DNA from: Nitrospina sp.
Lineage (GTDB): Bacteria > Nitrospinota > Nitrospinia > Nitrospinales > VA-1
Direction: 5' to 3'
NCBI GenBank assembly: GCA_018673915.1
Contig: JABHBK010000001.1
Coordinates: 68,069-132,068 of the forward strand
Length of the DNA: 64,000 nucleotides
How positions within the stretch are numbered: position 1 is the first letter of the stretch; every line of letters begins with the position of its first letter. Both the position numbers and the translations under genes were made by a program. Shown piece by piece: positions 1 to 64,000 of the stretch. The notes below the pieces were generated by a model that saw only the letters and a list, made by a program, of their open reading frames with translations, did not search any database and was not told the origin of the DNA.

Positions 1-1232
1 TAGACCGGTTGTTTGAGCAGTTCATGGGAGCCGGAAATCTCAACAAGTTTTATCGGATTTATGACGGGTCGGGAAATGTGGGATCTCGATCTAAAAATAT
101 TGATGCCTCCCAGTTCCCATTATCCCAGGTCGCTTATGCCGAAGCTCTTAAAGGGGAAAACTCCTACGAAACATTTTTGGTAGAGGGAAAACATTCCATT
201 CGGGTTATCACCATGCCCATCATTAGGGAAAAGAAACTGGTCAACCTGGTTCAAGTGGGGACTTCACTGGAAGCCGTGCAGGAAACCCTGAGAAACCTGA
301 GAATTTTTCTGTTTACGGCTGTTCCTTCTGTACTTGTTCTAGCAACATTATTCGCTCGGTTCATGGCCCGGAGGGCTTTGAAACCGATATCCCGAATCAT
401 TCAAACAGCCCGCGATATAGGCCAGGGGCAAGAGTTGAACCAGCGTATACCCGTACTTAAAGTCCAGGATGAACTGGGGCAGTTAGCTCTTACCTTTAAT
501 GAAATGATGGACCGGTTGGAAAATTCTTTTGCCCAGATGCGTCAATTTAGCAGTGACGCTTCGCATGAGTTGAGAACTCCTCTGACAGTGTTGAAAGGCC
601 AAAATGAACTGATCTTGAGCAAACAGCGCGATCCGGAAGAGTATCAAGAAGTGATAGCTAGCAACCTTGAAGAGATTAACTATATGTCAAAAGTGCTGGA
701 GGACTTGTTCATTCTCTCGAAGTCAGACGAAAACCAGATTCACCTGAATTGCAAGCGCATGGATCTTAGGGACCTGGTGGAGGAAGTGTGCAAACATGCC
801 GAAGTGTTAGCAGGTGATAAAGATATCCCCATCACCATTGCCTTTCTTGAGTCTGTGACAATCAATGGCGATGAAGTGCGGCTCCGGCAAATGATCTGGA
901 ACATTCTGCACAACGGTATTAAATATACGCAACCGGGAGGCGAGCTGAAAGTATCTTTGCAGGATGAAGGGGAGTTTGCCCTGTTATCGATACAGGATAC
1001 GGGTATTGGAATACCAGAAAAAGACCTGCCATTGATATTTGATCGGTTCTATCGAGTAGATAAGGCCCGGTCACGGGATGAAGGTGGGAGCGGCTTAGGA
1101 CTCAGTATCTGCAAGCACATTGCCGAAGCTCATAAAGGTAAGGTCGAGGTCGAAAGTAAACCAAGTGTAGGCACCCGTTTCAAAATCCGCATCCCCAGCA
1201 TTACGCGTGCGGCGAATGAGCAAAAACTTTAG
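1..1232 (+). CDS. two-component sensor histidine kinase, 5' end cut by window edge
   Basis: The frame is open to position 1. A TM helix (FLFTAVPSVLVLATLF) is followed by a HAMP-like linker and the H-box SDASHELRTPL. HATPase motifs are NGIKYT, DTGIGI and GGSGLGLS. Confidence 0.9.
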   Translation, partial: DRLFEQFMGAGNLNKFYRIYDGSGNVGSRSKNIDASQFPLSQVAYAEALKGENSYETFLVEGKHSIRVITMPIIREKKLVNLVQVGTSLEAVQETLRNLRIFLFTAVPSVLVLATLFARFMARRALKPISRIIQTARDIGQGQELNQRIPVLKVQDELGQLALTFNEMMDRLENSFAQMRQFSSDASHELRTPLTVLKGQNELILSKQRDPEEYQEVIASNLEEINYMSKVLEDLFILSKSDENQIHLNCKRMDLRDLVEEVCKHAEVLAGDKDIPITIAFLESVTINGDEVRLRQMIWNILHNGIKYTQPGGELKVSLQDEGEFALLSIQDTGIGIPEKDLPLIFDRFYRVDKARSRDEGGSGLGLSICKHIAEAHKGKVEVESKPSVGTRFKIRIPSITRAANEQKL

Positions 1233-1299
1233 CGGGCTGGCGAACATTTTTTTCGGCTCAACGAGCTTTTGCTAATTGCCATCGGCGGCTCGCCGGCGT

Positions 1300-2814
1300 C
1301 TAGTGCAGTTGGAGGATGACGTTTTTGACCTGGGTATAGTTTTCCAAAGCGTGAATGCCCATTTCCCTGCCATACCCGCTGTGTTTGTAGCCTCCAAAAG
1401 GTGCCGCAGCATCGAATATATTGTGACAGTTTACCCACACGGTACCGGCTTTAAGACCTTTAGCCACTTTGTGAGCCTTGTTGATGTCTTGGGTCCACAC
1501 GCTGGCCGCCAGTCCATAAACGGTATCGTTACCACGGGCAATGACCGAATCAAGATCTTCAAAGGGTGCTGCTACCACTACGGGACCAAAAATTTCTTCC
1601 GCCACTATTTTCATTTCGGGATTAACATTGTCAAAAACAGTGGGTTCAACGTAGCATCCTGATTCCATTTCCCCACCTGGAGCGTTACCACCTGCTCGGG
1701 TTTTGGCACCTTGCTGAGTTCCTGACCGGATAAAATTCATGACCCTTTCCTGTTGCTCGCGTGAGACCAAGGGGCCCATGTCTGTATCGGAACACATGCC
1801 CGGTCCAATTTTGATATTTTTAGCCAGTTCGGAAACGCGCCCTATCAGGTCCTCATAAATATTTTCATGCGCCAGAAGTCGGGAACCTGCGGCACAACAT
1901 TGTCCGTGGTTGAAAAATATGGCACCAGCTACTCCCTGGGCGGCGAGGTCCAAGTCTGCATCGGGGAAGACGATGCAGGGTGATTTGCCTCCCAACTCTA
2001 ATGAGACCCGTTTTAGGTTTCCGGCAGAGGATTTGACGATCTCATGTCCGACTTCTGTGCTTCCTGTGAAAGCGACCTTGTCTACATTTTCATGACGGGC
2101 AAGCGCTTCGCCCGCATCGCCGAATCCGGAGACGATGTTGACCACTCCATCGGGGAACCCCGCTTCGGCGAACAGGTCTGCAAGATATAAAACGGATAAG
2201 GGCGTTTGTTCCGCCGGTTTTAAAACCACGCAATTACCTGCGGCCAGAGCCACGCCCAGTTTCCAGGTGGCCATGAGTAATGGGAAGTTCCAGGGAATGA
2301 TTTGCCCGACCACACCCATGGGTTCGCGTAAAGTGAAATCAAGAAATTCGGCACCCGGAGCGTAAGGAACGCTGATGTCAATGGTTTCGCCATGAATCTT
2401 TGTGGTCATCCCGGCGTAATAACGGAAGTGGTCCACAGTGAGCGGAACATCGGCAGCACGGGAGATGTTTAGTGGTTTGCCATTATCGAGAGTTTCCAGT
2501 TGTGCGAACTCTTCGGTGCGCTGTTCGATCAGGTCTGCCAATTTCCACATCAGCTTGCCTCTCTCCGAGACGGTTATTTTTCTCCAGGGGCCTTCGAAAG
2601 CCTTGCGTGCTGATTTTACAGTTCGATCTATATCTTCCTTCTCTCCCTTGGGAACACGGGTCAGGACACTGTTGTCGGAAGGATCCAGGACTTCAAAAGA
2701 TTCTCCATTGGAAGCGTCAACACGTTTCCCATCGATCAATAGTTTTTGTGGGGAGGCGAGAAAATCTTTGATCGCCGAAAGCGGTGCGATTGCTGTGGTC
2801 ATGGCTAGCTCCAA
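1300..2814 (-). CDS. NAD(P)-dependent aldehyde dehydrogenase
   Basis: 504 aa. Carries the ELGGKSP motif and the catalytic-Cys motif FFNHGQCCAAGSR, plus FTGSTEVG and a PFGGYKHSGYGRE tail. Confidence 0.93.
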   Translation of the reverse strand: MELAMTTAIAPLSAIKDFLASPQKLLIDGKRVDASNGESFEVLDPSDNSVLTRVPKGEKEDIDRTVKSARKAFEGPWRKITVSERGKLMWKLADLIEQRTEEFAQLETLDNGKPLNISRAADVPLTVDHFRYYAGMTTKIHGETIDISVPYAPGAEFLDFTLREPMGVVGQIIPWNFPLLMATWKLGVALAAGNCVVLKPAEQTPLSVLYLADLFAEAGFPDGVVNIVSGFGDAGEALARHENVDKVAFTGSTEVGHEIVKSSAGNLKRVSLELGGKSPCIVFPDADLDLAAQGVAGAIFFNHGQCCAAGSRLLAHENIYEDLIGRVSELAKNIKIGPGMCSDTDMGPLVSREQQERVMNFIRSGTQQGAKTRAGGNAPGGEMESGCYVEPTVFDNVNPEMKIVAEEIFGPVVVAAPFEDLDSVIARGNDTVYGLAASVWTQDINKAHKVAKGLKAGTVWVNCHNIFDAAAPFGGYKHSGYGREMGIHALENYTQVKNVILQLH

Positions 2815-2960
2815 ACAGGTTGGGAAATCAAAATTAAAATTGAACTATAGCTCAATTATTATATTGATTGGTGGCGAAATAAAGAGTTTTTTGAAATTAA
2901 AAGAGAAGATAAGCTTTGTTTCTGGCAATTTAAAATCTAGGTTAGTGAGGTATTTAACTT

Positions 2961-4805
2961 TTACAAGTTTTTTAGCCTTTGTGAGCGGGCAAGATTGAGG
3001 GCCGATTTGGGTTGGGAATCCTTCTGGTTTCTATTTTCAGATTTAGATTGGATATTTACATTCAAGCTTGTTCCACCGAGCCCCACTAAATTGGAAGGGG
3101 TGAAGGATGTGGAGGTACTTGCCGTGCTAATGTTTTCTGCAGGTTTGGAATTCTTGGATTCTGAATTATTCTGTGTTTTCTGACTCGCTTGTCCAGGAGG
3201 AGTGAATGTCTCGCTGCGAATAGATGATGTAGGAGAAGCATTGCTGCTGGAAGTGGTGCTGACTCCTCCGAGTCCATTAAACGTTCTTTCCCCTGAGGGT
3301 TTGGCTCGAGTGATGTTGCGGGTTCCAAAGTCTACTCCTCCGATTCCTATTGTAGGAGTAGTGATGTTGAAATTTTGGGCTACTTCCACTCCACCAATGC
3401 CTACCGCAGGGCTATTAGCGTTTCTTATAATGGAAGCGACTGCTGGTGTAGACGGTTTTTTAGGTTCTGGTTTAATTTCTAGTTTAATATCTGTTTTAGT
3501 TTTCATTTTCGTTTTAATTTCTACTTTGACTTCTGGCTGGGAAGATTTAGGGGTTATAATTTTTTCAATTTTAGAGGTGGCCTTAGGGATGTCAATGGTT
3601 CCATTTTTTGCACTTAAGGTTCCATATGATTCGGTAGTTCCTTTAACAACGATTTTCCCAGCCATTCCCCAATCCATGAGGGTGTCAGCGTTAACTTCGG
3701 AACCCATATTGATGAGGGTGCGATAGGAGTTTTGCGTGTTGCCATTTATATCCCCGCCTATATAAGCACTGCCTTGTCCGGCGTTAGAAGAAACATCCAC
3801 CCGCGCTCCATTACGCAAGGTGACATTTTTTCCTGCAACTCTTACCAGGCCGCCTTTTTCCTGCCATCCTTTTCCGGAAGCATCAAGTTGACCGGATACA
3901 TTTACCGTTCCCTGATCTCCACCATCCAGGATAATAGCTCCTTCCTGATTCATGGAGATGGATTTTGCTTGAATGATGCCATCCATATTGATGACCTGAT
4001 CGAGCGCGTTTTGTGCTGTTGCGACCTTTAGGGTAACGATGCCGCCATCGGCATAAATTTTCCCGCTATTGGATACCTGAGCATCGAGTTCTTCCCCATA
4101 CATTCCGGTTGCTTGTTTCATTACAGTGTCATTAACGCCCAGATTAATCAGTTGGTCGCCATAAAGGTCGAGGGTGAAGGTATTGCCTGAAACAAGGCTG
4201 ACTCTTCCAAGCCTGGCGTTGATAGTGCCGGAGTTGGAAACGCCAGGAGCTACCAATGCTACCAAACCACCCTCGCTAACGGTGATGATTCCTTTGTTGA
4301 TGACGACACCCCTGGAATTGTTAGAGGGAAGGTTGAAATTGAAATTATCGTTCATAAACTCCCAATTGCTGATGTCGGTGGTGGTAGCTACCAGACCTCG
4401 AACATCTACTCTGGCTGTGTCCCCGAAAATTACACCATTGGGATTGATCAACACGAGACGACCGTTTGAATTGAGACTACCTAAAATGGATGACGCTTGG
4501 TCTCCTGTAACCCGATTCAGGGTTATGCCATTTGTGGAGGATAACTTAAAATCGACAGCTTCGTTAACCCCGACGCTGAAAGACCGCCAATCTATAATAG
4601 CCTTATCGGAACTCTGGGTGACATTAAGCTGTTGGGCATTAGGTTGGCTAAATGTTACATCACCAGTCTGCTTTGTTGGGTCTTGCGGAAGAGCATAAGC
4701 CAGATGAGTAACCAACAACGGAGAAAGGAATAGTGCGAGAAAAGTAAGGAGAATTTTTCCATCGCTGCTTTTATTGTCTGATTTTAATTTAAATATTTCT
4801 TTCAT
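2961..4805 (-). CDS. two-partner-secretion (TpsA-type) exoprotein with filamentous haemagglutinin N-terminal domain
   Basis: Has an extended signal peptide and the TPS-domain signature LNRVTGDQASSILGSLNSNGRLVLINPNGVIFG. A beta-helix-like G/N/V-rich body follows. The C-terminus is a K/E/P then S/T/N-rich low-complexity tail. Confidence 0.8.
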   Translation of the reverse strand: MKEIFKLKSDNKSSDGKILLTFLALFLSPLLVTHLAYALPQDPTKQTGDVTFSQPNAQQLNVTQSSDKAIIDWRSFSVGVNEAVDFKLSSTNGITLNRVTGDQASSILGSLNSNGRLVLINPNGVIFGDTARVDVRGLVATTTDISNWEFMNDNFNFNLPSNNSRGVVINKGIITVSEGGLVALVAPGVSNSGTINARLGRVSLVSGNTFTLDLYGDQLINLGVNDTVMKQATGMYGEELDAQVSNSGKIYADGGIVTLKVATAQNALDQVINMDGIIQAKSISMNQEGAIILDGGDQGTVNVSGQLDASGKGWQEKGGLVRVAGKNVTLRNGARVDVSSNAGQGSAYIGGDINGNTQNSYRTLINMGSEVNADTLMDWGMAGKIVVKGTTESYGTLSAKNGTIDIPKATSKIEKIITPKSSQPEVKVEIKTKMKTKTDIKLEIKPEPKKPSTPAVASIIRNANSPAVGIGGVEVAQNFNITTPTIGIGGVDFGTRNITRAKPSGERTFNGLGGVSTTSSSNASPTSSIRSETFTPPGQASQKTQNNSESKNSKPAENISTASTSTSFTPSNLVGLGGTSLNVNIQSKSENRNQKDSQPKSALNLARSQRLKNL

Positions 4806-4848
4806 TGTATTTTATTATATAAAAATTATTAATTTATATAATTTTAAA

Positions 4849-4864
4849 TACAATTTCTGTGCCA
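4849..4864 (-). promoter_or_regulatory. candidate sigma-54 promoter upstream of the TpsA gene (imperfect -12)
   Basis: The minus strand reads TGGCAC-agaaa-TTGTA. The -24 element is perfect and the spacing correct, but the -12 GC is GT. It lies about 44 nt upstream of the ATG at 4805. Confidence 0.3.
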
Positions 4865-5080
4865 ACGTAACAATTTTGTGATAAATTGAGGTATTCTATT
4901 GATTTTAAAGCCTTTAAGATTTAGATTGGCGAGCGGTGCGGAGGAGGTAGATGCATTGAATTTTATAAATAGTATGAATTATTTATAAAAATTTATACTA
5001 ATGTGGGAATGTGTTGCATATTTCTAGCCTTAATAGGGGGTGGGTGGAGCGAGGGAGGGTTTGAAGTTTTAGGGGGAGGG

Positions 5081-5533
5081 TTATTGTATCCAGACAAGGG
5101 GTCGGTAGATCCAGGCTTTGTCTCCGGCGGCGTCTTCAACATGGACCCAATTGTTCTTGATTTTGAGGACTTTCATGGAAAAAAATTTATCTACCGGTGC
5201 CCAGCTCACTTTGGGAAATTTGGTGCCGGGTCCTTCTCTGAGATTGGTTTTATTATTTTTGATGACGGCGCATTTGAATTTTTGGGTGGTGAGGGGAGCG
5301 TGGACCCAATACGCGTCTCCATCCAGATCCTGCACCTGTTTCCAGTCATTTCTGGTTTTTAATAGTTTAAAGGGCATGTATCGGAATACCTGCCAGAGTT
5401 TTTCGTGTTTGGTGCCGGGTCCTTTTCGCAAATTAGCTTTCTCGCTTTTGATGCAAAGAGCCAATGCGGGGCTGACCTCAAAACATAAAAAGATCAAGGC
5501 CAATAAAGAAGCGGATATAGAAAATTTAGTCAT
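5081..5533 (-). CDS. secreted protein with two bacterial SH3 (SH3b) repeats
   Basis: Signal peptide present. Two repeats of the type ANLRKGPGTKHEKLW...NDWKQVQDLDGDAYWVH and TNLREGPGTKFPKV...NNWVHVEDAAGDKAWIY. Confidence 0.75.
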   Translation of the reverse strand: MTKFSISASLLALIFLCFEVSPALALCIKSEKANLRKGPGTKHEKLWQVFRYMPFKLLKTRNDWKQVQDLDGDAYWVHAPLTTQKFKCAVIKNNKTNLREGPGTKFPKVSWAPVDKFFSMKVLKIKNNWVHVEDAAGDKAWIYRPLVWIQ

Positions 5534-5583
5534 AGTGTTCCGATGTAGAGGGTATGTAGGTAGATCAGTGAATTAATTCTCGT

Positions 5584-6306
5584 TTATGTTCTTCCATATT
5601 CTAAAACGAACAAACCGCAAGAAATGACTCCGTATATCATGAAAATCTGAAGCAGAAAACGTGAAGAGGTAACCGGTTGAACTTCTTTACCGTTGACTTT
5701 GAAGGTGAAGGAAAACGCCTGCTTTTCTATGTGGTCATCTTTTTCAAGCATATCAAATAACTCAGCCTTAATCCGTTTTTTCTTTTCTTTCCCTTCAGAG
5801 GTTTTGACGATTACCTTGTAAGAAATATTTTGAAACAGGCCCGTATCTATCTTCTTTTCCAACACGGTTCCATCCATCACTGAAAAAAACTTAAAAAATA
5901 TCAGAGCACCCAAAAGGGAAACCATGAGAGTTTTCCCGTTGAGAAAAGTGGTGCGCAGCGTTTCTTTGTTGTTTTGTCTTTGCTGGTGTCCCATGAAGAA
6001 GGTATGCATGGCTGGAGTGAAAATATCCCATTGAAAATAAGGGTAGCCGGAGTAATGCGGACGTGTGTACCAAGGTTGGGCTTGCTCTTTGTGTTGAAAG
6101 TCATCATAAGCCCGTCTGCGCTTCAGGTCTGACAATACGGAGTAAGCTTCGGCGATTCGGGAAAATCGTTCCTGGTCGACAGGGCTGGGATTCTGAATCC
6201 GGTCAGGATGATATTGCTTCGCCTGTTCTCGATAGGCGGATTTGATTTCCAGATATCCCGCATTTTCTGTCACGCCGAGTAAGGCATAGTAATCAGGATT
6301 GCTCAT
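5584..6306 (-). CDS. J-domain (DnaJ-like) membrane protein
   Basis: N-terminal DYYALLGV...IKSAYREQAKQYHPDR with an HPD motif. Hydrophobic helices sit mid-protein and at the C-terminus. There is a 4-nt overlap with the upstream DedA gene. Confidence 0.8.
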   Translation of the reverse strand: MSNPDYYALLGVTENAGYLEIKSAYREQAKQYHPDRIQNPSPVDQERFSRIAEAYSVLSDLKRRRAYDDFQHKEQAQPWYTRPHYSGYPYFQWDIFTPAMHTFFMGHQQRQNNKETLRTTFLNGKTLMVSLLGALIFFKFFSVMDGTVLEKKIDTGLFQNISYKVIVKTSEGKEKKKRIKAELFDMLEKDDHIEKQAFSFTFKVNGKEVQPVTSSRFLLQIFMIYGVISCGLFVLEYGRT

Positions 6307-6881
6307 GATGAAGAGGGAGCCACTTTTTTGGTGAGCCAGATCATTATTACAATAAACGCCAGGGTCAGAAGGATAACGCTGGCTTTAAATGGGTTCAAGG
6401 TGTTGATCAATACTTTCCCCAATGACAGACTCAAAAAAGTATAAGCGACCGAAAAAAGGATATTGCCCGCGAACGAATATAAAATGTAACGCCGAATATC
6501 GTATCGGATCATCCCTGCAAAGGGAGGGATGATTTTAGAAACCACGAACAGAAAACGTCCAAGGATGACCATCGATGCAGGGTGGCTTCGAAAAGCACGT
6601 TGAGTCCAACGGATGGGTTTTTCCAGTTTACGGACAAAACCAAACTGCATCCAATAGTCCAGTCCGGTTTTGTAACCCAGAAAATATAAAAACAGGTCGG
6701 CGATCCAGCCTCCTGCAAATCCGCAAAACAGGACTCCATACGGGCTCAACAAATCCTGCGAAGCGGCGATACCTCCAAAAACGAGGAATAGGGGAATTCC
6801 ATAATGATCGAAATAAGTGCCGATCAGGATCACTACGTATCCGTAATCCCGGACCAGCGGTTCGATGGATTCAGGGGACAT
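6303..6881 (-). CDS. DedA/SNARE-associated family membrane protein
   Basis: 192 aa and polytopic. DedA-like motifs include GYVVILIGTYFDHYGIPLF and GRFLFVVSKIIPPFAGM. Confidence 0.75.
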   Translation of the reverse strand: MSPESIEPLVRDYGYVVILIGTYFDHYGIPLFLVFGGIAASQDLLSPYGVLFCGFAGGWIADLFLYFLGYKTGLDYWMQFGFVRKLEKPIRWTQRAFRSHPASMVILGRFLFVVSKIIPPFAGMIRYDIRRYILYSFAGNILFSVAYTFLSLSLGKVLINTLNPFKASVILLTLAFIVIMIWLTKKVAPSSS

Positions 6882-7165
6882 TATTCGCAGGAGTCACACA
6901 ACATATTGGTCAGCGCATTCATACAACAACAACCAGCATAGGTGCCTGCCCCGGACACAGCACTGTGTTTAAAAGTTTCTTTCATGTCCGGACGTTGGTT
7001 GTAATATTGTTGTGGAGGCGGCGATTGCCTGTATTGCTGGGGAATTTCTGTTTCACCCTGTTGTTGCGGGGACTCGGCATTAGGGTCCTGATTCAATCCT
7101 TTTCCACACTGGGTGCAGAAATTAGACTCTTCACTGTTTTCGGCTCCGCAATTTCCACAAAACAT
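6881..7165 (-). CDS. zinc-ribbon protein with Q/P-rich linker and Cys-cluster tail
   Basis: An internal ATG gives MFCGNCGAENSEESNFCTQCG (CxxC-x12-CxxC). The tail is GCCCMNALTNMLCDSCE. The longer track ORF (to 7228) would overlap the upstream gene. Confidence 0.55.
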   Translation of the reverse strand: MFCGNCGAENSEESNFCTQCGKGLNQDPNAESPQQQGETEIPQQYRQSPPPQQYYNQRPDMKETFKHSAVSGAGTYAGCCCMNALTNMLCDSCE

Positions 7166-7175
7166 ATTGGCTCCT

Positions 7176-8111
7176 TTAAAAATCTTTACAGTTGAACAGG
7201 GTTCGTTCAGGATTTTGTTTTTTCTCAATCATGGATTCAAACACTTTTCCTGTTTCCTTGTCAAGACAGTGAGTGATAATATTTTCGACCACGGGAAACG
7301 ATTCGTTCAGGCTCAAAGCGGGGAGGCAAGTCAGTAGTGCCTGTTTTTCGTTGGCAATGAGTTGGCTGTATTTATCATAGGTTTTCTCAAGCCGGGCTCT
7401 ATCTTCGGGGTCTACTGCTTCCTCTGCGTGTTGAATTAAATTGAACCGCCCTGCTTTTAAATCGGAATGAAAATCCTCCATTGCATCGAGTAGATTGATG
7501 ATTTTCCCCAGTCCTGTAAAAAGCACTTCCAGAGCGGAAAGGCGGGAAGGGTCGACTTTGTCTTTAAACGGTTGAGTCATGATATAGGCAAAAGTTTCGC
7601 CCCAGCATTCCTGGATTTCAGAAAAACTTTTGGAACTCTCTTCCAGTCTGTTCAGTACTTTTAGTCTTTCCTGTATTTGTTCGACATCTATGTTGAAGAT
7701 TTGGTATTGATCAATATTGGCATCAAATGTTTTTTGAAATCGGGACTGGAGAGCTTTGTTGTAGCGGGTAACCCAAAACCCTTTCTCGTCATCGAGGTTG
7801 TCTTGAAACTTTATTTGGAAAGCCAATAGGCTAATCAAGGCTCCAAGTCTTACGGCTGGATGGTCTGAGGACAGGGACGCAACTTTAGCAATGGGCATTC
7901 CTGAGCAACGATCCTTGACCGCACGGATGTCTTGCACTACCATTTCGTTATACAACATGGCGATCAGGGTGCCCTCATAGGTATTCACAAAGGCGTATAA
8001 GCGGTTGTGGGTTTTCACCATATGGCGGCAAATACTACAGTAGTAGAGCTTGTAGTACAGGCAGTCCTTGAGCAGAAGCTCCATTTTTTCCGGTTTTAAA
8101 ATTCCGATCAT
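7176..8111 (-). CDS. DUF5685-like protein of unknown function
   Basis: The N-terminus MIGILKPEKMELLLKDCLYYKLYYCSICRH matches my recollection of the DUF5685 start pattern (MxGxxxPxxxEL...Y..YCxxC). The rest is helical. Confidence 0.45.
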   Translation of the reverse strand: MIGILKPEKMELLLKDCLYYKLYYCSICRHMVKTHNRLYAFVNTYEGTLIAMLYNEMVVQDIRAVKDRCSGMPIAKVASLSSDHPAVRLGALISLLAFQIKFQDNLDDEKGFWVTRYNKALQSRFQKTFDANIDQYQIFNIDVEQIQERLKVLNRLEESSKSFSEIQECWGETFAYIMTQPFKDKVDPSRLSALEVLFTGLGKIINLLDAMEDFHSDLKAGRFNLIQHAEEAVDPEDRARLEKTYDKYSQLIANEKQALLTCLPALSLNESFPVVENIITHCLDKETGKVFESMIEKKQNPERTLFNCKDF

Positions 8112-8189
8112 GGGAAAGTTGGATGGGTTGATTCAGAAGTTGGTATCATTATAGGTCATCCGGTTTCCTCGATCAAAAGGGAAGGTCTC

Positions 8190-9320
8190 TTGCTACAAAT
8201 ATTGACATTACTGCAACTGGTATTAATTGTGGGGATAATCGTCTACCTGACGGCGAACATGATTTATCTGGTTCGCCTTGAACCTGTTTCCCATCTGCTG
8301 GATGATCCCCCTATGGTTTCGGTATGCGTCCCGGCACGAAATGAGGAGCGAGGTATTCGGGCTTGTTTGGAATCCCTTTTAAAGCAGGATTACCCCCAGT
8401 TTGAAGTGATCGTGGTGAACGACCATTCCACAGATCGTACCGGCGAATTGATCAATGGCCTGAAAGACCCTCGTTTAATTGCGCTAGAAGGAGAGCCCTT
8501 GCCTGATGGCTGGCTGGGGAAACCTTTTGCCCTGTATCAGGCTTTTCAGAAGGCAAAAGGAGACCTGCTATTGTTCACCGATGCCGACCCTGTTTTTGAA
8601 CCTCATGCTTTAAGTACCGCTGTGTTCACCATGAGAGAACGCGAGCTGGACGCCTTGACTTTGATGCCCAAAGCGGAATTCGGTTCTTTTTGGGAGAGGG
8701 CGGTGCAACCCGTTATCTTTGGTTTTATCGGCTCCTTGACACGATTCAGAAAAGTGAACAGCCCCGATCACAAAAGCGCGATGGGATTCGGTGCATTCCT
8801 GATGTTCAAACGTTTTGCTTATGAATCCATCGGGGGACACGAGGCTGGAAAAGCCGATGTGCTGGAAGATGTGTTGATCGCTAAACGGCTTAAAAAGGCA
8901 GGATTCAAACTTCTCGTTGCCGATGCCAAGCGTTTGTTTTCTATCCGCATGTATTATGGGTTCCGTGAAATCTGGACGGGCTGGCGAAAAAATATGTTCC
9001 TGGCTATGAGACGGTCTGTTCCACGCGTGCTTTATTATGTATCCATGGTGCTGGCGTTTGTGCTAACCCCTTATCTGATTCTGGCTTGGAATGTGGCAGT
9101 TGGAACGGGTATTTTGTGGCTGGGGCTCTCCCTTTTCGGGGTGATCATGGTTTTTGCAGCATCGATAAAAACCTGCGATGAGTTGGAGATGCACCGTATC
9201 AACGCCTGTCTGTTCCCGATAGGTGCCGTTGTGATGGCGGCAATCATGATAAACTCCATGATCCAGATCCTGGTATTTTCCCGTGCTGAGTGGCGGGGAA
9301 GAGTTTATTCAATGAAATGA
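8190..9320 (+). CDS. family-2 glycosyltransferase with C-terminal membrane helices
   Basis: VSVCVPARNEERGI...DYPQFEVIVVNDHSTDRTGE and FTDAD (DxD) motifs, followed by several TM helices. Confidence 0.85.
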   Translation: MLQILTLLQLVLIVGIIVYLTANMIYLVRLEPVSHLLDDPPMVSVCVPARNEERGIRACLESLLKQDYPQFEVIVVNDHSTDRTGELINGLKDPRLIALEGEPLPDGWLGKPFALYQAFQKAKGDLLLFTDADPVFEPHALSTAVFTMRERELDALTLMPKAEFGSFWERAVQPVIFGFIGSLTRFRKVNSPDHKSAMGFGAFLMFKRFAYESIGGHEAGKADVLEDVLIAKRLKKAGFKLLVADAKRLFSIRMYYGFREIWTGWRKNMFLAMRRSVPRVLYYVSMVLAFVLTPYLILAWNVAVGTGILWLGLSLFGVIMVFAASIKTCDELEMHRINACLFPIGAVVMAAIMINSMIQILVFSRAEWRGRVYSMK

Positions 9321-9374
9321 TGACAAAACTAAACTCGATGGAATAATTAGACACTTTCCTTCCTCTAACTTGAT

Positions 9375-10277
9375 ATGCAAAATTATCCACGTCTTTTTAT
9401 AAAAGCAGGTCTTATCTATGCATTGATTGGGGCTCTGCTTGGCATTGTCATTTCGATCAATCCATCGCTTTCGCATCCGCTTCGGTTTATTCATATTCAT
9501 CTGAACCTGCTTGGGTTCATGACCATGATGGTGGCGGGTGTCGCCTACCACGTGCTGCCCCGGTTCAGCGCAAGAACCCTACCTTGGCCAGGAGGAATGA
9601 AGGTCCAGTTTATTTTGCAGAATACAGGGCTCATCGGAATGGTTGCCGTGCAGGGATTCGGCAGTTGGCGAGGCGGAGAGCATCAGCCCATTTTTGTTTT
9701 CTTTGCTTTACTCGCCGGAGTGGCATTTGGAATCATGTTTTACAATCTCTATTTTGTCCTCTCCCCGAGCGCAGAAGAAGAGGCGCCCCCTACAAAAATT
9801 ACTGGCGATATGAAAGTGGGGATCGTACTCGACCAATTCCCCTCCTCCTTGACTATTTTTATTGAGAATGGATTCCAGGCTCTGGCTAATCCCACAGCAC
9901 GGCAAACCTTTGCCAAAATGGTGTCCATAGATAAAGCCTGCGAAAAACATGGTGTGTCTTCTGCAGAGTTTCTGGAAAAACTTAATCAGGAAATTTTTAG
10001 CAAAGAAACATCTTCGGCATCCGGAGAAACTGACTCAGCAGGGCAGGAAATTCAGCGTGGGGAAATGTGTGAGGGAGATACCCGGGTGGGGAGTTTGATT
10101 AAAACTTATCTCACGACCAAGTCTGTTTTCGAAAAGCATTATGGCGAAGGCTGTTTCTCTTGTCCCGGTCAGGTCTATGAGACCGTGGCACAAACCGCCA
10201 GCATGCATAATGTCGATCTGGAACTAATTTTGGCGGAAATCAATATCGAAATAGAGAAAGAATTGAAAGCTTCATGA
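9375..10277 (+). CDS. 4-TM protein with haem-copper-oxidase helix-X-like His motif fused to two DUF1858 domains
   Basis: TM2 reads HIHLNLLGFMTMMVAGVAYHVLP. The C-terminal half has DMKVGIVLDQFP...MVSIDKACEKHGV and DTRVGSLIKTY...CFSCPGQVYETVAQTASMHNVDL, which are ScdA_N/DUF1858-like. Confidence 0.6.
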   Translation: MQNYPRLFIKAGLIYALIGALLGIVISINPSLSHPLRFIHIHLNLLGFMTMMVAGVAYHVLPRFSARTLPWPGGMKVQFILQNTGLIGMVAVQGFGSWRGGEHQPIFVFFALLAGVAFGIMFYNLYFVLSPSAEEEAPPTKITGDMKVGIVLDQFPSSLTIFIENGFQALANPTARQTFAKMVSIDKACEKHGVSSAEFLEKLNQEIFSKETSSASGETDSAGQEIQRGEMCEGDTRVGSLIKTYLTTKSVFEKHYGEGCFSCPGQVYETVAQTASMHNVDLELILAEINIEIEKELKAS

Positions 10278-10281
10278 CATT

Positions 10282-10596
10282 GTGAATTCAAAAAACGAAT
10301 TCAAAGAATATGTTCTGGATCAGCTTTGTCGGTTGAATGGTGTGGAATGCAAACATATGTTTGGCGGATTCGGCCTGTATTGCAACGGGGTGTTTTTCGC
10401 CATCATCGCTGATGGCTGTGTTTATTTTAAAACGAATGCCACCACCGTTGACGCTTTTAAGGCAAGAGGCATGCAACCTTTCAAACCCTCCGCTAAACAG
10501 ACCTTGAAAAACTATTACGAAGTCCCCGCCGAAATCCTCGAAGATGAAGATCAACTTGCCGAATGGGCAAAAAGAGCTTCGGCAAGTGACAAGTAG
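10282..10596 (+). CDS. TfoX N-terminal domain protein
   Basis: KHMFGGFGLYCNGVFFAIIADGCVYFK fits the TfoX_N pattern MFGG.GLY..G..FA.I.D..LYFK. Confidence 0.7.
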   Translation: MNSKNEFKEYVLDQLCRLNGVECKHMFGGFGLYCNGVFFAIIADGCVYFKTNATTVDAFKARGMQPFKPSAKQTLKNYYEVPAEILEDEDQLAEWAKRASASDK

Positions 10597-10682
10597 ATTT
10601 ATTAAAAAATGAGCTATTGTCTTTGAGCTACCAGATAAAAAGACTAAAATTTAATTTTGAAAAAGTAAGTTTGTAGTATCGA

Positions 10683-11117
10683 ATGAGCTATAAATATTTA
10701 CTAAAAGGAGAGGAGATGGACGACCCAAAAAAAGAATTTGAGCGCCTGAGACTTCTGTTTGACTATACAAAGTTCCATATAGGGATGTACACAACGATTA
10801 TTGGTATTTCTATAGGTGTGATTAAGATTGGCCCTGGTAATATAGAGATTAATATTTCTATTTTTGTCGCTGCGATTATATTATTTCTAATTGCTGGTTT
10901 AGCGGGGGGAGTGATAGCGAGTAGCACTCCAGAGTACACAAGTTACACTGAATTTTTGAAGGCAGAAATATTTCCCGGTAAAAGGGGATGGCTTAAGTTT
11001 ACGGCGAAAAGCTGGATTCGTAAAGAGCATAGGTGTTTCTGGATTGCTGTGGCTCTGCTATTACTATCTTTTTGGAATCCATTATTCTTGAGATCGCTGG
11101 ATATTATTTGTAAATAA
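10683..11117 (+). CDS. hypothetical membrane protein
   Basis: 144-aa ORF with 3-4 hydrophobic helices. I do not recognise the family. Confidence 0.45.
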   Translation: MSYKYLLKGEEMDDPKKEFERLRLLFDYTKFHIGMYTTIIGISIGVIKIGPGNIEINISIFVAAIILFLIAGLAGGVIASSTPEYTSYTEFLKAEIFPGKRGWLKFTAKSWIRKEHRCFWIAVALLLLSFWNPLFLRSLDIICK

Positions 11118-11121
11118 AAAT

Positions 11122-11544
11122 TCAGGCAATTAAGGCTTGTGCTCCTGCTTCGGCTACTGCGTGATCGTTTTCAACGGAAGAGCCAGACACGCCAATAGCG
11201 CCCACAATATTTCCTTCTTTATCTTTCAGCGGAACGCCGCCGGGGAAGGTGATTAATCCACCGTTGGAATGTTCGATGTTAAAGAGTGGTCCGCCGGGTT
11301 GGCTGAGTTTGCCAATCTCTCCAGTGTTCATATCAAAGAAGCGTGCGGTTTTTGCTTTTTTGATTGAGATGTCAATGCTCCCCAACCAGGCACCTTCCAT
11401 CCGGAAAAAAGTTTTTAGGTTTGAGCCCGCATCTACCACGGCAATATCCATTTTGCAATCTATCTCTCTTGATTTCTCCATCGCTGCTCTTAAAACTTTT
11501 CTTGCTGCTTCGTCAGAAATATCTTTGGTTGTAACCTGTTCCAT
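11122..11544 (-). CDS. GlcG/HbpS-like (DUF336) haem-binding protein
   Basis: [39 protein letters not shown] and [19 protein letters not shown] are typical of the family. Confidence 0.8.
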
Positions 11545-11670
11545 TTTTTCTCATTCTCCGTCTAGAAATTATATTTAAATGCATATTTCATATGTGTATT
11601 TAATAGAAGGGGTATAGCAGACTACAGTCGACGGGGCAACAATATTGGTTGTCTGATAGGTGTCGGCCTG

Positions 11671-12459
11671 TTAGATGGGGGGCTTATCCTGTTTCGCTTC
11701 TTGCCAGTATTTTTCCAGTTCCTCGAGGGGGGTGTCTTTTAGCTCCTGGCCACGTTTGGCGACTTGTTCTTCGATATATTGGAAGCGCTTGATAAATTTG
11801 TTATTGGTCATGCGCAGGGCTTCTTCGGCATCGATCTTTTTGAATTTAGCGATGTTGACCAGCACGAATAGGATGTCTCCCAGTTCGCCTTCGATATCAG
11901 CTTCTTTTCCTGAAAGTACTGCTTCTTTGAACTCGGCGACTTCTTCATCGAGTTTGTCGAACACTGCGGTGATTTCATCCCAATCGAACCCTTGCTTGGC
12001 GGCTTTCTTTTGCAGTTTTTGTGCGCGCAGGAGTCCGGGCAGATGTTTTGGAACCCCATCCAGTACCGATTTTCTGTGAGCATTATTTTTTTCCTGCTTT
12101 TTAATTTCTTCCCATTGCGTGACGACTTCGTCCGGGGTTTCCAGATTGCCTTCCTGGAAAACATGCGGGTGGCGGCGGGTCATTTTTTCGCTGATGGATT
12201 GCACTACATCTTTAATATTGAACTCCCCTCTGTTTTCTGAAATTTTTGCGTGGAACAAAATTTGATAGAGCAAATCTCCCAGTTCGTCCTTTATTTCTTC
12301 CGGATTATTTCCATCCAGAGCTTCCAGTGCTTCGTAGACTTCCTCGACCAGGTAAGGTTTCAGAGATTCGCGCGTCTGGACTTTATCCCACGGACAACCG
12401 TTTTCGCTCATCAGTGTGTCGACAATTTCGGTTAGTTTTTTAAATGCTGAATCACTCAT
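11671..12459 (-). CDS. mazG: nucleoside triphosphate pyrophosphohydrolase MazG
   Basis: Tandem MazG domains: CPWDKVQTRESLKPYLVEEVYEALEA...ELGDLLYQI and EELGDILFVLVNIA. Confidence 0.9.
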   Translation of the reverse strand: MSDSAFKKLTEIVDTLMSENGCPWDKVQTRESLKPYLVEEVYEALEALDGNNPEEIKDELGDLLYQILFHAKISENRGEFNIKDVVQSISEKMTRRHPHVFQEGNLETPDEVVTQWEEIKKQEKNNAHRKSVLDGVPKHLPGLLRAQKLQKKAAKQGFDWDEITAVFDKLDEEVAEFKEAVLSGKEADIEGELGDILFVLVNIAKFKKIDAEEALRMTNNKFIKRFQYIEEQVAKRGQELKDTPLEELEKYWQEAKQDKPPI

Positions 12460-12465
12460 GAATTA

Positions 12466-13602
12466 TTAAGCCAGAAATTTTAAGATGACCGAGTCGGCGA
12501 TGAAAAGTCCTTTTCTCGACAGGGCCATTCGGTTTTGATTGAAAGTGATGAGACCTTCGTTGAGCAATGGGTCGACCACTTTTCCGTAAACATTTTTAAA
12601 AGAGATCTGGAACCGATTTTCGAAGTCTTCAATTGAGATGCCCTTGAGACGCCGCAGACCCAGCATAATGGTTTCGCCCATAGCGTGTAAAAGGTCAAGC
12701 TTTTCGGTGGATTCCACTGCTGACCCTTTTGCCTGCACTTCACGGATGTAGCGGGAGGGCAGATTGGTATTTTTGAAACGCTCACCCTTTAAATAGGAGG
12801 AGGCACCGGCCCCGAGGCCGAGGTATTCGCCGTTATCCCAATAGTTGAGATTGTGTCTGCATTCGAATCCGTGCCTGGAAAAATTTGAGATTTCATACTG
12901 CTCATACCCTGCGGATTGTAATGTTTCAATAGTTGTCTGAAACATTTCCAGGTGGGTTTCTTCGGGAGGCAGGGTGAGGAGTCCTCGTTCCTGCAATTTA
13001 AAGAATGAGGTCGTAGGCTCTATGGTCAATCCGTAGGCAGAAATATGTTCGGGCTTCTTGTCGAGTGCTTGTTGTAAATGAGATTGCCATATTGCCGGGG
13101 ACTGACCGGGAAGGCCCGACATTAAATCGAGAGAGAGGTTATCGAATCCGGCTAAACGTGCTCGATCTACTGTGGTGTGGATCTCTTCCTCATTGTGTAC
13201 GCGTTCTAAAAGCTTCAGCTCATCAAGGTCGAAGGATTGCACGCCTATGCTGATGCGGTTGAACCCTGAGGAACGGATTTGTTCCAGCGTCTCCTGCTTT
13301 ATGGTTGCCGGGTTGGCTTCGATGGTGATTTCGCAATCGGCGCTGAGATTGAAATGTTGCTTCACTTTGCCGAGAATTTTATCCAGGCTGGCGGGAGGCA
13401 GAAGGGTGGGGGTGCCGCCGCCAAAAAACACAGTGGGGACGGTTTGAGGGGCTAGTTTCTGCGCGTAATGTTCGATCTCCAACAACAGAGCGGGAACATA
13501 AACCTCTGATTCCTCCTGATTTTCTGGATGGGAATTGAAATCACAGTATCCGCATTTGTGCAGGCAGTATGGAATGTGAATATATATTCCCAATGGGTTC
13601 AT
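12466..13602 (-). CDS. hemW: radical-SAM haem chaperone HemW (coproporphyrinogen III oxidase-like)
   Basis: IHIPYCLHKCGYCDFNS (CxxxCxxC), GGGTPT and a HemN_C-like tail. Confidence 0.88.
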   Translation of the reverse strand: MNPLGIYIHIPYCLHKCGYCDFNSHPENQEESEVYVPALLLEIEHYAQKLAPQTVPTVFFGGGTPTLLPPASLDKILGKVKQHFNLSADCEITIEANPATIKQETLEQIRSSGFNRISIGVQSFDLDELKLLERVHNEEEIHTTVDRARLAGFDNLSLDLMSGLPGQSPAIWQSHLQQALDKKPEHISAYGLTIEPTTSFFKLQERGLLTLPPEETHLEMFQTTIETLQSAGYEQYEISNFSRHGFECRHNLNYWDNGEYLGLGAGASSYLKGERFKNTNLPSRYIREVQAKGSAVESTEKLDLLHAMGETIMLGLRRLKGISIEDFENRFQISFKNVYGKVVDPLLNEGLITFNQNRMALSRKGLFIADSVILKFLA

Positions 13603-13710
13603 GATATGATTAAAAATTAACAGGTTTTGAAACCATCTCCAGTAAAATTTATCTTACACTGTAGGTTGTTTCATTTTGATGTTTAATCTCGTCTTATATT
13701 ACAGATAATT

Positions 13711-14613
13711 ATGACAGATACTTTCAAGTCTGGCTATGCCAGTATAGTTGGCAGACCCAATGTGGGCAAGTCCACACTGTTGAACCGTTTGTTGATGCAA
13801 AAGGTTGCGGTGACGTCCAGACGCCCTCAGACCACCCGCAATAAAATCACAGGCGTTTTGCACCTCCCCAATGCGCAGATCATCTTGGTGGACACACCAG
13901 GAATTCATCAGTCAGAAAGGACTTTGAACGAAATGATGGTGCGAGCAAGTGTGAGCACTTTTTCGGATGTGGACCTGATTCTTGTGATGCTGTCTGCCGA
14001 TGCGGGGTTTTGCGATGACGATGAGTTTGTTTTAAATTCCATGAAGCAGGTTAAAACAAAAAAGGTTCTGGTAATCAATAAGATAGACTTGGTTGAAAAG
14101 CCCATCCTTCTCTCGTTGATGAATGAGATGAACCAGAAATCTCTCTTTGAGGAAATTATTCCCATATCGGCCCTTAAAGAGGATGGGCTGGACCAATTAA
14201 AAAGCCTGATTTTAAGTTACCTGCCCGAAGGACCGGAGTATTTCCCCAAGGATATGGTGACGGATTGTCCGGAAACCTTTCTTTTTGGTGAAATCATTCG
14301 TGAAAAAATATTGAATCTCACTCGGTTTGAGGTGCCGCATTCAGTAGCGGTAGTCGTGGAAGACATGCATGAGCAGGAAAATGGAGTGGTGCAGATCGAT
14401 GCTACGATTTTTGCGGAGAAGGACTCACAGAAAAAAATATTGATCGGTGAGGGAGGAAACATGCTAAAAAACATTGGACGCCAGGCTCGTCAAGAGTTAG
14501 AAAAGCGCCTGGGTGCTAAGATATTTTTGAAACTATTTGTTAAAGTAAAAGCCAACTGGAGAGACCAGAGTCGCGCTATAAAGGAGTTCGGTTATACCCA
14601 TGATTCATTTTAA
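13711..14613 (+). CDS. era: GTPase Era
   Basis: G1 GRPNVGKST, DTPG and NKID motifs. The C-terminal KH domain reads VVVEDM...IIGEGGNMLKNIG. Confidence 0.95.
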   Translation: MTDTFKSGYASIVGRPNVGKSTLLNRLLMQKVAVTSRRPQTTRNKITGVLHLPNAQIILVDTPGIHQSERTLNEMMVRASVSTFSDVDLILVMLSADAGFCDDDEFVLNSMKQVKTKKVLVINKIDLVEKPILLSLMNEMNQKSLFEEIIPISALKEDGLDQLKSLILSYLPEGPEYFPKDMVTDCPETFLFGEIIREKILNLTRFEVPHSVAVVVEDMHEQENGVVQIDATIFAEKDSQKKILIGEGGNMLKNIGRQARQELEKRLGAKIFLKLFVKVKANWRDQSRAIKEFGYTHDSF

Positions 14614-15364
14614 AACCGATGAAGAAATAGAAGTCATGAAGGAAAGCTGCAAGCTTGCGGCAGAAGTCCTGATAATGATTGAGCCTTATGTAAAACCCGG
14701 AGTGACCACCGAAAGACTGGATCAGATTTGCCACGATTATATTGTGTCCCAGGGGGCGATTCCTTCACCCTTGAACTATCGTGGCTTTCCCAAGAGTATT
14801 TGTTCCTCCGTCAATGAAGAGATTTGTCATGGCATTCCTTCAAGCCGTAAGCTGCGTAACGGGGATATTGTCAACCTGGATATCACCACTTTCCTAAAAG
14901 GATTTCATGGGGATACCAGTCGCACGTTTTTTGTGGGAGCACCCCGTAAAAAAACTGAAAAACTTGTTGAGGTATGCAGGGAAGCCTTGCAAAAAGGAAT
15001 TGAATGCGTCAAGCCCGGTGGCCGCTTGGGAGATATTGGTGCAACGATCCAGCAACTTGCCGAGGGCCATGGATACTCAGTAGTACGCGAATTCTGCGGG
15101 CATGGGATTGGAAATAATTTTCACGAAGAACCCCAGATTCTACACTACGGAAATTTTGGAGATGGCCTGGAAATAAAAAAAGGCATGGTGTTTACCATTG
15201 AGCCTATGATCAATATGGGGAAACCAGACTTGAAAATTCTTTCCGATAAATGGACTGCTGTGACTGAAGACAGTAGCCTCTCTGCCCAGTTTGAACACAC
15301 CCTCTGCGTCACGGAATCGGGCGTAGAAGTCATGACCCGCCTTGATGGCCGCACTCAGTTTTAG
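14600..15364 (+). CDS. map: type I methionine aminopeptidase
   Basis: Pita-bread motifs GDIVNLD, HGDTSRTF, FCGHGIG, FTIEP and FEHT. Overlaps era by 14 nt. Confidence 0.95.
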   Translation: MIHFKTDEEIEVMKESCKLAAEVLIMIEPYVKPGVTTERLDQICHDYIVSQGAIPSPLNYRGFPKSICSSVNEEICHGIPSSRKLRNGDIVNLDITTFLKGFHGDTSRTFFVGAPRKKTEKLVEVCREALQKGIECVKPGGRLGDIGATIQQLAEGHGYSVVREFCGHGIGNNFHEEPQILHYGNFGDGLEIKKGMVFTIEPMINMGKPDLKILSDKWTAVTEDSSLSAQFEHTLCVTESGVEVMTRLDGRTQF

Positions 15365-15542
15365 CTTGTTTTTCTTCTGTTAGATTCGAAGCTTTTAGGA
15401 GAAACATGACTCAAACCCAGCGTGGTCATCTCCTCTTCATAATTTTGTGTGCCACAGTATAAAAACTTTATTCCGCGAATTTTAGTTTGGGTGGTCCAGA
15501 GTGAGGAGCCTTAAATTTATTTTTTCGCTGACCCATCCCAAC

Positions 15543-15557
15543 TGATAAGGCTTATCA
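15543..15557. promoter_or_regulatory. Fur-box-like 15-bp palindrome about 235 bp upstream of bfr
   Basis: TGATAAGGCTTATCA has the same TGAYAA-N3-TTATCA architecture as the four boxes at 16971-18393. Confidence 0.45.
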
Positions 15558-15791
15558 ATTCTGAAATTTATTCAAGGATACAACCCCTGGCTCACCTTGG
15601 TTTATTGGCGGATAGTGTGAAATGATATAGAGCGCAAATTTTTTAAAGCAATTTGTTGATACAAATTCTCATTATTAGGATCAATTGTAACCTGTTATAA
15701 ATAAAGGGGTTGACTTTGTTTTTAGGTTTGGTATTTTTGGTGGCAGAAGATCGTTTCGTAAACAAATTATTAAAAGTTCAGGAGGGATTAG

Positions 15792-16271
15792 ATGAAGGGT
15801 GACAAGGCGGTGCTCAGTGCTTTGAACGATGTATTGATGGCGGAATTAACGGCGATCAATATTTATTATATTCATTATAAAATGCAGGTAGATTGGGGAT
15901 ATGACAAGGTGGCGGCCCACTCGCGAGAAGAGTCTATGGGTGAAATGAAACATGCCGACCTAATGATTGATCGCATCCTGTTTCTGGATGGGGTTCCGAA
16001 TATGCAAAAATACGATACCGTTCTTGTGGGGAATAATGTCGAAGCTCAATTGAAGAATCAATATAAAATTGAAATCGCTCATGTGACCCGTCTTCGAAAA
16101 CATATTAAAACCTGCCTGGACAAAAATGATTTTGGTACAAAGGAAATTCTGGATGGCATTCTCGAAGATACGGAAGAGAGTGTGGATTGGATAGAAACGC
16201 AGTTCAATCGCATCAAAGACATAGGGATACAAAATTACTTGACGGAGAGCATGAACAAGGAAGGTAATTAA
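15792..16271 (+). CDS. bfr: bacterioferritin
   Basis: MKGDKAVLSALNDVLMAELTAINIYYIH...EESMGEMKHAD. The ferroxidase E/H ligands and the haem Met are in the usual places. Confidence 0.93.
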   Translation: MKGDKAVLSALNDVLMAELTAINIYYIHYKMQVDWGYDKVAAHSREESMGEMKHADLMIDRILFLDGVPNMQKYDTVLVGNNVEAQLKNQYKIEIAHVTRLRKHIKTCLDKNDFGTKEILDGILEDTEESVDWIETQFNRIKDIGIQNYLTESMNKEGN

Positions 16272-16298
16272 AAGAAAAATCAGTCGTTAATGGCAAGT

Positions 16299-16342
16299 AA
16301 GCCCCATTCCTATCAGAGTATTGATGGGATGGGGCTTTTTTT
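16299..16342. terminator. bidirectional stem-loop terminator between convergent bfr and fur
   Basis: AAGCCCCATTCC pairs with GGGATGGGGCTT (12 bp, one G-U) across a 15-nt loop, followed by TTTTTTT. Confidence 0.6.
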
Positions 16343-16366
16343 GTGACAAGTGAAGGATGAGGGCGC

Positions 16367-16795
16367 TTACTTGAGGCAATTTCGACAAATGCCAAATAAT
16401 TCCATTTTATGATTTTTTAAAGTAAATCCATATTGTTCGCAAATTTGGAGTTGGTATTTTTCAATGAGAGGGTGTTCAAATTCTATTGTTTCCCCACAAC
16501 ATGTGCAGATTAAATGGTCATGATGGCGAACATGAAACATGCGCTCGTATGTTTTCTTCCCATTCTGAAAGGAATGTGCTTCGACCAATCCACAATCCGT
16601 CAATAACTTTAAGGTGCGATACAGAGTTGCGATTCCCAGATCGGGCTGATGTAACCGAATTTTATTTTTGAGCGACTCTATTTCAACATGTCCCTCGAAG
16701 GATAAAAAAACTTCGAGTATCATTTTTCTTTGCGGTGTCCAACGAAGATTTTGTTGACGAAGGAAGTCTTTAAAGAGGTCAAACTCGTTCAGCAT
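16367..16795 (-). CDS. fur: Fur-family metalloregulator
   Basis: Winged-helix N-terminal region. HHDHLICTCCGETIEF...C..C metal-site motifs. Confidence 0.9.
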   Translation of the reverse strand: MLNEFDLFKDFLRQQNLRWTPQRKMILEVFLSFEGHVEIESLKNKIRLHQPDLGIATLYRTLKLLTDCGLVEAHSFQNGKKTYERMFHVRHHDHLICTCCGETIEFEHPLIEKYQLQICEQYGFTLKNHKMELFGICRNCLK

Positions 16796-16942
16796 ATTTT
16801 TAGTTGAGAAAGATTATCAAAGTCATAATATTGTGAAAAAAGTATAATAAAACCTGAAAAAATACAAGCTTTATGAGATAAAAGGTTTTAACTCGTTATA
16901 AATAGGGGGTTTAAAGAAATAAAAAATAATTGCGCATAGGGG

Positions 16943-16985
16943 TTGACAGGAGAGGTTTTTTTATCTATATTGATAACCGTTATCA
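16943..16985 (+). promoter_or_regulatory. sigma-70 promoter with overlapping Fur box 1
   Basis: TTGACA (16943-16948), a 17-bp spacer, then TATATT (16966-16971). The palindrome TGATAACCGTTATCA (16971-16985) overlaps the -10 and the start site. Confidence 0.7.
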
Positions 16986-17005
16986 ATTTAAAAGGCGGTG
17001 ACTCA

Positions 17006-17269
17006 ATGCAAGAACAAAATGTGAGAATTTGTAAGGGGCCGGGTTGCAAGGCATGGTCATCGGACCAAATTGCCAGAGAGTTGCTGGAGATTGGGGAAGC
17101 TTTAGATCTCGAGCAGTTAAAAGTTTGTCGCGTCCCTTGCATGAAAGTATGTGGTGGTGGGGCATCTTTTCGCGTCAATGCAAAATCTGCAATTATTAAA
17201 CTGAAAGAAGTGGACGATGTTTTGAATGTTTTAGGCATCCGTGAGGGAGCTGTAACTTGCCAGGCTTAG
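17006..17269 (+). CDS. thioredoxin-like [2Fe-2S] ferredoxin-family protein
   Basis: An internal ATG lies after AAGGCGG. The Cys pattern C-x4-C...C-x3-C (ICKGPGC ... VCRVPCMKVCGGG) is typical of TRX-like ferredoxins. Confidence 0.6.
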   Translation: MQEQNVRICKGPGCKAWSSDQIARELLEIGEALDLEQLKVCRVPCMKVCGGGASFRVNAKSAIIKLKEVDDVLNVLGIREGAVTCQA

Positions 17270-17295
17270 GCTAAAAAAATTTGCTTTTTTTATTT

Positions 17296-17325
17296 ATGAC
17301 AATGATTATCAAAATTAAATATAGT
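17296..17325 (+). promoter_or_regulatory. promoter with Fur box 2 in front of the DUF2325 gene
   Basis: ATGACA-18 bp-TATAGT. The palindrome TGACAATGATTATCA (17297-17311) covers the -35 and spacer. Confidence 0.6.
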
Positions 17326-17363
17326 TAACGTTTCTGCTTGGTTTTGAGAAAGGAGCCGGGTTT

Positions 17364-17660
17364 ATGAGTGTTGCAATAGTGGGCGGTTTGGATCGACTAA
17401 AAAGACTTTATGAGAAGAAGTGTGTGGATATGGGATATCAGGGCAAAGTATTTAGTAAGCGTGTCCCTAACCTTGCTAACAGGATGACCGGAGTCAATGG
17501 AATTGTCATTTTTACCGGTACGGTGGCACACCCCATGGTTGAAGAGGCCACCCGTGTGGCACGGATGTGGAATATTCCTCTTGAGCGCAGTCATTCCAGT
17601 AGTGTTTCAGCTTTAAAACGTTGCCTGGAGGGTTTTTCTGATGGTGAGAGGGCGGTATGA
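17364..17660 (+). CDS. DUF2325 domain protein
   Basis: VAIVGGLDRLKRLYEKK...VNGIVIFTGTVAHPMVEEATRVARMWNIPLERSHSSSVSAL fits my recollection of DUF2325. Confidence 0.55.
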   Translation: MSVAIVGGLDRLKRLYEKKCVDMGYQGKVFSKRVPNLANRMTGVNGIVIFTGTVAHPMVEEATRVARMWNIPLERSHSSSVSALKRCLEGFSDGERAV

Positions 17661-18058
17661 ATATTTTTCCAAGAAAAATTCTAATGGCTCATGGGGATAA
17701 GGAAGAAAGGGGAAAGCTGGCTATTATGTTAGCCCGCTTTGGTCATTGCATTTCATTTGCAGATGCCATTAGCAGGTCAAAGTTTTCCGTTGATGAATAT
17801 GATTTGATCATTGTGGATGAACATTTGGCCCAAAGCGCATGGTTTGCTTTTCTGCAACATCTTTCAAGCGAAAACCAGGCTAAAACCATTTTTTTGTCGA
17901 GCGAAGGCAAAAAAGAGAGAAGATTATTTCGCGATTCCATGGGTATCTATGAATGCCTGCAAAAGCCTGTGATACCGATTGACCTTGCAGTTGTGGTTTG
18001 TGATTTTTTTATATCATGTTTTCCAAATACAAAAATTGCTACTCCAATGAGTTTATAG
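17657..18058 (+). CDS. atypical (pseudo-)receiver domain protein
   Basis: REC-like layout KILMAHGD / DLIIVDEHL / TIFLSS / CLQKP. The usual N-terminal DD pair is HGD. The ATGA overlap with the DUF2325 gene suggests translational coupling. Confidence 0.45.
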   Translation: MNIFPRKILMAHGDKEERGKLAIMLARFGHCISFADAISRSKFSVDEYDLIIVDEHLAQSAWFAFLQHLSSENQAKTIFLSSEGKKERRLFRDSMGIYECLQKPVIPIDLAVVVCDFFISCFPNTKIATPMSL

Positions 18059-18190
18059 ATTGTTATGTTCCCGGAAGTTTTCTTTCAGGAACTTGGGCGG
18101 GTAAGAGGGAGTTGCGCCCCTTTTTGCCCGCTCACTCAGTTGTTTCAACTTACAGGTAAGTTACCAGATGTAAGGAAGCTATTTTATTTA

Positions 18191-18205
18191 TGATAATTGT
18201 TATCA
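18191..18205. promoter_or_regulatory. Fur box 3
   Basis: TGATAATTGTTATCA, preceded by a possible TTACCA-17/18-TATTTA promoter (18161-18190). Confidence 0.55.
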
Positions 18206-18332
18206 AAAAAGATTGCAACTTGTATGAATCCTGACCGTTATATAACTGTCTGAAATATTTGAAGTTATTTGTGGGTAGGTGGGGCTTGACTTAAAGAATG
18301 GCTCGAAACTCTTTGAAATCTATAATTTTAAA

Positions 18333-18393
18333 TTGACATAGGCTTAAATATTGATTATAAATAGTCGTATTATAAAAGTGATAACCATTATCA
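18333..18393 (+). promoter_or_regulatory. sigma-70 promoter plus Fur box 4 in front of the porin gene
   Basis: TTGACA (18333-18338), 17 bp, then TATAAA (18356-18361). The palindrome TGATAACCATTATCA (18379-18393) lies just downstream. Confidence 0.65.
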
Positions 18394-18478
18394 AAATTAA
18401 ATTATAAACTAATTTGCATCTTTTTTAATAATCATTTGTAGCTGAGTAATTTTTTTAGGAGAAGAAAGGAGTGGGTAA

Positions 18479-19732
18479 ATGAAACAAAATCTAGGTTTAG
18501 GGGTGTTGATGGTGTTGGCGTTTTTATTAATAACAACGCCGGGCTATTCTGCCAATACAGAGGAGCTGGAAAGGAAAATTGATCTGCTGGCCGATGAGGT
18601 GGACGATTTGAAAAGCCACGGTGCTGGCGGCGGTACATCTGACCATAACCGTGTCAGTGTGCATGGCTATGGGGAAATGCATTTTAACCATAATACCAGC
18701 TCGGGAACAACGCAAATTGACAATCACCGCTTTGTCATCGGGGTGCATGCTCTTTTATCCGACTGGATTCACCTCAATGCCGAAATCGACTTTGAACATG
18801 CGGCGCAGGAACTTGAGTTTGAATTTGGACATTTGGATTTTTTGCTGGACCCGGCCCTCAATATTCGTGCCGGAGTCATGCTGGCTCCCGTTGGACTGCT
18901 CAACGAATTCCATGAGCCGAATCTGTTCTGGACATCGGAACGGCCCTTGTTACAAAGCCGGTTGATTCCCACTAGTTGGAGTGCTGGAGGTGTGGGCATT
19001 TTTGGAACCCCCATGGAAGGTGTGAGCTACCGGCTTTATGCCATGAATTCTCTACAATCCATAACGGCTGATACTACGGCAAACGGGTCCGGTACAGGAG
19101 GGAATGGTGGATCAGGGGATTCTTTTTCCAGTAACGGTATTCGTGGCGGCCGTAAACAGGTCAATGATGCCATTGCCGATGATTTTAGTGTGTTTGCACG
19201 TGTAGAACTCACCAAGCTTTATCCCGGTCTGCAATTAGGTTTTTCCTGGGTGAACGGGGATACCACACATAATCTCATCAAAGAAGGCGGTAATATGAAC
19301 CTCCTTGAAGCAGATATAAGGTATCGCTGGAATTGGTTCGACATGAATGCTTCCATTGTGAATACCAGTGTTGATAATACATTAGAACTGAATAGATTTT
19401 GTACCGCAGCTACCAGTGGTTGTTCAGCCGGAATTGCTGAAAACAATTTTGGTTATAATGTTCAGGCGGGCGTGCATCTTCCCCAGTTGTTAGGGTGGAA
19501 GACCTCGCATGATATCGTCCCGCATTTCATGTTTGAGAGAGTACGAACTCAGGATGAGATGAATGGCGAGACAGCGCCCGACTACTCTAAAAATAGAGAT
19601 GCTGTTTATACTTTTGGAGTGGCCTACTTGCCAATTCCAGAGGTTTCTCTGAAGGTGGACCATACCATCACCAATACACAAGATGGAAAAACTGCTGACC
19701 AGTTTAATATGGCTGTCGCTTATATGTACTAG
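18479..19732 (+). CDS. iron-regulated outer-membrane porin-like beta-barrel protein
   Basis: Signal peptide, then an N-terminal coiled coil (NTEELERKIDLLADEVDDLKS). Alternating beta-strand pattern with a C-terminal aromatic end ...MAVAYMY. Two Fur boxes lie upstream. Confidence 0.65.
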   Translation: MKQNLGLGVLMVLAFLLITTPGYSANTEELERKIDLLADEVDDLKSHGAGGGTSDHNRVSVHGYGEMHFNHNTSSGTTQIDNHRFVIGVHALLSDWIHLNAEIDFEHAAQELEFEFGHLDFLLDPALNIRAGVMLAPVGLLNEFHEPNLFWTSERPLLQSRLIPTSWSAGGVGIFGTPMEGVSYRLYAMNSLQSITADTTANGSGTGGNGGSGDSFSSNGIRGGRKQVNDAIADDFSVFARVELTKLYPGLQLGFSWVNGDTTHNLIKEGGNMNLLEADIRYRWNWFDMNASIVNTSVDNTLELNRFCTAATSGCSAGIAENNFGYNVQAGVHLPQLLGWKTSHDIVPHFMFERVRTQDEMNGETAPDYSKNRDAVYTFGVAYLPIPEVSLKVDHTITNTQDGKTADQFNMAVAYMY

Positions 19733-19979
19733 TAGGTTGATGACTGTCCCTTTGGACACCATATCCTGGCACCTTGCAATGCTTGCTCCTCCAAGTATTT
19801 TGGGTGTCAGGATTTTTTGTTTCATTCCAGGATAGCGGAAGAGAAGATTTATAAAATCTTTGCGTCCCGGGGTGCTTTGCGGTAAAAAGCTCAGGGTCGG
19901 TGGGGCTATAATGACCTCTAGTTTTTTTTGACCTGCCTGAAATAATGACTGTCCAGATTTTCTAAGGTTTATACGTTTT

Positions 19980-20564
19980 ATGTTTTTAAGTAAATCAAAA
20001 ATTTTACTGACTTTTTTGATCGTGGTTTCAATGTTTGGCTTTTTTATTCCAGCCTCATTTTCAGGCGAGGAAGAAAAAGTGCTGGATGTTCAGGTTTATC
20101 TCACGAAAAAGCAGGCATTTGAAATCGCTTTTCCGGGAGCGGACAAAGTAGACCGGGAAAAAAAATGGCTGACGGATGCCCAGAAAAAAGCCATTGGCGA
20201 ACTTTGTTTGCAAAGTATTGAGACCAACCGGATCACTTTTTATGTGGGAAAACGAGGTGGGGTTACCATTGGTTACGCCATCATAGATCATGAGATTGGT
20301 AAATCGTTTCCTATCACCTTTATGACGGTTCTTAACGAAGAGGGTACGGTTCGGGATGTCGAGATCATGGTCTATCGCGAACCGCGCGGATGGGAAGTGA
20401 GGTATCCCTCCTTCATGGATCAATTTGCCGGGAGAACGGCGGATTCGGATTATCGCACTGTTAATTCCATTACCGGCGCTACCCTGTCGGTAAGGGCGAT
20501 GGTGAAGGGAGTTTCTCGCGCGACGGCGGCTTATAAGGTGTTGTATCTTTCCCAAAAACCCTGA
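19980..20564 (+). CDS. exported FMN-binding domain protein
   Basis: Signal anchor present. The C-terminal VNSITGATLSVRAMVKGV matches the FMN_bind flavinylation-site region (S/T-G-A-T). Confidence 0.65.
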   Translation: MFLSKSKILLTFLIVVSMFGFFIPASFSGEEEKVLDVQVYLTKKQAFEIAFPGADKVDREKKWLTDAQKKAIGELCLQSIETNRITFYVGKRGGVTIGYAIIDHEIGKSFPITFMTVLNEEGTVRDVEIMVYREPRGWEVRYPSFMDQFAGRTADSDYRTVNSITGATLSVRAMVKGVSRATAAYKVLYLSQKP

Positions 20565-20650
20565 GTCATTCGTTACATTTCTTTCCTTTTTTATAAAGGA
20601 TTTAGGGTTTATACTTTTCTATATATTTTCTCTTCCTTATCTTGGAAACC

Positions 20651-21343
20651 ATGAAAAATTGGATTTGCATTTTTGCGTTATTGATTTCAGCCTGTGCATC
20701 GTCCCCGTTAAGCAGGTCGAACCCTTTTGAGCACACCGAGCTTCTTTTAGACTCCGAAGAAGCTATTGAAGGGGTGATCGATGTTTCTGGAGAAGGGATT
20801 CCGCAAAAACTTTTAAATCGTACTAAGGCTATTGTGGTGTTCCCAAACTTGGTGAAGGCGGCTATGATAGCCGGCGCCCGAGTTGGAAAAGGGGTGGTGA
20901 TTGTTCGCTCACCGAAGACTGGAAAATGGAATCCTCCGGCTTTTGTAAAATCCCGGCAAGCCAGTTGGGGTCTTCAGGCGGGTATTCAGAAAGCCGAGTT
21001 GGTGCTTTTGATTATGACCAATAAAGGACTCAAGCAATTATTCAGGACGCAATATAATCTAGGGTCGGGGCCACAGATAGCGCTCGGGACAGTGGGGGAA
21101 ACTTTAAACTTGAATCTGGCTCTTAAAGAAAATGATATTTTTGCCTATTCCCGCATTAAAGGTCTGTTTGCAGGGCTTTCCTTTGATGGGACTATCATTT
21201 CTTCTGACAAGAATGCAAATTTTGAGTATTACGGGGAACCGGTTTCTAATCGGAATCTGCTCGCAGGCCATAAAGGAATCAAGGTTCCTGAATCCGGGCA
21301 GGCTTTTCTTGGAAGAATGAACCACCTTGCTCCTCCCTATTAA
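20651..21343 (+). CDS. SYLF (Ysc84/DUF500) domain lipoprotein
   Basis: Lipobox LLISAC. AIVVFPNLVKAAMIAGARVGKGVVIVR...WNPPAF...SWGLQAGIQKAELVLL. Confidence 0.65.
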   Translation: MKNWICIFALLISACASSPLSRSNPFEHTELLLDSEEAIEGVIDVSGEGIPQKLLNRTKAIVVFPNLVKAAMIAGARVGKGVVIVRSPKTGKWNPPAFVKSRQASWGLQAGIQKAELVLLIMTNKGLKQLFRTQYNLGSGPQIALGTVGETLNLNLALKENDIFAYSRIKGLFAGLSFDGTIISSDKNANFEYYGEPVSNRNLLAGHKGIKVPESGQAFLGRMNHLAPPY

Positions 21344-22317
21344 GAGCCAAGTCTTTCAATCGCATCTACCACCCTTATCAGCCCTTTTCCGTCAATCAGA
21401 CTTTTACCGGCCTGACTCATTTTCTTCAAAGTCTCCGGGCTTGCATTCAGGATTTCTGGAAGGCGACTTTCGTTCCATGACTCTGCCATTCCAAGGTTCA
21501 TGGCGGCACCCTGCGCACGTTTTGTTTTCAATTCTTGATGAGAAACCTGATTAATCACAAAGGCAGGAGTCCCCACCGCCATGGCTTCATCCAGTGTGAC
21601 TCCGCCGGAACAGAACACGGCGTCGTGATCGAACAAGGTTTGTGCCATTTGTGATGTGGATTCCAGCAATTTCACCGTTTTAGTTTGCAGATTTTTTAAG
21701 GCAGGGATGTTTTCACACCCCGGGCCTGCAAGAAGGGTTATGGGTAATTCAGGCTGGATTTGTAAAAGTTTTTCGGTAAGGGAACCCGTCAGAGAATGGG
21801 GGTCAGTGCCTCCCATAGTGATCAACACAGACTCGATGGGATTACTGAATTCGCGCTTTTTTGCATGAAATGTTGCAAAATTCTGCGCGAGGACGCAATA
21901 GCGATTACTAAAAAGCGTCTGAACCCTATTCGGGAGTTCTGCTGATTTTTCTTCATCTAAATTGCAGTCGATCAGTAGGTTGACGTGATTACGCCCTTCT
22001 CCAAGGTCTTCAAAACTGACCACGGGTTTATTGTTTTGCGCAATATTTTTGATGAAGGTTTCGGGGGTGTCCTGAATGTCCAAAAGGATGAGGTCCAGAA
22101 GTGCTATATCTTTTGCTGTGACAGACAGAGGGTCCTTTAAAGTTTTTCTAAGAAATCGACATTGGTCCAGCCAGGTTTGTGCGGGAGGGTAGTCGGGAAT
22201 GAAGAAGGTGACTTCGGCCCCTCGGTCTTGCAAAATTTTTGCAATATGGGATTGCCGGACCACATGGCCCATGCCTTGAGAAAATGAAGTTTTACAGAAA
22301 ATTCCTATTTTAGACAT
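21340..22317 (-). CDS. PseG-like / GT28-type GT-B glycosyltransferase
   Basis: An internal ATG gives MSKIGIFCKTSFSQGMGHVVRQ (Gly-rich N-terminal loop). The C-terminal half has ITMGGTDP and CSGGVTLDEAMAVGTP. Confidence 0.55.
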   Translation of the reverse strand: MSKIGIFCKTSFSQGMGHVVRQSHIAKILQDRGAEVTFFIPDYPPAQTWLDQCRFLRKTLKDPLSVTAKDIALLDLILLDIQDTPETFIKNIAQNNKPVVSFEDLGEGRNHVNLLIDCNLDEEKSAELPNRVQTLFSNRYCVLAQNFATFHAKKREFSNPIESVLITMGGTDPHSLTGSLTEKLLQIQPELPITLLAGPGCENIPALKNLQTKTVKLLESTSQMAQTLFDHDAVFCSGGVTLDEAMAVGTPAFVINQVSHQELKTKRAQGAAMNLGMAESWNESRLPEILNASPETLKKMSQAGKSLIDGKGLIRVVDAIERLGS

Positions 22318-22413
22318 GATATTGCGGAAAACCTTTGCTGGTAACAAGGCTATGCCTTGAGGAAATGAGCCCTAGCTTTTTCAGGTTGCAACAACGCATC
22401 TAGGGAGATATAG

Positions 22414-23373
22414 CTAGTTGGCCCCACGCCCAGTGGCAGGCCGGTTGATATTGATCTTTTGTAAAATTTCATGGTCGCTGAAAATAACATCCCGTTTTTC
22501 TCGCCTTCGTGCCCTGAGAATAGAGGGCAGTCTTTTTAAGGCCATGTAAAAGGCAACCCAGAACCGGCTTTTCAGACGGAAAAGATCACGAAGCAGAAAA
22601 AGGGGAATATAAAACAGGAACTGACAGGTCAAAGGTCGATCGAGAATATTCTTCCAGACAAAAAGATAATTATTGCGGGCGGAGATCAACCCAATTCTCT
22701 TTTCCTGTCGGGTAATGGTGGACTGCACCTTGTGATAGGCGACGGACTTGGGCTCATAGAGCACCTTCCATCCTCTTTTAAGAGCGCGGTACGAAAGGTC
22801 TATCTCTTCGTAGTACAAAGGATGATAAATAGGATCGAACCCTCCCAGTTTCAGGTAGCGTTCCCGGTCCACCATGAAAGCTCCCCCACAGGCGAACAGG
22901 GTTTGACTGGAGTCATCCGGTTCTTTTTCGTAGAGGTAAAAGTGCCCGTTACGAAAATAACCTCCGCGGTTACCATAGAGAAAGGTGGTTCCATCAAACG
23001 CATAGAATTTTCCACTGACTGAAAAGGTGTCTTTCCCGTCCTCAAAATATTCCGCCAGGTGATAGAGAGCATCCTCGTCTAGTTTTATATCGTTGTTCAT
23101 TGGCATGATGAGACGAGACCGTGCCAGGTTGGCTCCAAAATTATTAGCCCCATGAAACCCATAGTTGACAGGAGTTTTTTCTGCTCGAACGCTGGGGAAT
23201 TCCTTTGCCAGGATTTCGAGACTGTCATCGGAACTGCAATCATCCACGACCATAATTTCATAGGAACGCTTCTTATCGTAGGCGACGGATTTGAGAACAC
23301 TGGGCAAACATTCTTTCAGCAGTTCTCTGCCATTCCAGTTTGTGATGATAAGAGTGATATCGGGAATATTCAT
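22414..23373 (-). CDS. family-2 glycosyltransferase
   Basis: ITLIITNWNGRELL...YEIMVVDDCSSDDS, NNDIKLD, and the EEIDLSYR motif typical of GT2. Confidence 0.85.
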   Translation of the reverse strand: MNIPDITLIITNWNGRELLKECLPSVLKSVAYDKKRSYEIMVVDDCSSDDSLEILAKEFPSVRAEKTPVNYGFHGANNFGANLARSRLIMPMNNDIKLDEDALYHLAEYFEDGKDTFSVSGKFYAFDGTTFLYGNRGGYFRNGHFYLYEKEPDDSSQTLFACGGAFMVDRERYLKLGGFDPIYHPLYYEEIDLSYRALKRGWKVLYEPKSVAYHKVQSTITRQEKRIGLISARNNYLFVWKNILDRPLTCQFLFYIPLFLLRDLFRLKSRFWVAFYMALKRLPSILRARRREKRDVIFSDHEILQKININRPATGRGAN

Positions 23374-24425
23374 GAAAGTATTTGATGTACGGATTCTAAA
23401 ATTTCAACTTCCCCGTTTAGAGGTACTTTATCCTTAACGGTCAAACTGAGAGCTGTCTTGATGCCTGTCTGCCAATTGCCCGGGTAAAAATCTTCATCCT
23501 CAATAATAACTCCTGTCTGGGTTTTCTGTAAATATTCGCGAATGGCCTTAAATTCATAAAAATCTTTTCTTTCACAGGTAATGACGGGTTTGTGGCTGGC
23601 GAAAGCCGAACCCAGGGTGGAGTAGCCTCCTTTGGTGCATATCAGGTCAACACTGGCAATGAGATCGGGGAACGGGAACCGGTCATCTAAATAATGGAGA
23701 TTGGGAACCTTCTTCTCAATGGAGTCACGGGTTAGATAAAGACAGTCTTTATGCTGGGCCAGGTTTTCCCACAACACTGAACCTGCGCCATATTGCCCCA
23801 GATAAATAAATGTCAGAGTTTTACCCGCAAATGAAATATTCAGGTGATGCTCGAGATCTTTTCGGATGCTTTTCCCTTTTTGTGCAATGAATCCCACTTC
23901 TTTGGTTTTTTTGGCTAGCGATTTTGGGAGATGACATTGCGGAAGAATTTGCAGGTCGGCGCAGGCGTATTCTTCCTCCAGCTCATGCAGTAAATTTTTT
24001 TGCTCCTCAGCACCTGGCAGATGACTATATATATCATGCCAGGTAAAGTTTCCTATCAGGATTGCAGGAATGCCAAGTTCATGAGCCGCTTTAATAGGCA
24101 TGCTGGCGATATCGGATAGAACCAAAGCTATCTGGTTTTCTCGAAGCCATTTTTTTTCTGCTTCTGCTCTTGCACTCCTTTGGAAAATATTAAAATCTTT
24201 AAATGTTTTTTCGGCATCAATATTTAAGGAGTTTGAATGCCTGCATCCCACATCCACAGGCTGCAGCCAATGGTTGGCATCCAGATGTTGTTTGAACAAA
24301 AACTCTGGGACTTCTGTTTTAATATGTAAGTTGAATTCAGAAACAAGTTGCTTAAGAACAGGTAGGGATCGGGCGTAATGCCCATAGCCGTGACCGCTGA
24401 TGTAGTAGGCAAGGTTTTTGTCCAC
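23370..24425 (-). CDS. GT-B fold glycosyltransferase (family uncertain)
   Basis: GTG start. N-terminal YYISGHGYGHYARS loop, and C-terminal ICTKGGYSTLGSAFASHKPVI. 4-nt overlap with the downstream GT2 gene. Confidence 0.5.
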   Translation of the reverse strand: MDKNLAYYISGHGYGHYARSLPVLKQLVSEFNLHIKTEVPEFLFKQHLDANHWLQPVDVGCRHSNSLNIDAEKTFKDFNIFQRSARAEAEKKWLRENQIALVLSDIASMPIKAAHELGIPAILIGNFTWHDIYSHLPGAEEQKNLLHELEEEYACADLQILPQCHLPKSLAKKTKEVGFIAQKGKSIRKDLEHHLNISFAGKTLTFIYLGQYGAGSVLWENLAQHKDCLYLTRDSIEKKVPNLHYLDDRFPFPDLIASVDLICTKGGYSTLGSAFASHKPVITCERKDFYEFKAIREYLQKTQTGVIIEDEDFYPGNWQTGIKTALSLTVKDKVPLNGEVEILESVHQILS

Positions 24426-24532
24426 TAGGCGTGGGGCCAGCGTGCAATAGCTTTCATTGGCGAGTAAAGAGTTATTTCGGCTTAATGGGTGTTTGCCCTG
24501 TTCCTGCCCACGCAGGGGGGGCCTCGAAGGAG

Positions 24533-25180
24533 CTACTTATCTTTTTTGGGCTTGTAGTCGAATTGGCAAACAGAACCCAGTTGCGCGAAAAGGTTGCTCA
24601 ATTTCAAATCGACATAATCCTTCCGGGCTTCCCAGGGAATTTTGTCAAAACCACAGGCCGTCTGGATATAGTCGGTTCTACCGAAGCGAATAAAATATTG
24701 GGCAAACCAGCATTTTTTCATTTTATAAACCCAGTTTTTATCGCTGACGGTTTTGTGTTCGAGAAGAAAATGTCTCCATGTATGTATTTCATCAACCTGG
24801 GGTTGGTGGTTTTCAATAAATTCTTTGAACGGATTTTCCGAAGCTTTTTCCTGCTCGATCATCTTGTCGCGTTCCGTTTGCTTCCATGCTGCAAGTGCAG
24901 AGATAATCATCGCCCGCGCTCTATCGATTCTTACATTGGCATCATCCAACACATTATGGGCATTGTAAATGAAACACGCTACTGTGGTCATGAACTGTTC
25001 TTCGTCTTCCAGCTCGTCTGCTTTATCATATTCCCAGATATCTATGAATTTATTGCGAATGAGGTCCTTGTCGACTTCGGCATCTCCGACATCAAGGTGA
25101 TTGAGAATGGGGTCAACGCGCTGTCCGGCGCTCTCTCGGGTTTCTGTACTGTCCTGACTTGTTTCTGTTTTTTCGTTCAT
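24533..25180 (-). CDS. hypothetical protein, C-terminal ATC-hydrolase-like region
   Basis: The acidic N-terminal half looks like real coding sequence. The C-terminal KKCWFAQYFIRFGRTDYIQTACGFDKIPW resembles the L-2-amino-thiazoline-4-carboxylate hydrolase family (weak recollection). Confidence 0.35.
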   Translation of the reverse strand: MNEKTETSQDSTETRESAGQRVDPILNHLDVGDAEVDKDLIRNKFIDIWEYDKADELEDEEQFMTTVACFIYNAHNVLDDANVRIDRARAMIISALAAWKQTERDKMIEQEKASENPFKEFIENHQPQVDEIHTWRHFLLEHKTVSDKNWVYKMKKCWFAQYFIRFGRTDYIQTACGFDKIPWEARKDYVDLKLSNLFAQLGSVCQFDYKPKKDK

Positions 25181-25344
25181 AATGTTTTTATAGGGAATAA
25201 CCTATTGAATTAGGATTAAAAGTGACTTTTTAAATTTGCCAATATGCTTTCTAAAATATCATAATCAGGTTTGAAGTGGAAGGGGCTTGATACTATTAGC
25301 CAGGCGTGGATTGTTTTTACTGGGTTAAGGATAAGGACTGTTTA

Positions 25345-26457
25345 ATGGAAAATAATGATTTTGATATTGTGGTCATTGGGTCGGGGGTAATCGGTCATAG
25401 TATTGCCTTTCGCCTTAAACAGGATGATCCTCAACTGAAGATTGCGGTTCTGGGCGACCCTGTTAACTCACTTCAGGCTTCCCGTGCGGCTGCGGGCATG
25501 CTTGCACCTTTTTGCGAATGCGACAAGGCCGACCGGTTCTTTAAGTTTTGCCGGGAGTCGCTGGATAAGTTTCCGGAATTCCTCAGGGAACTGGTCTCGG
25601 TCAGTGAAGTTCCCGTCCATTTTTCAATTGAAGGTTCTTTGATGCCTTCATCCAGCTACCGGGAGGCCTGGGAAGAACGAAAGGTGTTTTTTGCAGAGGA
25701 AGACATTCCCCATGAAGTATGGAGTAGCGATAAGGTTCGGCAGAAAGCACCCTATCTTTCAGACAACTGCGGTGAAGTGATGTGGGTTCGGGAGGGGCAG
25801 GTCAATAACCGGCAAATGCATGATGCGCTTATTCAGGCCTCTAGAAACCTGGGGAATCATGTTCTGGAAGCAAATGTTTCCGGTTTTATCCGCAAAGGTT
25901 CAACTCTTGCTTCGGCCGTTACGGATTCGGGAAACATTAACGGAGGACAGTTTGTTCTCGCATCGGGGAGTTGGTCCTCGCAGTTGGCTCGTGTGTTGGA
26001 GGTATCGATCCCCATGAAACCGATTAAAGGACAAATGTGTCGAGTGCAGTTGGAGGATCATTTTATGGACTATACTTTGCATGGAAAGATGACCTACATT
26101 GCACCTTGGAGGGAAGGGAATGGTTTTGTAATCGGCTCAACTATGGAAGACAAGGGCTTTGACCCTTCGGTCGAAGATGGGGTCATTGACCGGTTGATTG
26201 CTAATGCTGCTGAAATTCTCCCATGCCTTAAATCAGCTCCCTTGATCGAATCCTGGGCGGGCATGCGTCCTGCGGCTGAGGATCTTATGCCTATCATGGG
26301 TAAAAGCGGGAGGTATGATAATCTGTTTTATTCTTCCGGTCATTACCGTAATGGAATTTTACTGACTCCAAACCAGGCGGACTATATGTCTGGATTAATC
26401 AGGCAGACTTTGGATAATGAAAACTCTGAGTTTTCTCCCTCCCGGTACGATTTGTAA
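25345..26457 (+). CDS. FAD-dependent glycine/D-amino-acid oxidase family (ThiO-like)
   Basis: An internal ATG gives MENNDFDIVVIGSGVIGHSIA (GxGxxG). AAGMLAP and GHYRNGILLTP motifs. Confidence 0.7.
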   Translation: MENNDFDIVVIGSGVIGHSIAFRLKQDDPQLKIAVLGDPVNSLQASRAAAGMLAPFCECDKADRFFKFCRESLDKFPEFLRELVSVSEVPVHFSIEGSLMPSSSYREAWEERKVFFAEEDIPHEVWSSDKVRQKAPYLSDNCGEVMWVREGQVNNRQMHDALIQASRNLGNHVLEANVSGFIRKGSTLASAVTDSGNINGGQFVLASGSWSSQLARVLEVSIPMKPIKGQMCRVQLEDHFMDYTLHGKMTYIAPWREGNGFVIGSTMEDKGFDPSVEDGVIDRLIANAAEILPCLKSAPLIESWAGMRPAAEDLMPIMGKSGRYDNLFYSSGHYRNGILLTPNQADYMSGLIRQTLDNENSEFSPSRYDL

Positions 26458-26469
26458 TGAGGATTTTTC

Positions 26470-27810
26470 ATGATTTCTGAAAACCAATCCGAACTCATCC
26501 GCGACTTACACCATGTCTGGCACCCTTGCACTCAGCACAAGGATTACGAAACAACTCCCCCTATCCTGATTGAGAGGGCGGAAGGCATCTATCTTCAAGA
26601 CCGGCAAGGGAACCGGTATATGGACGTGATCGCTTCGTGGTGGGTAAACCTTTTTGGTCATAATCATCCTCGGCTCAATAAAGCACTCACCCAGCAGTTG
26701 GAAAAAATGGCACATGTAATGTTTGCCGGCATCACCCATCAGCCCGCCATAGACCTGGCCGACTCGCTGGTGGCTTTGTCGCCTTCGGGACTTGAGAAAG
26801 TATTTTTTTCTGACAATGGTTCCACAGCGGTGGAAGTGGCTCTGAAGATGAGCCTGCAGTACTGGCAGGAAAAAGGTGAATCTCAAAAGGTTCAGTTTGC
26901 TTATTTAAAAGGGGGATATCATGGCGAAACCTTGGGGGCACTTTCTGTATGTGGTCTTGAAATTTTCAGGGGAAAATTTGAAAAGGTTCTCCCCAGCCAT
27001 TTACCGGTAGAAGGACCGGACTGTTTTCGCTGTCCCTATGGATTACAACGCGAAAGTTGTAACGCCGAATGCTTCGAGCCTATGGAGAAAGCATTGGGTG
27101 AGAATTCCGATACCCTCGCCGGAGTGATTGTGGAGCCTTTAGTACAGGGGGCGGCTGGGATGATGATGTATCCGCCGATTTATTTGAAAAAACTTCAAAC
27201 GGTTTGTGAATCGTTGGGAATTCATATGATCTTTGATGAGATCGCGGTTGCTTTCGGGCGTACCGGCTCACTTTTCGTATGTGGGGCGCACGATTTGCGG
27301 CCGACTTTTTTGTGCCTGTCAAAAGGAATCACTTCGGGTTATCTGCCGTTATCCGCCACATTGACCACGGATGAAATCTATTCAGCCTTTTATGGCGAAT
27401 ATGATGACATGAAATTATTTATTCATAGTCATAGCTATTCGGCGAATCCTCTGGCCTGTGCTGTGGCCAATGAAACCTTGAAGATGTTGACGGAGAATAA
27501 TTTTCTGGAATCGCTGAAACCTAAAATCGCCACTTTAAAAGAATGTGGAAAACAGTTTGAGGGATTGAATGGAGAATTCCGGCAGACGGGCATGATAGCG
27601 GCAGTAGAATTGGTCAAGAATAATAAGGAGCGCCATCCTTTTGAAAAACGTATCGGCTATCAGGTATTCCTCGAAGGATTAAAGCGTGGACTCTTCATGC
27701 GTCCGCTGGGAGATGTGGTGTACTTCATCCCGCCTTTGGTCATCAGCGAAGCAGAAATTGAGACCATGCTGAATACGGCCCATGACTGCATTAATGCGGT
27801 GCTAAGATAA
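26470..27810 (+). CDS. bioA: adenosylmethionine-8-amino-7-oxononanoate aminotransferase
   Basis: Class-III aminotransferase with WWVNLFGHNHP, DNGSTAVE, FDEIAVAFGRTG and LSKGITSGYLPLSAT (PLP Lys). Confidence 0.85.
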   Translation: MISENQSELIRDLHHVWHPCTQHKDYETTPPILIERAEGIYLQDRQGNRYMDVIASWWVNLFGHNHPRLNKALTQQLEKMAHVMFAGITHQPAIDLADSLVALSPSGLEKVFFSDNGSTAVEVALKMSLQYWQEKGESQKVQFAYLKGGYHGETLGALSVCGLEIFRGKFEKVLPSHLPVEGPDCFRCPYGLQRESCNAECFEPMEKALGENSDTLAGVIVEPLVQGAAGMMMYPPIYLKKLQTVCESLGIHMIFDEIAVAFGRTGSLFVCGAHDLRPTFLCLSKGITSGYLPLSATLTTDEIYSAFYGEYDDMKLFIHSHSYSANPLACAVANETLKMLTENNFLESLKPKIATLKECGKQFEGLNGEFRQTGMIAAVELVKNNKERHPFEKRIGYQVFLEGLKRGLFMRPLGDVVYFIPPLVISEAEIETMLNTAHDCINAVLR

Positions 27811-27842
27811 ATATCTCTTAAATATTTTTCAGGGAGCTAAAA

Positions 27843-28211
27843 ATGTACGAGGTAACAGTTAAAACTGGATTTTCCGCCGCTCACCAACTCAGGTTGTATG
27901 ACGGCAAATACGAAAACCTCCATGGGCACAATTGGTCTGCTCAAGTCAAGGTTGAGGCCGATGAACTGGATGCTATGGGAGTGGGTATCGACTTTGTAAA
28001 ATTGAAACAGTTTGTCGGAGAGATCCTCGCCGCACTGGATTATCAAAATATCAACGAGGTGCCACCCTTTGACGAACTAAACCCCTCGGCAGAAAATATT
28101 GCCCGCTGGTTATTCTTACAACTCAAGCAAAAGGTCAATACGTCCGGTGTTCGTATAAAATGTGTGGAAATTTGTGAAATGGAAGGTTGTGGTGCCAGCT
28201 ATTTTGAGTGA
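27843..28211 (+). CDS. queD: 6-carboxy-5,6,7,8-tetrahydropterin synthase
   Basis: 122 aa. FSAAHQL...LHGHNW...EICE, the PTPS/QueD His-triad pattern. Confidence 0.85.
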   Translation: MYEVTVKTGFSAAHQLRLYDGKYENLHGHNWSAQVKVEADELDAMGVGIDFVKLKQFVGEILAALDYQNINEVPPFDELNPSAENIARWLFLQLKQKVNTSGVRIKCVEICEMEGCGASYFE

Positions 28212-28543
28212 ATTTTGGTTTTATCGATTTTTCTCCACTTGAACAGGTTTTTCAAGTTTCAATTCTTTCCCCTATCAAACCCTCTAAAGTTTTAAAATAA
28301 TTTCCCCGGGTTTCGGGGCTCGTGACGGGCCCGCCTAATCCTAACCCACCTTTATATTTAAAGTCTGATTTGGCATATATTTATAATCCCTCCCTGGTTT
28401 TGGTAATTACTATCGAAAAATCAATAGCTTGAGTGGGTGTTGATTTTGCTTTCAAGTAAAAATTTTTTATTCCATAACATATTTTAAAATAAGGCTTTAT
28501 AGGTATTTATGTCAAAATTGGTAAAAAAATAATTAGAAAAATA

Positions 28544-28572
28544 TTGACAAAAGTAATTGATTTCTTTATAGT
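28544..28572 (+). promoter_or_regulatory. near-consensus sigma-70 promoter inside a 577-bp intergenic region
   Basis: TTGACA (28544-28549), exactly 17 bp, then TATAGT (28567-28572). Confidence 0.55.
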
Positions 28573-28788
28573 TATTTCATTCTTGAAAAATTAATTAGAG
28601 TTTTCGGCGTCATTTGCGGGGTTTTTTTTCCTTGGTTTCTAAGGGATGGCCCCCAAACCATTTTGAACCTTGTATTGGGTTTAGTTGGGTTGAAGATTCA
28701 GCATTTATTACCGATAGGTTATTTGAGTAAAGTTTTTCTTTTGGAAAAACTGCATTTCTAGCAACCATTTTTTTAGGGGGATCGGATC

Positions 28789-29019
28789 ATGAAAGACCCG
28801 GTAGCCGATTTTTGGGGAAATATTGAGTGCGCATTGGATCAGGGAGGATTTCGATACATTCTAGACGATCTTGTGAGCAAGGTTCGGGCGCAATTGGATG
28901 ATTCATCCATGACAGCCCTGTCCATTGACAGGCATGACCCATATTCGGATATTGCCGCCATTGCGCAAAAGGATGGATTAGAGGATTTTGCTCTTGCCCT
29001 TCGTTTTGCTAATGATTAA
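28789..29019 (+). CDS. hypothetical 76-aa acidic protein
   Basis: ATG preceded by AGGGGGA, and followed by a very strong terminator. I do not recognise the family. Confidence 0.5.
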   Translation: MKDPVADFWGNIECALDQGGFRYILDDLVSKVRAQLDDSSMTALSIDRHDPYSDIAAIAQKDGLEDFALALRFAND

Positions 29020-29096
29020 GGCTAAAAAGTAACTCAAAAATATTTTTGTCGGGAGAATCCAACCCCTCCCGTTGTTTGGGCCTCATGTTTCATTTG

Positions 29097-29143
29097 GAAG
29101 CCCCTGTTCTTTTCAGGCAGAACAGGGGCTTCCTTATTGTTTG
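29097..29143 (+). terminator. Rho-independent terminator
   Basis: Perfect 14-bp stem GAAGCCCCTGTTCT / AGAACAGGGGCTTC with an 8-nt loop, followed by a T-rich tail CTTATTGTTT. Confidence 0.8.
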
Positions 29144-29240
29144 ATATCATTCCTTCCCCTTCTCAAATCCATCGGTATAATACCTGAAGAAGGTTTTGTC
29201 TTTCCCAACTGCGTTACTTTTATTCTCGGGCGAATTTATG

Positions 29241-31226
29241 GTCCATTTGATTGAAGACTTAGCCGTACTACTTCTGGTTTCCCTTCCGATAAACCTGCTA
29301 TTCCATAAAATTAAATTGCCCTCGGTCATGGGTTATCTTATTGCTGGGGTTTTAATCGGTCCCTATGGATTGAAATTGATCTCTGATGTGCCTTCCGTTA
29401 AGGAACTGGCCGAAATTGGAGTGATCTTACTTCTATTTGTAATTGGGTTGGAATTTTCTCTTGGACGCATACTCAAAAGTTTAGCCTCGATTTTAGGGGT
29501 CGGGGGTTTGCAACTGGGGCTGACAACGGCTTTTGTCTGGTTCATCTTCATCAAGATGGGGTATCAGCAAAACCAAAGCATGGCTTTGGGGTTGATTGTT
29601 GCTTTGAGCAGTACTGCAATCGTCATGAAAATGATTACTGATCGGGCAGAAATAGATACTTTGCACGGCAAGCTTTGTATTGGCACTCTTCTTTTTCAGG
29701 ATTTATGTGTGGTTCCCATCATGCTTCTTATGCCTCTTCTTGCGCAGTCAGAGGTTACCTCCGCCACTGATTTTATATTCGCAATGGTTAAGTCTCTGAC
29801 AGCTGTGGTCGCGATATTTTTTCTATCCCGGTTGATCGTTCCAAAAGCTTTGGTGTGGGTTGCCCGTGTTGGAAATAAGGAACACCTTACGCTTTCCGTA
29901 CTTTTTATAATTCTTGCTACGGGCTGGGCATCACAGAAAATGGGTTTGACCCTGGCGATGGGAGCCTTGATCGCAGGGATGATCATTTCGGAGTCCGAGT
30001 ACAACCACCAGATTATTCTCGATATCCTTCCATTACGGGATTATTTCAGCAGCATCTTTTTTATTTCGGTTGGAATGCTTTTGCAAACGCAGATATTTGT
30101 GGAATCTATTTGGGTCTGTGTAGCACTCGCTGTTCTGGTGATATTGCTAAAAGCAGGGCTGGCAGGCCTGGCCTGTTTGTTGGTACGAGTGCCTTTGAGG
30201 ATTTCTTTTGTGGTAGGACTGCGCTTGGCGCAAGTGGGTGAGTTCTCTCTGATTCTTTCTGCGATGGCACTGGATCAGGGTTTGTTCGACTCCCATCAAT
30301 ACCAGCTCTTGCTCATTGTTTCGATTCTCTCTATGCTTTTTGCTCCCCTGATGATTCAGCTATCTACGGCACTTTCCATCAGAATATTTTCCAAGTGGAA
30401 AACAGAAGAAACTGATTCCGAGCAGAAACAGGATCTTAAAGGACATGTCATCATAGTAGGATATGGCCTGGGTGGCCGAACGCTTGCCCAGGTGCTGCTT
30501 GAAACACAGATTCCCTTCCTCGTTCTGGATCTGGATGGTGAGCAGGTGAAACGGGCTTTGACAGAAGGAATCCAAACTCATTATGGAGATTGTACTCAGG
30601 AAGAAACCTTAAACCGCGTGGGTTTGCAGGAGGCACGGATGATTGTGTTTTCTATCCCGGATTATACGGTGATGGAAAAGGCCGTGCGTCTTGCCCGAAA
30701 GGTGAACCCTCAGATCAAGATCATGGTTAGAACCCGATTGACTGCACAAGTTGAAGAATTAAAATCGGCGGGAGCGGATGAAGTAATCCCTGAGGAGTTT
30801 GAAACCTCCATTGAAATTTTTTCGCGGGTATTACGCGACTACCGTATTCCCAATAATGTTATCGAGCAGCAGGTGGAATTGATCCGGCTTGAAGGGTACA
30901 GCATGTTCAGAGGGCTGTCTTTAAACACTGAAAGCTTGAAAAAGTTTTCAACCTATCTCACGGCCACCCTCACCGAATCATACCTGGTTTTGGAAAGCAG
31001 TTGGGCGCGGGAAAGGATGCTGGGAGATATAGATGTCACCACTATAACGGGAGCGGTTGTCATCGCGGTAGTAAGGAAAAATAAACCTCATCCTAACCCC
31101 AGTTCAGAATATGTCGTGGTATCTGGAGATATCCTTGTTCTATTCGGCAGTCATATGCAACTGGATCGGGCGATCACCTATTTGGAGTCGGGTCAGTGTC
31201 CAATCAATAAACAGGATCCAAAATAA
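29241..31226 (+). CDS. CPA2-family cation:proton antiporter with RCK (TrkA-N/TrkA-C) domains
   Basis: About 12 TM Na_H_Exchanger-type helices, then HVIIVGYGLGGRTLA (Rossmann) and a C-terminal TrkA-C-like GDILVLFG. Start chosen at MVHLIEDL. Confidence 0.85.
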   Translation, partial: VHLIEDLAVLLLVSLPINLLFHKIKLPSVMGYLIAGVLIGPYGLKLISDVPSVKELAEIGVILLLFVIGLEFSLGRILKSLASILGVGGLQLGLTTAFVWFIFIKMGYQQNQSMALGLIVALSSTAIVMKMITDRAEIDTLHGKLCIGTLLFQDLCVVPIMLLMPLLAQSEVTSATDFIFAMVKSLTAVVAIFFLSRLIVPKALVWVARVGNKEHLTLSVLFIILATGWASQKMGLTLAMGALIAGMIISESEYNHQIILDILPLRDYFSSIFFISVGMLLQTQIFVESIWVCVALAVLVILLKAGLAGLACLLVRVPLRISFVVGLRLAQVGEFSLILSAMALDQGLFDSHQYQLLLIVSILSMLFAPLMIQLSTALSIRIFSKWKTEETDSEQKQDLKGHVIIVGYGLGGRTLAQVLLETQIPFLVLDLDGEQVKRALTEGIQTHYGDCTQEETLNRVGLQEARMIVFSIPDYTVMEKAVRLARKVNPQIKIMVRTRLTAQVEELKSAGADEVIPEEFETSIEIFSRVLRDYRIPNNVIEQQVELIRLEGYSMFRGLSLNTESLKKFSTYLTATLTESYLVLESSWARERMLGDIDVTTITGAVVIAVVRKNKPHPNPSSEYVVVSGDILVLFGSHMQLDRAITYLESGQCPINKQDPK

Positions 31227-31232
31227 AATCTG

Positions 31233-31970
31233 ATGAGTCAAGTTATCACTAAGGCAGTTATCCTCGCCGCCGGAATGGGGTTGAGAATGAAAGAGATGGG
31301 CGAGGAAATTCCTAAAGGCTTTATCCGGCTGGGAAAATCACCCATTATCGAACATTCACTCAAGGCTTTGATCTCGTGTGGTATCAAAGAAATCATCATC
31401 GTTACGGGTTATAAGGGCGAGTATTATGAGAACTTGAAGGAAACATATCCCCAAATTAAAACTGTTGAAAATACCAGGTTTGCTAAAACCGGTACCATGT
31501 ACTCTCTCTGGTGTGCGCGGGAATATGTTGATTCCGATTTTATTCTGCTTGAATCAGATTTAATTTATGCTTCGGGAGAGATAGCCAAAATAATAAATGT
31601 GCCCTTCGGTGATTGCCTATTATTGTCGGGAACGACCCATGCCGGGGATGAGGTTTATGTGGAAGCTGTTGAAAACCGCGTTTCCCAGATATCAAAAAAC
31701 CGGGAAAAAATAAAAAATTCTATCGGGGAATATATTGGGATCGCTAAAATTTCAAAGCCCCTGTTCAGCAAGTTAATTCAAATAGCCGAGTCCCAGTTTG
31801 ATACAGACCCAAAGATCAGTTATGACATGGATTGCCTGGTTCAAGTCGCAAATGAATATCCGATTAATTTTTTACAGATGGATGGATTGGATTGGGCTGA
31901 GATCGACGACCTCGCGCAATTAGAAAGAGCTCAAAAAGTTTGGCAGAGAATAAAAGCCAAGCGACCATAA
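31233..31970 (+). CDS. sugar/alcohol-phosphate nucleotidyltransferase (NTP_transferase fold)
   Basis: KAVILAAGMGLRM signature. LicC / cytidylyltransferase-like length of 245 aa. Confidence 0.7.
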   Translation: MSQVITKAVILAAGMGLRMKEMGEEIPKGFIRLGKSPIIEHSLKALISCGIKEIIIVTGYKGEYYENLKETYPQIKTVENTRFAKTGTMYSLWCAREYVDSDFILLESDLIYASGEIAKIINVPFGDCLLLSGTTHAGDEVYVEAVENRVSQISKNREKIKNSIGEYIGIAKISKPLFSKLIQIAESQFDTDPKISYDMDCLVQVANEYPINFLQMDGLDWAEIDDLAQLERAQKVWQRIKAKRP

Positions 31971-32001
31971 TCCCTCCCAAACCTTTCTTGCCCTCCGGAT
32001 T

Positions 32002-32403
32002 CTAAATATTGCTCATGAACTCCGGTTCGATGAGGTTCCTGATAATATCCCCGCGAGAAACTACCCCAACCAGCTTCTCATCTTTAACGACCGGAAGACG
32101 GATGATAGAAAACTCCTCCATCATTTTAATCATTTCAGTTATGGGGGTATCCGGGTTTACCGTTGCAACATCCGGGGTCATGATGTCACCCGCGTTGAGG
32201 TGCGAAAGTTCATGCCCATCGTTAAGGGCTTTCAGAATGTCTATTTCCGTTACAATGCCGATGACTTTGCCATCCTCCTCGGTAACAGGCATTCCGCTGT
32301 ACTGCTCATTTATAAATTGAAGGGCGATATCCCGTGCAGAGGCTTTCAACTTGGCTGATATTGCAGGGCGTGTCATGATTTCAGAAGCGGTTCTATCTTC
32401 CAT
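32002..32403 (-). CDS. CBS-pair domain protein
   Basis: Two CBS motifs: IMTRPAISA...GMPVTEEDGKVIGIVTEIDIL and IMTPDVATV...RLPVVKDEKLVGVVSRGDII. Confidence 0.88.
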   Translation of the reverse strand: MEDRTASEIMTRPAISAKLKASARDIALQFINEQYSGMPVTEEDGKVIGIVTEIDILKALNDGHELSHLNAGDIMTPDVATVNPDTPITEMIKMMEEFSIIRLPVVKDEKLVGVVSRGDIIRNLIEPEFMSNI

Positions 32404-32530
32404 AATCTATCACTTCCTTTCTGGTTGAACAGGTAGATTCCAAACCTTTAGTAACTGTCCTATTGGGATAGATATCTAAATAGAAAAATTAATTCCCGCA
32501 AAAATGAAGAAATTGGGAGGGAGAAAAAGA

Positions 32531-33190
32531 TTAACCGAACTCGTATTCCGTATCAGAAATCCATACGATGGATAAGTTTTCAGGGAACAACGTTTCTTTA
32601 TTAATGAAGGTGGTTTCTATTTGATCCGGGGTGAGATTTTTTGCTTGCTGGAGGTTGGCACCTGAAAGATTGGCGTGGTTCATATAGGTGTTTTTAAAAT
32701 TGGCGCCGGTAAGGTTGCAGTTTGTCAGGTCAGCGGCAATGAGTTCTGCATTGGAGAAATTGGCACCTGAAAGATCCGCGTTGGATAAAAAAACTCCTGT
32801 CATATTGGTGTCGCTGAGGTCAGCATTTTTAAAGGTGGAGTTTTGCAGGTCGGCTCCTTCAATGTCGGACTCTTTCAGATTGGCCTGACTAAAGTCTGCG
32901 GAAACCATATTAGCCTCGACCAGATTCGCTTGGGTCAGAATAGCCCCGACAAATTTGGTGCCTGGGGCGCGGGATCGATATAGAAGTGTTCTGTGGAGCC
33001 GAGCGCCCTCAAAGTTGGCAGAGCTGATATCGGCCTCACAGAGGTCGGCCTCGCTCAGATCGGCATCCTTTAAACATGCCTCAATCAAAACCCCTGAACT
33101 CAAGTCGGCTTCTTTTAAGTCGGCTCCTGTGAAGTCAGCTTCATGCAGGTTTTTTTTGGAGTTTTCTGCTCTGGATTTTTCTGAGCTCAT
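32531..33190 (-). CDS. pentapeptide-repeat protein
   Basis: Long run of A(D/N)Lxx pentapeptides (ADLKEADLSSGVLIEACLKDADLSEADLCEADIS...). Confidence 0.9.
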   Translation of the reverse strand: MSSEKSRAENSKKNLHEADFTGADLKEADLSSGVLIEACLKDADLSEADLCEADISSANFEGARLHRTLLYRSRAPGTKFVGAILTQANLVEANMVSADFSQANLKESDIEGADLQNSTFKNADLSDTNMTGVFLSNADLSGANFSNAELIAADLTNCNLTGANFKNTYMNHANLSGANLQQAKNLTPDQIETTFINKETLFPENLSIVWISDTEYEFG

Positions 33191-33330
33191 AACAAGTCTT
33201 TGATAATGGAACCAGGGAGTCTAGGCTAAATCCTGACTGGAGTTTCGTCAAGGGAGAAGTCTAAAAAAATCAGGTGCCTGCGGTTCCTGTCCATGATAAT
33301 CTGTGTTTCAAACTTGGAATGGAGAAAACA

Positions 33331-33711
33331 ATGTCTGAAAATGATTTTATCAAATTATCTGTCCCGAAGAATTCGGGACCGGAACTTGATTTGCTCCTTG
33401 CTTTGCATATGGGTTGGAAACACTGGTCTGGCAGCGAGTTGACCCTAAAGATGCATTTAGAAGAAATCAGCAATAATCCGGCAGTGATTGTTCCTAAATT
33501 CTCAACGGACCATAATGCTTTTTTTGATCATGTGGTGGCCCATTTTGTAAATCTGGATATGGGTTTTGTTGCCAGCTATGGAGTGGAAGATCAAATGTGG
33601 CATGTTGAGATCAAAGTTGGAAATGAAAGCTTTATAGGCAAAGATTATGAGTTGCCCCATGCCGGTTCGTTGGCTGCAATCCCTGCATTACGCAAAATCA
33701 AACAAAGCTAA
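33331..33711 (+). CDS. phage ABA-sandwich-domain-like protein
   Basis: Start chosen at ATG after GGAGAAAACA. ELDLLLALHMGW...VPKFSTDHNAFFDHV...ELPHAGSLAAIPAL resembles the ELDALVAEKVMGW...PxYSTD...A..A.LRA pattern. Confidence 0.45.
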   Translation: MSENDFIKLSVPKNSGPELDLLLALHMGWKHWSGSELTLKMHLEEISNNPAVIVPKFSTDHNAFFDHVVAHFVNLDMGFVASYGVEDQMWHVEIKVGNESFIGKDYELPHAGSLAAIPALRKIKQS

Positions 33712-33737
33712 ACAGTTTTCTCGAGGTAGTAATTAGT

Positions 33738-34250
33738 TTGTTTAACAAAATGAAAATAACAACCCTGTTATTGCTTGTCCTGCTGGGGGGGACCGTCAAT
33801 CCGGTTTTTTCTGCCACGGACAAAACCGAGGACATTCGTAAACTGCTTAAAGTTTCCGGTATTCTGGACCAATTGGATTATATGCAGGACTCTCTCCTGA
33901 ACAATGTCTCAATGATGGTGACGGGGAGCTTTCCCAAAGTTCCCGAGGCGTTCTGGGGGGATTTTAATAAATTGATGGGAAAGAAAGAAATGGATGAATT
34001 GGTAGAGCGGGTGATTCCGGTTTATGAAAAGCATATGTCGCCCGAGACAGTCAAAAAACTCATCACCATGTTTGAGACTCCGTTTTGGAATGAGTGGAAA
34101 GAACAAATGCCCAAGATCAGCCGCGAAGCAGGGCAGATTGGCAGTGAATGGGGCAGGGAGATCACCCAGTCCAAAGCATTCAATGAAAAACTGGAAGGCC
34201 TCATCAAAAAATACGAACTGGAAAAATTAAATAAGGCTGAACAAAAATAA
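33738..34250 (+). CDS. secreted DUF2059-like protein
   Basis: Signal peptide and a helical repeat. Family assignment is from weak recollection. Confidence 0.45.
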   Translation: MFNKMKITTLLLLVLLGGTVNPVFSATDKTEDIRKLLKVSGILDQLDYMQDSLLNNVSMMVTGSFPKVPEAFWGDFNKLMGKKEMDELVERVIPVYEKHMSPETVKKLITMFETPFWNEWKEQMPKISREAGQIGSEWGREITQSKAFNEKLEGLIKKYELEKLNKAEQK

Positions 34251-34283
34251 AAACCGGAGATAGGCCTAAGCCTACCCCCGGTT
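34243..34283 (-). terminator. Rho-independent terminator ending the sigma-54 peptide/cupredoxin/cytochrome c operon
   Basis: The minus strand reads AACCGG-ggg-TAGGC-ttag-GCCTA-tct-CCGGTT, then TTTATTTTTG. It lies 14 nt after the cytochrome c stop. Confidence 0.7.
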
Positions 34284-34297
34284 CCAAACCCCCACCT

Positions 34298-34726
34298 TTA
34301 CTTGACCCAGCTTTGGCGGATGTATTTCACGACATCCCAGATCTCTTTATCCTTCATAGATTTTTTGTGAGCGACCATCCCGGTTCCGGGGGAACCATTT
34401 TTGATGATCCAGAACATTTGTCCGGCCGAAACATCTTTCATGGTATCGCTACAAGTGAAGTTGCGAGGATTAGGTTTTAACGCTTTACCCAGTTTGCCCA
34501 TGCCATCGCCCTTTTTTCCGTGACACATTTTACAGGCCAAAGGTTTTGCTTTTTTGGCGTAGATCTTTTTGCCATTTTCCGCGTTCGCCTTGGCAGTTTT
34601 ATCCATCGATGCGATATTCGAAGGGGCCGATTTAGTTTTCCTTGGTTGTGGACAGTTGCTGGCCGCCCAGGTGGAGGTGGTGAAGAACAGGATGCTTATT
34701 GCAGTTATTAGTAAGGTTTTTTTCAT
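34298..34726 (-). CDS. class-I mono-haem cytochrome c
   Basis: Internal ATG MKKTLLITAISILFF (signal peptide). Haem motif CKMCHG, with a distal Met candidate in PGTGMVAH. Confidence 0.8.
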   Translation of the reverse strand: MKKTLLITAISILFFTTSTWAASNCPQPRKTKSAPSNIASMDKTAKANAENGKKIYAKKAKPLACKMCHGKKGDGMGKLGKALKPNPRNFTCSDTMKDVSAGQMFWIIKNGSPGTGMVAHKKSMKDKEIWDVVKYIRQSWVK

Positions 34727-34847
34727 TTTGGTTTCTCCTCTTTCTTGTTGATGAATACGTTTCTCAAGTTTTAATCCCAACCCCCTCGATCCCCCTTGCC
34801 TAGGGGAGGCTAATTTACCCATGACAAGGAGGATAGGGAGGCCGAAA

Positions 34848-35648
34848 TTACTTCGCTGTCAATTCAAAGTTAGCGTTGATTTTTGCTCCTTCTGCTACCG
34901 TGACTTCCTGAGTCATTTCCCCTACATAAGGATGCCATGCGGTGACTTTGTAAGTACCGGCAGGAATATTATCCAAGGTGAATGAGTCTGTGCTCACGGT
35001 GTAGTAAGGATTCCAAACGATTCGCGCATCTGCTTCCATGTAGTTATGCTGGTCGCATTGCAGGAAAAAATGGGAATCCTTTTTAGCTTTTAATCGCTTG
35101 AGGGACTTGGTGACATCGGCAATAGACCCTTTAGAAGGAAGCGGTTTATTAAACAGCGTTTTACGATTCGCTCCTTTAATGGAATAACCGTGTGGGTTGT
35201 GCAGAGTGTTCTCGTCTTGATTGGTCACTTGCACCAAGCCTTCTTTCATACCTTTTGGTGTTTTACGGATGACCGTTACCTTGGGGAAAATATCACATTG
35301 CCGGAAATCGAAATTCACAGTTTTTTCAGACCAGGCTTTGCCTTTGCTGATATTTTCGATCAGGATCACTGCGTTGTGAAGTTTTCCATCTTTAACCTCT
35401 ACTTTCTGCCTGGGTCGGATACCTCCCTCTTGTGTATCGGGGTGGGTGGCGCAGAACTCGGCATTTTTGCCTTTGCTCAAATCTTCCAGGATAGGCGCGG
35501 GGACGTTTCCTTTGAACATAACGCTTCCTGTAATAGACCCCCCATTGGAAACCTTTGCTTCTTCATAGCTGGCTTTCTTTGCGTGAACATTACCCGCCAG
35601 GGCCAGTGTGATTACGGTAGTGACTGCTATTAAGTTTAATTTTTTCAT
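34848..35648 (-). CDS. periplasmic cupredoxin-like (type-1 Cu) protein flanked by carboxypeptidase-regulatory-like segments
   Basis: Signal peptide present. VTNQDENTLHNPHGY plus the FFLQCDQHNYM loop (H ... C-x2-H-x2-M). GSITGSV... at the N-terminus and FTLDNIPAGTYKVTAW...ANFEL at the C-terminus. Confidence 0.6.
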   Translation of the reverse strand: MKKLNLIAVTTVITLALAGNVHAKKASYEEAKVSNGGSITGSVMFKGNVPAPILEDLSKGKNAEFCATHPDTQEGGIRPRQKVEVKDGKLHNAVILIENISKGKAWSEKTVNFDFRQCDIFPKVTVIRKTPKGMKEGLVQVTNQDENTLHNPHGYSIKGANRKTLFNKPLPSKGSIADVTKSLKRLKAKKDSHFFLQCDQHNYMEADARIVWNPYYTVSTDSFTLDNIPAGTYKVTAWHPYVGEMTQEVTVAEGAKINANFELTAK

Positions 35649-35686
35649 GATGATTCTCCTTCCTCTTGTTGTTGTTCCTGCTTGTC

Positions 35687-35869
35687 TTAATTAAATTTTG
35701 GGGTGGGGCCGGGAAAAGGAGGTCCATCCCGGCCCCAACTGCAGACAACGGGGAAGGCTCCGTTGCCCGCACTTGCACTCAGAAAAATTTGAATGCAAGT
35801 CGTTCCCTCGGGGCATGGTCCGGCACCGCTAGGTTGTGCCAGGGTTCCCTTTGAGATTAAGTTTTTCAT
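35687..35869 (-). CDS. 60-aa Cys/Gly/Pro-rich ORF, first cistron after a sigma-54 promoter
   Basis: ATG preceded by GAAAGGAAGG. Translation is MKNLISKGTLAQPSGAGPCPEGTTCIQIFLSASAGNGAFPVVCSWGRDGPPFPGPTPKFN. The region is GC-rich and could instead be a structured leader. Confidence 0.4.
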   Translation of the reverse strand: MKNLISKGTLAQPSGAGPCPEGTTCIQIFLSASAGNGAFPVVCSWGRDGPPFPGPTPKFN

Positions 35870-35907
35870 GGCTTGCCTTCCTTTCAAGTATTTCTAATCT
35901 ATTAGAG

Positions 35908-35923
35908 AGCAAGGCTCATGCCG
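35908..35923 (-). promoter_or_regulatory. sigma-54 promoter
   Basis: The minus strand reads CGGCAT-gagcc-TTGCT (GG-N10-GC spacing correct), about 40 nt upstream of the small-ORF ATG. Confidence 0.65.
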
Positions 35924-36069
35924 AAAAAGATGGAGAAAAAATAAAGTCTTTAAGCGGTTATTTAACAAGAGGTTTAGAGAAAGCTATTGCGGAAGGGAAT
36001 GGGGAGTCGATTCGGAAAATGCCATATCGGGACGAAGCCGTCCCATTATGGGATTGTGTCAGAGGGGAA

Positions 36070-37428
36070 CTAGGTTAACTGGTATTTTTTTAGCATGCGG
36101 TAAAACGTGCTGCGGCTGATTCCCAAAGCTTTCGCCGCACCGGGGATATTTCCGTCGGTTTGTTCCAAGGCCTGGTTTAGAGTTTGCTTGACCACTTCAT
36201 GGTAGGGAGTGAGACCCTCGGTTTTTGCATTTATCTTTTCATCAGTAGGAGCTGAAGAGTCGAAGACGTCTTCGGGTAAACAGTCGGCGTCCAGAGTGTC
36301 GTAGGAGGTGACGATCATGGCCTGATAAAGAGTGTTTTCGAGTTGGCGGATGTTTCCGGGCCAGGAATATTCCTGCAAAATCTGCATGGCTTCATCACTG
36401 ACTGACAGGATTTCTTTGCCAATATCTTTTTGATGTTTTTTAAGGAAATGGCTGCAAAGCGGAGGAATGTCTTCTACTCTATCCCGCAAGGCGGAGACTT
36501 CTATGGGAAAGACGGCCAGCCGATAATAAAGGTCTTCTCGAAAGGCTTCTTTTTCAATCAATGTTTTAAGATTTTTGTTGGTCGCACAGATTACCCGGGT
36601 ATCAACCTGTATTTTTTGGGTGTCTCCCACGCGCTCTAAATATTTTTCCTGCAAAAAGCGCAACAATTTGGCCTGGGTGGAGAGGCTCATTTCCGCCACC
36701 TCATCGAGAAACAGGGTGCCTCCATCTGCCAGCTCCAGTTTTCCGGGTCGAGATTCGGTGGCGCCGGTGAAAGCCCCTTTTTTATGGCCGAACAATTCGC
36801 TTTCCTGTAGTGATTCGGGAATGGCTCCGCAATTGATATCTACAAAAGGTCCTTTGGCGTAGGTGCTGTTACGATGAACGGCGCGGGCAATGAGTTCTTT
36901 TCCGGTTCCGGTTTCTCCGAGAATGAGTACGCTGGCTTTGGTGGGTGCGACCTGATGAACTTTTTTTAGTGTTTCATTTAACGCATTACTATTGCCTATG
37001 ATTTCATCTTTTCCGGATAGACGGTCCACTTCGCTTTGCAGGTGGTGGACTTTGCGGACCAGGTTTCTTTGTTCAAAGGCTTTATCCAGACAGGTAAAAA
37101 GACGGGTTTCATCAACAGGTTTTAAAAGATAGTCATAAGCACCTAGCTTGATCACTTCGACAGCGGTTTCGACTTTGTCAACGCTGGTGAGCATGACCAC
37201 AGGTATATCTGGGTGGGTGGCTTTGATTTGTTTTAAAGTTTCCTGGCCGCTCAGGCCGGGCATCATCACATCGAGGAGGATCAGAGAAGGATTGTCCTCC
37301 AGTGCGTCAAGCAAGGCTTTTCCGCTTTCGAATTTTTGCACTGCATAGCCCTGGTCTTCCAAAAGCGCCTTCATCAGGCCTCTCAGCGGGGAATCATCAT
37401 CGACTACGAATATCAACTCAGTGGCCAT
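36070..37428 (-). CDS. sigma-54-dependent response regulator (NtrC family)
   Basis: REC domain (VVDDD, LILLDVMMPG, KP). AAA+ domain with GETGTGKE, GAFTGA and LFLDEV. C-terminal Fis-type HTH. Confidence 0.93.
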   Translation of the reverse strand: MATELIFVVDDDSPLRGLMKALLEDQGYAVQKFESGKALLDALEDNPSLILLDVMMPGLSGQETLKQIKATHPDIPVVMLTSVDKVETAVEVIKLGAYDYLLKPVDETRLFTCLDKAFEQRNLVRKVHHLQSEVDRLSGKDEIIGNSNALNETLKKVHQVAPTKASVLILGETGTGKELIARAVHRNSTYAKGPFVDINCGAIPESLQESELFGHKKGAFTGATESRPGKLELADGGTLFLDEVAEMSLSTQAKLLRFLQEKYLERVGDTQKIQVDTRVICATNKNLKTLIEKEAFREDLYYRLAVFPIEVSALRDRVEDIPPLCSHFLKKHQKDIGKEILSVSDEAMQILQEYSWPGNIRQLENTLYQAMIVTSYDTLDADCLPEDVFDSSAPTDEKINAKTEGLTPYHEVVKQTLNQALEQTDGNIPGAAKALGISRSTFYRMLKKYQLT

Positions 37429-37548
37429 TTTAATTCAAATCAATAGGTTAGGCTTATCATTCATTGATTGTAGCCCACTCCGCAAAATTTAAGAAAAAAA
37501 TGATAAACTGATGGTGTTCACAATTTCAAGGAAAGGTGAAAATTTCAA

Positions 37549-39297
37549 ATGGGATCGTTGGCAAGTCAAACTAGAGGGGTTTTGTTGGCAGGATTGGTTT
37601 TGGCTATTGTGAGTTGGGGTATTGCTCGCGATCGTGCTCAGAAAACCTGGTTCAATGAATTGGAGCAGGAGGTTCTGGAAGACACTCTTATTCTGACTGG
37701 AGAACTGGAAGTAGTGAAGAGGGAATTGGGAGGCATAGTGTCCCTTTATAATTCTTCAGAATTTGTAAGTCGGGAAGAGTTTGGAGCTTATGTCCAGCCT
37801 CTTTTAAGGAACCATCCCTTCATTCAGGCCTTTGAGTGGATTCCGCTTATTGACCACTCGGAAAGGGAAGGGTTTGAAGGCATTACCCGTTCTATGGGAT
37901 ATGTAGAGTTTCATGTCTTTTCATCGTCAGGTCCCTCCGAGGCAAAGCAGGAATATTTTCCGGTACATTATGTAGAACCTATTCCCGGCAATGAGCAGAC
38001 GCTTGGCTTTGATCTGGCTTCTGATCCGAAATTGTTAGAACTCACCAATACCGCGAGAGATACGGGAAGAGAAGTTGCGGCTTCACGGTTTGGGCCGGTA
38101 CCCAACGCCCGATCACAATTGGATATGATAATTCTTGCTCCTTATTATAATGGAGGAAAGAACCCAGAACGAACTGAAGAAAGACGGGAGCATTTAAAAG
38201 GTTTTGTGCTTGGTATTTATCGAGTTGGGGACATGATTGATCAAATGCTCAATCCTTATATTCCCAATGGAATGAATTTAACTGTTTACGAGGAAGGTGA
38301 TCTGGTTCCAGAAAATCTACTTTATGGTAATTCTTTAAAAAATCCAGCCATGAAGATCACCAACGTTGTTACTGTTTCCAACCGTCGCTGGTTTTTGGTT
38401 TGGCAGGTTACTGAAGAGTTTCGCGGTGGGCCTCAAACATTAAATGCGTTTTGGGTGGGGCTTGCCATTTTATCAGGAGCCCTGTTTCTATCTATTATCA
38501 TCGAGATAATGGCATCGCGAACTCGTGTTGTGGAGAGTGAGGTTCGGGTTCGTACGGAAGAATTGACTCAGGCAAACCAGAAGCTGGTTGAGTTGAACGA
38601 TTTAAAAAATAAATTTCTTGGAATGGCATCGCACGATCTCAGGAATCCTCTTGCTTCGATTCGTGGTTATTCGAAATTTCTTTTAGATAAAGGAATGCAA
38701 GTCAAGGAGGATACACGACAGGAATTTTTAACAAGCATTAAAAATGTCAGTGGAAATATGTTGGAGTTGATCAGCAACCTTTTGGATATCTCGGTGATTG
38801 AGAGTGGGCAGTTGAAACTGAACCCCGAAAAAGCATCCATAAAAAAACTCGCTGAAGAGAAAATCCATCTGCAACAGATTTTGGCGGATAAAAAAAATAT
38901 TGTCCTCCATGCGGATTTGGAAGAGGTTCCGGAATTTTATTTTGACGCAAACCGTATGGGGCAGGTGATGGATAATCTTCTCAGTAATGCGGTTAAGTAT
39001 TCACCGCCGGATAAAGAGGTTTTTGTCAAGCTGGAGTCGACGGGAGAAATCATGACTGTCAGCGTAAAGGATGACGGGCCAGGGATTTCCCCAGATGAGC
39101 AGGGGCAGCTATTCCAGCATTTTCAAAAATTAAGCGCCCGACCCACGGGGGGTGAAAGCAGTTCTGGCTTGGGGTTGGCTATTGCTCAGAGAATTGTGGA
39201 AGAACATCAAGGTAGCATTGGTGTGGATAGCCAACTCGGTCAGGGGGCTACGTTTTACTTTTCTTTGCCCACTGGGAATCTGGAAACTACGGAATAA
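37549..39297 (+). CDS. CHASE-domain sensor histidine kinase
   Basis: The periplasmic region has FIQAFEWIP...FPVHYVEP...LGFDLASDP (CHASE-like). A TM helix follows, then H-box ASHDLRNPL and HATPase NAVKYS/DDGPGI/GLGLAI. Confidence 0.85.
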   Translation: MGSLASQTRGVLLAGLVLAIVSWGIARDRAQKTWFNELEQEVLEDTLILTGELEVVKRELGGIVSLYNSSEFVSREEFGAYVQPLLRNHPFIQAFEWIPLIDHSEREGFEGITRSMGYVEFHVFSSSGPSEAKQEYFPVHYVEPIPGNEQTLGFDLASDPKLLELTNTARDTGREVAASRFGPVPNARSQLDMIILAPYYNGGKNPERTEERREHLKGFVLGIYRVGDMIDQMLNPYIPNGMNLTVYEEGDLVPENLLYGNSLKNPAMKITNVVTVSNRRWFLVWQVTEEFRGGPQTLNAFWVGLAILSGALFLSIIIEIMASRTRVVESEVRVRTEELTQANQKLVELNDLKNKFLGMASHDLRNPLASIRGYSKFLLDKGMQVKEDTRQEFLTSIKNVSGNMLELISNLLDISVIESGQLKLNPEKASIKKLAEEKIHLQQILADKKNIVLHADLEEVPEFYFDANRMGQVMDNLLSNAVKYSPPDKEVFVKLESTGEIMTVSVKDDGPGISPDEQGQLFQHFQKLSARPTGGESSSGLGLAIAQRIVEEHQGSIGVDSQLGQGATFYFSLPTGNLETTE

Positions 39298-39309
39298 ATA
39301 AAAAAAGTA

Positions 39310-40947
39310 TCAGAGACCCCGAACTGTCTTTCCTTCAGGGTATTCCACTTGAAAATCCAAAGTCACTGTTTTACTTTCCTTGGGGGCAAGACGAATTTTC
39401 CAGGTAATAAAATTTTGTTTATCTTTTTGGTCAGGCGTGGGTTTGATTTGATTGATTTGTACCTTAATCTCTTCCTGATAAGAGAGGGGAAGTTGATCCT
39501 TTAGTTCAATTTGGATGGGCACATCTTTAAAGTTTTCCAAGCTGACTTCAAAAATGTAGCGCTGTTTTGCAGTTTGGTTGAAGATTCCTTCCTCGCCACC
39601 TTCCTTCTTGATAAGTTTGCGTTCAACCTTGATGGATTCATCCAGTCCCAGGCCCATTTCCATTTTTTGTCCCGGTGCTGTGTTTTTAATCCAGGACTTT
39701 CCAGCAAAACTTCCATCTACGAAATTTTTGATAGGGCCGGGTAACAAATGGTAAGGGCTTGAGTTTTGAGTTTTGGCCTTGAGAAATACCTTTTGAACGT
39801 TTTTAGGTATTGCTGTGTATATCAATTCCGCATCGAACCGGTCACTAAATATCAGGGAACGATAATTATTAGATCCCGTTGCAATAGTTTGTTTTTCAGG
39901 GATCTGATAGGTGAACGAAACACCTGACTGGATAACTTTTGTATTCATCAAAACAGCACTATCCCGTTGAGGTGCGCTTCGCTTTAGGGCGCGACTGTTT
40001 TCCTGAAATGAAAGGGCCTCCATTTTTGCGTGAGAGGGATAGTCTACAACCCAGGGGCGTAACTTTGGCGGGGTGGTTCCTCGCGAAGGTTGACTGGTTG
40101 TCAGCTCTAACGAGATATCATCCCAATCTTCACCCGTTTTTTGGCTTATTTGTCCGATGTATTCGAATGCGATTGATTGTTGTTGAGTGTCTGTGCGGAG
40201 CCTGTAAGCAGGTTTCCAACTTGTATTTCTTATTTGATAAGAGATGTCAATGTGGGTCGTAGTGGATTGATTCGATCTGAGGTTAACTTGGATATAGTTA
40301 GCCTCTTTTTTCGTTCCTGCTTTCATGTCGGCAAGTTTTTTCTCTTCTACCAAGAGAAATTTTTCTGCAACTTGAGATTTGATTAAAGTTTCTCTGTGGC
40401 GATCTCTTCTTATTTTTCCGCGAGTGGCTTTGAACTCAAGAACAGAGTCCCAATAATCCGGGCCAGGCAAAACATTGGATTGATTTTTTTCTCCGGAAAG
40501 ACTTTCAATATAGTTTAGCTGGTGCTCCAAATTGCCCAACTCATCTCTAATGGAATTATGTTTCAACCGCAACTGATCGACCCGGGCTTCCTGTTTTTGA
40601 ATTGAATCATCGAGGAATCTAGTTTGGTAAGTTTTTTGGATTGAAAAATTTCCTATTTGAATGAGGGAATCGGTTTCAGGCGAGATTCTTATAGAATCTA
40701 TAATCATTGAAGTTGGGAAAGGACCTATTACCGTATCCGAAGAGCCTTTAGGCAGGTGTATTGCAGTTTTCCGAAATATCTCTGCGCGATCTGTATACAA
40801 TCGGACTTTTTGGATTTTACCTGGTTTTATGGGTTGAGTTTGCTGGGAGGCTTCCAGGCCTGGAACATAAAAAACTAATAAGAAGAAAAGCCCTCGGAAA
40901 ATATTGAGCTTCCAGAGGGGAGTTTTTGATTCATTAAGGATTTTCAT
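39310..40947 (-). CDS. DUF4140/DUF4139 (TIGR02231, MuiA-like) exported protein
   Basis: Signal peptide when started at MKILNES. Central coiled coil and a long beta-rich C-terminal part. The architecture matches my recollection of the family. Confidence 0.55.
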   Translation of the reverse strand: MKILNESKTPLWKLNIFRGLFFLLVFYVPGLEASQQTQPIKPGKIQKVRLYTDRAEIFRKTAIHLPKGSSDTVIGPFPTSMIIDSIRISPETDSLIQIGNFSIQKTYQTRFLDDSIQKQEARVDQLRLKHNSIRDELGNLEHQLNYIESLSGEKNQSNVLPGPDYWDSVLEFKATRGKIRRDRHRETLIKSQVAEKFLLVEEKKLADMKAGTKKEANYIQVNLRSNQSTTTHIDISYQIRNTSWKPAYRLRTDTQQQSIAFEYIGQISQKTGEDWDDISLELTTSQPSRGTTPPKLRPWVVDYPSHAKMEALSFQENSRALKRSAPQRDSAVLMNTKVIQSGVSFTYQIPEKQTIATGSNNYRSLIFSDRFDAELIYTAIPKNVQKVFLKAKTQNSSPYHLLPGPIKNFVDGSFAGKSWIKNTAPGQKMEMGLGLDESIKVERKLIKKEGGEEGIFNQTAKQRYIFEVSLENFKDVPIQIELKDQLPLSYQEEIKVQINQIKPTPDQKDKQNFITWKIRLAPKESKTVTLDFQVEYPEGKTVRGL

Positions 40948-41210
40948 ATCAGCCATTATTCTAGAGAGAGTGAATCGGTTCAACAACTAATTTGACAATA
41001 TAAAAATAAGGGTAATCTCTTCTATTTATAGTTTTTTGGGTGAAAAAGCAATTCTGATACGAGTGAACCCATTTTCGCGCTGTAGGACAAATGCCTATCC
41101 CGTTCTCAGTTTAATGATGTAGGGCGCGAAGGTGAATGGCTGATACTTAAGAGCTCCTTCGGTCTTTATACTTATAAGGCTGAATATCGACTTAATGCAA
41201 AGGCCAAAAC

Positions 41211-41564
41211 ATGCGCATTACACAAATTATTTTTTGTTTGCTGTTTTCACTCGGCATTTCTGTGGGTCTGGTGAAGGCAGAACCTCGAGTGATATCCTTG
41301 AATGTGCTGGGACAGGGTCCTTTAAAAATTTTTCAAAATGTTCCTGTTCAAGTGAGCAATACCTTTCAAACAAACTTGTATAACTTGACCGTGACAAAAC
41401 CACCTATCGCCAAAGAAATCCTTTCCGTATCCAAATTCATTCCCGGGCAAACCTTTGACCTTTCTTTTTCCAAAGTGGGGGCCTATGAGATTTGCTTTTC
41501 CAAAGGAAAAAATGAGGCTCGGACCTGCCTGAACCTGGATGTTCTGAAAAGAACAGTTGCCTGA
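41211..41564 (+). CDS. small secreted beta-sandwich protein (cupredoxin_1-like shape, no Cu ligands evident)
   Basis: Signal peptide MRITQIIFCLLFSLGISVGLVKA. ...PGQTFDLSFSKVGAYEICFS. Confidence 0.45.
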   Translation: MRITQIIFCLLFSLGISVGLVKAEPRVISLNVLGQGPLKIFQNVPVQVSNTFQTNLYNLTVTKPPIAKEILSVSKFIPGQTFDLSFSKVGAYEICFSKGKNEARTCLNLDVLKRTVA

Positions 41565-41648
41565 TGGGCACACCTTTCCTGATTTCCCTGGTAAATTTTG
41601 GGTCTAGGAAGTTGTAAGCCTCCTTTATACGCAGGGGGGACGACCTGT

Positions 41649-42638
41649 TTAGGGAGCAACCCTCCAAATCGAGTTTACAAAATATTTCTGCGAATCAAAT
41701 AAATGTTCCTCGATTTGAAACCCGCTTTCAGTGGCGAGGCTTTCTATTTCCTCAAGAGTAAATTTAAAAGATTGTTCCGTCTGCATCGTTTCCCAAGCTT
41801 TAAAATGATAGTCTTCGTCTAAGGACTTAATATGTACAGTTTGGTTGCATGTGCTGTATAGATAACTTTCAACTGCGCGGGTATTTGGGTTGTATTGGCC
41901 TTGTTGCACAAAGTTATTTTTATTAAAGTTTGCTCCGAGCATCTGATTAATGCGATCCAGAAGATGCAGATTGAATTTTTCAAATAGCTGGTTATTGTAG
42001 GCAGAATAAAGCAGTTTAGGGTTTTTCATGAGGTCAAATCCAATCAATAAGTAATCCTTTGGTCCCAGCGTCTCGCATAAATTTTTGAGAAATGATCGGG
42101 CTGTATCCCGGTCCATATTGTTCAGGGTTACTCCTAAAAAGAGGACCAGGTTTTGCTTTGAACCTTCTTGTGTAATGGTGTTGAGACCATCAAAATAATC
42201 TCCGATCAAACCTGTAACTTGAAGGTGGGTGTCTTGCTGTTCAGCTTCCAGGGATCGAACCAGGTTTGTGACCGCTCCGCTGGAAATATCTATGGGGAAA
42301 TAATGAAAACCGAAATTTTCATTGAGTAAATGTTCGATGAGAATCCTGGTCTTACAACCATCCCCTGAACCCAACTCGATAAGGTTGAATTTGTCACCGG
42401 AAATAAGTTTTGCAATTTTGTTTTTATGGTTACGAATGATTTCAAATTCACATGCTGCGGGAAGATACTCTGCGAGCTCTGTTATCGCCTTGAAAATCAC
42501 ACTTCCAGCGCTATCAAAAATTAGCCAGGAGGGTAAACACTTGTTATCAAGTGAGAGGCCCTTATGAACTGCGCTTGCAAATTGATCCTCCTGAGAAATT
42601 GATGCGGACCCGGCTTTCAGGGTTTTTGTTTCAAACAA
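41649..42638 (-). CDS. EgtD-family (Methyltransf_33) SAM-dependent amino-acid N-methyltransferase
   Basis: TTG start after GAAAGGAG. LPSWLIFDSAGSVIF..ITELAEY, LIELGSGDGCKTRILIEHL, YFPIDIS, LFLGVTLNN, and TEQSFKF colinear with M. smegmatis EgtD as I recall it. Confidence 0.75.
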   Translation of the reverse strand: MFETKTLKAGSASISQEDQFASAVHKGLSLDNKCLPSWLIFDSAGSVIFKAITELAEYLPAACEFEIIRNHKNKIAKLISGDKFNLIELGSGDGCKTRILIEHLLNENFGFHYFPIDISSGAVTNLVRSLEAEQQDTHLQVTGLIGDYFDGLNTITQEGSKQNLVLFLGVTLNNMDRDTARSFLKNLCETLGPKDYLLIGFDLMKNPKLLYSAYNNQLFEKFNLHLLDRINQMLGANFNKNNFVQQGQYNPNTRAVESYLYSTCNQTVHIKSLDEDYHFKAWETMQTEQSFKFTLEEIESLATESGFQIEEHLFDSQKYFVNSIWRVAP

Positions 42639-42842
42639 GAGTGCAGCTCCTTTCTCGGCTGGGTGAATTTGACCCTGTTAATTTCATTTGTTATAGTACT
42701 TTTATGAACCTCTTTTTACACCTTATTTTATTAGCTCGATCAAATTCTGTAGGATAATTTTTCCTGCATTCATGATGTCTATTGGTTGATGGTTGTCGTT
42801 TAAACAGATAGACTCGAATTCTAATTTAAAATACTCAATTCA

Positions 42843-43904
42843 ATGCATTTTAATTCACAAACAGATTCTACAGCCCTAGATTATACCTACCAGGAATTGG
42901 AGGATGAGTTCGTAGGTTTGATGAATTTGAATAATCTGGATAGAGTCATTGCGGGAAACCCTGATCGGGTTGAAAGTTTTGAGTTGGAACTTGAAGTTTC
43001 TTTGTCTGCCGCATTTGAAAGTGGTGCGGGTTGCCCTCAAGCACGCTTGCTTTTGCAGAGAATTCTATATCGCATAAACCGTTTGAAACTTTTTTGGTAT
43101 GACGGATTAGACAATTATGCCAATGAAGATTCCAGTTTCCTGTTTTCATTACGAATGAAAATTGAGAATGCCTGGCAGGATTGGGAGGATGGTAATAACA
43201 TCATGCGCAATTCCGATGATCTCCGCGGGGCTCTTCGTGATCGTGTGCAGGATGACCTGCAACCCGAGCCGTCGCCGGATGGTTTGGTCATTCGTAATGA
43301 GATTTCAAAAGCCGGGTACCAGCAATTGCTCGCTATAACTTCCCTGGACGGTCTGGTGGAAGCGAGTCAGCTTTCCCGTATGCTTGGAGGTGTCGGAAAC
43401 GAAGTGCAGACGATGCTGACGCGGATTTTATGGGAAGAATATGGTAGTGGAAAATTTTCGCGAAAGCATTCCACACATTTCGCACTCATGCTGGAAGAAT
43501 GTGATTTAGATTCAAGGCCGGAAGTTTATTTTGATCTTGCGCCGTGGGAGGTGCTGGCAAATATTAACCATAGTTTTTTTCTTTCCGAGCGTAAGAAAAA
43601 CTTTTTACGTTATATCGGTGGTTTGCTCTACACGGAAGTTTCTGTTCCTGCTGCGTTTCAAAATATCAAAATGGCTGGTGAGCGTTTGGAAATGGGTGGA
43701 AAGGGGGTCAGCTATTGGGATCTTCATATCCAAGAGGATATCCGCCATGGGCAATGGATGCTGGATGATGTTGCCTTTCCCCTGATTGAAAAATATCCTG
43801 ATCAAGCCTGGGACATGGTAAAGGGGTATGACCAGCAAAAGTTTATCAGCTCCCGTGCGACCTCAGCCATTGTAGAGTCCATTCGACAACTGGAATTCTC
43901 CTGA
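42843..43904 (+). CDS. haem-oxygenase-like di-iron (iron-containing redox enzyme) family protein
   Basis: LWEEYGSGKFSRKHSTHF (E..E/H helix) and YWDLHIQEDIRHGQW (H-x2-ED-x2-H) are typical metal-ligand helices of the family. No Shine-Dalgarno sequence, so the start is uncertain. Confidence 0.6.
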   Translation: MHFNSQTDSTALDYTYQELEDEFVGLMNLNNLDRVIAGNPDRVESFELELEVSLSAAFESGAGCPQARLLLQRILYRINRLKLFWYDGLDNYANEDSSFLFSLRMKIENAWQDWEDGNNIMRNSDDLRGALRDRVQDDLQPEPSPDGLVIRNEISKAGYQQLLAITSLDGLVEASQLSRMLGGVGNEVQTMLTRILWEEYGSGKFSRKHSTHFALMLEECDLDSRPEVYFDLAPWEVLANINHSFFLSERKKNFLRYIGGLLYTEVSVPAAFQNIKMAGERLEMGGKGVSYWDLHIQEDIRHGQWMLDDVAFPLIEKYPDQAWDMVKGYDQQKFISSRATSAIVESIRQLEFS

Positions 43905-43920
43905 GAACTACCAATATTAA

Positions 43921-44352
43921 TCAGGAAGAAATATCCAAAGTCTTTTTTGTGTCAATGGTCAACAATAAGGCGTCCTTGAGTTTATAGACTCCATGAATCA
44001 ATTGGCGTGCTACGTCATCCAATGTTTCGGGAGGAGGCTCAAGGGCTTCATCCCCCACCTCGAGAACATCTCCGATGCGGTCAACCAGGAGGCTCACTAC
44101 ATCATCATCGGTCCTGATAACTACATTCATGGGTTTCTTGTCACCTGGAAGGTCTTTCATTCCTAGCCGACGTCTCAAATCAATGGCTGTAATGATTTGT
44201 CCTCTGAGATTGATCAATCCTCGAACCACTGAGGGAGCAAGTGGAACCTGCGTCATTTCCTGGTAGCGAAAAACTTCCTGCACCCGTTCCACTTCGACAC
44301 CAAAAAAACGATCCTCAAGGTAAAATGTGCAAAACTGTTTTTGATCATTCAT
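43921..44352 (-). CDS. cheW: chemotaxis coupling protein CheW
   Basis: 143 aa. FCTFYLEDRFFGVEVERVQEV...PLAPSVVRGLINLRGQIITAIDL. Confidence 0.92.
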   Translation of the reverse strand: MNDQKQFCTFYLEDRFFGVEVERVQEVFRYQEMTQVPLAPSVVRGLINLRGQIITAIDLRRRLGMKDLPGDKKPMNVVIRTDDDVVSLLVDRIGDVLEVGDEALEPPPETLDDVARQLIHGVYKLKDALLLTIDTKKTLDISS

Positions 44353-44476
44353 GGCTTACTTCCTCAAGTTTTTTTCAATCATGGAGCTGCATATTCTTTA
44401 TCTAAAGGAACGGAGTACAGCCAGCAATTGATTTCATATCGATCCTTTCATCAAGAATTAGAAACAGGAATGACCA

Positions 44477-47113
44477 TTAATGGGTTAAACTCAAAACCTC
44501 TTGGTGGTCATCAAAAAATGCTGGGTCCATTTCACGAACAATGCCCTCCATGTCAATCAAGTCCGTGACCAAATCTTGAACCACTACCGTTCCCAGGATT
44601 CCTTTCCGTGTAAGAGATCTTTTTACAGTTATATTTTCTTCGACAATATCAAGAATTTGATCGACCACCAGGGCTACACTTTTATTTTGGTGCGTGTATA
44701 TGATCGTTTGAATCGTTGCATTCTTTTTGACCTGTTGGCTGGAATCGAAAAAATTTAAAAGATCAATAAGAGGTATGATTTCTCCTCGGTATTGAATGAC
44801 GTCATTGTTTCCTGAGCGTTCAATGTCCGAACATTTGAATTCCTCCAGGCGTGCGACAGTAGAAAGCGGGATGGAGTTTCGTCCTTTTTCTCCAACTCTA
44901 AAGATCAATAAGGTTTCCTTGTCAGTAACCTCATTGTCTGCCAGGCTTTTATCTTTCGAATCTGCCATGGCTTGCTCCTGGTTTTCACGGACTACCTGTG
45001 CCTTTTGAGCCAGACCCATTATGTCAAGGATCAGTGCCACGCTTCCGTCTCCCATAATGGTTGCTCCAGAAAAACCTGCGATTCCCTTCAATTGGTTTCC
45101 CAAGGGTTTCACTACAATTTCCTCCGCATCACAGATCTGCTCAACGACGAGGCCAAACTGTCTTTCATTGGCGTTTAAAACAACAATATTGGTCGCTGTT
45201 TGAGCACTTTCATTTTTTGAAATTCCCAGTTCAGAATTCAAATTTATGATGGGCAAAAGGTTACCTCGAAGACGATATACCGGGGTCCCTTGAATCGTTT
45301 CGATCGCTTTTTCAGACTGCTCCTCATTCAAACGGACCAGCTCCAGCAGATTCACTTGAGGTATTGCATACTGGTTGCCTCCTGTTGAAACGATCAAAGC
45401 TGGAATAATTGCCAGGGTTAAAGGAATTCTTACTTTCAGGGTGGTGCCTTCCCCTTGACAGGTATGAATATCAACCGTTCCACCAATTTTATCAATATTG
45501 GTTTTAACCACATCCATCCCGACACCACGACCGGATACATTTGTAACTGCTTTCGCTGTAGAAAGCCCAGGCATGAAAATAAGGTTCACCAATTCGCGCT
45601 CGCCCATTTTTGCAGCCTGCTCGCTGGTGATCAAACCTTTGCTCAAGGCTTTTTCTTTGAGGATAGAGGGGTCAATTCCACCGCCATCATCTGTGATTTC
45701 AATAATGACCTGTCCTCCCTCATGGTAGGATTTCAGCTGTAAAACGCCTTCCTCAGGTTTACCTAGGTCGCGTCTTACATCGGGGATTTCTATCCCATGG
45801 TCTACTGAGTTACGTATAATATGTGTTAGCGGATCCTTAATCGCCTCGATCAAGGTTTTGTCCAGCTCCGTTTCTTTTCCTTCCGTTTCAAGGCGAATTT
45901 TCTTGCCGCATTCCATGGACAAATCACGAACTATTCTGGGGAACTTGCTCCAAATTCCGCCTATAGGCTGCATCCGCGTTTTCATCACTCCTTCCTGAAG
46001 ATCAGAAGTCACCAAATTTAAATGCTGGGAAGTTTCCATGAAGCTGGCATCATGGTGAGAGGAACTAAACTGCAGAACCTGATTTCTAGCTAAGACCAGT
46101 TCTCCAACCAGGTTCATCAGCTTATCAAGCAACTGGACATCAACGCGAATACTGGAATCCTCCAGCTTGCGCTCTTCCTTTTTTGCCGTACCTGAGCCAG
46201 AAGATTTTTTAACTTTTCCATTGGATGGGGTTACTTCAGGTTTTCCGTTCCCGGGCGTAAGACCTGACACTTCAGGAGCCTCTTTAGTTAGGGCTATTTC
46301 TTTTTTGGAGGGTTCTGATTTTGTTCGATTCAGAACATCATTTTTAACAGAAAGCGCTATGCGGGCCGCCTCCCCAATTAAATCACCGGGAACTTTCAAT
46401 TCCATCAAGGTCGTTCCAAAGTCTTCTATGACCGCATCAAAATGGCTTTCGTTCAGGCCTTTCTCTTCTACAAGATATTTGTGCGTTTCCCTGAGTCCTC
46501 TTCCGTCATAATTACTGGGGCCGCCAAACGCGAAAGCCAAAAACTCTTTTTGCTTATTCAGAAGGTGGTTCAAGTCTGCGCCTTCAAAAAAATGACTGAT
46601 ACGGTCGTCATTTAGAACTTTTGCGTAAAACAGGTTGACCGTTGCATCGACCGCTTCTTGTCCACCCATTCTCTCAAAAAGGGATGCAGGCTTTGCACCA
46701 TTCCCATTTCCTGAGGCTGGTTTTCCAGTCGCATCTGCCCGCAGGCGTTCCATGGACTCAATTAATCCAGAAAAATTATGATCTCCTTCATTTCCCTGTT
46801 TAGTTACAGATGTGAATATTCTGCGTATTGAATCTGACAGTTCATGCAGGATATTCATGATTTCTGGAGTTGGTGCTACCTTGCCCTGCTGAAGCGCATC
46901 TAGAAAGTTTTCACCAGAGTGGGTTAGAGATTCGAGCTTGGTGTAACCAATTAATCCGCAGCTACCCTTGATGTTATGGATAGTTCGAAAAATACCTTCT
47001 AATAATTCCGGGGAATGGGGAGTTTCTTCCAGGCTAATCAGGTCCTGATCAAACCGATCCAGGTTCTCACGACTCTCGGCCACAAACTCCAAGATCATTT
47101 CATTGGCTTGCAT
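44477..47113 (-). CDS. cheA: CheA-type histidine kinase with embedded truncated-globin domain and two CheW-like domains
   Basis: ATG at 47113 follows AGGAAGGA. Hpt domain (FRTIHNIKGS), globin-like insert, dimerisation helix, HATPase (NSVDHGIE, DDGGGI, GRGVGMDVV), then two CheW-like modules. Confidence 0.92.
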   Translation of the reverse strand: MQANEMILEFVAESRENLDRFDQDLISLEETPHSPELLEGIFRTIHNIKGSCGLIGYTKLESLTHSGENFLDALQQGKVAPTPEIMNILHELSDSIRRIFTSVTKQGNEGDHNFSGLIESMERLRADATGKPASGNGNGAKPASLFERMGGQEAVDATVNLFYAKVLNDDRISHFFEGADLNHLLNKQKEFLAFAFGGPSNYDGRGLRETHKYLVEEKGLNESHFDAVIEDFGTTLMELKVPGDLIGEAARIALSVKNDVLNRTKSEPSKKEIALTKEAPEVSGLTPGNGKPEVTPSNGKVKKSSGSGTAKKEERKLEDSSIRVDVQLLDKLMNLVGELVLARNQVLQFSSSHHDASFMETSQHLNLVTSDLQEGVMKTRMQPIGGIWSKFPRIVRDLSMECGKKIRLETEGKETELDKTLIEAIKDPLTHIIRNSVDHGIEIPDVRRDLGKPEEGVLQLKSYHEGGQVIIEITDDGGGIDPSILKEKALSKGLITSEQAAKMGERELVNLIFMPGLSTAKAVTNVSGRGVGMDVVKTNIDKIGGTVDIHTCQGEGTTLKVRIPLTLAIIPALIVSTGGNQYAIPQVNLLELVRLNEEQSEKAIETIQGTPVYRLRGNLLPIINLNSELGISKNESAQTATNIVVLNANERQFGLVVEQICDAEEIVVKPLGNQLKGIAGFSGATIMGDGSVALILDIMGLAQKAQVVRENQEQAMADSKDKSLADNEVTDKETLLIFRVGEKGRNSIPLSTVARLEEFKCSDIERSGNNDVIQYRGEIIPLIDLLNFFDSSQQVKKNATIQTIIYTHQNKSVALVVDQILDIVEENITVKRSLTRKGILGTVVVQDLVTDLIDMEGIVREMDPAFFDDHQEVLSLTH
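46328..46687 (-). other. group-I truncated haemoglobin (Bac_globin-like) domain inside CheA
   Basis: SLFERMGGQEAVDATVNLFYAKVLNDDRISHFFEGADLNHLLNKQKEFLAFAFGGPSNYDGRGLRETHKYL...HFDAV, colinear with M. tuberculosis HbN as I recall it. Confidence 0.75.
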
Positions 47114-47189
47114 GATTGATTCCTTCCTTATTTCTTTAGTATTCACGGGCCTTACCTCCAGATAAAGTTCCCGAAACTGTTGGGAGTTT

Positions 47190-47227
47190 ATTGAAGGGCT
47201 TCGGGTTTTTAACCGAAGCCCTTCAAT
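47190..47227 (-). other. perfect 15-bp intercistronic hairpin between mcp and cheA
   Basis: ATTGAAGGGCTTCGG, an 8-nt loop, then CCGAAGCCCTTCAAT. No U-run on either strand. Confidence 0.8.
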
Positions 47228-47242
47228 GCAAATACCGACTGT

Positions 47243-49264
47243 TTAGCCATTAAACTCGCTGACAATATTTTGCATTTCTGCCGCCAGTTTAGACAATTCA
47301 CTCGCTGCTGTTTGAGTATCCGTAGCACCTTCGGTGGTGCTATGAGCCGCCTGAGCCACACCGGCAATATTCTCGGCAATCTCTTGAGATCCGCGGGAGG
47401 CATCGGTGACATTACGGGTGATCTCGTTGGTGGTGGCCGACTGCTCCTCCACCGCACTGGCAATGGTGTTGGAGATATCGCTGATCTGGCCAATAACCCC
47501 GCTGATCTCACCAATAGCAGTTACAGCACTCTGAGTATCCGTTTGTATGGCGGAGATTTTACTGCTGATTTCCTCGGTAGCCTTGGCAGTCTGATTAGCC
47601 AGTTCCTTGACCTCGTTGGCGACTACGGCGAATCCTTTACCTGCTTCACCAGCACGTGCTGCTTCAATGGTGGCATTCAAGGCCAATAGATTGGTCTGTT
47701 CCGCAATCGAGGTGATGACTTTGATGACTTGGCCAATCTCAGCCGAACTGACTCCCAACTGGGTCACTGTCTTGTTGGTGGTCTCGGCCAACTGAACCGC
47801 ATCGCTGGTGACTTTGGTAGCCTGGTTGGCGTTATGAGCAATCTCTTTTATGCTTGCGCTCATTTCTTCCGAACCGGTAGCTACCGTTTGAATGTTCTGG
47901 TTCACCTGATCGGAGGCGGCAGAGACGACATTGGACTGAGCCGAAGTCTCTTCCGCATTTCCGGCCATTTGCTGGCTGGTGGCGGTCAACTCCTCTGAGG
48001 CTCCGGCAAGGGTCTGGGCTTTTTCCGCAACATTGTTAAGAACCTTCTGCATGTTTTCGTTCTGTTCTTTTTCGCGTTTTTCAGCCGCCAGTTTTTCGGT
48101 AATCACTTCCCAGGTAACCATGGGCCCGAGGTAATTTTTATCCTTATCATAGATAGCACTGACCAGAAGATCGAGGACCTCAGGACCCACTTGTATTTCT
48201 GCACGATGTGGCAGGTTATTGGGATCAGATAGAATTTTGCGCTGATGTGCAGGGTTCTTGTGGAAAACATCTATGGATGAACCCATTAATTGGTCCACTC
48301 GAATAGGAAGATGTTGTTCAATGGTTTTTAATGTTGTAACGGATGCTGGGTTGACGTAGGTGATTTGAAAGGTTTCTGCATCAGCAAAAAGCACGTTCAC
48401 TGGGGCATTTTCCATCATGGAGTTAACTCGGGCGACTTCATTCTCGGTCTTTAACTTTTGAGTTATAACGTCCCAAGTGACCATCGGTCCCAGGTAGTTC
48501 TTGTTTTCATCATAAATAGCGCTGACCAGAAGATCGAGGATCTCAGGCCCAACTTGTATTTCTGTACGATGCGGCAGGTTATTGGGATCAGAAAGAAGTT
48601 TTCTTTGGTGCGCGGGGTTCTTGTGAAAAACATCTATGCATTGTCCCATCAATTTATCCACAGGAATGGGTAAATATTGTTCAATGGTTTTTAACGTCTT
48701 TATGGAAGCAGGGTTGACATAGGTGATTTCAAAACTATCTTTATCGGCATATATGACGTTAACCGGGGCGTTCTCCATCATTGAGTTGACCCTATCCATA
48801 GCCCGTTTCGTGATATTGATTTTGGTGACATCTTCCCAGTTGACGACATAACCGGAAATCATACCATTGGAATCGTTGATTGAGTTTATGGTAGCGGCAA
48901 GCGTCACCCCACCAAAACCAAACTCAGCCGTGTGCGGCAAAGCAGAAGGATTGCGTAAAATTCTTTCAATCTTTTGCGGGTCTTTATGAAACCGGTGGAT
49001 GGAACCACCGACGATATCGTTCAGGTTAACCCCAAATGCTTCATTAATCTGGTCCTTGATGGTTTCCAAGGTGTTCACAGCACTTTGATTGGCGTAAACG
49101 AGAGTGAAATTTGTATCCGCCACCAGCACATTTGCTTGAACATTGTCCAGGCAGGAAAGCAGACCTCCCGAAGATTTCATTAAACCATTACTGCCATTTC
49201 CTCCACCAAACAGGCCGAGAAATCCAGATTTACTTGCAGATGATTGGGTGGCGAGCATATTCAT
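47243..49264 (-). CDS. soluble methyl-accepting chemotaxis protein with three N-terminal PAS domains
   Basis: No TM helix. Three PAS modules each carry FHK(N/D)P...W(D/E)(D/V). The C-terminal MCP signalling domain has ([29 protein letters not shown]). GGAGGA Shine-Dalgarno sequence. Confidence 0.92.
48092..48793 (-). repeat. tandem 363-bp duplication encoding PAS2 and PAS3 of the MCP
   Basis: GACCAGAAGATCGAGGA occurs at 48161 and 48524, an offset of 363. The protein copies differ at 20 of 113 aligned residues by my count. Confidence 0.9.
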
Positions 49265-49408
49265 TTTTTTTCCTCCAAAATATTTTGTGTAGTTAGGAAC
49301 TTATTTCGGGTAAAAGCTTATTCCCAATAATGGGTCCTAATTTAAGACAGGTAGTTAGTTTCCTTGATTAAACTCTAAATGCTTTTCACTTTAACTAAAC
49401 ATAAGTAA

Positions 49409-49424
49409 AGCAAAAGGTATGCCA
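49409..49424 (-). promoter_or_regulatory. sigma-54 promoter of the mcp-cheA-cheW operon
   Basis: The minus strand reads TGGCAT-acctt-TTGCT, about 145 nt upstream of the mcp ATG. Confidence 0.7.
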
Positions 49425-49733
49425 AAAACCTGATAATCTTATAAGGGCTTATTTAACAGTGTAGAGATAAAAATGCTGATGTTTTTTTGTTGTGATTTGT
49501 TCCAATTTTTTTATATTCACCAGTGAAGTGTGTTTAAATGTTTTTATAGGGAGAGGGCGCTTCAAAAATGAGGAGGCCCATTTTGATAGGGAGCAATGTG
49601 CCTTGAGAGTTACTAATGAGGTTAAAAAGTTTGTAGGAAAGGAAGCAAAAAGAGGAAAGCCCGCTTTGAGGGGCAATCCTTTTTCCATGAAAATTCTGGT
49701 TTTGGAGCGGATTTCCAAAAACCCATAGCCCGT

Positions 49734-51107
49734 TTAAATAAAATATTTACGTTTCAGGCCTAGAGCCTTGAGGCGATTGTAAAGAGTTTGCCGGGAAAGG
49801 CCCAAATTGGTATAAGTTTTTTTGATATCCCCTTTATTGCGAGTCAGTTCTTGAGAGATCAGACTTTTTTCTATAGCGGCTAATTGGTTATTCAATCCGG
49901 TAGGAGGATTCTTAAGTGTTTGTTGAATAGAAACCTGAATATCATTTTCTGCGCTTGGGGTGCTGGTATCGGGAAGGCCCAGGACGAATTTGTCGGCTTC
50001 ATTTTTAAGTTCACGAACGTTTCCCTCCCACTTGCGAGACTGGAGAGCAATAATAAGCTCTGGAGAAGGGACCGGCGGTGTTTTCTGATTGTAGCGTGAA
50101 CAGGCATCCAATATTAGATGATGAAACAATAATGGGATATCTTCAACCCGCTCGCGCAGAGGGGGGAGAGCGATTTGAACCACATTGAGGCGATAATACA
50201 AATCTTCCCGGAACAGGTTTTGTTCACTGGCTAATTTTAGATCTGTTTTTGTTGCGGCAATAATACGGATATCCAGAGGTATGAGTTCGTTGGAACCGAC
50301 TCGCTCAATCGCTTTTTCTTGAATCACACGGAGAAGCTTTACCTGAAGGTGCAGGGGCATACTTTCAATTTCATCCAGGAAAACGGTTCCTTTGTTGGAG
50401 TGCTCAAATTTTCCGATCCTTTTACGGTCTGCGCCGGTAAAGGCCCCTGCTTCATGACCGAACAACTCACTCTCAATAATATTTTCAGGCATAGCCCCGC
50501 AATTGATAGCTGTAAATTTATGATTGCTTCTTTTGCTGGACTGATGAATATTTTGAGCGATGAGGTCTTTTCCCGTTCCCGTTTCTCCAAAAATAAGTAT
50601 GTCGGCATCGGCATCGGCGATATTTGAAATAACCTGACGAAGACGTTCGATGGAAGGGGACTTCCCTACAATCATATTCTTAGTGTCGTTTTGGTGGTTG
50701 ATTTTGGATCGGAGGTTCCTCACTTCCATAACAAGGCGGCGCTTTTCCTTTGCCCGTTTAATGGCATCTATGAAGGTTTCGGTAGCAAAAGGTTTTTCTA
50801 AAAATTCATAAGCTCCGTTTTGGATCGCCTGGACTGCCATGGAGATATTCCCCTGGCCTGTAATGAGGATGACGGGGATTTCCGGGTCTACTTCTTTGAC
50901 TTTTTCCATCAAGGTCAGGCCATTCATTTTTGGCATTATTACATCGCTCACCAATACGCCTGGCCAATCTGGTGAAATGGAAGCCAGAGCATCTTGTGCG
51001 GAATCAAAATCTTCCACTTCAAAGTTTTTATTTTGAAGTTCTCTTTTGAGGGATAAGCGGACCACTTTTTCGTCATCAACTAAAAAAACTTTTTCGCTGG
51101 TACTCAT
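49734..51107 (-). CDS. sigma-54-dependent response regulator (NtrC family)
   Basis: REC domain (FLVDDE, VLVSDVIMPKMNG, KP). AAA+ domain with GETGTGKD, GAFTGA and VFLDEI. C-terminal HTH. Confidence 0.93.
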   Translation of the reverse strand: MSTSEKVFLVDDEKVVRLSLKRELQNKNFEVEDFDSAQDALASISPDWPGVLVSDVIMPKMNGLTLMEKVKEVDPEIPVILITGQGNISMAVQAIQNGAYEFLEKPFATETFIDAIKRAKEKRRLVMEVRNLRSKINHQNDTKNMIVGKSPSIERLRQVISNIADADADILIFGETGTGKDLIAQNIHQSSKRSNHKFTAINCGAMPENIIESELFGHEAGAFTGADRKRIGKFEHSNKGTVFLDEIESMPLHLQVKLLRVIQEKAIERVGSNELIPLDIRIIAATKTDLKLASEQNLFREDLYYRLNVVQIALPPLRERVEDIPLLFHHLILDACSRYNQKTPPVPSPELIIALQSRKWEGNVRELKNEADKFVLGLPDTSTPSAENDIQVSIQQTLKNPPTGLNNQLAAIEKSLISQELTRNKGDIKKTYTNLGLSRQTLYNRLKALGLKRKYFI

Positions 51108-51148
51108 ATTTATTATTCCCAAAAATATTGTTCTTAATAATTAGACCT

Positions 51149-52393
51149 TTAAATTGATTCTTCTCCATTTGAATTAATGGGAAGGGTGATTATGGATTGA
51201 GTCCCTCGTCCCTCGGTGCTTCGGACTTTTAAATCTCCGCCATGTTTTTTAATGATTCCGTAACTGACAGAAAGCCCCAGGCCTGTGCCTTTAACCTCTC
51301 CCTTAGTCGTAAAGAAAGGGTCAAAAATTTTTTCCATGTGTTGCTGTTTTATGCCCTGCCCGATATCCTCAATTTCTACTTCAACGTTTGAATTGAGAAC
51401 TTTGGTGCGAATAGTTATTGCTCCACCCTTTTTGCAGGCCTCATTTGAGTTTTGCAGGAGGTTTAAAATGACCTGTTTGAACTGGTCTTCCACCACTCTG
51501 ACATCGGGTAAACACTCAACGTACTCCTTGGTCAACTGTATATTCTCTTTGTTGAAATCATTCTTCTTGAGCATGAGCATGTCATCAATAGCATTATGAA
51601 GGTTCAAGGGTTGAGGTGTTCCCGAAGTAGGGCGGTAAAAGTCTTTAAGCTGATGAGCGAGGTTCATGACGCGATTGCTCTCATTGATTGAAAGCTCCAC
51701 CAGTTCTTTCAGAGAGTCTTCCATGGTGGTTCCCTGCTGAACCTGTTCAAGGGTATTGCGAATTCCCATCAGAGGGTTGTTGAATTCATGAGCGATACTT
51801 GCGGCTAATTGACCGAGAGCCGAAAGTTTTTCGACGTGCAAAAGTTGCTGATTAACATTTTGCAACTCTTTTTCTGATCGTTCCCGTTCGGCTATTTCTT
51901 TTTTAAGTTGTTGGTTAGCCAGTTTTAGATCGGCGGTTCTTTCAAGCACTCTCTGCTCAACAAAATCTTTTTGAGCTCCAAGGTTTTTATTCAGCAACCG
52001 CACTTCAAGAATATTTTGAATTCTGCAAAGCACCTCCGATAGATCCAGAGGTTTAGACAAGAAATCCCGAGCGCCGAACTGCAGTGCCTTGAGGCGAACC
52101 GATGGGTCAGATTCTGCAGTTAATACCAGAATGGGCGCATAAGAGTCATCATTTTCAATTTGCTTGATTTGCTCAATGACCTGAAAGCCATCCAAATGTG
52201 GCATTCTCAAATCTAGCAAAACAAGGTCTGGTTTAAGTTCCTGGTATAGAGATGCCGCTTTTCTGGAGTCTGTTGTGCTGGTGATGCAGCTATAATTTGC
52301 CTGTTTTAATGCCGACTCCAGGACAATGATGTTTGAGCTCTCATCATCTACCATAAGGATTTTGGCTTTTAAAATTTCAGCTTTATCTATCAT
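51149..52393 (-). CDS. hybrid protein: N-terminal receiver domain plus histidine kinase
   Basis: REC domain (ILMVDDE, LVLLDLRMPHLDG, KP), a coiled coil, H-box IAHEFNNPL, and HATPase NSNEAC/DIGQGI/GTGLGLS. Confidence 0.9.
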   Translation of the reverse strand: MIDKAEILKAKILMVDDESSNIIVLESALKQANYSCITSTTDSRKAASLYQELKPDLVLLDLRMPHLDGFQVIEQIKQIENDDSYAPILVLTAESDPSVRLKALQFGARDFLSKPLDLSEVLCRIQNILEVRLLNKNLGAQKDFVEQRVLERTADLKLANQQLKKEIAERERSEKELQNVNQQLLHVEKLSALGQLAASIAHEFNNPLMGIRNTLEQVQQGTTMEDSLKELVELSINESNRVMNLAHQLKDFYRPTSGTPQPLNLHNAIDDMLMLKKNDFNKENIQLTKEYVECLPDVRVVEDQFKQVILNLLQNSNEACKKGGAITIRTKVLNSNVEVEIEDIGQGIKQQHMEKIFDPFFTTKGEVKGTGLGLSVSYGIIKKHGGDLKVRSTEGRGTQSIITLPINSNGEESI

Positions 52394-52499
52394 AGCGGCG
52401 ATCCGAAAAACTTGAGTTTGTTCATGGAGCTACTTTAAGCGTTAAACTGAGCCACCTATTGGATGAATAGTCTTAAAGAAGTTATCTGCTGAAGTAAAG

Positions 52500-52515
52500 A
52501 GCAAGATAAGTGCCA
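52500..52515 (-). promoter_or_regulatory. sigma-54 promoter of the REC-HK / NtrC-type regulator operon
   Basis: The minus strand reads TGGCAC-ttatc-TTGCT (consensus -24 and -12), about 105 nt upstream of the ATG at 52393. Confidence 0.75.
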
Positions 52516-52901
52516 CAAATAGGCATAAGCTTATGATTTAAAATTCAAGCAATCAGAGACCAATATAAGTAATTGTATTTTAAATGATTACTTGTCTTAT
52601 CTCGGGTTGATAAAGTTAAATGGCGATAGGCAATGGAGTAAAAATGATCAAAATATCCGGGCAGAATGTATTGATTAGTTTACAAAATAAGCGGCTGCAT
52701 GTAAAAGAAATTTGCGGGAACTATGAGGGAGCTAATCGTCAGAATTATTCCCTAGCTGGGCTTTGCTTGGACTGGCGGCCTATGGCTGCTCCTTGGACTT
52801 GCTTTTTTATAGCGGTGTCTAATAATTTTGCAGGATAACTAGGAATGACTCTAAAGCAGGGGAAGTTTCTGTAAAGCCTGGTAAAACAAGTTTAATGATG
52901 C

Positions 52902-53414
52902 TTAGAATTGCAGGAGAAAATCATCGTCCATTTCTTCTTCCAGGTAATCGGGCAACTGGGTTTCCTTGTCTGTAATAGCTTGACTGAGCTGAGAGGTGCT
53001 AAGGCCGGTTGCAAACAAAAGGTTAGCTCCTTTCAGATTAGTTTGATTGAAGAGGGTGTCTTCATTAAACTGGGCCCCTTCAAGACTGGCATTTTCAAGG
53101 TTGGTATATTGAAGGTTAGCTTCAAGCATCCCCGCTCCTGATAAATTACATTTTTGCATGTGGGCACTTTGTAGGCAGGCTTCTTGTAGCTTACTTTTAG
53201 TCAGGTTCGCTTCTCCCAGTTGAGCTCCCGTCAAATTGGAAAATTGTAACTTGCTTTCTTTAAGATTGGTGTTGCCAAGATTGATTTTTTGCAGCTTTAC
53301 ACCCCTTAAGTCTGCCTGAGATAAATCTGGATGTATTTCAGGACACTTTTCCCTCCATGCATTCCAAATATCCACTCCTTGTTTGATGAGTTTTAAGTGC
53401 TCTTCGTTAGCCAT
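52902..53414 (-). CDS. pentapeptide-repeat protein
   Basis: ADLRGVKLQKINLGNTNLKESKLQFSNLTGAQLGEANLTKSKLQEACL... repeats. Confidence 0.88.
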   Translation of the reverse strand: MANEEHLKLIKQGVDIWNAWREKCPEIHPDLSQADLRGVKLQKINLGNTNLKESKLQFSNLTGAQLGEANLTKSKLQEACLQSAHMQKCNLSGAGMLEANLQYTNLENASLEGAQFNEDTLFNQTNLKGANLLFATGLSTSQLSQAITDKETQLPDYLEEEMDDDFLLQF

Positions 53415-53608
53415 GATTTATCTTTTTGTTTGAATCTTTTGGGTAAAAGTATAAAATATTAGTAGTTATGTGTTTGGTCAGGTTTTGCTAGGAACTAAAT
53501 CGAAAGGCATAGTGTTAAATATTTATGTAAGCCTTGAAGATGTTTTTTTGAACCAACTCTTAATAATTCAATGAGTTTGAAGCTGGCTCTGCTTTTGATG
53601 ATTGGGGG

Positions 53609-53737
53609 TTACATAAAAAACTCCATGTAGACCATCCAACCTATCATAGAAAGGATTAGGACCGCATAGCCAGTGTGAACCCAGACTGTGAAAATGGGGT
53701 TTTCTCTTCGTTTTTCCAATGGCTCTTTTTCTTTCAT
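53609..53737 (-). CDS. 42-aa single-TM small protein (below track threshold)
   Basis: ATG after GGGGAAATC. MKEKEPLEKRRENPIFTVWVHTGYAVLILSMIGWMVYMEFFM. Confidence 0.35.
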   Translation of the reverse strand: MKEKEPLEKRRENPIFTVWVHTGYAVLILSMIGWMVYMEFFM

Positions 53738-53823
53738 GATTTCCCCAATTAAAGCCGAAATAATACTATGGATAGACAAATAATCCCAATAAGAATTTGA
53801 GAATGTTCCCTCCTGAAATGCAA

Positions 53824-54996
53824 ATGAAGAAAAACTTCACAGCTACGTTAGTCCTTATGCTTGCACTGTTAGCAGTGCCGGCATTCGCAGATGACTTTCA
53901 AGATGGCCTGGATGCCGCTAACCGAGGAGATTTTAATGCGGCTTTCGATATTTGGGAACCTGTGGGGAAAAGAGGGAATGCCCTAGCTCAGTTTAACCTT
54001 GGACTGATGTATGACAAGGGGGAGGGCGTTAAGCGTGATTATAAAAAGGCTGTCAAATGGTACAAGCTTGCGGCAAGGCAGGGAATCTCTTCCGCACAGT
54101 TTAATCTTGGATGGCTTTATAGCAAGGGTAAAGGCATCCGGCAAAGTTTTAAAAGAGCCATCATGTGGTATGCCCGAGCCGCCAAGAAGGGTAACCCTTC
54201 GGCGCAATTTAACCTTGGACTGATGTATGACATTGGCGAGGGAGTGGCACCGGATTATAAGAGAGCGATAAAATGGTATCGTTTAGCGGCCAAGCAAAAC
54301 AACTCTCAGGCGCAATTCAATCTAGGTCAGTTGTATGAGTCTGGAGAACGAATTTCTCAGGATTACAATAGAGCGGTCAAATGGTATAAAGCCGCTGCGA
54401 AAAATGGGAATGAGTTGGCCCAGTTTAAGCTTGGGACTCTGTTTGAAAAGGGGAAGGGAGCTACCCAGAGCTACAAGAAAGCAGTCAAGTGGTACAAACT
54501 TGCGGCCAAGCAGGGTAATGAAATTGCCCAGTTTAACCTTGGCTATATGTTTAGCCGAGGCATAGGGATCCAGCGAAACTATCAAGATGCTGTCAAATGG
54601 TATCGGCTTTCAGCAGCGCAAGGTAATATTATAGCTCAGTACAATCTGGGTGTTTTTCATGTTGAAGGGAAGGGCGTTCGCCAAAGTTATTCCAAGGCCG
54701 CCAGTTGGTTCCGGCTGGCTGCAAAACGAGGGGATTCTGAAGCGCAATTTCGTCTTGGCATGATGTACGAAGATGGGGATGGAGTTGAAAAGAATCCAGA
54801 AAAAGCTGTTAGGCTCTATCGGTTTGCGGCGGATCAAGGTCATGCTCTAGCCCAAGGAAACCTGGGTTGGATGTATATCAATGGAAAAGGTGTTGAGGAA
54901 GATTTGGACGAGGCGGCGAAATGGTATCGGCGTTCTGAGCAATCCAGCAAAAACCAAAATAAACAGAGTGGGCAACCACTCTTTTCCCTGCGGTAA
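53824..54996 (+). CDS. secreted Sel1-repeat (SLR/TPR-like) protein, about 10 repeats
   Basis: Signal peptide MKKNFTATLVLMLALLAVPAFA. 36-aa units of the type AQFNLGxMYxxGxGVxxDYKKAVKWYxLAAxQG are repeated. The track ORF starts at 53797. Confidence 0.9.
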   Translation: MKKNFTATLVLMLALLAVPAFADDFQDGLDAANRGDFNAAFDIWEPVGKRGNALAQFNLGLMYDKGEGVKRDYKKAVKWYKLAARQGISSAQFNLGWLYSKGKGIRQSFKRAIMWYARAAKKGNPSAQFNLGLMYDIGEGVAPDYKRAIKWYRLAAKQNNSQAQFNLGQLYESGERISQDYNRAVKWYKAAAKNGNELAQFKLGTLFEKGKGATQSYKKAVKWYKLAAKQGNEIAQFNLGYMFSRGIGIQRNYQDAVKWYRLSAAQGNIIAQYNLGVFHVEGKGVRQSYSKAASWFRLAAKRGDSEAQFRLGMMYEDGDGVEKNPEKAVRLYRFAADQGHALAQGNLGWMYINGKGVEEDLDEAAKWYRRSEQSSKNQNKQSGQPLFSLR

Positions 54997-55039
54997 TTTG
55001 GGCAAATTTTATTTTTAAGTCAACAGGTCGTAAAAACTT

Positions 55040-55210
55040 TTATCGCGTTAGATTTGCAATTTTTTCGATATACTCTTCGCCGTAAATTTCAAGCATAGTA
55101 TGGATATTTTGCCTTTTTAAATCTTCTTCAAAACTAAACTTTTTCGAAGTGTAAGTCTTGGATTGAATTTGTGTTTCAGTTTTTTTTTGATTCTGTGCCA
55201 AATCTTCCAT
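55040..55210 (-). CDS. 56-aa hydrophilic small protein (below track threshold)
   Basis: ATG after GGAGAAAGATC. MEDLAQNQKKTETQIQSKTYTSKKFSFEEDLKRQNIHTMLEIYGEEYIEKIANLTR. Confidence 0.4.
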   Translation of the reverse strand: MEDLAQNQKKTETQIQSKTYTSKKFSFEEDLKRQNIHTMLEIYGEEYIEKIANLTR

Positions 55211-55433
55211 GATCTTTCTCCTGTTAAAACTCTTTCAATAGCTTACTTATCGGTCGATAAAAGCAAGACCTGTACTAGTTTTGAGATCAAAATTAGAGAA
55301 TAGTAAATTTCACTTAACCGATATTTGGGCAATTGAAAGATATAAATAGGCCTAAATGGGTGTGAAACACGTATAATGTTTAAGAATTTATCTGAATGTT
55401 TTGCTGATACTTTTAGGATTGATAAAATAAAAA

Positions 55434-56252
55434 ATGATTGAGTTTGATATAGATCAAATATCCGGAATGAAAATTCTCATTGTGGATGATATTTTGGAGA
55501 ATGTGGATATTTTGGGCCATATTCTTCAACGAAGTGGTTTGGAGATTTCTATTTCTCCAACGGGTGAAAAGGCTCTTGAGGTGATCAGCAAGAATAAGCC
55601 AGACCTGATTCTGATGGATATCAAAATGCCGGGTATGGATGGTTACGAAGTTTGTGCCAAGCTGAAAGCTGATGTGAAAACCAAAGATATTCCCGTTATT
55701 TTTATTACTGCCATGTCAAGTACCGAAGACCTGGTTCGGTCATATAATGCGGGTGGTATCGATTATATTGCCAAACCCTTTCAGGAACAGGAAGTCGTTT
55801 GCAGGATAACCACCCAGCTTAAACTCAAAAAAGCCCAGGATGAAGTAATGCGCCGGGAAAAATTTTATCGGGTCATTGTGGAGAGTGTGCCAGACCTGAT
55901 ATTTCAGTTGGACCCGGATCGGGAAATTATATTCGCGAATCCTGCCTTCCGCCTACTGGGTTATGACCCGGTTGAGCTAGTTGGTACGCCTATCGGAGAC
56001 TTGATCGAATCAGAGAATAAGGAAAGTCTTCTGCAAAGTCTTGCGACTAGAAATGTTGGTCCTCTGGCGATCAGCGACCTTGAGGTTAATTTGAAGGTCA
56101 GTAATGAAGTGAGTCTGGTAACCGAATTGTCAAACCAGAAGATTCTTGTTGATTCCGTCGGCCTTTGGAATGTTTCAGATGAAGACGTTTTCAGGGAGAA
56201 TGTAGATAAGAAGTTTTTAGGAACTCTTTGTGTAGGGAAAAAAGCCGAATAG
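55434..56252 (+). CDS. response regulator: receiver plus PAS domain
   Basis: ILIVDDILEN, LILMDIKMPGMDG, AKP. Then a PAS-like region YRVIVESVPDLIFQLDPDREIIFANPAF. Confidence 0.85.
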   Translation: MIEFDIDQISGMKILIVDDILENVDILGHILQRSGLEISISPTGEKALEVISKNKPDLILMDIKMPGMDGYEVCAKLKADVKTKDIPVIFITAMSSTEDLVRSYNAGGIDYIAKPFQEQEVVCRITTQLKLKKAQDEVMRREKFYRVIVESVPDLIFQLDPDREIIFANPAFRLLGYDPVELVGTPIGDLIESENKESLLQSLATRNVGPLAISDLEVNLKVSNEVSLVTELSNQKILVDSVGLWNVSDEDVFRENVDKKFLGTLCVGKKAE

Positions 56253-56276
56253 GATTTTTGCCTTATTACCTTCCCG

Positions 56277-56702
56277 TTATTTGCTTTTCTTTGCCGCAAC
56301 TTCCGCAGCATGCGCTTTGGCCCGTTTTAACATCGCCGCTCTTTCCTCGGGTGAGAAATCGCTTCTAGGTTTTGGGCCTGGCACTCCCCCACCAGTAGGT
56401 TTGGGCGTAGGGGCGGCTTTTGGAGATTCGGGTTCGATAGGAACTTCAGCGACAATGGCAGGAACGGTCTCGATATCTTCGGTTTCTTCCTCCAGTACCG
56501 GTTCCTCAATTTCTACAATGGGAGCCTGAGCGGCGCGGATTCGTTCTTCCTCTTGTTCTATTAATTCTTTCTTCTCCCGCTTACGTTCCTGAATTTCCAT
56601 TGCACGAAGAAAGGAGTCCTCATTATTGGCCATTTTGGCTTTTGAACCACCACCCGTACGAACATTTACATTAAAATGGAAATCCCTGACCTCCTCGTTC
56701 AT
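56277..56702 (-). CDS. hypothetical E/K/P-rich, probably disordered protein
   Basis: 141-aa ORF that fits the gap. I do not recognise the family. Confidence 0.4.
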   Translation of the reverse strand: MNEEVRDFHFNVNVRTGGGSKAKMANNEDSFLRAMEIQERKREKKELIEQEEERIRAAQAPIVEIEEPVLEEETEDIETVPAIVAEVPIEPESPKAAPTPKPTGGGVPGPKPRSDFSPEERAAMLKRAKAHAAEVAAKKSK

Positions 56703-56838
56703 TGCTCATTCTCCCTGGGTATTTAAATCTACGTATTCTGTTGCCTTATATTATAAGAAACCTTTTGGAAGTGCATGTTTATTTTTTTCTGCAATTGCTA
56801 TTTTGATTCAATGCGTCATCTGCCTTTGTGGCGAGTGG

Positions 56839-57948
56839 TCAGCAAAATTTTTCGGCTGAAGTGAATTCTTTGCCTAGCGCTTTGGCAACTTCCGGATGGG
56901 TAACCGCTCCAAGACAGACATTGAGTCCGGCTCTTAAGGCAGGGTCCTCTTTCATTGCTTGCTGATATCCTTTTTCTGCCAGTGCCAGAGCATATGGGAA
57001 GGTAGCGTTGGTGAGCGCGAAGGTTGAGGTTCGAGCTAGAGCACCCGGCATATTGGCCACGCAGTAATGAATCACTCCTTCGACTTCAAAAATGGGATCG
57101 CTATGTGTTGTCGGACGTGAGGTTTCGAGGACACCCCCTTGGTCAATTCCAACATCAACCACAACCGATCCTGCTTGCATGTGGGTTAGCATTTCTCGGG
57201 TGATAAGGCGCGGAGCTTTGGCGCCGGGAATGAGAACAGCCCCGATGACCAAATCTGCGGTACGGAGTGATTCCATTAAATTGAACCGATTTGACATCAA
57301 GGTTTTGAGCCGGCTTCCATGAATATCATCGAGATAGCGTAGACGTGGCAGGTTGACATCAAGCAGAGTGACCTGCGCCCCGGTTCCAATTGCCATTTTT
57401 GCAGCATTGGCCCCAACAATACCTCCTCCAATGATCACTACATGGCCCGGATCAACACCGGGCACACCGCCGAGCAGAATGCCTCGTCCCCCATTTTCTC
57501 GCTCAAGATATTTTGCGCCCTCGTGCACGGCCATACGGCCTGCTACTTCGCTCATAGGGATGAGAAGGGGCAGAGAACGGTCGGGCAATTGTACGGTTTC
57601 GTAAGCAATGCCCACGATTTTTTGGTCTTGTAGAGCCTGACACAACTCAGGAGCAGGAGCGAGGTGAAGATAGGTGTATAGGATCTGTCCCTCCCGGAGA
57701 AGGCCATATTCCTCGGGTAGCGGTTCTTTGACTTTTACGATCATTTCTGATTTCGAAAATATTTCCTGACGGGAAACAATTTTTGCCCCCTGTGCCAAAT
57801 AATCCTGATTGGGAATGCCACTCCCTTCTCCGGCCAAATCTTCCAGCAAAATCTGATGGCCTCTGGAAACCATATCGTGAACCCCGGCGGGGGTCATTGA
57901 TACCCGGTACTCATCGGTTTTAATTTCTTTGGGAACTCCAACGATCAT
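56839..57948 (-). CDS. ald: alanine dehydrogenase
   Basis: MIVGVPKEIKTDEYRVSMTP, VVIIGGGIVGANAA (Rossmann), VDVGIDQGG. 369 aa. Confidence 0.93.
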   Translation of the reverse strand: MIVGVPKEIKTDEYRVSMTPAGVHDMVSRGHQILLEDLAGEGSGIPNQDYLAQGAKIVSRQEIFSKSEMIVKVKEPLPEEYGLLREGQILYTYLHLAPAPELCQALQDQKIVGIAYETVQLPDRSLPLLIPMSEVAGRMAVHEGAKYLERENGGRGILLGGVPGVDPGHVVIIGGGIVGANAAKMAIGTGAQVTLLDVNLPRLRYLDDIHGSRLKTLMSNRFNLMESLRTADLVIGAVLIPGAKAPRLITREMLTHMQAGSVVVDVGIDQGGVLETSRPTTHSDPIFEVEGVIHYCVANMPGALARTSTFALTNATFPYALALAEKGYQQAMKEDPALRAGLNVCLGAVTHPEVAKALGKEFTSAEKFC

Positions 57949-58097
57949 TTCACTTCTCCAAATGGTTCAACCTCATTAACTTTATTATAAATGAAAGGAG
58001 AACAGGTGTTTGATCTTTTAAATAAAATCCTTTAGAGTAATCATAACAAAACACTCAAAACCTAAATCATTGATAAATTTATAGGAGTGACTCTCTG

Positions 58098-58904
58098 TTG
58101 GAAGAAGTCGTGAAATTTGAGCAAACCATTTTGGCCAATTTGACCGAGGATGGGAAACTGCTGGATTTGGAAGATAAAAATATCGGGCCGGAGGAACTGC
58201 GCCTGCTTTGCGAAGCCGAAGACCTGTCTTCGGTAGAACAACTCTATCTCAGTCAGAATCAGCTTTGCGGGGAGTCTATTGAGATCCTCAGTCAGGTTAA
58301 AGGGCTGACGGGCCTTAGGTCTCTATACCTTAATCACAATATTATTGGCGATGAAGAGGCCAAAGTTCTGGCCAACGCTGAAATATTGCAAAACCTGAAA
58401 TGTCTGATGCTGGAAGCCAATAATATCGGACCTCAGGGTGCCGAAATGCTGGTCAATTCCCCTAACCTGAAAAACCTGGAAATCCTCTTTTTGGACTCGA
58501 ATCCCATTGGCCCTGAGGGAGCGAGGGCCGTGGCCCGTTCAGAACAACTGCCGCGCTTGCAGGCACTTCACTTAGATAGCACCCGTATCGGTGATGAAGG
58601 AATCCAAGCGATTGCAGAAAGTCCCAATTTAACCGGCCTGACAAAACTGTATTTATGTTCGAATAAAATGGGGGATGCGGGCGCTATTGCTTTGGCCAAA
58701 TCTGAAAGCCTGAGAAACTTAATTGTCCTGAGTATCTGGCGCAACGAGATAAGGGATGAGGGTGGTAAAGCCCTGGCAGAATCACCAAATTTTATGAATC
58801 TTGAACGGCTTTATATGAGTCTAAATCTTTTTGAACGGCCTGTGCGCAAGATCATCCGCAGCTCAGAATTGGCAAAACGTTTAACTACCCTGGTGATGGA
58901 CTGA
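58098..58904 (+). CDS. ribonuclease-inhibitor-like leucine-rich-repeat protein
   Basis: TTG start. 28-aa units of the type NLKxLxLxxNxIGxEGAxxLAxSxxL are repeated about 7 times. Confidence 0.8.
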   Translation: MEEVVKFEQTILANLTEDGKLLDLEDKNIGPEELRLLCEAEDLSSVEQLYLSQNQLCGESIEILSQVKGLTGLRSLYLNHNIIGDEEAKVLANAEILQNLKCLMLEANNIGPQGAEMLVNSPNLKNLEILFLDSNPIGPEGARAVARSEQLPRLQALHLDSTRIGDEGIQAIAESPNLTGLTKLYLCSNKMGDAGAIALAKSESLRNLIVLSIWRNEIRDEGGKALAESPNFMNLERLYMSLNLFERPVRKIIRSSELAKRLTTLVMD

Positions 58905-58907
58905 TTC

Positions 58908-59036
58908 ATGACCGAACCAAAACAAGAATATAAATTTACGTATAGCCGGTTCTTCAACGTGTTTTTTCATGTTGGAGTGATCTTCAATGTCGTTCTGGTG
59001 ATCTGGATGATTCTGGTATTTACCGAAGTTCTTTAA
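58908..59036 (+). CDS. 42-aa hydrophobic small ORF immediately after the LRR gene
   Basis: ATG 4 nt after the LRR stop. MTEPKQEYKFTYSRFFNVFFHVGVIFNVVLVIWMILVFTEVL. Weak Shine-Dalgarno sequence. Confidence 0.3.
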   Translation: MTEPKQEYKFTYSRFFNVFFHVGVIFNVVLVIWMILVFTEVL

Positions 59037-59180
59037 CCCTCTGACGAGGGAGGTAAATAGCAATGGCTTTGTTTAGCAAATAAATTCTTTCTCGGCCTGA
59101 GAAGTTCTTGCTAGTTTACTCCGACATAAAGGTAATGATGGGAATATCTGGCCCTCCCACGGTGGTGGGTGGCTCGCCGG

Positions 59181-59858
59181 CTAGCGAATGGCTAGGTACC
59201 ATTTTGTTAGGATGTGTGGTGGGAATCCCAATCTGAACAAGATAGCGATTAAAACATTACGGGCGGTGGTAAAAATTATTCCTTCCTTGATCCAGCGTCG
59301 TGGGGATGTGTGTGCCTTTTCTTTTAACAGAATAACAGACCCTTTTTTCTTCAGACGCCGATAGAAATCAAGATCCTCGCAAATAGGAATTGGAGAGAAT
59401 CCCTGCAAGTCTTTGAAAATCTCTTTACGGACAAAAAATCCTTGGTCTCCGTAAGCAAGACCAAAGTATTTTGAGCGAATGTTTGCTAACAAGGTAATTA
59501 ACTTGAGCGACCATTTCCCAGAATCTATGCAGAGCGTGAATGCACCTCCAATCCATTTAGGATTTTCCATATACTCCAGCATTTTTTGGTAACTTTCTGG
59601 TTCGAGTCGGTTGTCGGCATGTAAAAAAAGTAGTAGATCTCCTGTAGCTTTATCGGCTCCGGCATTCATTTGCAAGGAGCGCCCGGAAGGGCTGGTGATG
59701 ACATGCTGGCTCAGCCTGGTGGCAATTTTACATGTGTCATCTTTACTCCCCCCATCGCTGACAATCACCTCATGAGGGGATAGTTGTTGAATCTGCGACA
59801 AAGTTTTTTCCAGAGCCAGCTCTTCATTTAGGGTGGGAACGATGATTGATACTTTCAA
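59181..59858 (-). CDS. family-2 glycosyltransferase
   Basis: A TTG start after GGAGAG gives (L)KVSIIVPTLNEE...VIVSDGGSKDDT...LHAD. The track ORF extends to 59942. Confidence 0.8.
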   Translation of the reverse strand: MKVSIIVPTLNEELALEKTLSQIQQLSPHEVIVSDGGSKDDTCKIATRLSQHVITSPSGRSLQMNAGADKATGDLLLFLHADNRLEPESYQKMLEYMENPKWIGGAFTLCIDSGKWSLKLITLLANIRSKYFGLAYGDQGFFVRKEIFKDLQGFSPIPICEDLDFYRRLKKKGSVILLKEKAHTSPRRWIKEGIIFTTARNVLIAILFRLGFPPHILTKWYLAIR

Positions 59859-60129
59859 ATCGGCAACTCTCCATAGGCAAAGGGTACTTATAAACTTTTG
59901 CGTATATGGAAGTTTCTCGCTTTTCAGATCCTGTCTACGCAAGCAAACTGCGAGGGAAGTTAATCACAAAACCAGTAGAATTTCAAACCGCATGAATCCA
60001 ACGGGTTTGAAATAGGAAGGAAGCTCAATTGTTTCTTATCCTTAGGTGTTATCTGGCGAAAAAATACGATAGAATATGAGTATTGTCGACAGATAAATTT
60101 TAAGGTTCCCCTCTTCTAAGAGAGGGAAT

Positions 60130-60918
60130 ATGAATATGCTAGCCCATTTTATCGATTCAAGAACATTTCAGTGTGGATACTTTAAGGATCGAAAATCTCT
60201 CTTTGAAGAGTATCTTCTTGAGGATGTCTCTGAGGTAGAGTTTGAATACTTGTTGGCTCACGGTATGCGCCATTTCGGAGATTATTTTTTTCGTCCGCGA
60301 TGCCAAAATTGTTACGAGTGTATTCCTATCCGCGTTCGGACCGATGAGTTCAAGCCAACCCGAAGTCAAAAACGGGCGTTGAATTCCTGTAAGAATGTTG
60401 AAGTTAGAATCGGAGACCCTCGATACACGCAAGAAAAATTCGAGCTTTATCTCAATCATAAGGAGAGGTTTTTCCCCCTGCAAGATGATGTGGAAGACAA
60501 ACAAAGCTTCAGGCTGTCGTTTTATGTCAATACACCCTTCGGAATTGAATTCGAATATTATATTGATGACAAGCTCATTGGGGTTGCTTTGGCCGATAAA
60601 ACTTCCCAATCATTTTCCGCCATATACACATTTTACAAGATTCCTGATAAAAAAATGAGCCTGGGAACTTTTAGTGTATTAAAGCAAATAGATTATGCTT
60701 TGCAAAACCGGATCAAAAATTTTTATCTCGGATATTATATTGCAGATAATTCGTCCCTGGTCTACAAAGCAAGGTTTAGGCCTAATGAGATATATATGGA
60801 CGGGGAATGGCGCCCGTTCCGAAATGCCGGAGGCGACTTTCTTATCCCCTCAGATAAGTTACAATGGAAAAATAACGATCAACTGGTTAAAGCCACATCT
60901 CATATTGAGTTCACCTAA
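60130..60918 (+). CDS. bpt: arginyl/leucyl-tRNA-protein transferase of the ATE/Bpt family (N-end rule)
   Basis: ATE_N Cys motif (CGYF...FRPRCQNCYECIPIRV) and an ATE_C region (SAIYTFY...SLGTFSVL..I......NFYLGYYI). Confidence 0.8.
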   Translation: MNMLAHFIDSRTFQCGYFKDRKSLFEEYLLEDVSEVEFEYLLAHGMRHFGDYFFRPRCQNCYECIPIRVRTDEFKPTRSQKRALNSCKNVEVRIGDPRYTQEKFELYLNHKERFFPLQDDVEDKQSFRLSFYVNTPFGIEFEYYIDDKLIGVALADKTSQSFSAIYTFYKIPDKKMSLGTFSVLKQIDYALQNRIKNFYLGYYIADNSSLVYKARFRPNEIYMDGEWRPFRNAGGDFLIPSDKLQWKNNDQLVKATSHIEFT

Positions 60919-61037
60919 CCGTGAGGTTTTCCGGCGAATGTTGAAGCGGGGAATAGGGTTGTATTGAAGCTCAGCAGTCCATATAATCAAACAGACAATC
61001 ATGTCAAATTTAACAGACCTCCATATTTTCAGGCACT

Positions 61038-61493
61038 ATGGTTAGAAAAAATTCCAGCGGAAAATCATCCTCCAAAATGAGTAAAAAGCAGATTTCATCT
61101 ATTGCGCTGGCCACTTTGGTCTGCCTGTTTGTGGGAGGTGTTTATATCGCGACCAAACCGAAGGTTTCGCCAGTGGCTCCGGCAACCGGTTTTTTAATTG
61201 AAACCCGTCCGCTCCTTTCTGATGCTGTTTTTACGGGACGGGTGGCCGAAGCCTACCGTATCGCCGCAGAAATTCCCAAAGTAATCGACAGCCTGTTTTG
61301 TTATTGCTATTGCAAAAAAAATCATCAGCATAAAACTCTGTTGACCTGCTATACCAACAAGCATGGCTCCAAATGTGATATTTGTTTGGGAGAAGTGTTT
61401 TACGCCTATGAGTTGTATAATCAGGGAAAGACCCTGGATGAAATTGTAATTGCCGTAGACAAAAAGTTTTATCGGCCTTATCGAAGAACTTGA
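61038..61493 (+). CDS. membrane-anchored PCYCGC-motif protein
   Basis: N-terminal TM anchor. Contains FCYCYCKKNHQHKTLLTCYTNKHGSKCDICLGE. Confidence 0.6.
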   Translation: MVRKNSSGKSSSKMSKKQISSIALATLVCLFVGGVYIATKPKVSPVAPATGFLIETRPLLSDAVFTGRVAEAYRIAAEIPKVIDSLFCYCYCKKNHQHKTLLTCYTNKHGSKCDICLGEVFYAYELYNQGKTLDEIVIAVDKKFYRPYRRT

Positions 61494-61501
61494 AATAAAT
61501 T

Positions 61502-62065
61502 ATGGAAAACGTAGTCGAAGATAAACCCATCAGCATTTATATACCCTACACTTTATTAGTGGCGGCACTATTATCAGTGTTCGTGATGTCGCTCAACAAA
61601 GTGGAGTTGAAACCCTTTGAGACTGAATATCCGGCAGAGGCATTTTTGTCTCCCCAATTTGAACTGCCTTCTCTGGCTGGAGGGAATGTGAAGCTTTCTG
61701 ATTACCGTGGAAAAGTGGTGTTCATCAACTTCTGGGCTACCTGGTGCGGAACCTGTGAAGTGGAAATGCCTTCTATGGAAAAATTGTACCGAAAATATAA
61801 AGACTTTGGCTTTGAGATGCTGACCATTAGTGTAGATAAAGATCAGAGCCTGATTGAACCCTTCATGAAGAAATTCAATTTAACGTTTCCGGTGTTGCTT
61901 GACCCTGAAAGCGAAGTCGCCAAGAAAGTTTATAAGACCACTGGCGTTCCAGAAACTTTTATTGTCAACAGAGAAGGTCTCATTGTCCACAAGGCTATTG
62001 GTCCACGGGATTGGGCCAACGATGAAACTCTGGAAGCTTTTTCACAAATGGTACTTGGGAGTTAA
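61502..62065 (+). CDS. TlpA/ResA-like thiol:disulfide oxidoreductase
   Basis: TM anchor. GKVVFINFWATWCGTCEVEMP (CxxC thioredoxin fold). Confidence 0.88.
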   Translation: MENVVEDKPISIYIPYTLLVAALLSVFVMSLNKVELKPFETEYPAEAFLSPQFELPSLAGGNVKLSDYRGKVVFINFWATWCGTCEVEMPSMEKLYRKYKDFGFEMLTISVDKDQSLIEPFMKKFNLTFPVLLDPESEVAKKVYKTTGVPETFIVNREGLIVHKAIGPRDWANDETLEAFSQMVLGS

Positions 62066-62067
62066 TT

Positions 62068-62502
62068 ATGAATTCTTTCCGTCATTCCTTGGCGGTTATT
62101 CTGACCATCCTTTTTCTTTTCCCAGCTGTACAATCTTTTGCTCATGGTGAGGGCCATAAGCCTGAGGCAAAAAATAACAAAATCGCCACGCCCGTAGATT
62201 CGATGTACTCCAACACAGAGAGTGAGAAAGACACCCTTTCGGACTCTGGTAATAGCCTTGATAATATGTTTTCTCCCACTGACCTGTTCACTCAAGATGA
62301 ACTGGTCTCTCCTGATCCTATGCCAATGGATGATAAGAAAATGGAGGGAAGTCATAACGATCAGACGGAGCATCAGCAGGTTAAACTTTCCCATCATGAG
62401 CGAGTTTCTTCTTCCAGTAAGGGATTCGGAGTTGCAGTAGGCATTACTCTGCTTGCTGGGGTAGTTTTTGCGGGTCTCACATTCATGCGACCGGGAGAAT
62501 GA
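62068..62502 (+). CDS. exported His/Met/Asp-rich protein with C-terminal TM anchor
   Basis: Signal peptide ending [28 protein letters not shown]-terminal helix [19 protein letters not shown]. Confidence 0.5.
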
Positions 62503-62506
62503 CCTG

Positions 62507-63520
62507 ATGGCCAATGGACTTTCAAAAATTTTGCAAGATCGGTTAGGCCTTCATCTTCTTGACTACGATATTCCAGAACACTCCAACTCCATAAAATACT
62601 CCCTGGGAGGCATGACCCTGTCGGCCTTTACTGTTCTGGTTCTCAGTGGTATTTTGCTGGCACAGTTTTTTGTGCCTGATCCGGAGCGTGCCAACCGAAG
62701 CCTGCATTATTTAGTCGACCAGGTATATTTGGGCTGGTTCCTGCGAGGCATTCATTTCTGGGCGGCAGAAGTGTTGACCGTAACTATGACTCTGCATGTG
62801 ATACGTGTGTTTTTCACTGCTTCTTATAAAAATCCTCGTGAAATAAACTGGTTGATCGGAATCGGTCTAATGTTGCTGATGGTGACTTTACTTTTTACCG
62901 GTACGGTTATTAAATGGGATCAGGAAGCCTATGAAGCGCTGGCGCATTTTCTCTGGGTGGCGGAGCAAATTGGCATTTTTGGCTTTCCACTAACTGAAGA
63001 ATTCGCGCAGGGAGTCCCACTGTTAAACCGGATTTATATGGCCCATATATCTTTGCTTCCGATCATCACTCTGTTGATGGTGGGCCTGCACCTGTTCTAC
63101 GTTAAATACCATGAGCTGTCGTCTCTGCCGGAAGCACCAGAGAAAAGTAAAAACATTCCTTTTACCCGACACATGGCTTACCTGCAAAGGGCAGGGGCCG
63201 GAGTGTTCCTGGTGATCTGCCTTTTAGCGCTCACCATTGCGCCACCTCTGGGAGAAGAACCTGTTTTGGGAATGGAAGTGACGAAACCCCCGTGGCAGTT
63301 TGTCTGGATCTTTGCTTTGGAAAACCTGTGGGTGCCATCTTTAATAGTTGCTCCTCCGTTAATCATTTTATTTTTGGCAGCCATTCCCTTTGTCGACCAA
63401 AATAAGCAACGGTACTGGAAAAAAAGACCATTTGCCATGTTGGTGCTGGTTACCTTCATCCTGCTTTTTGCTTTCCTCATTATCTGGGGTAAAGTAACCA
63501 CAATGACTCATTCGATGTAG
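62507..63520 (+). CDS. di-haem cytochrome b (b6-type spacing) with fused subunit-IV-like C-terminal half
   Basis: Start chosen at MANGLSK. Helix B reads [15 protein letters not shown] (H-x13-H) and helix D reads [16 protein letters not shown] (H-x14-H). About 8 TM helices. Confidence 0.8.
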
Positions 63521-63713
63521 CTGGCCAGCGGCCGGCGGTAAAAGGGTAATAGCCCGTTGAGCAGTCATGAATATTTGCTCGCCAGAAGGAGTTGTTGCTA
63601 TTTGCCTTCCCCTGCTAAGGGGCGCGTGAGGAGTCATCGCGGCTTAAAATAATCCTCCCCCTGACAAGGGGGATTGAGGGGGTTTAAAAATCTTTCCAAT
63701 TCGAATTGAAATT

Positions 63714-63944
63714 TTGACTAAAGCAGATTGTTGTCTTTGCGATGACGCGAAGGCAATTGTAGAACGTGTGCTCCCTGAATATCCTGCGACTCTGACTCTG
63801 ACAGATATTGAATCCGATCCTGTCTTGTTTGAATCTTATAAGGAATGCATACCGGTGGTGCGGATCAATGGCGAAGAGAGTTTTGTTTATAAGACGCACG
63901 AAACCACTTTGCGTAAAAAACTCGATAAACTTATGGAGTTATGA
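63714..63944 (+). CDS. glutaredoxin-like (DUF836) small thioredoxin-fold protein
   Basis: TKADCCLCDDAKAIV...IPVVRINGEE. TTG start, with no canonical start further upstream in frame. Confidence 0.6.
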   Translation: MTKADCCLCDDAKAIVERVLPEYPATLTLTDIESDPVLFESYKECIPVVRINGEESFVYKTHETTLRKKLDKLMEL

Positions 63945-63956
63945 AAATGGTAGAAA

Positions 63957-64000
63957 AGATAGCCCTTAGCGAAGAAGAGTTGGAAGATAAATTAAAAGAG
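63957..64000 (+). CDS. start of an unidentified CDS running off the window
   Basis: ATG after GGAG. MVEKIALSEEELEDKLKE... Only 14 codons are visible. Confidence 0.3.

What the first reader, a model, noticed from the sequence alone, without database searches (positions are those of the whole stretch)
41649..43904. Orphan EgtD-family methyltransferase divergently paired with a haem-oxygenase-like di-iron enzyme
The 329-aa protein is colinear with histidine N-alpha-methyltransferase EgtD (ELGSGxxxKTR, Y.P.D.S, FLG...NN, AY.., TE.S.KF). No EgtB, EgtC, EgtE or OvoA-type sulfoxide synthase is present in the window.

Its divergent neighbour, 204 bp away, carries the ligand helices of the haem-oxygenase-like di-iron oxidase/oxygenase superfamily: EEYGSG-x6-H and H-x2-ED-x2-H. 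This is the superfamily of SznF, UndA, BesC and CADD.

A methyltransferase acting on an amino acid, followed by an HDO oxidation, is the logic of streptozotocin biosynthesis (SznE/SznF). An EgtD-fold enzyme in that role would be an undescribed small-molecule pathway.
Basis: partly seen in the sequence, partly recalled or inferred. Interest (0 to 1): 0.65.

Follow-up and report, generated by a model that had tools for sequence, protein, structure and literature searches.

The report
EgtD-like methyltransferase paired with N-oxygenase
Marine nitrite-oxidising bacteria carry a conserved, uncharacterised two-gene unit, a modified copy of the ergothioneine methyltransferase EgtD next to a di-iron enzyme of the nitrogen-oxidising type, that probably makes an unknown methylated, N-oxidised amino-acid derivative rather than ergothioneine.

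Summary
A 329-aa Methyltransf_33 protein (41649-42638, minus strand) and a 353-aa haem-oxygenase-like di-iron protein (HDO; 42843-43904, plus strand) diverge from a 204-bp spacer. The window is from Nitrospina or a close relative.

The pair recurs in 55 of 59 Nitrospinota/Nitrospirota loci with room to test, amid changing flanks. Cultured N. gracilis has it too.

The HDO keeps all six canonical metal ligands. It also keeps the seventh Glu and a pocket Asp of SznF, which the SznF paper treats as the N-oxygenase signature. Its nearest solved structures are SznF, HrmI and RohS.

The methyltransferase keeps every EgtD residue that holds the alpha-amine and carboxylate. It has Thr213->Phe in 57/57 orthologs, versus Thr in 89/89 reference EgtDs. 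It scores below the NCBIfam EgtD cutoff, and no egtB/C/E is in the window.

HDO orthologs at 50-57% identity in cyanobacteria and Pyrinomonadaceae lack this methyltransferase. They share 107 conserved positions with the paired ones. The HDO therefore probably acts on a common metabolite, so the SznE/SznF order (methylation first) is not supported.

Substrate and product remain unknown. I found no prior description. I rate it a new variant of a known kind, of moderate interest.

The parts
41649..42638 (-). EgtD-like SAM-dependent amino-acid N-alpha-methyltransferase (Methyltransf_33), 329 aa, TTG start
   Evidence: Pfam PF10017 E=1.4e-84. TIGR03438 scores 254.4 bits against a cutoff of 290.9. 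Best solved relative is M. smegmatis EgtD, E=4e-38. Backbone-binding residues Y58, N174, Y214 and S290 (EgtD Y56, N166, Y206, S284), plus F49 and E288, are invariant. F219 replaces EgtD T213 in 57/57 orthologs.
42843..43904 (+). Haem-oxygenase-like di-iron enzyme (HDO) of the seven-ligand, N-oxygenase type, 353 aa
   Evidence: Pfam PF14518 E=1.2e-24. phmmer against PDB: SznF 7e-12, RohS 3e-8, HrmI 8e-7. Candidate ligands E173, E199, H209, E265, H295, D299 and H302 are invariant. AF2 model has pLDDT 85 and pTM 0.86. Foldseek top hits are SznF, HrmI (TM 0.78-0.81) and RohS.
42639..42842 (.). 204-bp divergent intergenic region shared by the two genes
   Evidence: A divergent arrangement with a 113-429 bp gap is kept in 55 related genome loci.
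42647..42652 (-). Shine-Dalgarno sequence (AAGGAG) of the methyltransferase, 8 nt before its TTG start
   Evidence: Read directly. The CTCCT block is conserved in the intergenic alignment.
42669..42697 (+). Sigma-70-like promoter facing the HDO (TTGACC-17-TATAGT, extended TG)
   Evidence: 10/12 match. Both hexamers are conserved in about 13 of 15 Nitrospina loci. The overall count of promoter-like sites in the region is not above chance.
42718..42778 (+). Candidate structured element in the HDO 5'-UTR: an outer stem enclosing two hairpins
   Evidence: RNAalifold on 9 Nitrospina loci gives 20 pairs, 5 with compensatory double changes. The covariation term is only -0.1 kcal/mol, and the window copy breaks 2 outer pairs. 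No Rfam match. Tentative.

Best explanation
The two genes form a co-inherited, functionally coupled cassette of marine nitrite oxidisers. It most likely makes an N-methylated, N-oxygenated amino-acid derivative that is not ergothioneine.

The HDO is an O2-activating di-iron enzyme of the seven-ligand type. It most likely hydroxylates, or further oxidises, a nitrogen atom (amine, guanidine or amino-imidazole type) of a common amino acid or a close derivative.

The methyltransferase is a neofunctionalised EgtD. It still grips an L-alpha-amino acid by its carboxylate and alpha-amine and transfers methyl groups from SAM to the alpha-nitrogen. Its side-chain pocket is altered (Thr213->Phe, usually Tyr39->Phe).

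The HDO's conserved residues are the same in lineages that lack this methyltransferase. I therefore infer that the HDO works on a shared precursor, and that the methyltransferase is a lineage-specific partner step, more likely after the HDO than before it.

Shown here: domain identities, ligand conservation, fold similarity, pocket substitutions, gene-pair conservation and absence of egtB/C/E from the window.

Inferred: N-oxygenation chemistry, N-alpha-methylation, functional coupling and order of steps.

Unknown: the substrate (a histidine-like or basic amino acid is the leading guess) and the product.
For: Pair conservation:
- Of 59 Nitrospinota/Nitrospirota genome loci with at least 1 kb upstream, 55 have the MT as a divergent neighbour, with gaps of 113-429 bp.
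- Flanking genes differ completely between Nitrospinaceae and Nitrospirales.
- N. gracilis has the pair.
- MT and HDO pairwise identities correlate, Pearson 0.94 over 51 loci.

HDO type:
- E173 aligns with SznF E189, the seventh ligand. D169 aligns with SznF D185, the only charged residue in the SznF pocket.
- E173 is invariant and D169 is at least 90% conserved. The SznF paper treats this motif as the N-oxygenase signature.
- The top structural matches are the three N-oxygenases. FlcD, PqqC, CADD, BesC and PolF rank lower.

MT is not canonical EgtD:
- TIGR03438 scores are 254-277 bits for four paired MTs, versus 297-403 for six genuine EgtDs; the cutoff is 290.9.
- T213 is Thr in 80/80 actinobacterial-type EgtDs and in 9/9 phylogenetically diverse EgtDs, but Phe in 57/57 paired MTs.
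- T213 positions the water that hydrogen-bonds the imidazole.
- No EgtB/C/E is in the window.

A methylation theme recurs: cyanobacterial HDO orthologs sit between two unrelated class-I methyltransferases.

The HDO active site is the same in all contexts: 107 shared conserved positions against 2 differing.
Against: - No chemistry was tested. Substrate, product and order of steps are all inferred.
- The MT keeps E282, F47 and every backbone contact. M252S also occurs in genuine egtB-linked EgtDs. The MT could therefore still be a histidine methyltransferase.
- The HDO is not obligately linked to this MT: 0 of 14 cyanobacterial/acidobacterial loci have it, and 4 Nitrospinota loci with room lack it.
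- Correlated divergence is expected for any two linked genes.
- I could not scan whole Nitrospina genomes for egtB, eanB or ovoA.
- The seventh-ligand rule for N-oxygenases rests on few characterised enzymes.
Confidence: 0.55

Rival explanations
1. The MT is still a genuine histidine N-alpha-methyltransferase that makes hercynine or mono-/dimethyl-histidine. The HDO acts on histidine or hercynine itself, for example by oxidising an imidazole or alpha nitrogen. That would give a new histidine-betaine derivative, a thiol-free relative of ergothioneine.
For: All backbone contacts plus E282 and F47 are invariant. The nearest relatives of the MT are egtB-linked EgtDs of the Picosynechococcus/Comamonas type, which already carry Ser at position 252. 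TIGR03438 scores are only 14-37 bits below the cutoff. RohS, a close HDO relative, acts on an imidazole compound.
Against: Thr213, which positions the imidazole-binding water, is invariant in 89/89 reference EgtDs but is Phe in 57/57 paired MTs. HDO orthologs with the same conserved residues occur without any EgtD-type enzyme nearby. The known N-oxygenating HDOs oxidise exocyclic amine or guanidine nitrogens, not ring nitrogens.
Confidence: 0.22
2. The two genes are merely long-standing neighbours with independent functions. The HDO has its own conserved role, the same one as in cyanobacteria, Acidobacteria and green algae. The MT makes an amino-acid betaine for another purpose, such as osmoprotection.
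For: The HDO occurs without the MT in 14/14 cyanobacterial/acidobacterial loci, in 4 Nitrospinota loci, and as a lone nuclear gene in Chlamydomonas. Its conserved residues do not depend on the partner.
Against: The pair survives complete turnover of flanking genes across two phyla, always divergent with a short spacer. The clade-specific T213F change coincides with HDO linkage and loss of egtB linkage. Other methyltransferases flank the HDO in cyanobacteria.
Confidence: 0.15
3. This is an ordinary ergothioneine pathway. The MT is EgtD, and egtB (or eanB) is encoded elsewhere in the genome. The HDO is unrelated.
For: Public pipelines name these proteins L-histidine N(alpha)-methyltransferase. 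In Sinorhizobium, egtB and egtD are about 2 kb apart rather than adjacent. An EgtD-annotated protein next to a cysteine-desulfurase-like gene is expressed in Nitrospira marina.
Against: There is no EgtB/C/E in the 64-kb window or in any of the paired loci. The only EgtB-like hits are a 265-aa secreted protein with an FGE-sulfatase domain and no DinB domain. Scores fall below the equivalog cutoff that all six tested genuine EgtDs pass. T213F is present in 57/57. No paper in the library links ergothioneine or EgtD with Nitrospina or Nitrospira.
Confidence: 0.08

Closest known systems
SznE/SznF (streptozotocin biosynthesis, Streptomyces achromogenes)
   Same: A SAM methyltransferase acting on an amino acid is combined with an HDO N-oxygenase. 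The window HDO aligns with the SznF central domain (E=7e-12) and keeps all seven ligands and the pocket Asp.
   Different: There is no C-terminal cupin domain: the protein is 353 aa, against 471 aa for SznF. The methyltransferase is EgtD-fold (alpha-N-directed). From my own knowledge, SznE is an unrelated arginine omega-N-methyltransferase. The order of steps here is unknown, and the evidence leans towards the HDO acting on an unmethylated common precursor.
EgtD, L-histidine N-alpha-methyltransferase (ergothioneine pathway; PDB 4PIM)
   Same: Same Methyltransf_33 fold, about 32% identity. The residues that bind the substrate carboxylate and alpha-amine (Y56, Y206, S284, N166), plus F47 and E282, are the same.
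   Different: T213->Phe in all orthologs and Y39->Phe in most. Scores fall below the TIGR03438 cutoff. The gene is linked to an HDO rather than to EgtB/EgtC/EgtE.
HrmI/BelK (L-lysine N6-oxygenases making 6-nitronorleucine)
   Same: Stand-alone HDO of similar length, about 340 aa. It is the best whole-length structural match, TM 0.78-0.81 over about 330 columns. It acts on a free amino acid.
   Different: Only about 17% identity. The window HDO's substrate is unknown. Its N-terminal 165 residues carry family-specific conserved motifs.
RohS (2-aminoimidazole N-oxygenase, azomycin pathway)
   Same: Seven-ligand HDO with the HxxxDxxH motif.
   Different: RohS is shorter (306 aa), shares about 21% identity, and belongs to a five-gene roh cluster that is absent here.

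Membership tests
EgtD (L-histidine N-alpha-methyltransferase, NCBIfam TIGR03438 equivalog) | Methyltransf_33 domain and fold | tested here: met
   PF10017 E=1.4e-84 over residues 21-326. EgtD structures are the best PDB hits, E=4e-38.
EgtD (L-histidine N-alpha-methyltransferase, NCBIfam TIGR03438 equivalog) | Score at or above the curated equivalog cutoff (290.9 bits) | tested here: not met
   The window MT scores 254.4. Three other HDO-paired MTs score 260.2, 260.7 and 276.5. Six genuine EgtDs score 297-403.
EgtD (L-histidine N-alpha-methyltransferase, NCBIfam TIGR03438 equivalog) | Residues binding the amino-acid backbone (Y56, N166, Y206, S284) | tested here: met
   Invariant in 57/57 paired orthologs.
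EgtD (L-histidine N-alpha-methyltransferase, NCBIfam TIGR03438 equivalog) | Imidazole-pocket residues (T213, E282; also Y39 and M252) | tested here: not met
   E282 is kept. T213->F in 57/57 and Y39->F in 45/57, against T213 and Y39 invariant in the actinobacterial-type EgtDs and in 9/9 diverse EgtDs. M252->S does not discriminate, because it is Ser in 3 of the 9 diverse EgtDs, all three with an EgtB hit in the same locus.
EgtD (L-histidine N-alpha-methyltransferase, NCBIfam TIGR03438 equivalog) | Genomic association with EgtB (or EanB) and other egt genes | tested here: not met
   There is no EgtB/C/E in the window at E<=10 and none adjacent in the paired loci. Presence elsewhere in the genome could not be tested.
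EgtD (L-histidine N-alpha-methyltransferase, NCBIfam TIGR03438 equivalog) | Histidine-specific trimethylation activity | not testable with these tools
   This needs an enzyme assay.
HDO superfamily (haem-oxygenase-like di-metal oxidases/oxygenases, PF14518) | Helical HO-like fold with three His and three carboxylate ligands on the core helices | tested here: met
   PF14518 E=1.2e-24. E199, H209, E265, H295, D299 and H302 are invariant. The all-helical AF2 model matches HDO structures with probability 1.00.
N-oxygenating HDO subclass (3H/4C; SznF, RohS, HrmI) | Seventh carboxylate ligand on auxiliary helix 2 | tested here: met
   E173 aligns with SznF E189 and is invariant. This is sequence-level evidence only; metal coordination was not observed.
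N-oxygenating HDO subclass (3H/4C; SznF, RohS, HrmI) | Catalyses N-hydroxylation or N-oxidation | not testable with these tools
   Inferred from the ligand set and nearest relatives only.
SznF family proper (N-nitrosourea synthase) | C-terminal cupin domain fused to the HDO domain | tested here: not met
   The protein is 353 aa and ends with the HDO fold; no cupin was found by Pfam. SznF-like proteins of about 450 aa match only residues 160-346.

The most novel reading that the evidence does not exclude
A very strongly conserved seven-ligand HDO family makes a previously unknown N-oxygenated amino-acid metabolite. The family is shared by the ocean's dominant nitrite oxidisers, filamentous and desert cyanobacteria, soil Pyrinomonadaceae and green algae, including Chlamydomonas. 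In nitrite oxidisers a neofunctionalised EgtD converts the metabolite to, or supplies it as, an N-alpha-methyl or betaine form. The product would be a new class of redox-active or NO-related small molecule in organisms central to the marine nitrogen cycle.
Probability: 0.3. Interest if true: 0.8.

Novelty: new variant of a known kind. Interest (0 to 1): 0.55.

Why it matters
Nitrospina and marine Nitrospirales are the main nitrite oxidisers of the ocean, yet their small-molecule metabolism is almost unknown.

This cassette is nearly universal in them. It is present in a cultured strain (N. gracilis) and has only two genes, so it can be tested directly by heterologous expression.

If the prediction holds, three things follow:
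- It would add a new substrate class to the N-oxygenating HDOs.
- It would show that the EgtD scaffold has been recruited outside thiol-histidine biosynthesis.
- It would correct a systematic database mis-annotation. These proteins are all labelled "L-histidine N(alpha)-methyltransferase", which wrongly implies ergothioneine synthesis.

The same HDO in Chlamydomonas and cyanobacteria offers genetically tractable systems for finding the product.

Tried and rejected
- A 23-sequence HDO alignment was too diverse for the genome scan, so I used a 10-sequence subset.
- Rfam found nothing in 41000-44600, so no riboswitch clue to a ligand.
- Literature searches found nothing for EgtD plus HDO, Methyltransf_33, Nitrospina plus ergothioneine, Cre03.g149700, or EgtD plus Nitrospir*/Nitrospin*. 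The 2026 HDO review lists no such pair. The supplement of the SznF paper is not held.
- Longer HDO homologs carry no informative fused domain.
- Weak EgtB-like hits near the MT in 9 Nitrospinaceae loci turned out to be a secreted protein of about 265 aa with an FGE-sulfatase domain and no DinB domain. It is absent from the window, so I rejected it as an EgtB.
- I first counted M252->Ser as evidence against histidine specificity. I withdrew that after finding Ser252 in egtB-linked EgtDs.
- DtpC of A. baumannii is an HDO but only a distant one, so it was not pursued.
- The N. marina proteome shows that an EgtD-annotated protein is expressed. I could not establish whether it is the HDO-paired type.
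- No third gene is consistently linked to the pair in Nitrospirales.
Full report
**What is there.** One is a 329-aa protein on the minus strand (41649-42638). Its TTG start is preceded by AAGGAG 8 nt upstream. The other is a 353-aa protein on the plus strand (42843-43904). The spacer is 204 bp.

Pfam assigns Methyltransf_33 (E=1.4e-84) to the first and Haem_oxygenas_2, "iron-containing redox enzyme" (E=1.2e-24), to the second. All quoted motifs are present. The only slip is that EEYGSG is followed by five residues, not six, before the ligand His209.

The best named homologs of both proteins come from Nitrospina and Nitrospinae MAGs. The window is therefore from a marine nitrite oxidiser of that group. 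The flanking genes are unrelated: a DUF4139/DUF4140 protein, a small secreted protein, CheW, CheA, an MCP and sigma-54 regulators.

**No ergothioneine partners nearby.** I recovered genuine EgtB, EgtC and EgtE sequences from canonical egt operons in metagenomes. tblastn with them finds nothing in the 64-kb window at E<=10. The same queries hit 56, 65 and 44 of the canonical loci as positive controls. Pfam scans of the large ORFs show no FGE-sulfatase, DinB or rhodanese domain.

**The HDO is of the N-oxygenase type.** By sequence, its best solved relatives are SznF (7e-12), RohS (3e-8) and HrmI (8e-7). In a 10-sequence alignment spanning 37-87% identity, E199, H209, E265, H295, D299 and H302 are invariant. 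They align with the SznF ligands E215, H225, E281, H311, D315 and H318.

E173 aligns with SznF Glu189, and D169 with SznF Asp185. The SznF structure paper identifies Glu189 as the extra seventh ligand. That ligand is conserved in N-oxygenating HDOs but absent from CADD and the desaturases. The same paper says Asp185 is the only charged side chain in the SznF substrate pocket. The RohS paper and a 2026 review use the same 3H/4C criterion.

An AlphaFold model (pLDDT 85, pTM 0.86) matches SznF, HrmI and RohS best. The HrmI match has TM 0.78-0.81 over about 330 columns. FlcD, PqqC, CADD, BesC and PolF rank clearly lower. There is no cupin domain, so the protein is not an SznF ortholog.

The full-length family is small. 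About 47 clusters at 50% identity reach E<=1e-30. Beyond them, SznF-like proteins of about 450 aa match only the core residues 160-346.

**The methyltransferase is EgtD-derived but sits just outside EgtD.** It aligns with M. smegmatis EgtD at E=4e-38. According to an EgtD structure paper, Tyr56, Tyr206 and Ser284 hold the carboxylate and Asn166 holds the alpha-amine. Thr213 positions a water that hydrogen-bonds the imidazole, and Glu282 lies in the side-chain site.

Across 57 HDO-paired sequences, a few of them duplicates of the same genome, Y56, N166, Y206, S284, F47 and E282 are invariant. In the same set:
- T213 is Phe in 57/57.
- M252 is Ser in 53/57.
- Y39 is Phe in 45/57.

In 80 actinobacterial-type EgtD loci whose neighbours include recognisable EgtB, EgtC and EgtE, T213, M252 and Y39 do not vary. 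I then broadened the comparison to nine EgtDs from cyanobacteria, Alpha-, Beta- and Gammaproteobacteria, Bacteroidota and Gemmatimonadota. Eight of these have an EgtB hit in the same locus. T213 and Y39 are again invariant (9/9), but M252 is Ser in three of them. So M252S does not discriminate. T213F, often together with Y39F, is the clade-defining change.

On the NCBIfam EgtD equivalog model (cutoff 290.9 bits), six genuine EgtDs score 297-403 bits. Four HDO-paired MTs score 254-277 bits.

I conclude that the enzyme still binds an L-alpha-amino acid and methylates its alpha-nitrogen. Its side-chain specificity has probably shifted, but histidine cannot be excluded.

**The pair is a conserved unit in two phyla.** A scan of one genome per species found 523 loci encoding an HDO relative. 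The best 80 are Nitrospinota, marine Nitrospirota, Pyrinomonadaceae (Acidobacteriota) and cyanobacteria.

Of the 66 loci of Nitrospinota/Nitrospirota type, 59 have at least 1 kb upstream of the HDO. In 55 of those the MT is the divergent neighbour, 113-429 bp away. Four lack it: L017, L049, L059 and L064.

Flanking genes change completely between and within the two phyla, and no third gene is consistently linked. The cultured type species N. gracilis has the pair. Pairwise identities of MT and HDO correlate strongly (Pearson 0.94, 51 loci). That fits co-inheritance, although linked genes would be expected to show it anyway.

**The HDO is not tied to this methyltransferase.** None of the 14 cyanobacterial and Pyrinomonadaceae loci has a Methyltransf_33 gene within 6 kb, even though their HDOs are 50-57% identical to the window protein.
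- In cyanobacteria the HDO lies directly downstream of a class-I methyltransferase (fam67) and next to an NPPY-motif, PrmC-like methyltransferase (fam21).
- In Pyrinomonadaceae the HDO sits in an operon with a dimethylargininase (DDAH)-like protein (E=3e-40, below cutoff), a GT-like membrane protein and a group-II PLP decarboxylase closest to diaminobutyrate decarboxylases.
- In two MT-less Nitrospinales loci a SagB-like dehydrogenase lies upstream.
- Homologs also exist as nuclear genes with transit-peptide-like extensions in Chlamydomonas reinhardtii (CHLRE_03g149700) and Apatococcus.

107 positions are at least 90% conserved and identical in both the 51 MT-paired HDOs and the 14 cyanobacterial/acidobacterial HDOs. 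Only two positions are conserved in both groups but different. The active site, and therefore probably the substrate, is the same in every context.

This argues against the SznE/SznF order (methylation first, then HDO). It favours an HDO that acts on a common metabolite, followed by lineage-specific tailoring. The recurring partners are methyltransferases, a DDAH-like enzyme and a basic-amino-acid-type decarboxylase. The known substrates of the nearest HDOs are methyl-arginine, lysine and 2-aminoimidazole. Together these point to a basic or histidine-like amino acid. This is inference, not a result.

**Regulatory region.** A sigma-70-like promoter (TTGACC-17-TATAGT) faces the HDO and is conserved in Nitrospina loci. 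The HDO 5'-UTR folds into an outer stem with two hairpins. Five of its 20 pairs show compensatory changes among nine close relatives, but the covariation energy is negligible and the window copy breaks two outer pairs. Rfam has no match.

**Known or new.** Nothing in the searchable literature links EgtD-type enzymes with HDOs or with nitrite oxidisers. Public pipelines label the MT orthologs "L-histidine N(alpha)-methyltransferase" and the HDO orthologs "iron-containing redox enzyme family protein" or "hypothetical protein".

Both enzyme families are well known, and so is the general logic of pairing a methyltransferase with an N-oxygenating HDO. This particular combination and this HDO clade are uncharacterised. 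I rate it a new variant of a known kind.

**Limits.**
- No assay was possible.
- Whole genomes could not be searched for egtB, eanB or ovoA.
- The HDO tree is a quick neighbour-joining tree.
- The canonical-EgtD comparison set outside Actinobacteria has only nine sequences.
- An EgtD-annotated protein is expressed in Nitrospira marina and is unaffected by low oxygen. Its neighbour is a cysteine-desulfurase-like gene, and I could not determine which type of MT it is.

**Verdict.** My confidence is 0.55 that this is a coupled cassette making a methylated, N-oxygenated amino-acid derivative other than ergothioneine. The rivals are a hercynine-based variant (0.22), independent neighbours (0.15) and an ordinary ergothioneine pathway with egtB elsewhere (0.08). 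Interest is 0.55.

Noticed in passing
window 44477-47146 (-): The CheA histidine kinase just downstream carries a truncated (bacterial-like) globin domain (PF01152, E=3.9e-14, residues 155-253). The domain is inserted between the Hpt and dimerisation domains, and two CheW-like domains lie at the C-terminus. This looks like a haem-based O2/NO-sensing chemotaxis kinase, in a cluster with CheW and a multi-PAS MCP (47243-49264).
   Followed up: partly
window 42718-42778 (+); L005, L006, L008-L010, L012, L018, L019 upstream of the HDO: Conserved element in the HDO 5'-UTR: an invariant 7-bp outer stem (ACATCTT...AAGATGT) encloses two hairpins. Five of its 20 pairs show compensatory changes. It has no Rfam match, and the window copy is partly degenerate. 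It could be a cis-regulatory RNA or a protein operator.
   Followed up: partly
L070, L072, L076, L078, L081, L083 (Pyrinomonadaceae), about 5000-11000 in each: The HDO ortholog sits in a co-directional operon. The order is DDAH/amidinotransferase-fold protein, HDO, GT-like membrane protein, group-II PLP decarboxylase (diaminobutyrate-decarboxylase-like), then a TIM-barrel-like protein with no Pfam hit. This looks like an uncharacterised small-molecule gene cluster.
   Followed up: partly
L074, L075, L077, L079, L080 (cyanobacteria), flanking the HDO at about 5000-8100: The HDO ortholog is flanked by two unrelated SAM methyltransferases. A Methyltransf_25-type gene lies directly upstream on the same strand. 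An NPPY-motif, PrmC/HemK-like gene lies on the other side.
   Followed up: partly
L049 3670-5799 and L064 3694-5823 (Nitrospinales loci without the MT): A SagB-family (nitroreductase-fold) dehydrogenase lies directly upstream of the HDO on the same strand, in place of the methyltransferase.
   Followed up: no
P0138, P0140, P0142, P0154, P0155 (metagenomic HDO-family members, alignment A1): Distant full-length members of the HDO family have lost several metal ligands. For example, EEYG...H becomes LQEDYVG...Y, and HxxEDxxH is degraded. They may be non-catalytic or differently metallated paralogs.
   Followed up: no
P0129 (Chlamydomonas reinhardtii CHLRE_03g149700), P0130 (Apatococcus lobatus), P0123, P0128: Green algae encode ligand-complete homologs, 37-43% identical to the window HDO. 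Three of them carry long Ala/Ser-rich N-terminal extensions that resemble organelle transit peptides. I found no literature on the Chlamydomonas gene.
   Followed up: partly
L009 3426-4223, L019, L040, L045, L050, L054, L056, L061, L066 (Nitrospinaceae): A secreted protein of about 265 aa with an FGE-sulfatase domain (signal peptide, no DinB domain) lies between the DUF4139 gene and the small secreted protein next to the MT. It gives weak EgtB-like hits (E~1e-9) but is not an EgtB, and it is absent from the window.
   Followed up: yes
window 41211-41564 (+): A 117-aa protein with a predicted signal peptide and no Pfam hit converges on the 3' end of the MT gene. It is conserved at this position in 20 Nitrospinaceae loci down to about 57% HDO identity, but not in Nitrospirales.
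   Followed up: partly
Nitrospira marina proteome (PMC8115632, supplementary file 4), IMG genes 2597406855-2597406856: An EgtD-annotated 327-aa protein is detected in the proteome and is unchanged under O2 limitation. Its neighbour is annotated selenocysteine lyase/cysteine desulfurase (EgtE-like class). Whether this is a canonical egt locus or the HDO-paired type is unresolved.
   Followed up: partly

Follow-up and report, generated by a model that had tools for sequence, protein, structure and literature searches.

Several described chemosensory systems come close to the locus analysed here. The Che3 system of Myxococcus xanthus works through CrdS and CrdA, the latter being a homologue of NtrC (PMC3147164), and in the Che3 system of Rhodospirillum centenum, CheA3 phosphorylates the REC1 receiver of the kinase CheS3, from which the signal leads on to CheY3 (PMC3868531). 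On the receptor side, the Aer2 proteins of Pseudomonas aeruginosa, Vibrio cholerae and V. vulnificus are soluble MCPs whose PAS domains, one to three in number, bind b-type haem via a conserved His and stabilise O2 through a conserved Trp (PMC10107281). Globin-coupled sensors such as HemAT carry an N-terminal 3-on-3 protoglobin-like globin fused to an MCP, a cyclase or a kinase. In the Wsp system of Pseudomonas, the Che-like kinase acts on a REC-GGDEF protein, in which a receiver is joined to a cyclic-di-GMP enzyme; the system includes CheB, CheR and a membrane receptor but no sigma-54 component.

The locus described here originates from a metagenome-assembled genome (MAG) of the marine nitrite-oxidising Nitrospina and was analysed within a window of 64 kb, i.e. 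the whole stretch of DNA under study. In this window a Che-like cluster without a single-domain CheY is adjoined by alternative receiver proteins, a REC-histidine kinase and an NtrC-type activator. A Che-like cluster lacking CheY is shared with the Che3 system of M. xanthus, for which the NtrC-type output is established, while here it is proposed from the genes. Also shared would be a classical histidine kinase acting on the same activator, so that chemosensory and two-component systems converge on transcription. The differences are nevertheless considerable. The M. xanthus system keeps CheB and CheR together with two transmembrane MCPs, whereas both enzymes are missing from the Nitrospina cluster, which has a single soluble MCP with haem-PAS domains. 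CheA3 of M. xanthus is a sensor-less CheA-REC hybrid, whereas the Nitrospina CheA has no receiver but contains a truncated haemoglobin. Furthermore, CrdS has no N-terminal receiver. Since the Nitrospina kinase has one, the components are suggested to act in series and not in parallel. In this respect the proposed flow resembles that of R. centenum, from CheA via the receiver of a REC-histidine kinase to the response regulator of this kinase, although the final regulator in R. centenum is the single-domain CheY3 acting in cyst formation and would here be the NtrC-type activator. Unlike the Nitrospina cluster, the R. centenum Che3 cluster holds CheB, CheR and CheY and no haem domains.

Gene order and sigma-54 promoters

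On the minus strand, the locus comprises in order a sigma-54 promoter, the REC-histidine kinase, the NtrC-type activator, a second sigma-54 promoter, mcp, cheA and cheW. Pfam searches confirmed the five genes with the order and domain architectures proposed in the first-pass annotation. The lack of cheY, cheB, cheR and flagellar genes in or beside the cluster, described in the same place, was found to extend to the whole 64 kb window, so that neither of the adaptation enzymes CheB and CheR is encoded within it. In contrast, the claim that the receivers of the kinase and of the NtrC-type protein are the only ones nearby did not stand. A REC-PAS protein of 272 aa (55434..56252, plus strand; Pfam) is encoded divergently 3 kb upstream, and another NtrC-type regulator, accompanied by a CHASE kinase (36070-39297), lies 6.5 kb beyond cheW on the side away from the promoters. 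The receiver of the REC-PAS protein is the nearest outgroup of the REC-X subfamily described below (64% bootstrap), and conservation of this protein is limited to contigs of the same species; its membership in the pathway is uncertain.

Two promoters of the -24/-12 type had been claimed, and both motifs were recovered with the consensus TGGCAC-N5-TTGCW, for which exact spacing, GG at -24 and GC at -12 were required. The promoter of the REC-kinase/NtrC operon (TGGCACttatcTTGCT, 52500..52515, minus strand) showed a match of 11/11, and the promoter of the mcp-cheA-cheW operon (TGGCATaccttTTGCT, 49409..49424, minus strand) a match of 10/11. Under the GG/GC requirement these are the best and the second-best sigma-54 match in the 64 kb window, both strands considered. 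Both are intergenic, the first being located 107 nt upstream of the kinase ATG at 52393 and the second 145 nt upstream of the mcp ATG, and the intergenic siting of two promoters at the starts of operons exceeds chance. The RpoN dependence of both promoters is predicted from these motifs. No convincing enhancer site common to the two window promoters was identified. For the promoter comparison, the closest relative with available DNA was L016, whose CheA is 75% identical. Here, a perfect sigma-54 promoter precedes cheA and another one precedes a REC-HD-GYP gene, and both share the upstream palindrome ATAACG-N6-CGTTAT.

Haem domains of the receptor and of CheA

The soluble MCP (673 aa, 47243..49264, minus strand) comprises three haem-PAS domains of the Aer2 type according to Pfam and PDB matches (aa 37-150, 158-271 and 280-393; 48086..49156, minus strand), of which PAS2 and PAS3 are 82% identical. 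The domains align to the Aer2 PAS structures 6ceq, 3vol and 4hi4, and the conserved haem-coordinating His (E-eta; residues 93, 214 and 335) and the O2-stabilising Trp (I-beta; residues 143, 264 and 385) are present in each. The motif FHKNPAHQR occurs identically in Aer2 of P. aeruginosa. Accordingly, the MCP is predicted to bind haem. The presence of three PAS-haem domains corresponds to Aer2 of V. vulnificus, whereas the remaining architecture differs. The conserved core of Aer2 runs from a C-terminal PAS through a di-HAMP unit to a 36H kinase-control module, while for the Nitrospina MCP no HAMP domain was matched by Pfam and only about 20 residues separate PAS3 from the kinase-control module. 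In an alignment with Tsr (36H), this module shows one gap of seven residues per arm, so that on the Tsr alignment it would be classified as 34H-like and not as 36H. In addition, Aer2 is encoded in complete CheAWYRDB clusters, whereas CheY, CheR, CheD and CheB are absent from the Nitrospina cluster. Three methylation-type motifs are retained in the MCP, which suggests that it is still served by CheB and CheR encoded elsewhere.

CheA (889 aa, 44477..47146, minus strand) is an exact match to Nitrospina sp. MAG proteins, and Pfam assigned Hpt, Bac_globin, H-kinase_dim, HATPase_c and two CheW-like domains. The resulting domain series is P1/Hpt with H57, a truncated haemoglobin in the place of P2, then P3, P4, P5 and a second CheW-like domain. 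H57, lying in TIHNIKG (HxxKG context), is invariant in eight lineages, and the AlphaFold2 model of P1 was aligned by Foldseek to P1 of Salmonella CheA (1i5n) with a TM of 0.90. Residues 1-300 were modelled as all-helical, with P1 and the globin joined by disordered linkers. The absence of a recognisable P2, as claimed before, is consistent with this model, which contains no beta strand in residues 1-300, and with the lack of a Pfam P2 match. However, its use as a clue to the phosphotransfer partner has to be abandoned. The paralogous CheA in the CheY-containing cluster of the same organism likewise has no recognisable P2; since P2 is accordingly dispensable in this lineage, its absence tells nothing about the partner.

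The globin of CheA was assigned by phmmer and Foldseek to the group I truncated haemoglobins (aa 152-272; 46331..46693, minus strand), with the Pfam Bac_globin match covering aa 155-253. It matches Synechocystis GlbN with a phmmer E of 1.8e-34, and Foldseek alignments to 6cii, 3aq5 and 1idr gave a TM of 0.92-0.93 and an rmsd of 1.3-1.5 A. The domain of about 120 residues adopts the 2-on-2 fold and contains TyrB10 (Y174), LeuE7, LysE10, GlnE11 (Q199) and the proximal HisF8 (H222), which is invariant across eight lineages. In HbN of M. tuberculosis, position E7 is likewise a Leu. We infer from these residues that the domain binds haem and, through it, a diatomic ligand. As in globin-coupled sensors, a globin would thus provide a protein of the chemotaxis type with haem-based gas sensing; unlike in these sensors, the globin is a 2-on-2 group I truncated haemoglobin and is located internally in CheA between P1 and P3. 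In the literature searched, no paper describing a truncated haemoglobin at this position of CheA was found. At sequence level, the first-pass claim that receptor and kinase both carry haem sensors holds.

The different parts of CheA showed a different degree of conservation. For the clade of the window CheA, P1 is 40-52% identical to all other family members, compared to 59-69% for P3-P5, whereas in all other comparisons P1 is more conserved than P3-P5. The divergence of P1 in this clade has thus been unusually rapid, as would fit a switch to another phosphotransfer partner.

Receivers and related loci

The kinase next to the promoter (REC-HisKA-HATPase, 414 aa, 51149..52393, minus strand; Pfam) contains D61 and H202. 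According to Pfam, the N-terminal receiver is its sole input or sensor domain, so an upstream phosphodonor is needed, and apart from CheA no further kinase is encoded in the cluster. Over the full length, the protein is 51% identical to a kinase paired with NtrC in L014. Its NtrB-like H-box and its position directly upstream of the activator correspond to the arrangement of a classical cognate pair. The activator itself (49734..51122, minus strand; Pfam Response_reg, Sigma54_activat and HTH_8) is of the REC-AAA+-HTH_8 type and comprises D60, the Walker A motif GETGTGK at 179 and GAFTGA at 226, while public gene calls place its ATG at 51107, resulting in 457 aa. Orthologues in L013 and L014 are 56-57% identical.

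The receiver of the window kinase belongs to a subfamily, here termed REC-X, with identities of 48-54% and a bootstrap of 100/100. Among the loci examined, REC-X was found only in clusters of the globin-CheA/NtrC type, fused to HisKA kinases, to HD-GYP domains or, in L016, to the sigma-54 activator itself. In L013, L016 and the P0160 locus, REC-X-HD-GYP proteins adjoin globin-cheA, which is reminiscent of the Wsp system; a REC-HD-GYP gene is absent from the window itself.

Globin-CheA is common in Nitrospinota. About ten lineages were compared, with a CheA tree in which the deep nodes are not resolved. In five of them (the window, the P0160 locus, L016, L013 and L014/15) globin-CheA is linked to an NtrC-type activator, which is encoded immediately upstream of cheA or, in the window and the P0160 locus, of mcp-cheA. 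Each of the five holds at least one REC-kinase, and the gene orders are otherwise rearranged. The linkage persists in the absence of the MCP and, in two cases, also of cheW. Conservation in related genomes holds for the linkage to NtrC but does not extend to all lineages, since in three others (L012, L025 and L017) globin-CheA is found together with CheY/CheX/CheB or MotAB. Among the linked lineages, the clusters of L013 and L014 include a single-domain receiver, and P1 of their CheA is of the canonical type.

Proposed signal flow and alternatives

The locus is proposed to represent a second chemosensory module of the Nitrospina genome, which would be transcribed from sigma-54 promoters and built round haem sensors. 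The cytoplasmic receptor with its three haem-PAS domains would form a signalling complex with CheW and globin-CheA, and this complex may sense O2, possibly also NO or CO, at the level of both receptor and kinase. CheA would autophosphorylate on H57 of P1 and transfer the phosphate to D61 in the N-terminal receiver of the adjacent sensor-less REC-kinase. The phosphorylated receiver would set the balance of kinase and phosphatase activity toward the adjacent NtrC-type partner in the manner of an NtrB/NtrC pair. The activator, in turn, would drive both sigma-54 promoters, that of its own operon and that of mcp-cheA-cheW, resulting in a feedback loop, and presumably further targets elsewhere. The ligand, every phosphotransfer step and the regulon of the module are predictions.

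An output in transcription rather than in swimming, leading from O2 or NO via receptor and CheA to the receiver of the kinase, NtrC and the sigma-54 promoters, is tentatively preferred, with a confidence somewhat short of even. It is favoured by the promoters heading both operons and their counterparts in L016, the recurring linkage to NtrC, the REC-X subfamily, the divergence of P1, the sensor-less kinase and the precedents of R. centenum and M. xanthus. The REC-X subfamily and the fast divergence of P1 thereby provide indirect support for the phosphorylation of an alternative receiver by CheA. On the other hand, it is weakened by the single-domain receiver and canonical-type P1 in L013 and L014, by the lack of a shared enhancer at the window promoters, by the small sample of about ten lineages and by several observations that point to motility.

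These latter observations constitute the case for the main rival, an accessory aerotaxis array of haem-MCP, globin-CheA and CheW, which would sense O2 and phosphorylate a distal canonical CheY (and CheB) to control flagellar motility, while REC-kinase and NtrC, with their own input from another kinase, only time the expression of the module via the sigma-54 promoters. The absence of CheY from the cluster does not extend to the genome: the same four MAG accession series encode elsewhere a canonical CheY-CheX-CheA-CheW-CheB cluster, the CheA of which has two Hpt domains. The Nitrospina core genome is reported to include flagellar genes (PMC5029188). The neighbourhood of globin-CheA in L012, L025 and L017, the paralogous CheA without P2 and the methylation-type motifs of the MCP point in the same direction. 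In addition, CheW (143 aa, 43921..44352, minus strand; Pfam E = 3.9e-30) is 67% identical to CheW of the canonical cluster. Identities of 66-67% between CheW or P3-P5 of CheA and the respective canonical paralogue make cross-talk and mixed arrays plausible. The sigma-54 promoter directly upstream of mcp can be explained equally well by regulators merely controlling the expression of the module. Against this stand the divergence of P1, which would be unexpected had CheY stayed the partner, the linkage of NtrC and REC-X to globin-cheA even in relatives without adjacent MCP and CheW, and the sensor-less kinase, for which no other candidate donor is encoded nearby. Altogether, an aerotaxis array using the distal CheY is considered rather unlikely, although it has to be taken seriously.

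Compared to transcriptional output via the kinase, a direct transfer from CheA to the receiver of the NtrC-type activator, with the REC-kinase as a parallel second kinase/phosphatase of the same activator, is regarded as improbable for the window. The receiver of the window NtrC falls outside REC-X and clusters, with identities of 52-56%, among activators whose partners are HisKA kinases; in addition, the NtrB-like H-box kinase directly before the activator indicates a classical cognate pair. For L016, in contrast, the activator immediately upstream of globin-cheA has a REC-X-type receiver, which makes this route plausible there, and a precedent exists in M. xanthus, where CrdS and CheA3 both act on CrdA and where direct transfer from CheA to CrdA was proposed at first. 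A similarly small likelihood is assigned to a branched output, in which CheA serves the local REC-kinase as well as the distal CheY/CheB, so that one gas signal couples gene regulation and taxis. The evidence for transcription and for aerotaxis is not mutually exclusive, and the clusters of L013 and L014 hold REC-X proteins in addition to their single-domain receiver; however, the strongly diverged P1 argues against a kept dual specificity.

That the che genes adjoin the two-component pair by chance, with no functional relation between them, is very improbable, given the recurrence of the linkage in five lineages with otherwise rearranged gene orders and the fact that the che operon is directly preceded by an activator gene and a sigma-54 promoter. 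The one arrangement in its favour, mcp-cheA-cheW behind unrelated housekeeping genes on contig L006, is a mosaic in which only the first 1650 nt of mcp diverge, by 12%, with zero mismatches thereafter, and it probably represents an assembly chimera with a paralogous mcp.

Gene order, promoters and surroundings of the cluster

The minus-strand gene order proposed in the first-pass annotation was confirmed by Pfam assignments, and so was the observation as a whole. A REC-HisKA-HATPase kinase (52393..51149) and an NtrC-type REC-AAA+-HTH_8 activator (51122..49734) form a first operon, followed by an MCP (49264..47243), CheA (47146..44477) and CheW (44352..43921) in a second one. The catalytic residues are intact in the kinase (D61 and H202), the activator (D60 and GAFTGA) and CheA (H57). 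Four of the five cluster proteins (CheA, MCP, REC-kinase and CheW) as well as the redox enzyme adjoining the cluster are exact matches to proteins of Nitrospina sp. MAGs, and the stretch 43921-52515 was found verbatim in GCA_018676555.1, contig JABHEN010000037.1. The 462-aa NtrC ORF is the sole cluster protein not on record; the public gene call begins 5 codons later.

Both sigma-54 promoters were found where they had been proposed, in intergenic positions ahead of both operons: TGGCACttatcTTGCT (52515..52500, minus strand) lies 107 nt upstream of the REC-kinase operon start and TGGCATaccttTTGCT (49424..49409, minus strand) 145 nt upstream of the mcp operon start. They represent the top two sigma-54 matches on both strands of the 64 kb window, while weaker matches at 4849 and 21632 were rejected, both being devoid of the -12 GC. 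Scans for sigma-70 promoters and terminators showed nothing exceeding the shuffled expectation, and the search for an enhancer common to both window promoters gave AT-rich chance words and one near-palindrome only. This near-palindrome, ATAAG(C/A)TTAT, is present as ATAAGCTTAT at 52525-52534 and as ATAAGATTAT at 49433-49442 (minus strand), 8-9 nt upstream of the -24 element of both promoters; it could serve as a regulator or IHF-type site, or have arisen by chance in AT-rich DNA.

The absence of cheY, cheB, cheR and flagellar genes, claimed for the cluster and its direct neighbourhood, holds across the whole 64 kb window. The claim that the receivers of the kinase and the NtrC-type protein are the only ones nearby had to be dropped, with a REC-PAS protein encoded 3 kb upstream of the cluster and a CHASE-kinase/NtrC pair 6.5 kb past cheW on the opposite side (second NtrC-type gene at 36070-37428, CHASE-kinase partner at 37549-39297). 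Just downstream of this second NtrC-type gene, an intergenic sigma-54-like motif, CGGCATgagccTTGCT (9/11; 35908-35923, minus strand), is located 260 nt upstream of the gene for a secreted fn3/CarboxypepD_reg-like protein (34848-35648); the second activator and its CHASE-kinase partner may act on this motif. Furthermore, a 133-aa ORF at 17657-18058 (plus strand) showed a receiver-domain match below threshold (Pfam E = 4e-4, 20.9 bits) and may be a degenerate single-domain receiver. Haem and iron genes at 11122-16795 and 42843-43904 comprise an HbpS-like haem-degrading protein, a HemN-like radical-SAM enzyme, a ferritin-like protein, a Fur-family regulator and Haem_oxygenas_2. The gene of the latter, an 'iron-containing redox enzyme', is convergent with cheW, an adjacency kept in same-species contigs only.

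Haem-type sensors in the kinase and the receptor

The interval between P1 and P3 of CheA is a group I truncated haemoglobin with a full-length match to Synechocystis GlbN (E = 1.8e-34), in which TyrB10, GlnE11 and the proximal His H222 are present, H222 being invariant across eight lineages. In an AlphaFold2 model (pLDDT 77), residues 1-300 are all-helical with disordered linkers and match Salmonella CheA P1 (TM 0.90) and truncated haemoglobins (TM 0.92-0.93). No P2-like fold was found in these modelled residues, in agreement with the earlier description of a CheA without recognisable P2. As a pointer to CheY-independence, however, the missing P2 is uninformative, since the paralogous CheA of a CheY-containing cluster is likewise without a recognisable P2.

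In the MCP, all three PAS domains match the Aer2 haem-PAS domains 6ceq, 3vol and 4hi4, and the haem-ligand His and the O2-stabilising Trp, both features of the haem-PAS family (PMC10107281), are kept in all three repeats. With three Aer2-type PAS domains and a truncated haemoglobin in CheA, the proposal of haem-type sensors at both receptor and kinase level is borne out as far as sequence can indicate. While the PAS motif of the MCP is identical to that of P. aeruginosa Aer2, the window MCP possesses no di-HAMP unit, and its kinase-control module, whose alignment with Tsr requires one 7-residue gap per arm, appears 34H-like, compared to 36H in Aer2. Judged by these two differences, the window MCP is not an Aer2 orthologue.

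A variation in PAS-repeat copy number, suggested by gene calls of 673 and 539 aa, was rejected, since the underlying DNA does not differ and the 539-aa product reflects the start chosen by the gene caller. Contig L006, which carries mcp-cheA-cheW, showed a 12%-divergent haem-PAS part of mcp behind GerE, NrdR and SHMT genes (L006:7139-9530 against window 47620-49264) and agrees fully with the window after the middle of mcp. Such a join points to another, paralogous tri-PAS MCP gene outside this locus, to a recombinant strain or to a chimeric assembly. As a sign of mcp-cheA-cheW being decoupled from the regulators the contig was discarded, because its mismatch profile shows a mosaic with the 12% divergence confined to the 5' 1650 nt of mcp.

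Relatives of the globin-CheA and their receivers

CheAs with this Hpt-globin architecture (globin-CheA) are widespread in Nitrospinota, with 46-79% identity and dozens of 90% clusters, and their contexts form three groups. The NtrC-linked group comprises the window with its same-species contigs, the P0160 locus (78% identity; HK, NtrC, small ORF, MCP, CheA, VTT, CheW, REC-HK-REC and REC-HD-GYP), L016 (75%; NtrC, small ORF, CheA, REC-HD-GYP, REC-HK and MHYT-PAS-HK, with neither MCP nor CheW), and L013 (52%) and L014/15 (55%), both with REC-GAF-PAS-HK, NtrC, CheA, a dCache-PAS hybrid kinase, REC-HK and a single-domain REC. CheW occurs in L014/15 only, not in L013, and L014 contains an additional second REC-HK/NtrC pair. 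The second group is canonical (CheY-CheX-CheA-CheW in L012 and L025) or flagellar (FlbD-MotA-MotB-CheA-CheW in L017, with CheY and CheB nearby), and the third consists of L024 with MCP-CheA-PAS, assigned to neither of the other two. The NtrC-type linkage recurs in P0160, L016, L013 and L014/15, whereas L012, L025 and L017 have CheY contexts instead. Since the deep nodes of the CheA tree reach bootstrap values of 35-48% only, no monophyly is claimed for the NtrC-linked CheAs. Concerning the sampling, the genome-contig scan returned one distant locus, and the metagenome-contig scan used generic P1 patterns, with 77 of 80 loci being ordinary CheAs and L024 and L025 the only informative ones. Homologue searches with short queries (CheA N-terminus, REC-X) matched proteins of similar length only and missed full-length ones.

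Sigma-54 signals were also observed in the relatives. L016 carries a perfect sigma-54 promoter between the activator gene and the small ORF preceding cheA, and a second one before the REC-HD-GYP gene. About 100-150 nt upstream of both, at L016:9280-9330 and L016:12730-12780, a palindrome ATAACG-N6-CGTTAT is followed by a second related site and is likely an enhancer bound by the activator; a search of the window gave no counterpart. In L013 and L014, sigma-54 promoters precede a conserved 73-aa protein homologous to the small ORF of L016. These small proteins (61-73 aa, M-x-Y-x-V-R N-terminus, no Pfam family) are encoded directly downstream of near-perfect sigma-54 promoters at L016:9486-9671, L013:18635-18856 and L014:21852-22073; at the P0160 locus, an unannotated ORF of 67 aa separates ntrC from mcp, and an ORF of this 61-73 aa type is absent from the window. 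A further sigma-54 promoter lies before a conserved gene pair of unknown function just upstream of the REC-GAF-PAS kinase (L013:2929-5197, L014:3014-5312), encoding a membrane protein (about 500 aa) and a lipoprotein (about 220 aa) that faintly matches vWA; both may be regulon members. The L016 cluster is closed by an MHYT-PAS-HisKA-HATPase kinase (L016:15780-17897). MHYT is a membrane domain proposed as an O2, CO or NO sensor, and this kinase would fit the gas-sensing theme of these clusters.

In a tree of all receiver domains of the examined loci, the REC of the window's kinase falls into a tight subfamily, REC-X (48-54% identity, 100/100 bootstrap), which among these loci is confined to NtrC-linked clusters. 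REC-X is fused to HisKA kinases (L013, L014), to HD-GYP (L013, L016) and to the sigma-54 activator itself (L016). The receiver of the window's NtrC groups apart, with activators located beside HisKA kinases (52-56% identity, 100/100 bootstrap). In family members not belonging to the window's clade, P1 is better conserved than P3-P5 (e.g. 77 vs 69% and 91 vs 77%), whereas in the clade of window, P0160 and L016, P1 is 40-52% identical to all other members compared to 59-69% for P3-P5. Such a pattern would be expected if the phosphotransfer partner had changed. Globin-CheA represents a natural experiment in wiring, connected by lineage to CheY/CheX/CheB or MotAB versus NtrC, REC-kinase and REC-HD-GYP, and in the window's clade P1 evolution sped up markedly together with the apparent rewiring.

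Proposed output and the canonical che cluster

The favoured route would start with a gas signal perceived by haem-MCP and globin-CheA, which would address the REC-X of the kinase; the kinase would act on NtrC and thereby on the sigma-54 promoters, so that both operons would receive feedback. Two demonstrated precedents exist, as R. centenum CheA3 phosphorylates the receiver of CheS3 (PMC3868531) and M. xanthus Che3 works via CrdS/CrdA (PMC3147164), and the route proposed here combines both.

The chief alternative is an aerotaxis array under sigma-54 regulation that would use a distal CheY and CheB. In its favour, the MCP retains three methylation-type motifs, orthologues occur in flagellar contexts, and a canonical cluster exists in the same genome. 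The latter, CheY-CheX-CheA-CheW-CheB, contains the paralogous CheA (954 aa, tandem Hpt domains, no globin), and its exact CheY, CheX, CheW and CheB share their four MAG accession series with the window proteins (e.g. MBT3366576-80, close to MBT3366488), shared genomes being inferred from these accession blocks. Flagellar and chemotaxis genes are reported from the Nitrospina/Nitromaritima core genome, although motility was never observed (Ngugi et al., PMC5029188). A position of the canonical cluster just past the window, considered since it follows Rieske/cytochrome b and cytochrome b lies at the window's 3' end, was rejected for want of DNA similarity. Altogether, the first-pass interpretation is partly supported: the cluster itself is CheY-less and the NtrC-type linkage recurs, but the genome is not CheY-less.

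The locus is best read as a variant of known Che-to-transcription pathways, with the globin-bearing CheA as its most original element. CheA is normally a sensor-less kinase under receptor control, and a truncated haemoglobin inserted lineage-wide between P1 and P3 would mean sensing by the kinase itself. Rather doubtful is the more far-reaching reading that the globin gates P1 phosphotransfer, making CheA itself a gas sensor which together with the three-haem receptor provides a two-tier O2/NO logic, with the output running from CheA via REC-kinase to NtrC/sigma-54 transcription as oxygen falls and not to the flagellar motor. Nitrospina is the ocean's main nitrite oxidiser, responsible for most of this process at sea, and flourishes along the margins of oxygen-minimum zones. 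With two haem sensor types, one kinase, four candidate receivers and two promoters, the locus is a concrete candidate for its O2/NO sensing.

In the literature searched for CheA with truncated haemoglobin or Bac_globin and for Nitrospina haemoglobin, the architecture is not described. Public metagenomes (P0291, P0292, P0043, P0039) contain tandem truncated-haemoglobin proteins with 3 copies in about 400 aa and up to 12 matched stretches in 1882 aa, and one 449-aa metagenome protein combines Hpt with two truncated-haemoglobin domains without a kinase part.

Follow-up and report, generated by a model that had tools for sequence, protein, structure and literature searches.

The textbook CheA is a passive relay, the activity of which is set only by the receptors. 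A cheA gene of Nitrospina sp. poses the question whether a chemotaxis kinase may also carry a sensory input of its own. The initial annotation of the 64,000-nucleotide stretch of DNA analysed here (the window) placed a truncated haemoglobin (trHb) domain at positions 46328-46687, inside CheA, and suggested that a gas bound there could act directly on the kinase. We asked what this domain is, how it came to lie in CheA, and what it may do.

The globin domain and its place in CheA

The gene lies on the minus strand. Read on this strand, 46328-46687 gives ASLFERMGGQEAVDATVNLFYAKVLNDDRISHFFEGADLNHLLNKQKEFLAFAFGGPSNYDGRGLRETHKYLVEEKGLNESHFDAV..., identical to the sequence in the initial annotation; a plus-strand reading is ruled out by stop codons in the same interval. 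Two start codons are possible. GTG 47146, which has a GGAGG 7 nt upstream, gives the 889-aa protein listed by NCBI (MBT3366488.1 and others, ‘chemotaxis protein CheA [Nitrospina sp.]’). ATG 47113 gives the 878-aa form of the JGI gene callers, the length first annotated. The identical protein is found in four NCBI MAG records, and at least 30 contigs of marine metagenomes, from independent assemblies, carry the identical 878-aa form. An Rfam scan of the window returned no match. The features of the gene are as follows (residues of the 889-aa form).

44477-47146, minus strand: CheA with embedded globin, 889 aa from GTG 47146
46727-47113, minus strand: P1/Hpt, residues 12-140 (Pfam Hpt 16-105, 51 bits)
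46685-46726, minus strand: linker 1, residues 141-154, GKPASGNGNGAKPA, predicted disordered
46322-46684, minus strand: trHb domain, residues 155-275 (Pfam Bac_globin 155-253)
46157-46321, minus strand: linker 2, residues 276-330, predicted disordered, rich in Pro, Gly, Ser, Lys and Glu
45977-46156, minus strand: P3 dimerisation domain, residues 331-390 (Pfam H-kinase_dim, 62 bits)
45416-45835, minus strand: P4 ATP-binding kinase domain, residues 438-577 (Pfam HATPase_c, 56.9 bits)
44999-45400, minus strand: P5a, first CheW-like domain, residues 583-716 (Pfam CheW)
44480-44920, minus strand: P5b, second CheW-like domain, residues ~743-889 (second Pfam CheW stretch)
44477-44479, minus strand: stop codon of CheA

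A Pfam search finds Hpt, Bac_globin, H-kinase_dim, HATPase_c, CheW and CheW in exactly the order that the initial annotation had predicted. The protein has the makings of a genuine CheA, with an Hpt domain that carries a phospho-acceptor histidine, followed by P3, P4 and P5 in order. His57 (FRTIHNIKGS; codon 46976-46978) is invariant in alignment A1, and the N, G1, F and G2 boxes of P4 can be read in the translation (HIIRNSVDHG, DDGGGID, IFMPGLST and GRGVGMD). The two CheW stretches together score 132.6 bits, and P5b is conserved in two relatives (L001 and P0206). NCBIfam equivalog models for CheA match residues 284-715 with E-values of 1e-123 to 1e-133, under their full-length cut-offs because the N-terminal half differs.

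The domain between P1 and P3 scores 53.3 bits against Bac_globin (PF01152; E 3.9e-14, gathering cut-off 21), and that of the orthologue L001 scores 56.3 bits. Searched with phmmer against PDB sequences, it matches Synechocystis GlbN at E 1.6e-34, in an alignment without gaps from B10 through F8, and M. tuberculosis HbN at 1e-18. Group-I matches range from 1e-34 to 1e-9 and group-II matches from 1e-7 to 1e-4; group I is ahead by more than 20 orders of magnitude. AlphaFold2 (AF2) predicts a 2-on-2 helical fold (pLDDT 85-95). The top 32 Foldseek matches of this model in the PDB are all group-I trHbs (TM 0.7-0.89), with THB1, HbN and a Tetrahymena trHb at 0.78-0.89. An assignment to the S-family (protoglobin/globin-coupled sensor, GCS) was rejected, as Protoglobin (PF11563) reaches 13.3 bits and E 0.081 at a cut-off of 25. 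What lies between P1 and P3 of this complete CheA is a 2/2 haemoglobin domain of group I (N-type); Pfam, phmmer and AF2/Foldseek all agree with the first annotator’s reading.

A codon check located each of the motifs listed in the initial annotation: Phe173 (B9) and Tyr174 (B10; 46625-46627), K198-Q199-x-x-F202 in the E helix (Lys198 E10, 46553-46555; Gln199 E11; Phe202 E14), G208-G209-P210, and the proximal His222 (F8; 46481-46483). Phe187 occupies CD1 and Leu195 E7. The glycine hinges Gly161-Gly162 and Gly208-Gly209-Pro210 are, like His222, invariant in alignment A2, and the haem-pocket residues are invariant across the Nitrospinaceae orthologues and free tandem trHbs. The significant Bac_globin match and the conserved B10 Tyr and proximal His are among the points on which the initial annotation had staked its claim. 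With all pocket residues intact, the sequence is that of a haem-competent globin.

In the CheA of E. coli and Thermotoga, P2 lies between P1 and P3 on flexible linkers, and the globin had been annotated as sitting in this P2 slot. Its position is correct. The implied displacement of P2 does not hold, as in the closest globin-free CheAs of Nitrospina this place is taken by a second Hpt. These tandem-Hpt proteins belong to the same kinase lineage and share the P1-P3 slot and the flexible linkers, with the second Hpt in place of the haem domain. The globin thus fills a variable slot and displaces no P2. Pfam detects no P2 or CheY-binding family in CheA at E ≤ 0.1, and residues 141-330 are wholly occupied by the linkers and the globin. 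A residual P2 was rejected, having neither a Pfam match nor room in the AF2 model.

In the AF2 model of residues 1-400 (pTM 0.40), the domains reach pLDDT >90 (including the P1 helices, residues 3-140) and the linkers ~30-45. Linker 1 falls below 50 at residues 142-151 and linker 2 to ~30 at residues 277-334; the latter is indel-variable among orthologues (49% identity and 7 gaps against L001). No confident packing of P1 on the globin or of the globin on P3 is predicted in this model. The domains are therefore modelled like beads on a string, with the globin tethered on both sides by disordered linkers.

Comparison with L001, an orthologue of 75% identity, gives a pN of 0.114 for the globin, 0.205 for Hpt, 0.069 for P4 and 0.25-0.45 for the linkers (linker 1, 0.25). 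As synonymous sites are saturated (pS 0.6-0.8), we compared pN between domains instead of using dN/dS. Judged by these values, the globin is under purifying selection, with a constraint stronger than that on Hpt.

Distribution and relation to known globin fusions

The initial annotation raised the possibility that a trHb-CheA fusion is novel. It is not unique: the protein is in NCBI, and fusions of this kind form ~40 clusters at 90% identity, from Nitrospinaceae and marine Alphaproteobacteria. It does appear to be undescribed, since a full-text literature search found no description of a trHb-CheA; Hade et al. 2017 (PMID 28394017) and Vinogradov et al. 2013 lie outside that search. Our genome-contig scan with Hpt-derived patterns recovered one true relative, L001, and under-samples the family.

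The P1-P3 insertion site is common to the Nitrospina and the alphaproteobacterial CheAs, and the alphaproteobacterial fusion lies in a flagellar che operon. The kinase core of the Nitrospina protein is 54-56% identical to those of the alphaproteobacterial fusions and 76-82% identical to those of globin-free Nitrospina CheAs. Neither these identities nor a nearest-neighbour analysis of the globins supports a single origin of all trHb-CheA fusions. Sequence comparison instead suggests at least two acquisitions at the one P1-P3 slot, by Nitrospinaceae and by Alphaproteobacteria. Fusions of related trHbs to CheW and to MCPs occur as well (P0178 and P0159 are MCP-trHb proteins), at the C-terminus in the case of MCPs. 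The reuse of one slot at distant kinase cores, together with the CheW and MCP fusions, suggests that the globin has been recruited repeatedly to chemosensory arrays. The proximal His is lost in 17 of the 60 CheA-embedded globin domains, namely in alphaproteobacterial proteins of the Kordiimonas and Emcibacter type and in P0161.

The closest solved relatives are GlbN (cyanoglobin) of Synechocystis and Synechococcus and THB1/THB4 of Chlamydomonas (E 1e-34 to 1e-24; 53% identity to GlbN, TM 0.83-0.89 to THB1). Tyr B10, Gln E11 and His F8 are common to these proteins and the CheA globin, but the relatives are free-standing and have enzymatic or protective roles, whereas the CheA globin is embedded. 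In GlbN, His E10 is the distal ligand and His117 serves the covalent haem link. In the phmmer alignment, these positions are Lys and Val in the CheA globin. Its Lys E10 matches THB1 and THB4, and its Leu E7 matches Cr-TrHb1-4; in THB1, Lys E10 has been proposed as the sixth ligand (PMC4439042).

HemAT and other globin-coupled sensors, the globin-coupled histidine kinases among them, likewise join a haem globin covalently to a signalling protein and so place chemotaxis or kinase output under the control of O2, NO or CO (PMC7475203, PMC13401364). Their globins are S-family, 3-on-3, N-terminal and helically linked to a receptor or HisKA kinase, whereas the CheA globin is T-family, 2-on-2 group I and internal, and its host is the class-II kinase CheA. 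Being neither S-family nor N-terminal (residues 155-275 of 889), it falls outside a strict definition of GCS. A T-family globin on a chemotaxis protein has been predicted in silico to be an O2 sensor in Corallococcus coralloides (Cc_4972, PAS-Bac_globin-MCP; PMC6194562), but there the fusion partner is a receptor and not CheA. Other 2/2 globins are also found fused or in tandem, as in the chimeric and multi-unit trHbs (Streptomyces trHb-ABM, trHb-nitrate reductase; PMC7082302, PMC7475203). A 2020 review assigns bacterial trHb chimeras to T2/O and T3/P, and T1 chimeras to eukaryotes (PMC7475203). The CheA globin, in contrast, is a T1/N globin joined to a chemotaxis kinase in a bacterium.

The chemosensory cluster

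The genes and sites around cheA are the following.

43921-44352, minus strand: CheW, downstream gene of the cluster (Pfam CheW, 104.7 bits)
47243-49264, minus strand: soluble Aer2-like MCP, directly upstream of cheA (Pfam MCPsignal and PAS)
49410-49424, minus strand: sigma-54-type -24/-12 promoter-like site, TGGCATACCTTTTGC, ~150 nt upstream of the MCP start codon
49734-51122, minus strand: NtrC-type sigma-54 activator (REC, AAA+, HTH_8), directly upstream of the cluster

The order MCP-CheA-CheW is kept in the window, in L001, L005 and L006 and, with one VTT-domain gene intervening between the last two, on the P0002 contig. The MCP contains three haem-PAS-type repeats, with the motif present twice and once as a variant, and a conserved Trp after each. 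Against the PDB, its PAS domains match those of Aer2 (3VOL, 4HI4 and 6CEQ; E 1e-14 to 1e-16), and Pfam detects no HAMP domain in it. Aer2 of P. aeruginosa and V. cholerae, which binds haem b through H234 (PMC13401364), is a cytoplasmic haem gas sensor that feeds the Che pathway, and a three-PAS homologue of it stands immediately upstream of CheA. Aer2, however, is a receptor of PAS fold flanked by HAMP domains, whereas the haem globin described here is in the kinase.

L001 has a perfect sigma-54 site, TGGCACATCTATTGC, in the equivalent place (3564-3578), where 0.07 matches are expected by chance. It also has a gene 49% identical to the NtrC-type activator at the same position, and L005 and L006 have a gene with the same Pfam domain set there. 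We infer that this activator probably regulates transcription of the cluster. A REC-HisKA kinase was rejected as a conserved partner, since the window and L001 proteins are only 24% identical, so that the activator is the better conserved of the two, and since it is absent from the P0002 contig. The neighbouring genes scanned (36-64 kb) include no single-domain CheY, CheB or CheR.

With an Aer2-like receptor of three haem-PAS domains beside a globin-bearing CheA, the whole cluster seems devoted to gas sensing, and by its gene content it appears to be a sigma-54-controlled multi-haem gas-sensing module. Such a module would suit an organism that lives along O2 and nitrite gradients. Marine Nitrospina account for ~10% of the bacteria of marine habitats and, at some interfaces, for as many as a third, according to a passage of PMC5029188. 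Given this abundance, an O2/NO-sensing cluster bears on how these bacteria are positioned or regulated along oxygen and nitrite gradients.

Possible roles of the embedded globin

We regard the chances as about even that the globin is a kinase-level sensor, which would bind haem b via His222 and provide a second input for O2, NO or redox. The kinase would work in a cytoplasmic array with CheW and the Aer2-like soluble receptor with its three haem-PAS domains. At rest, Lys198 (E10) probably serves as the distal ligand of a six-coordinate iron, on the model put forward for Chlamydomonas THB1, and a diatomic gas or a change of iron redox state would displace Lys198 and reposition the E helix. Known globin-coupled sensors signal through helical connectors, whereas the CheA globin is flanked by long linkers predicted to be disordered, which argue against a simple through-backbone mechanism. 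As such linkers cannot transmit torque, the signal would be passed on when the globin, depending on its ligand, docks onto P1, P4 or a partner receiver domain. Docking may then alter how often P1 reaches the ATP site or passes on its phosphate. Haem binding, Lys ligation, the identity of the ligand and the effect on kinase activity are all steps that we infer.

The fully specified version of this sensor model is a tentative one, to which we give rather less weight than an even chance. Here, O2 or NO on the trHb would displace Lys E10 and gate the P1-P4 interaction, so that CheA itself is the gas sensor and the array integrates two haem inputs, one from the Aer2-like receptor and one from the kinase-borne globin, which would differ in affinity or selectivity. 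Two points weigh against a kinase-level sensor in general. The closest characterised homologues (GlbN, THB1 and HbN) are known as enzymes or protectants, for example NO dioxygenases, rather than as sensors, and an array equipped with its own haem receptor has no obvious need of a second sensor. If a haem domain does feed a signal directly into the kinase, gas sensing would be wired into taxis in a new way; a gas-sensing kinase would be the first case of a sensory input that CheA itself contains and that needs no receptor, and this in the ocean’s main nitrite oxidisers. The globin is small and soluble and its homologues are well studied, so spectroscopy and kinase assays should be straightforward. 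The family also supplies natural controls, with haem-competent and haem-less insertions in CheA and versions tethered to CheW and to MCPs, which makes the mechanism directly testable.

An alternative that we consider unlikely, though the best of those weighed against the sensor model, is that the globin is an enzyme tethered to the array. It would act as an NO dioxygenase, nitrite reductase or O2 buffer that conditions the local NO/O2 pool, for instance by removing NO before it poisons or confuses the haem-PAS O2 sensor, and kinase activity would be unchanged by it. The closest characterised relatives are indeed enzymes: Cr-TrHb1 proteins turn nitrite into NO efficiently (PMC4439042), and a passage of PMC3493545 describes HbN as an NO dioxygenase. 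The host is a nitrite oxidiser, as a passage of PMC5029188 on Nitrospina nitrite oxidation indicates. Flexible linkers suit co-localisation and are poor for allostery, and that related globins are found indifferently on CheA, on CheW and at the C-terminal end of MCPs suggests that what counts is a place in the array, not a specific mechanical connection. On the other hand, catalytic NO dioxygenation depends on a reductase, and no such partner is fused to this CheA or encoded next to it; a single haem on each kinase offers little capacity for catalysis; and the haem-less derivatives kept in alphaproteobacterial CheAs cannot be enzymes.

Somewhat less probable still is a docking module akin to P2, in which the globin recruits a cognate response regulator or array component and haem is structural or dispensable. 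The globin occupies the P1-P3 slot on flexible linkers, exactly like P2. In the 17 of 60 CheA globins that have lost the F8 His, often along with the B10 Tyr, the domain is kept. CheA can thus retain a globin without haem, and at least in those lineages a docking or structural role is favoured. Haem-free globin folds also serve as sensor or adaptor domains elsewhere, for example in RsbR and in a sporulation kinase of B. anthracis (PMC7475203). In Nitrospinaceae, however, the invariance of the pocket extends to distal residues that matter only for ligand chemistry, the globin is more constrained than P1, and with no single-domain CheY beside the cluster (36-64 kb) there is no partner to propose.

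An assembly artefact or non-functional insertion, that is, a chimeric join or a decaying passenger without a role, is effectively refuted, and we give it a negligible chance: some relatives are damaged (P0003 is an enolase chimera, P0161 and P0002 are frameshifted, P0158 is a 265-aa remnant and in P0001 two globins, 96% identical to each other, stand at the end of a contig), but the intact 878/889-aa frame recurs on those 30 or more independent contigs, the orthologue at 75% identity is full-length, and the pN of the globin is low while synonymous sites are saturated.

A group-I truncated haemoglobin inside CheA

The minus-strand translation of 46328-46687 is exactly the peptide quoted in the initial annotation; coding on the plus strand was ruled out, as stop codons lie inside this interval. 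The peptide belongs to a CheA encoded by a single ORF. The 878 aa originally given correspond to the product from an in-frame ATG at 47113, and both lengths are found in public gene calls (878 aa, JGI; 889 aa, NCBI). Residue numbers refer to the 889-aa form, in which the globin comprises residues 155-275. The gene and its Pfam domains are as follows:

44477..47146, minus strand: CheA, single ORF of 889 aa from GTG, start 7 nt after GGAGG
Residues 16-105: Hpt (P1)
Residues 155-253: Bac_globin (53.3 bits, E 3.9e-14, cut-off 21)
Residues 331-390: H-kinase_dim (P3)
Residues 438-577: HATPase_c (P4)
C-terminal to HATPase_c: two CheW-like stretches

The domain order predicted beforehand (Hpt, Bac_globin, H-kinase_dim, HATPase_c, CheW, CheW) is exactly what the Pfam scan recovered, with Bac_globin above its cut-off. 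The presence of a globin in CheA is therefore confirmed, far beyond chance. The N, G1, F and G2 boxes of the kinase are legible in the translation.

The proposed identity of the insert, a group-I truncated haemoglobin (trHbN), agrees with a PDB sequence search, the pocket residues and the AlphaFold2 fold. The best PDB sequence matches were GlbN of Synechocystis (E 1.6e-34) and Synechococcus (1.1e-29), followed by proteins of Tetrahymena, Chlamydomonas (THB1 and THB4) and M. tuberculosis (HbN, 1e-18), while group-II proteins reached only 1e-7 to 1e-4. The cyanobacterial group-I truncated haemoglobins are thus the closest PDB group by sequence. AlphaFold2 predicts a 2-on-2 helical fold (pLDDT 85, rising above 90 with a deeper alignment), and among PDB structures the 32 best Foldseek matches of this model are, without exception, group-I truncated haemoglobins (TM 0.7-0.89). 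An S-family sensor globin was also considered and rejected, because the Protoglobin match (E 0.081) fell below threshold.

The alignment with GlbN is gap-free from B10 to F8, and the GlbN pocket positions can therefore be transferred directly. In GlbN we take these to be Tyr22 (B10), Gln43 (E7), His46 (E10), Gln47 (E11) and His70 (F8), a numbering that agrees with the alignment. The CheA globin has Tyr174 (B10), Leu195 (E7), Lys198 (E10), Gln199 (E11) and His222 (F8), besides Phe173 (B9) and Phe187 (CD1). It also has the two Gly-Gly hinges (G161-G162 and G208-G209-P210). The features first noticed by eye, namely the B9-B10 pair Phe173-Tyr174, Lys198-Gln199 in the E helix, G208-G209-P210 and the proximal His222, are thus all found. 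His117 of GlbN, which forms the covalent haem link, is replaced by Val. Leu E7 together with Lys E10 is shared with Chlamydomonas Cr-TrHb1-4, and in THB1 Lys E10 has been proposed as the sixth ligand of the iron (PMC4439042).

Flexible linkers and the P1-P3 slot

In an AlphaFold2 model of residues 1-400, built from an alignment of 36 fusion-type sequences, pLDDT exceeds 90 for the Hpt and globin domains and drops to about 30-45 for residues 142-151 and 277-334, with an overall pTM of 0.40. Hpt and globin therefore resemble beads on a disordered string, and no packing between them is confidently predicted in this model. Gly, Pro, Ser, Lys and Glu are abundant in the two linkers, which carry indels between orthologues.

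The globin had been described as lying where P2 normally sits. Its position between P1 and P3 holds, but the displacement of a P2 does not. The Pfam scan of CheA contains no P2, and the closest globin-free Nitrospina CheAs (P0019-P0024), whose P3-P4 core is 76-82% identical to that studied here, likewise lack one; they have two tandem Hpt domains with acidic proline-rich linkers between. Their second Hpt sits in the same slot as the globin, and the P1-P3 region is therefore a variable slot in the Nitrospina CheA lineage.

Because both linkers are disordered, the globin may be read out by docking. It would bind haem b via His222, and its resting state would be Lys198-ligated or otherwise closed. 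Binding of O2 or NO, or a change in the oxidation state of the iron, would alter its conformation. Ligand-dependent docking on P1, P4 or a receiver domain would then provide the readout and alter phosphate flux. As a whole, this mechanism of a haem-binding, ligand-responsive globin that acts by docking is the likeliest of the readings considered and has, in our judgement, an even chance of being correct.

The surrounding chemosensory cluster

The gene order MCP, CheA, CheW is kept in the window, in a Nitrospinaceae MAG contig with a full-length orthologue (L001), in the contigs L005 and L006, and in the contig of P0002, where one VTT-domain gene lies between CheA and CheW. The following features accompany cheA:

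47243-49264, minus strand: Aer2-like MCP with three tandem haem-PAS-type repeats, upstream of cheA
About 47190-47215, minus strand: perfect, GC-rich, 9-bp hairpin, GGGCTTCGG ttaaaaa CCGAAGCCC
49410-49424, minus strand: sigma-54 -24/-12-like site, one mismatch, between activator and MCP
3564-3578 of L001, plus strand: perfect sigma-54 -24/-12-like site at the equivalent place (0.07 expected by chance)
52501-52515, minus strand: perfect sigma-54 -24/-12-like site upstream of REC-HisKA / sigma-54-activator genes
41649-42638, minus strand: EgtD-like histidine-specific methyltransferase (PF10017), just downstream of CheW
42843-43904, plus strand: Haem_oxygenas_2 'iron-containing redox enzyme' (PF14518), just downstream of CheW

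The MCP is soluble, with no HAMP domain in Pfam and no obvious membrane segment. Its three PAS repeats match the haem-binding PAS structures of Aer2 (3VOL, 4HI4, 6CEQ; E 1e-14 to 1e-16) and include a FHKNPAHQR segment followed by a conserved Trp; a 12-letter PAS motif occurs twice, together with one 13-letter variant, with a conserved Trp per repeat. In P. aeruginosa Aer2, H234 of the PAS domain holds haem b (PMC13401364). Given these Aer2-type matches, the cluster already codes for a multi-haem gas receptor. A triple haem-PAS MCP is unusual in itself. With such a receptor next door, the CheA globin might instead be an array-tethered enzyme that processes NO or O2 and so conditions the signal reaching the receptor, which we consider unlikely, yet a reading to be weighed.

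Directly upstream of MCP-CheA-CheW lies an NtrC-type sigma-54 activator, which has a 49%-identical counterpart at the same position in L001; the counterparts in L005 and L006 share its Pfam domain content. Together with the promoter-like sites, this suggests sigma-54-dependent transcription of the cluster, controlled by the neighbouring regulator. The hairpin falls in the 96 nt that separate the stop codon of the MCP gene from the start codon of cheA; as it lacks a clear T-run, it may serve as an attenuator or influence RNA stability.

A scan of neighbouring genes in the 36-64 kb part of the window revealed no single-domain CheY, CheB or CheR. The PF10017 and PF14518 genes also accompany CheW in L005, in L006 and on the contig of P0002, though not in L001, and no functional tie to the che cluster is evident. 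Signalling genes are dense around the cluster:

36070-39297: signalling genes including a second sigma-54 activator and a CHASE histidine kinase
51149-52393: REC-HisKA-HATPase hybrid
55434-56252: REC-PAS protein

Occurrence and conservation of globin-CheA fusions

A word-seeded search, its query made up of Hpt and globin, found the fusion in five further Nitrospinaceae clusters. In P0001, a Nitrospinaceae protein on a 131-kb JGI contig, a tandem pair of globins (96% identical) follows the Hpt; since the gene extends to the end of the contig, the assembly may have broken at a repeat. A HMMER scan of 1.84 billion representatives with globin, linker and P3 as query gave one alignment covering globin and P3 in six proteins (P0155, P0158, P0161, P0168, P0190, P0206), for which Pfam confirmed the architecture Hpt-Bac_globin-H-kinase_dim-HATPase_c(-CheW). 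By source name P0155, P0190 and, via a cluster member, P0158 derive from Alphaproteobacteria/Rhodospirillaceae MAGs; P0168 and P0161 group by sequence with the alphaproteobacterial-named fusions. In a follow-up search with P0155, at least 31 clusters (90% identity) of alphaproteobacterial type showed the fusion architecture; Dongiaceae are the source of one, and another bears the label hydrothermal vent metagenome. The search also returned about 9 full-coverage relatives (Kordiimonas, Emcibacter) whose middle domain is beyond Pfam recognition.

On contig L007, a fusion CheA is part of a classical operon (CheA-CheW-CheY-CheB-CheR) adjoining fliI and fliJ. P0158 is a 265-aa remnant of globin and P3 only (8001-8798 of contig L008, 3521-4318 of L009), flanked by an HPTransfase gene and fliJ/fliI and present in 35 blocks of the collection. 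Since L007 has a full che operon at that position, the P0158 locus is apparently what is left of a chemotaxis operon that has decayed in an abundant alphaproteobacterium of the sea.

The studied kinase core is 54-56% identical to those of the alphaproteobacterial fusions, as against 76-82% to globin-free Nitrospina CheAs, and the nearest neighbours of the alphaproteobacterial CheA globins are free tandem globins, not each other. These identities and neighbour relations, rather than a tree, suggest that the P1-P3 slot received a globin independently, by insertion or domain swap, on at least two occasions.

The proximal His is kept in 43 of 60 CheA-embedded globin domains and lost in 17 (P0300, P0305, P0307-P0312, P0314-P0317, P0319, P0322, P0345, P0363, P0161), among which Tyr B10 is often lost too. 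Apart from P0161, these are relatives of P0155, a few named Kordiimonas, Kordiimonadaceae or Emcibacter, and they look like globin-fold domains that persist in CheA without haem. Such versions favour a P2-like docking module in which haem is secondary, but the perfect conservation of the distal pocket in the studied globin speaks against it; we find this reading slightly more doubtful still than a tethered enzyme. All Nitrospinaceae members have the full pocket, and its residues, including the proximal His and B10 Tyr on which the initial annotation had hinged, are invariant across the clade.

The full-length L001 orthologue (870 aa) is 75% identical and has the same architecture. Codon-by-codon comparison of the two genes showed saturated synonymous sites, which leaves the proportion of non-synonymous differences (pN) as the only informative measure.

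pN between the window cheA and the L001 cheA
P4: 0.069
First CheW-like domain: 0.106
Globin: 0.114
Hpt: 0.205
Linkers: 0.25-0.45

The globin is thus under stronger constraint than P1. The exact 878-aa protein occurs on at least 30 contigs, which stem from many marine metagenome assemblies, and NCBI lists the 889-aa form under the title "MAG: chemotaxis protein CheA [Nitrospina sp.]" (four accessions, among them MBT3366488.1). An artefact or decaying passenger is highly improbable and effectively excluded by the L001 orthologue, the pN comparison and these contigs and records. On sequence grounds, we regard it as secure that an intact, selected trHbN domain belongs to a working CheA in an apparently gas-sensing chemosensory cluster.

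That haem proteins can control chemotaxis and histidine kinases is well established, as in HemAT, Aer2, globin-coupled kinases and FixL. The present protein differs in that its globin is of the T family (group I), lies within a class-II kinase, between P1 and P3 of CheA, and has a flexible tether on either side; the novelty is this combination. Chimeric and tandem truncated haemoglobins have been catalogued (PMC7475203, PMC7082302), with group-I (T1) chimeras in eukaryotes only according to a 2020 review (PMC7475203). A Bac_globin-MCP is on record from in silico work (PMC6194562). Receptors based on globins and PAS domains are treated in a 2026 review of aerotaxis, which mentions neither truncated globins nor a globin within CheA (PMC13401364). 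A full-text literature search, which did not include the census of Hade et al. 2017, found no description of a trHb-CheA fusion. The suspected novelty thus stands for the literature that was searched; the proteins themselves are already public under generic names, and the fusion is therefore not categorically new.

Related truncated haemoglobins (45-65% identity to the CheA globin) are fused to CheW (P0193, P0225, P0226, P0238) or lie at the C-terminus of MCPs (P0159, P0178) in proteins from metagenomes. The globin is a recurrent add-on to chemosensory-array components beyond CheA. Among free proteins, those nearest to the CheA globins (P0005-P0018) consist of two or three tandem group-I units. 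In P0195, a truncated haemoglobin precedes a stretch judged PAS-like by eye. The eukaryote Lacrimia lanifica (EukProt; P0121, P0122) has an 1882-aa protein with 12 globin units. In Desulfobulbus sp. F3 (P0182/P0273, MCW5198676.1) a group-I truncated haemoglobin and a multihaem cytochrome c domain (c554/MtrC-like) form one fusion protein, and P0219 has, by sequence, several CxxCH motifs ahead of a C-terminal truncated haemoglobin.
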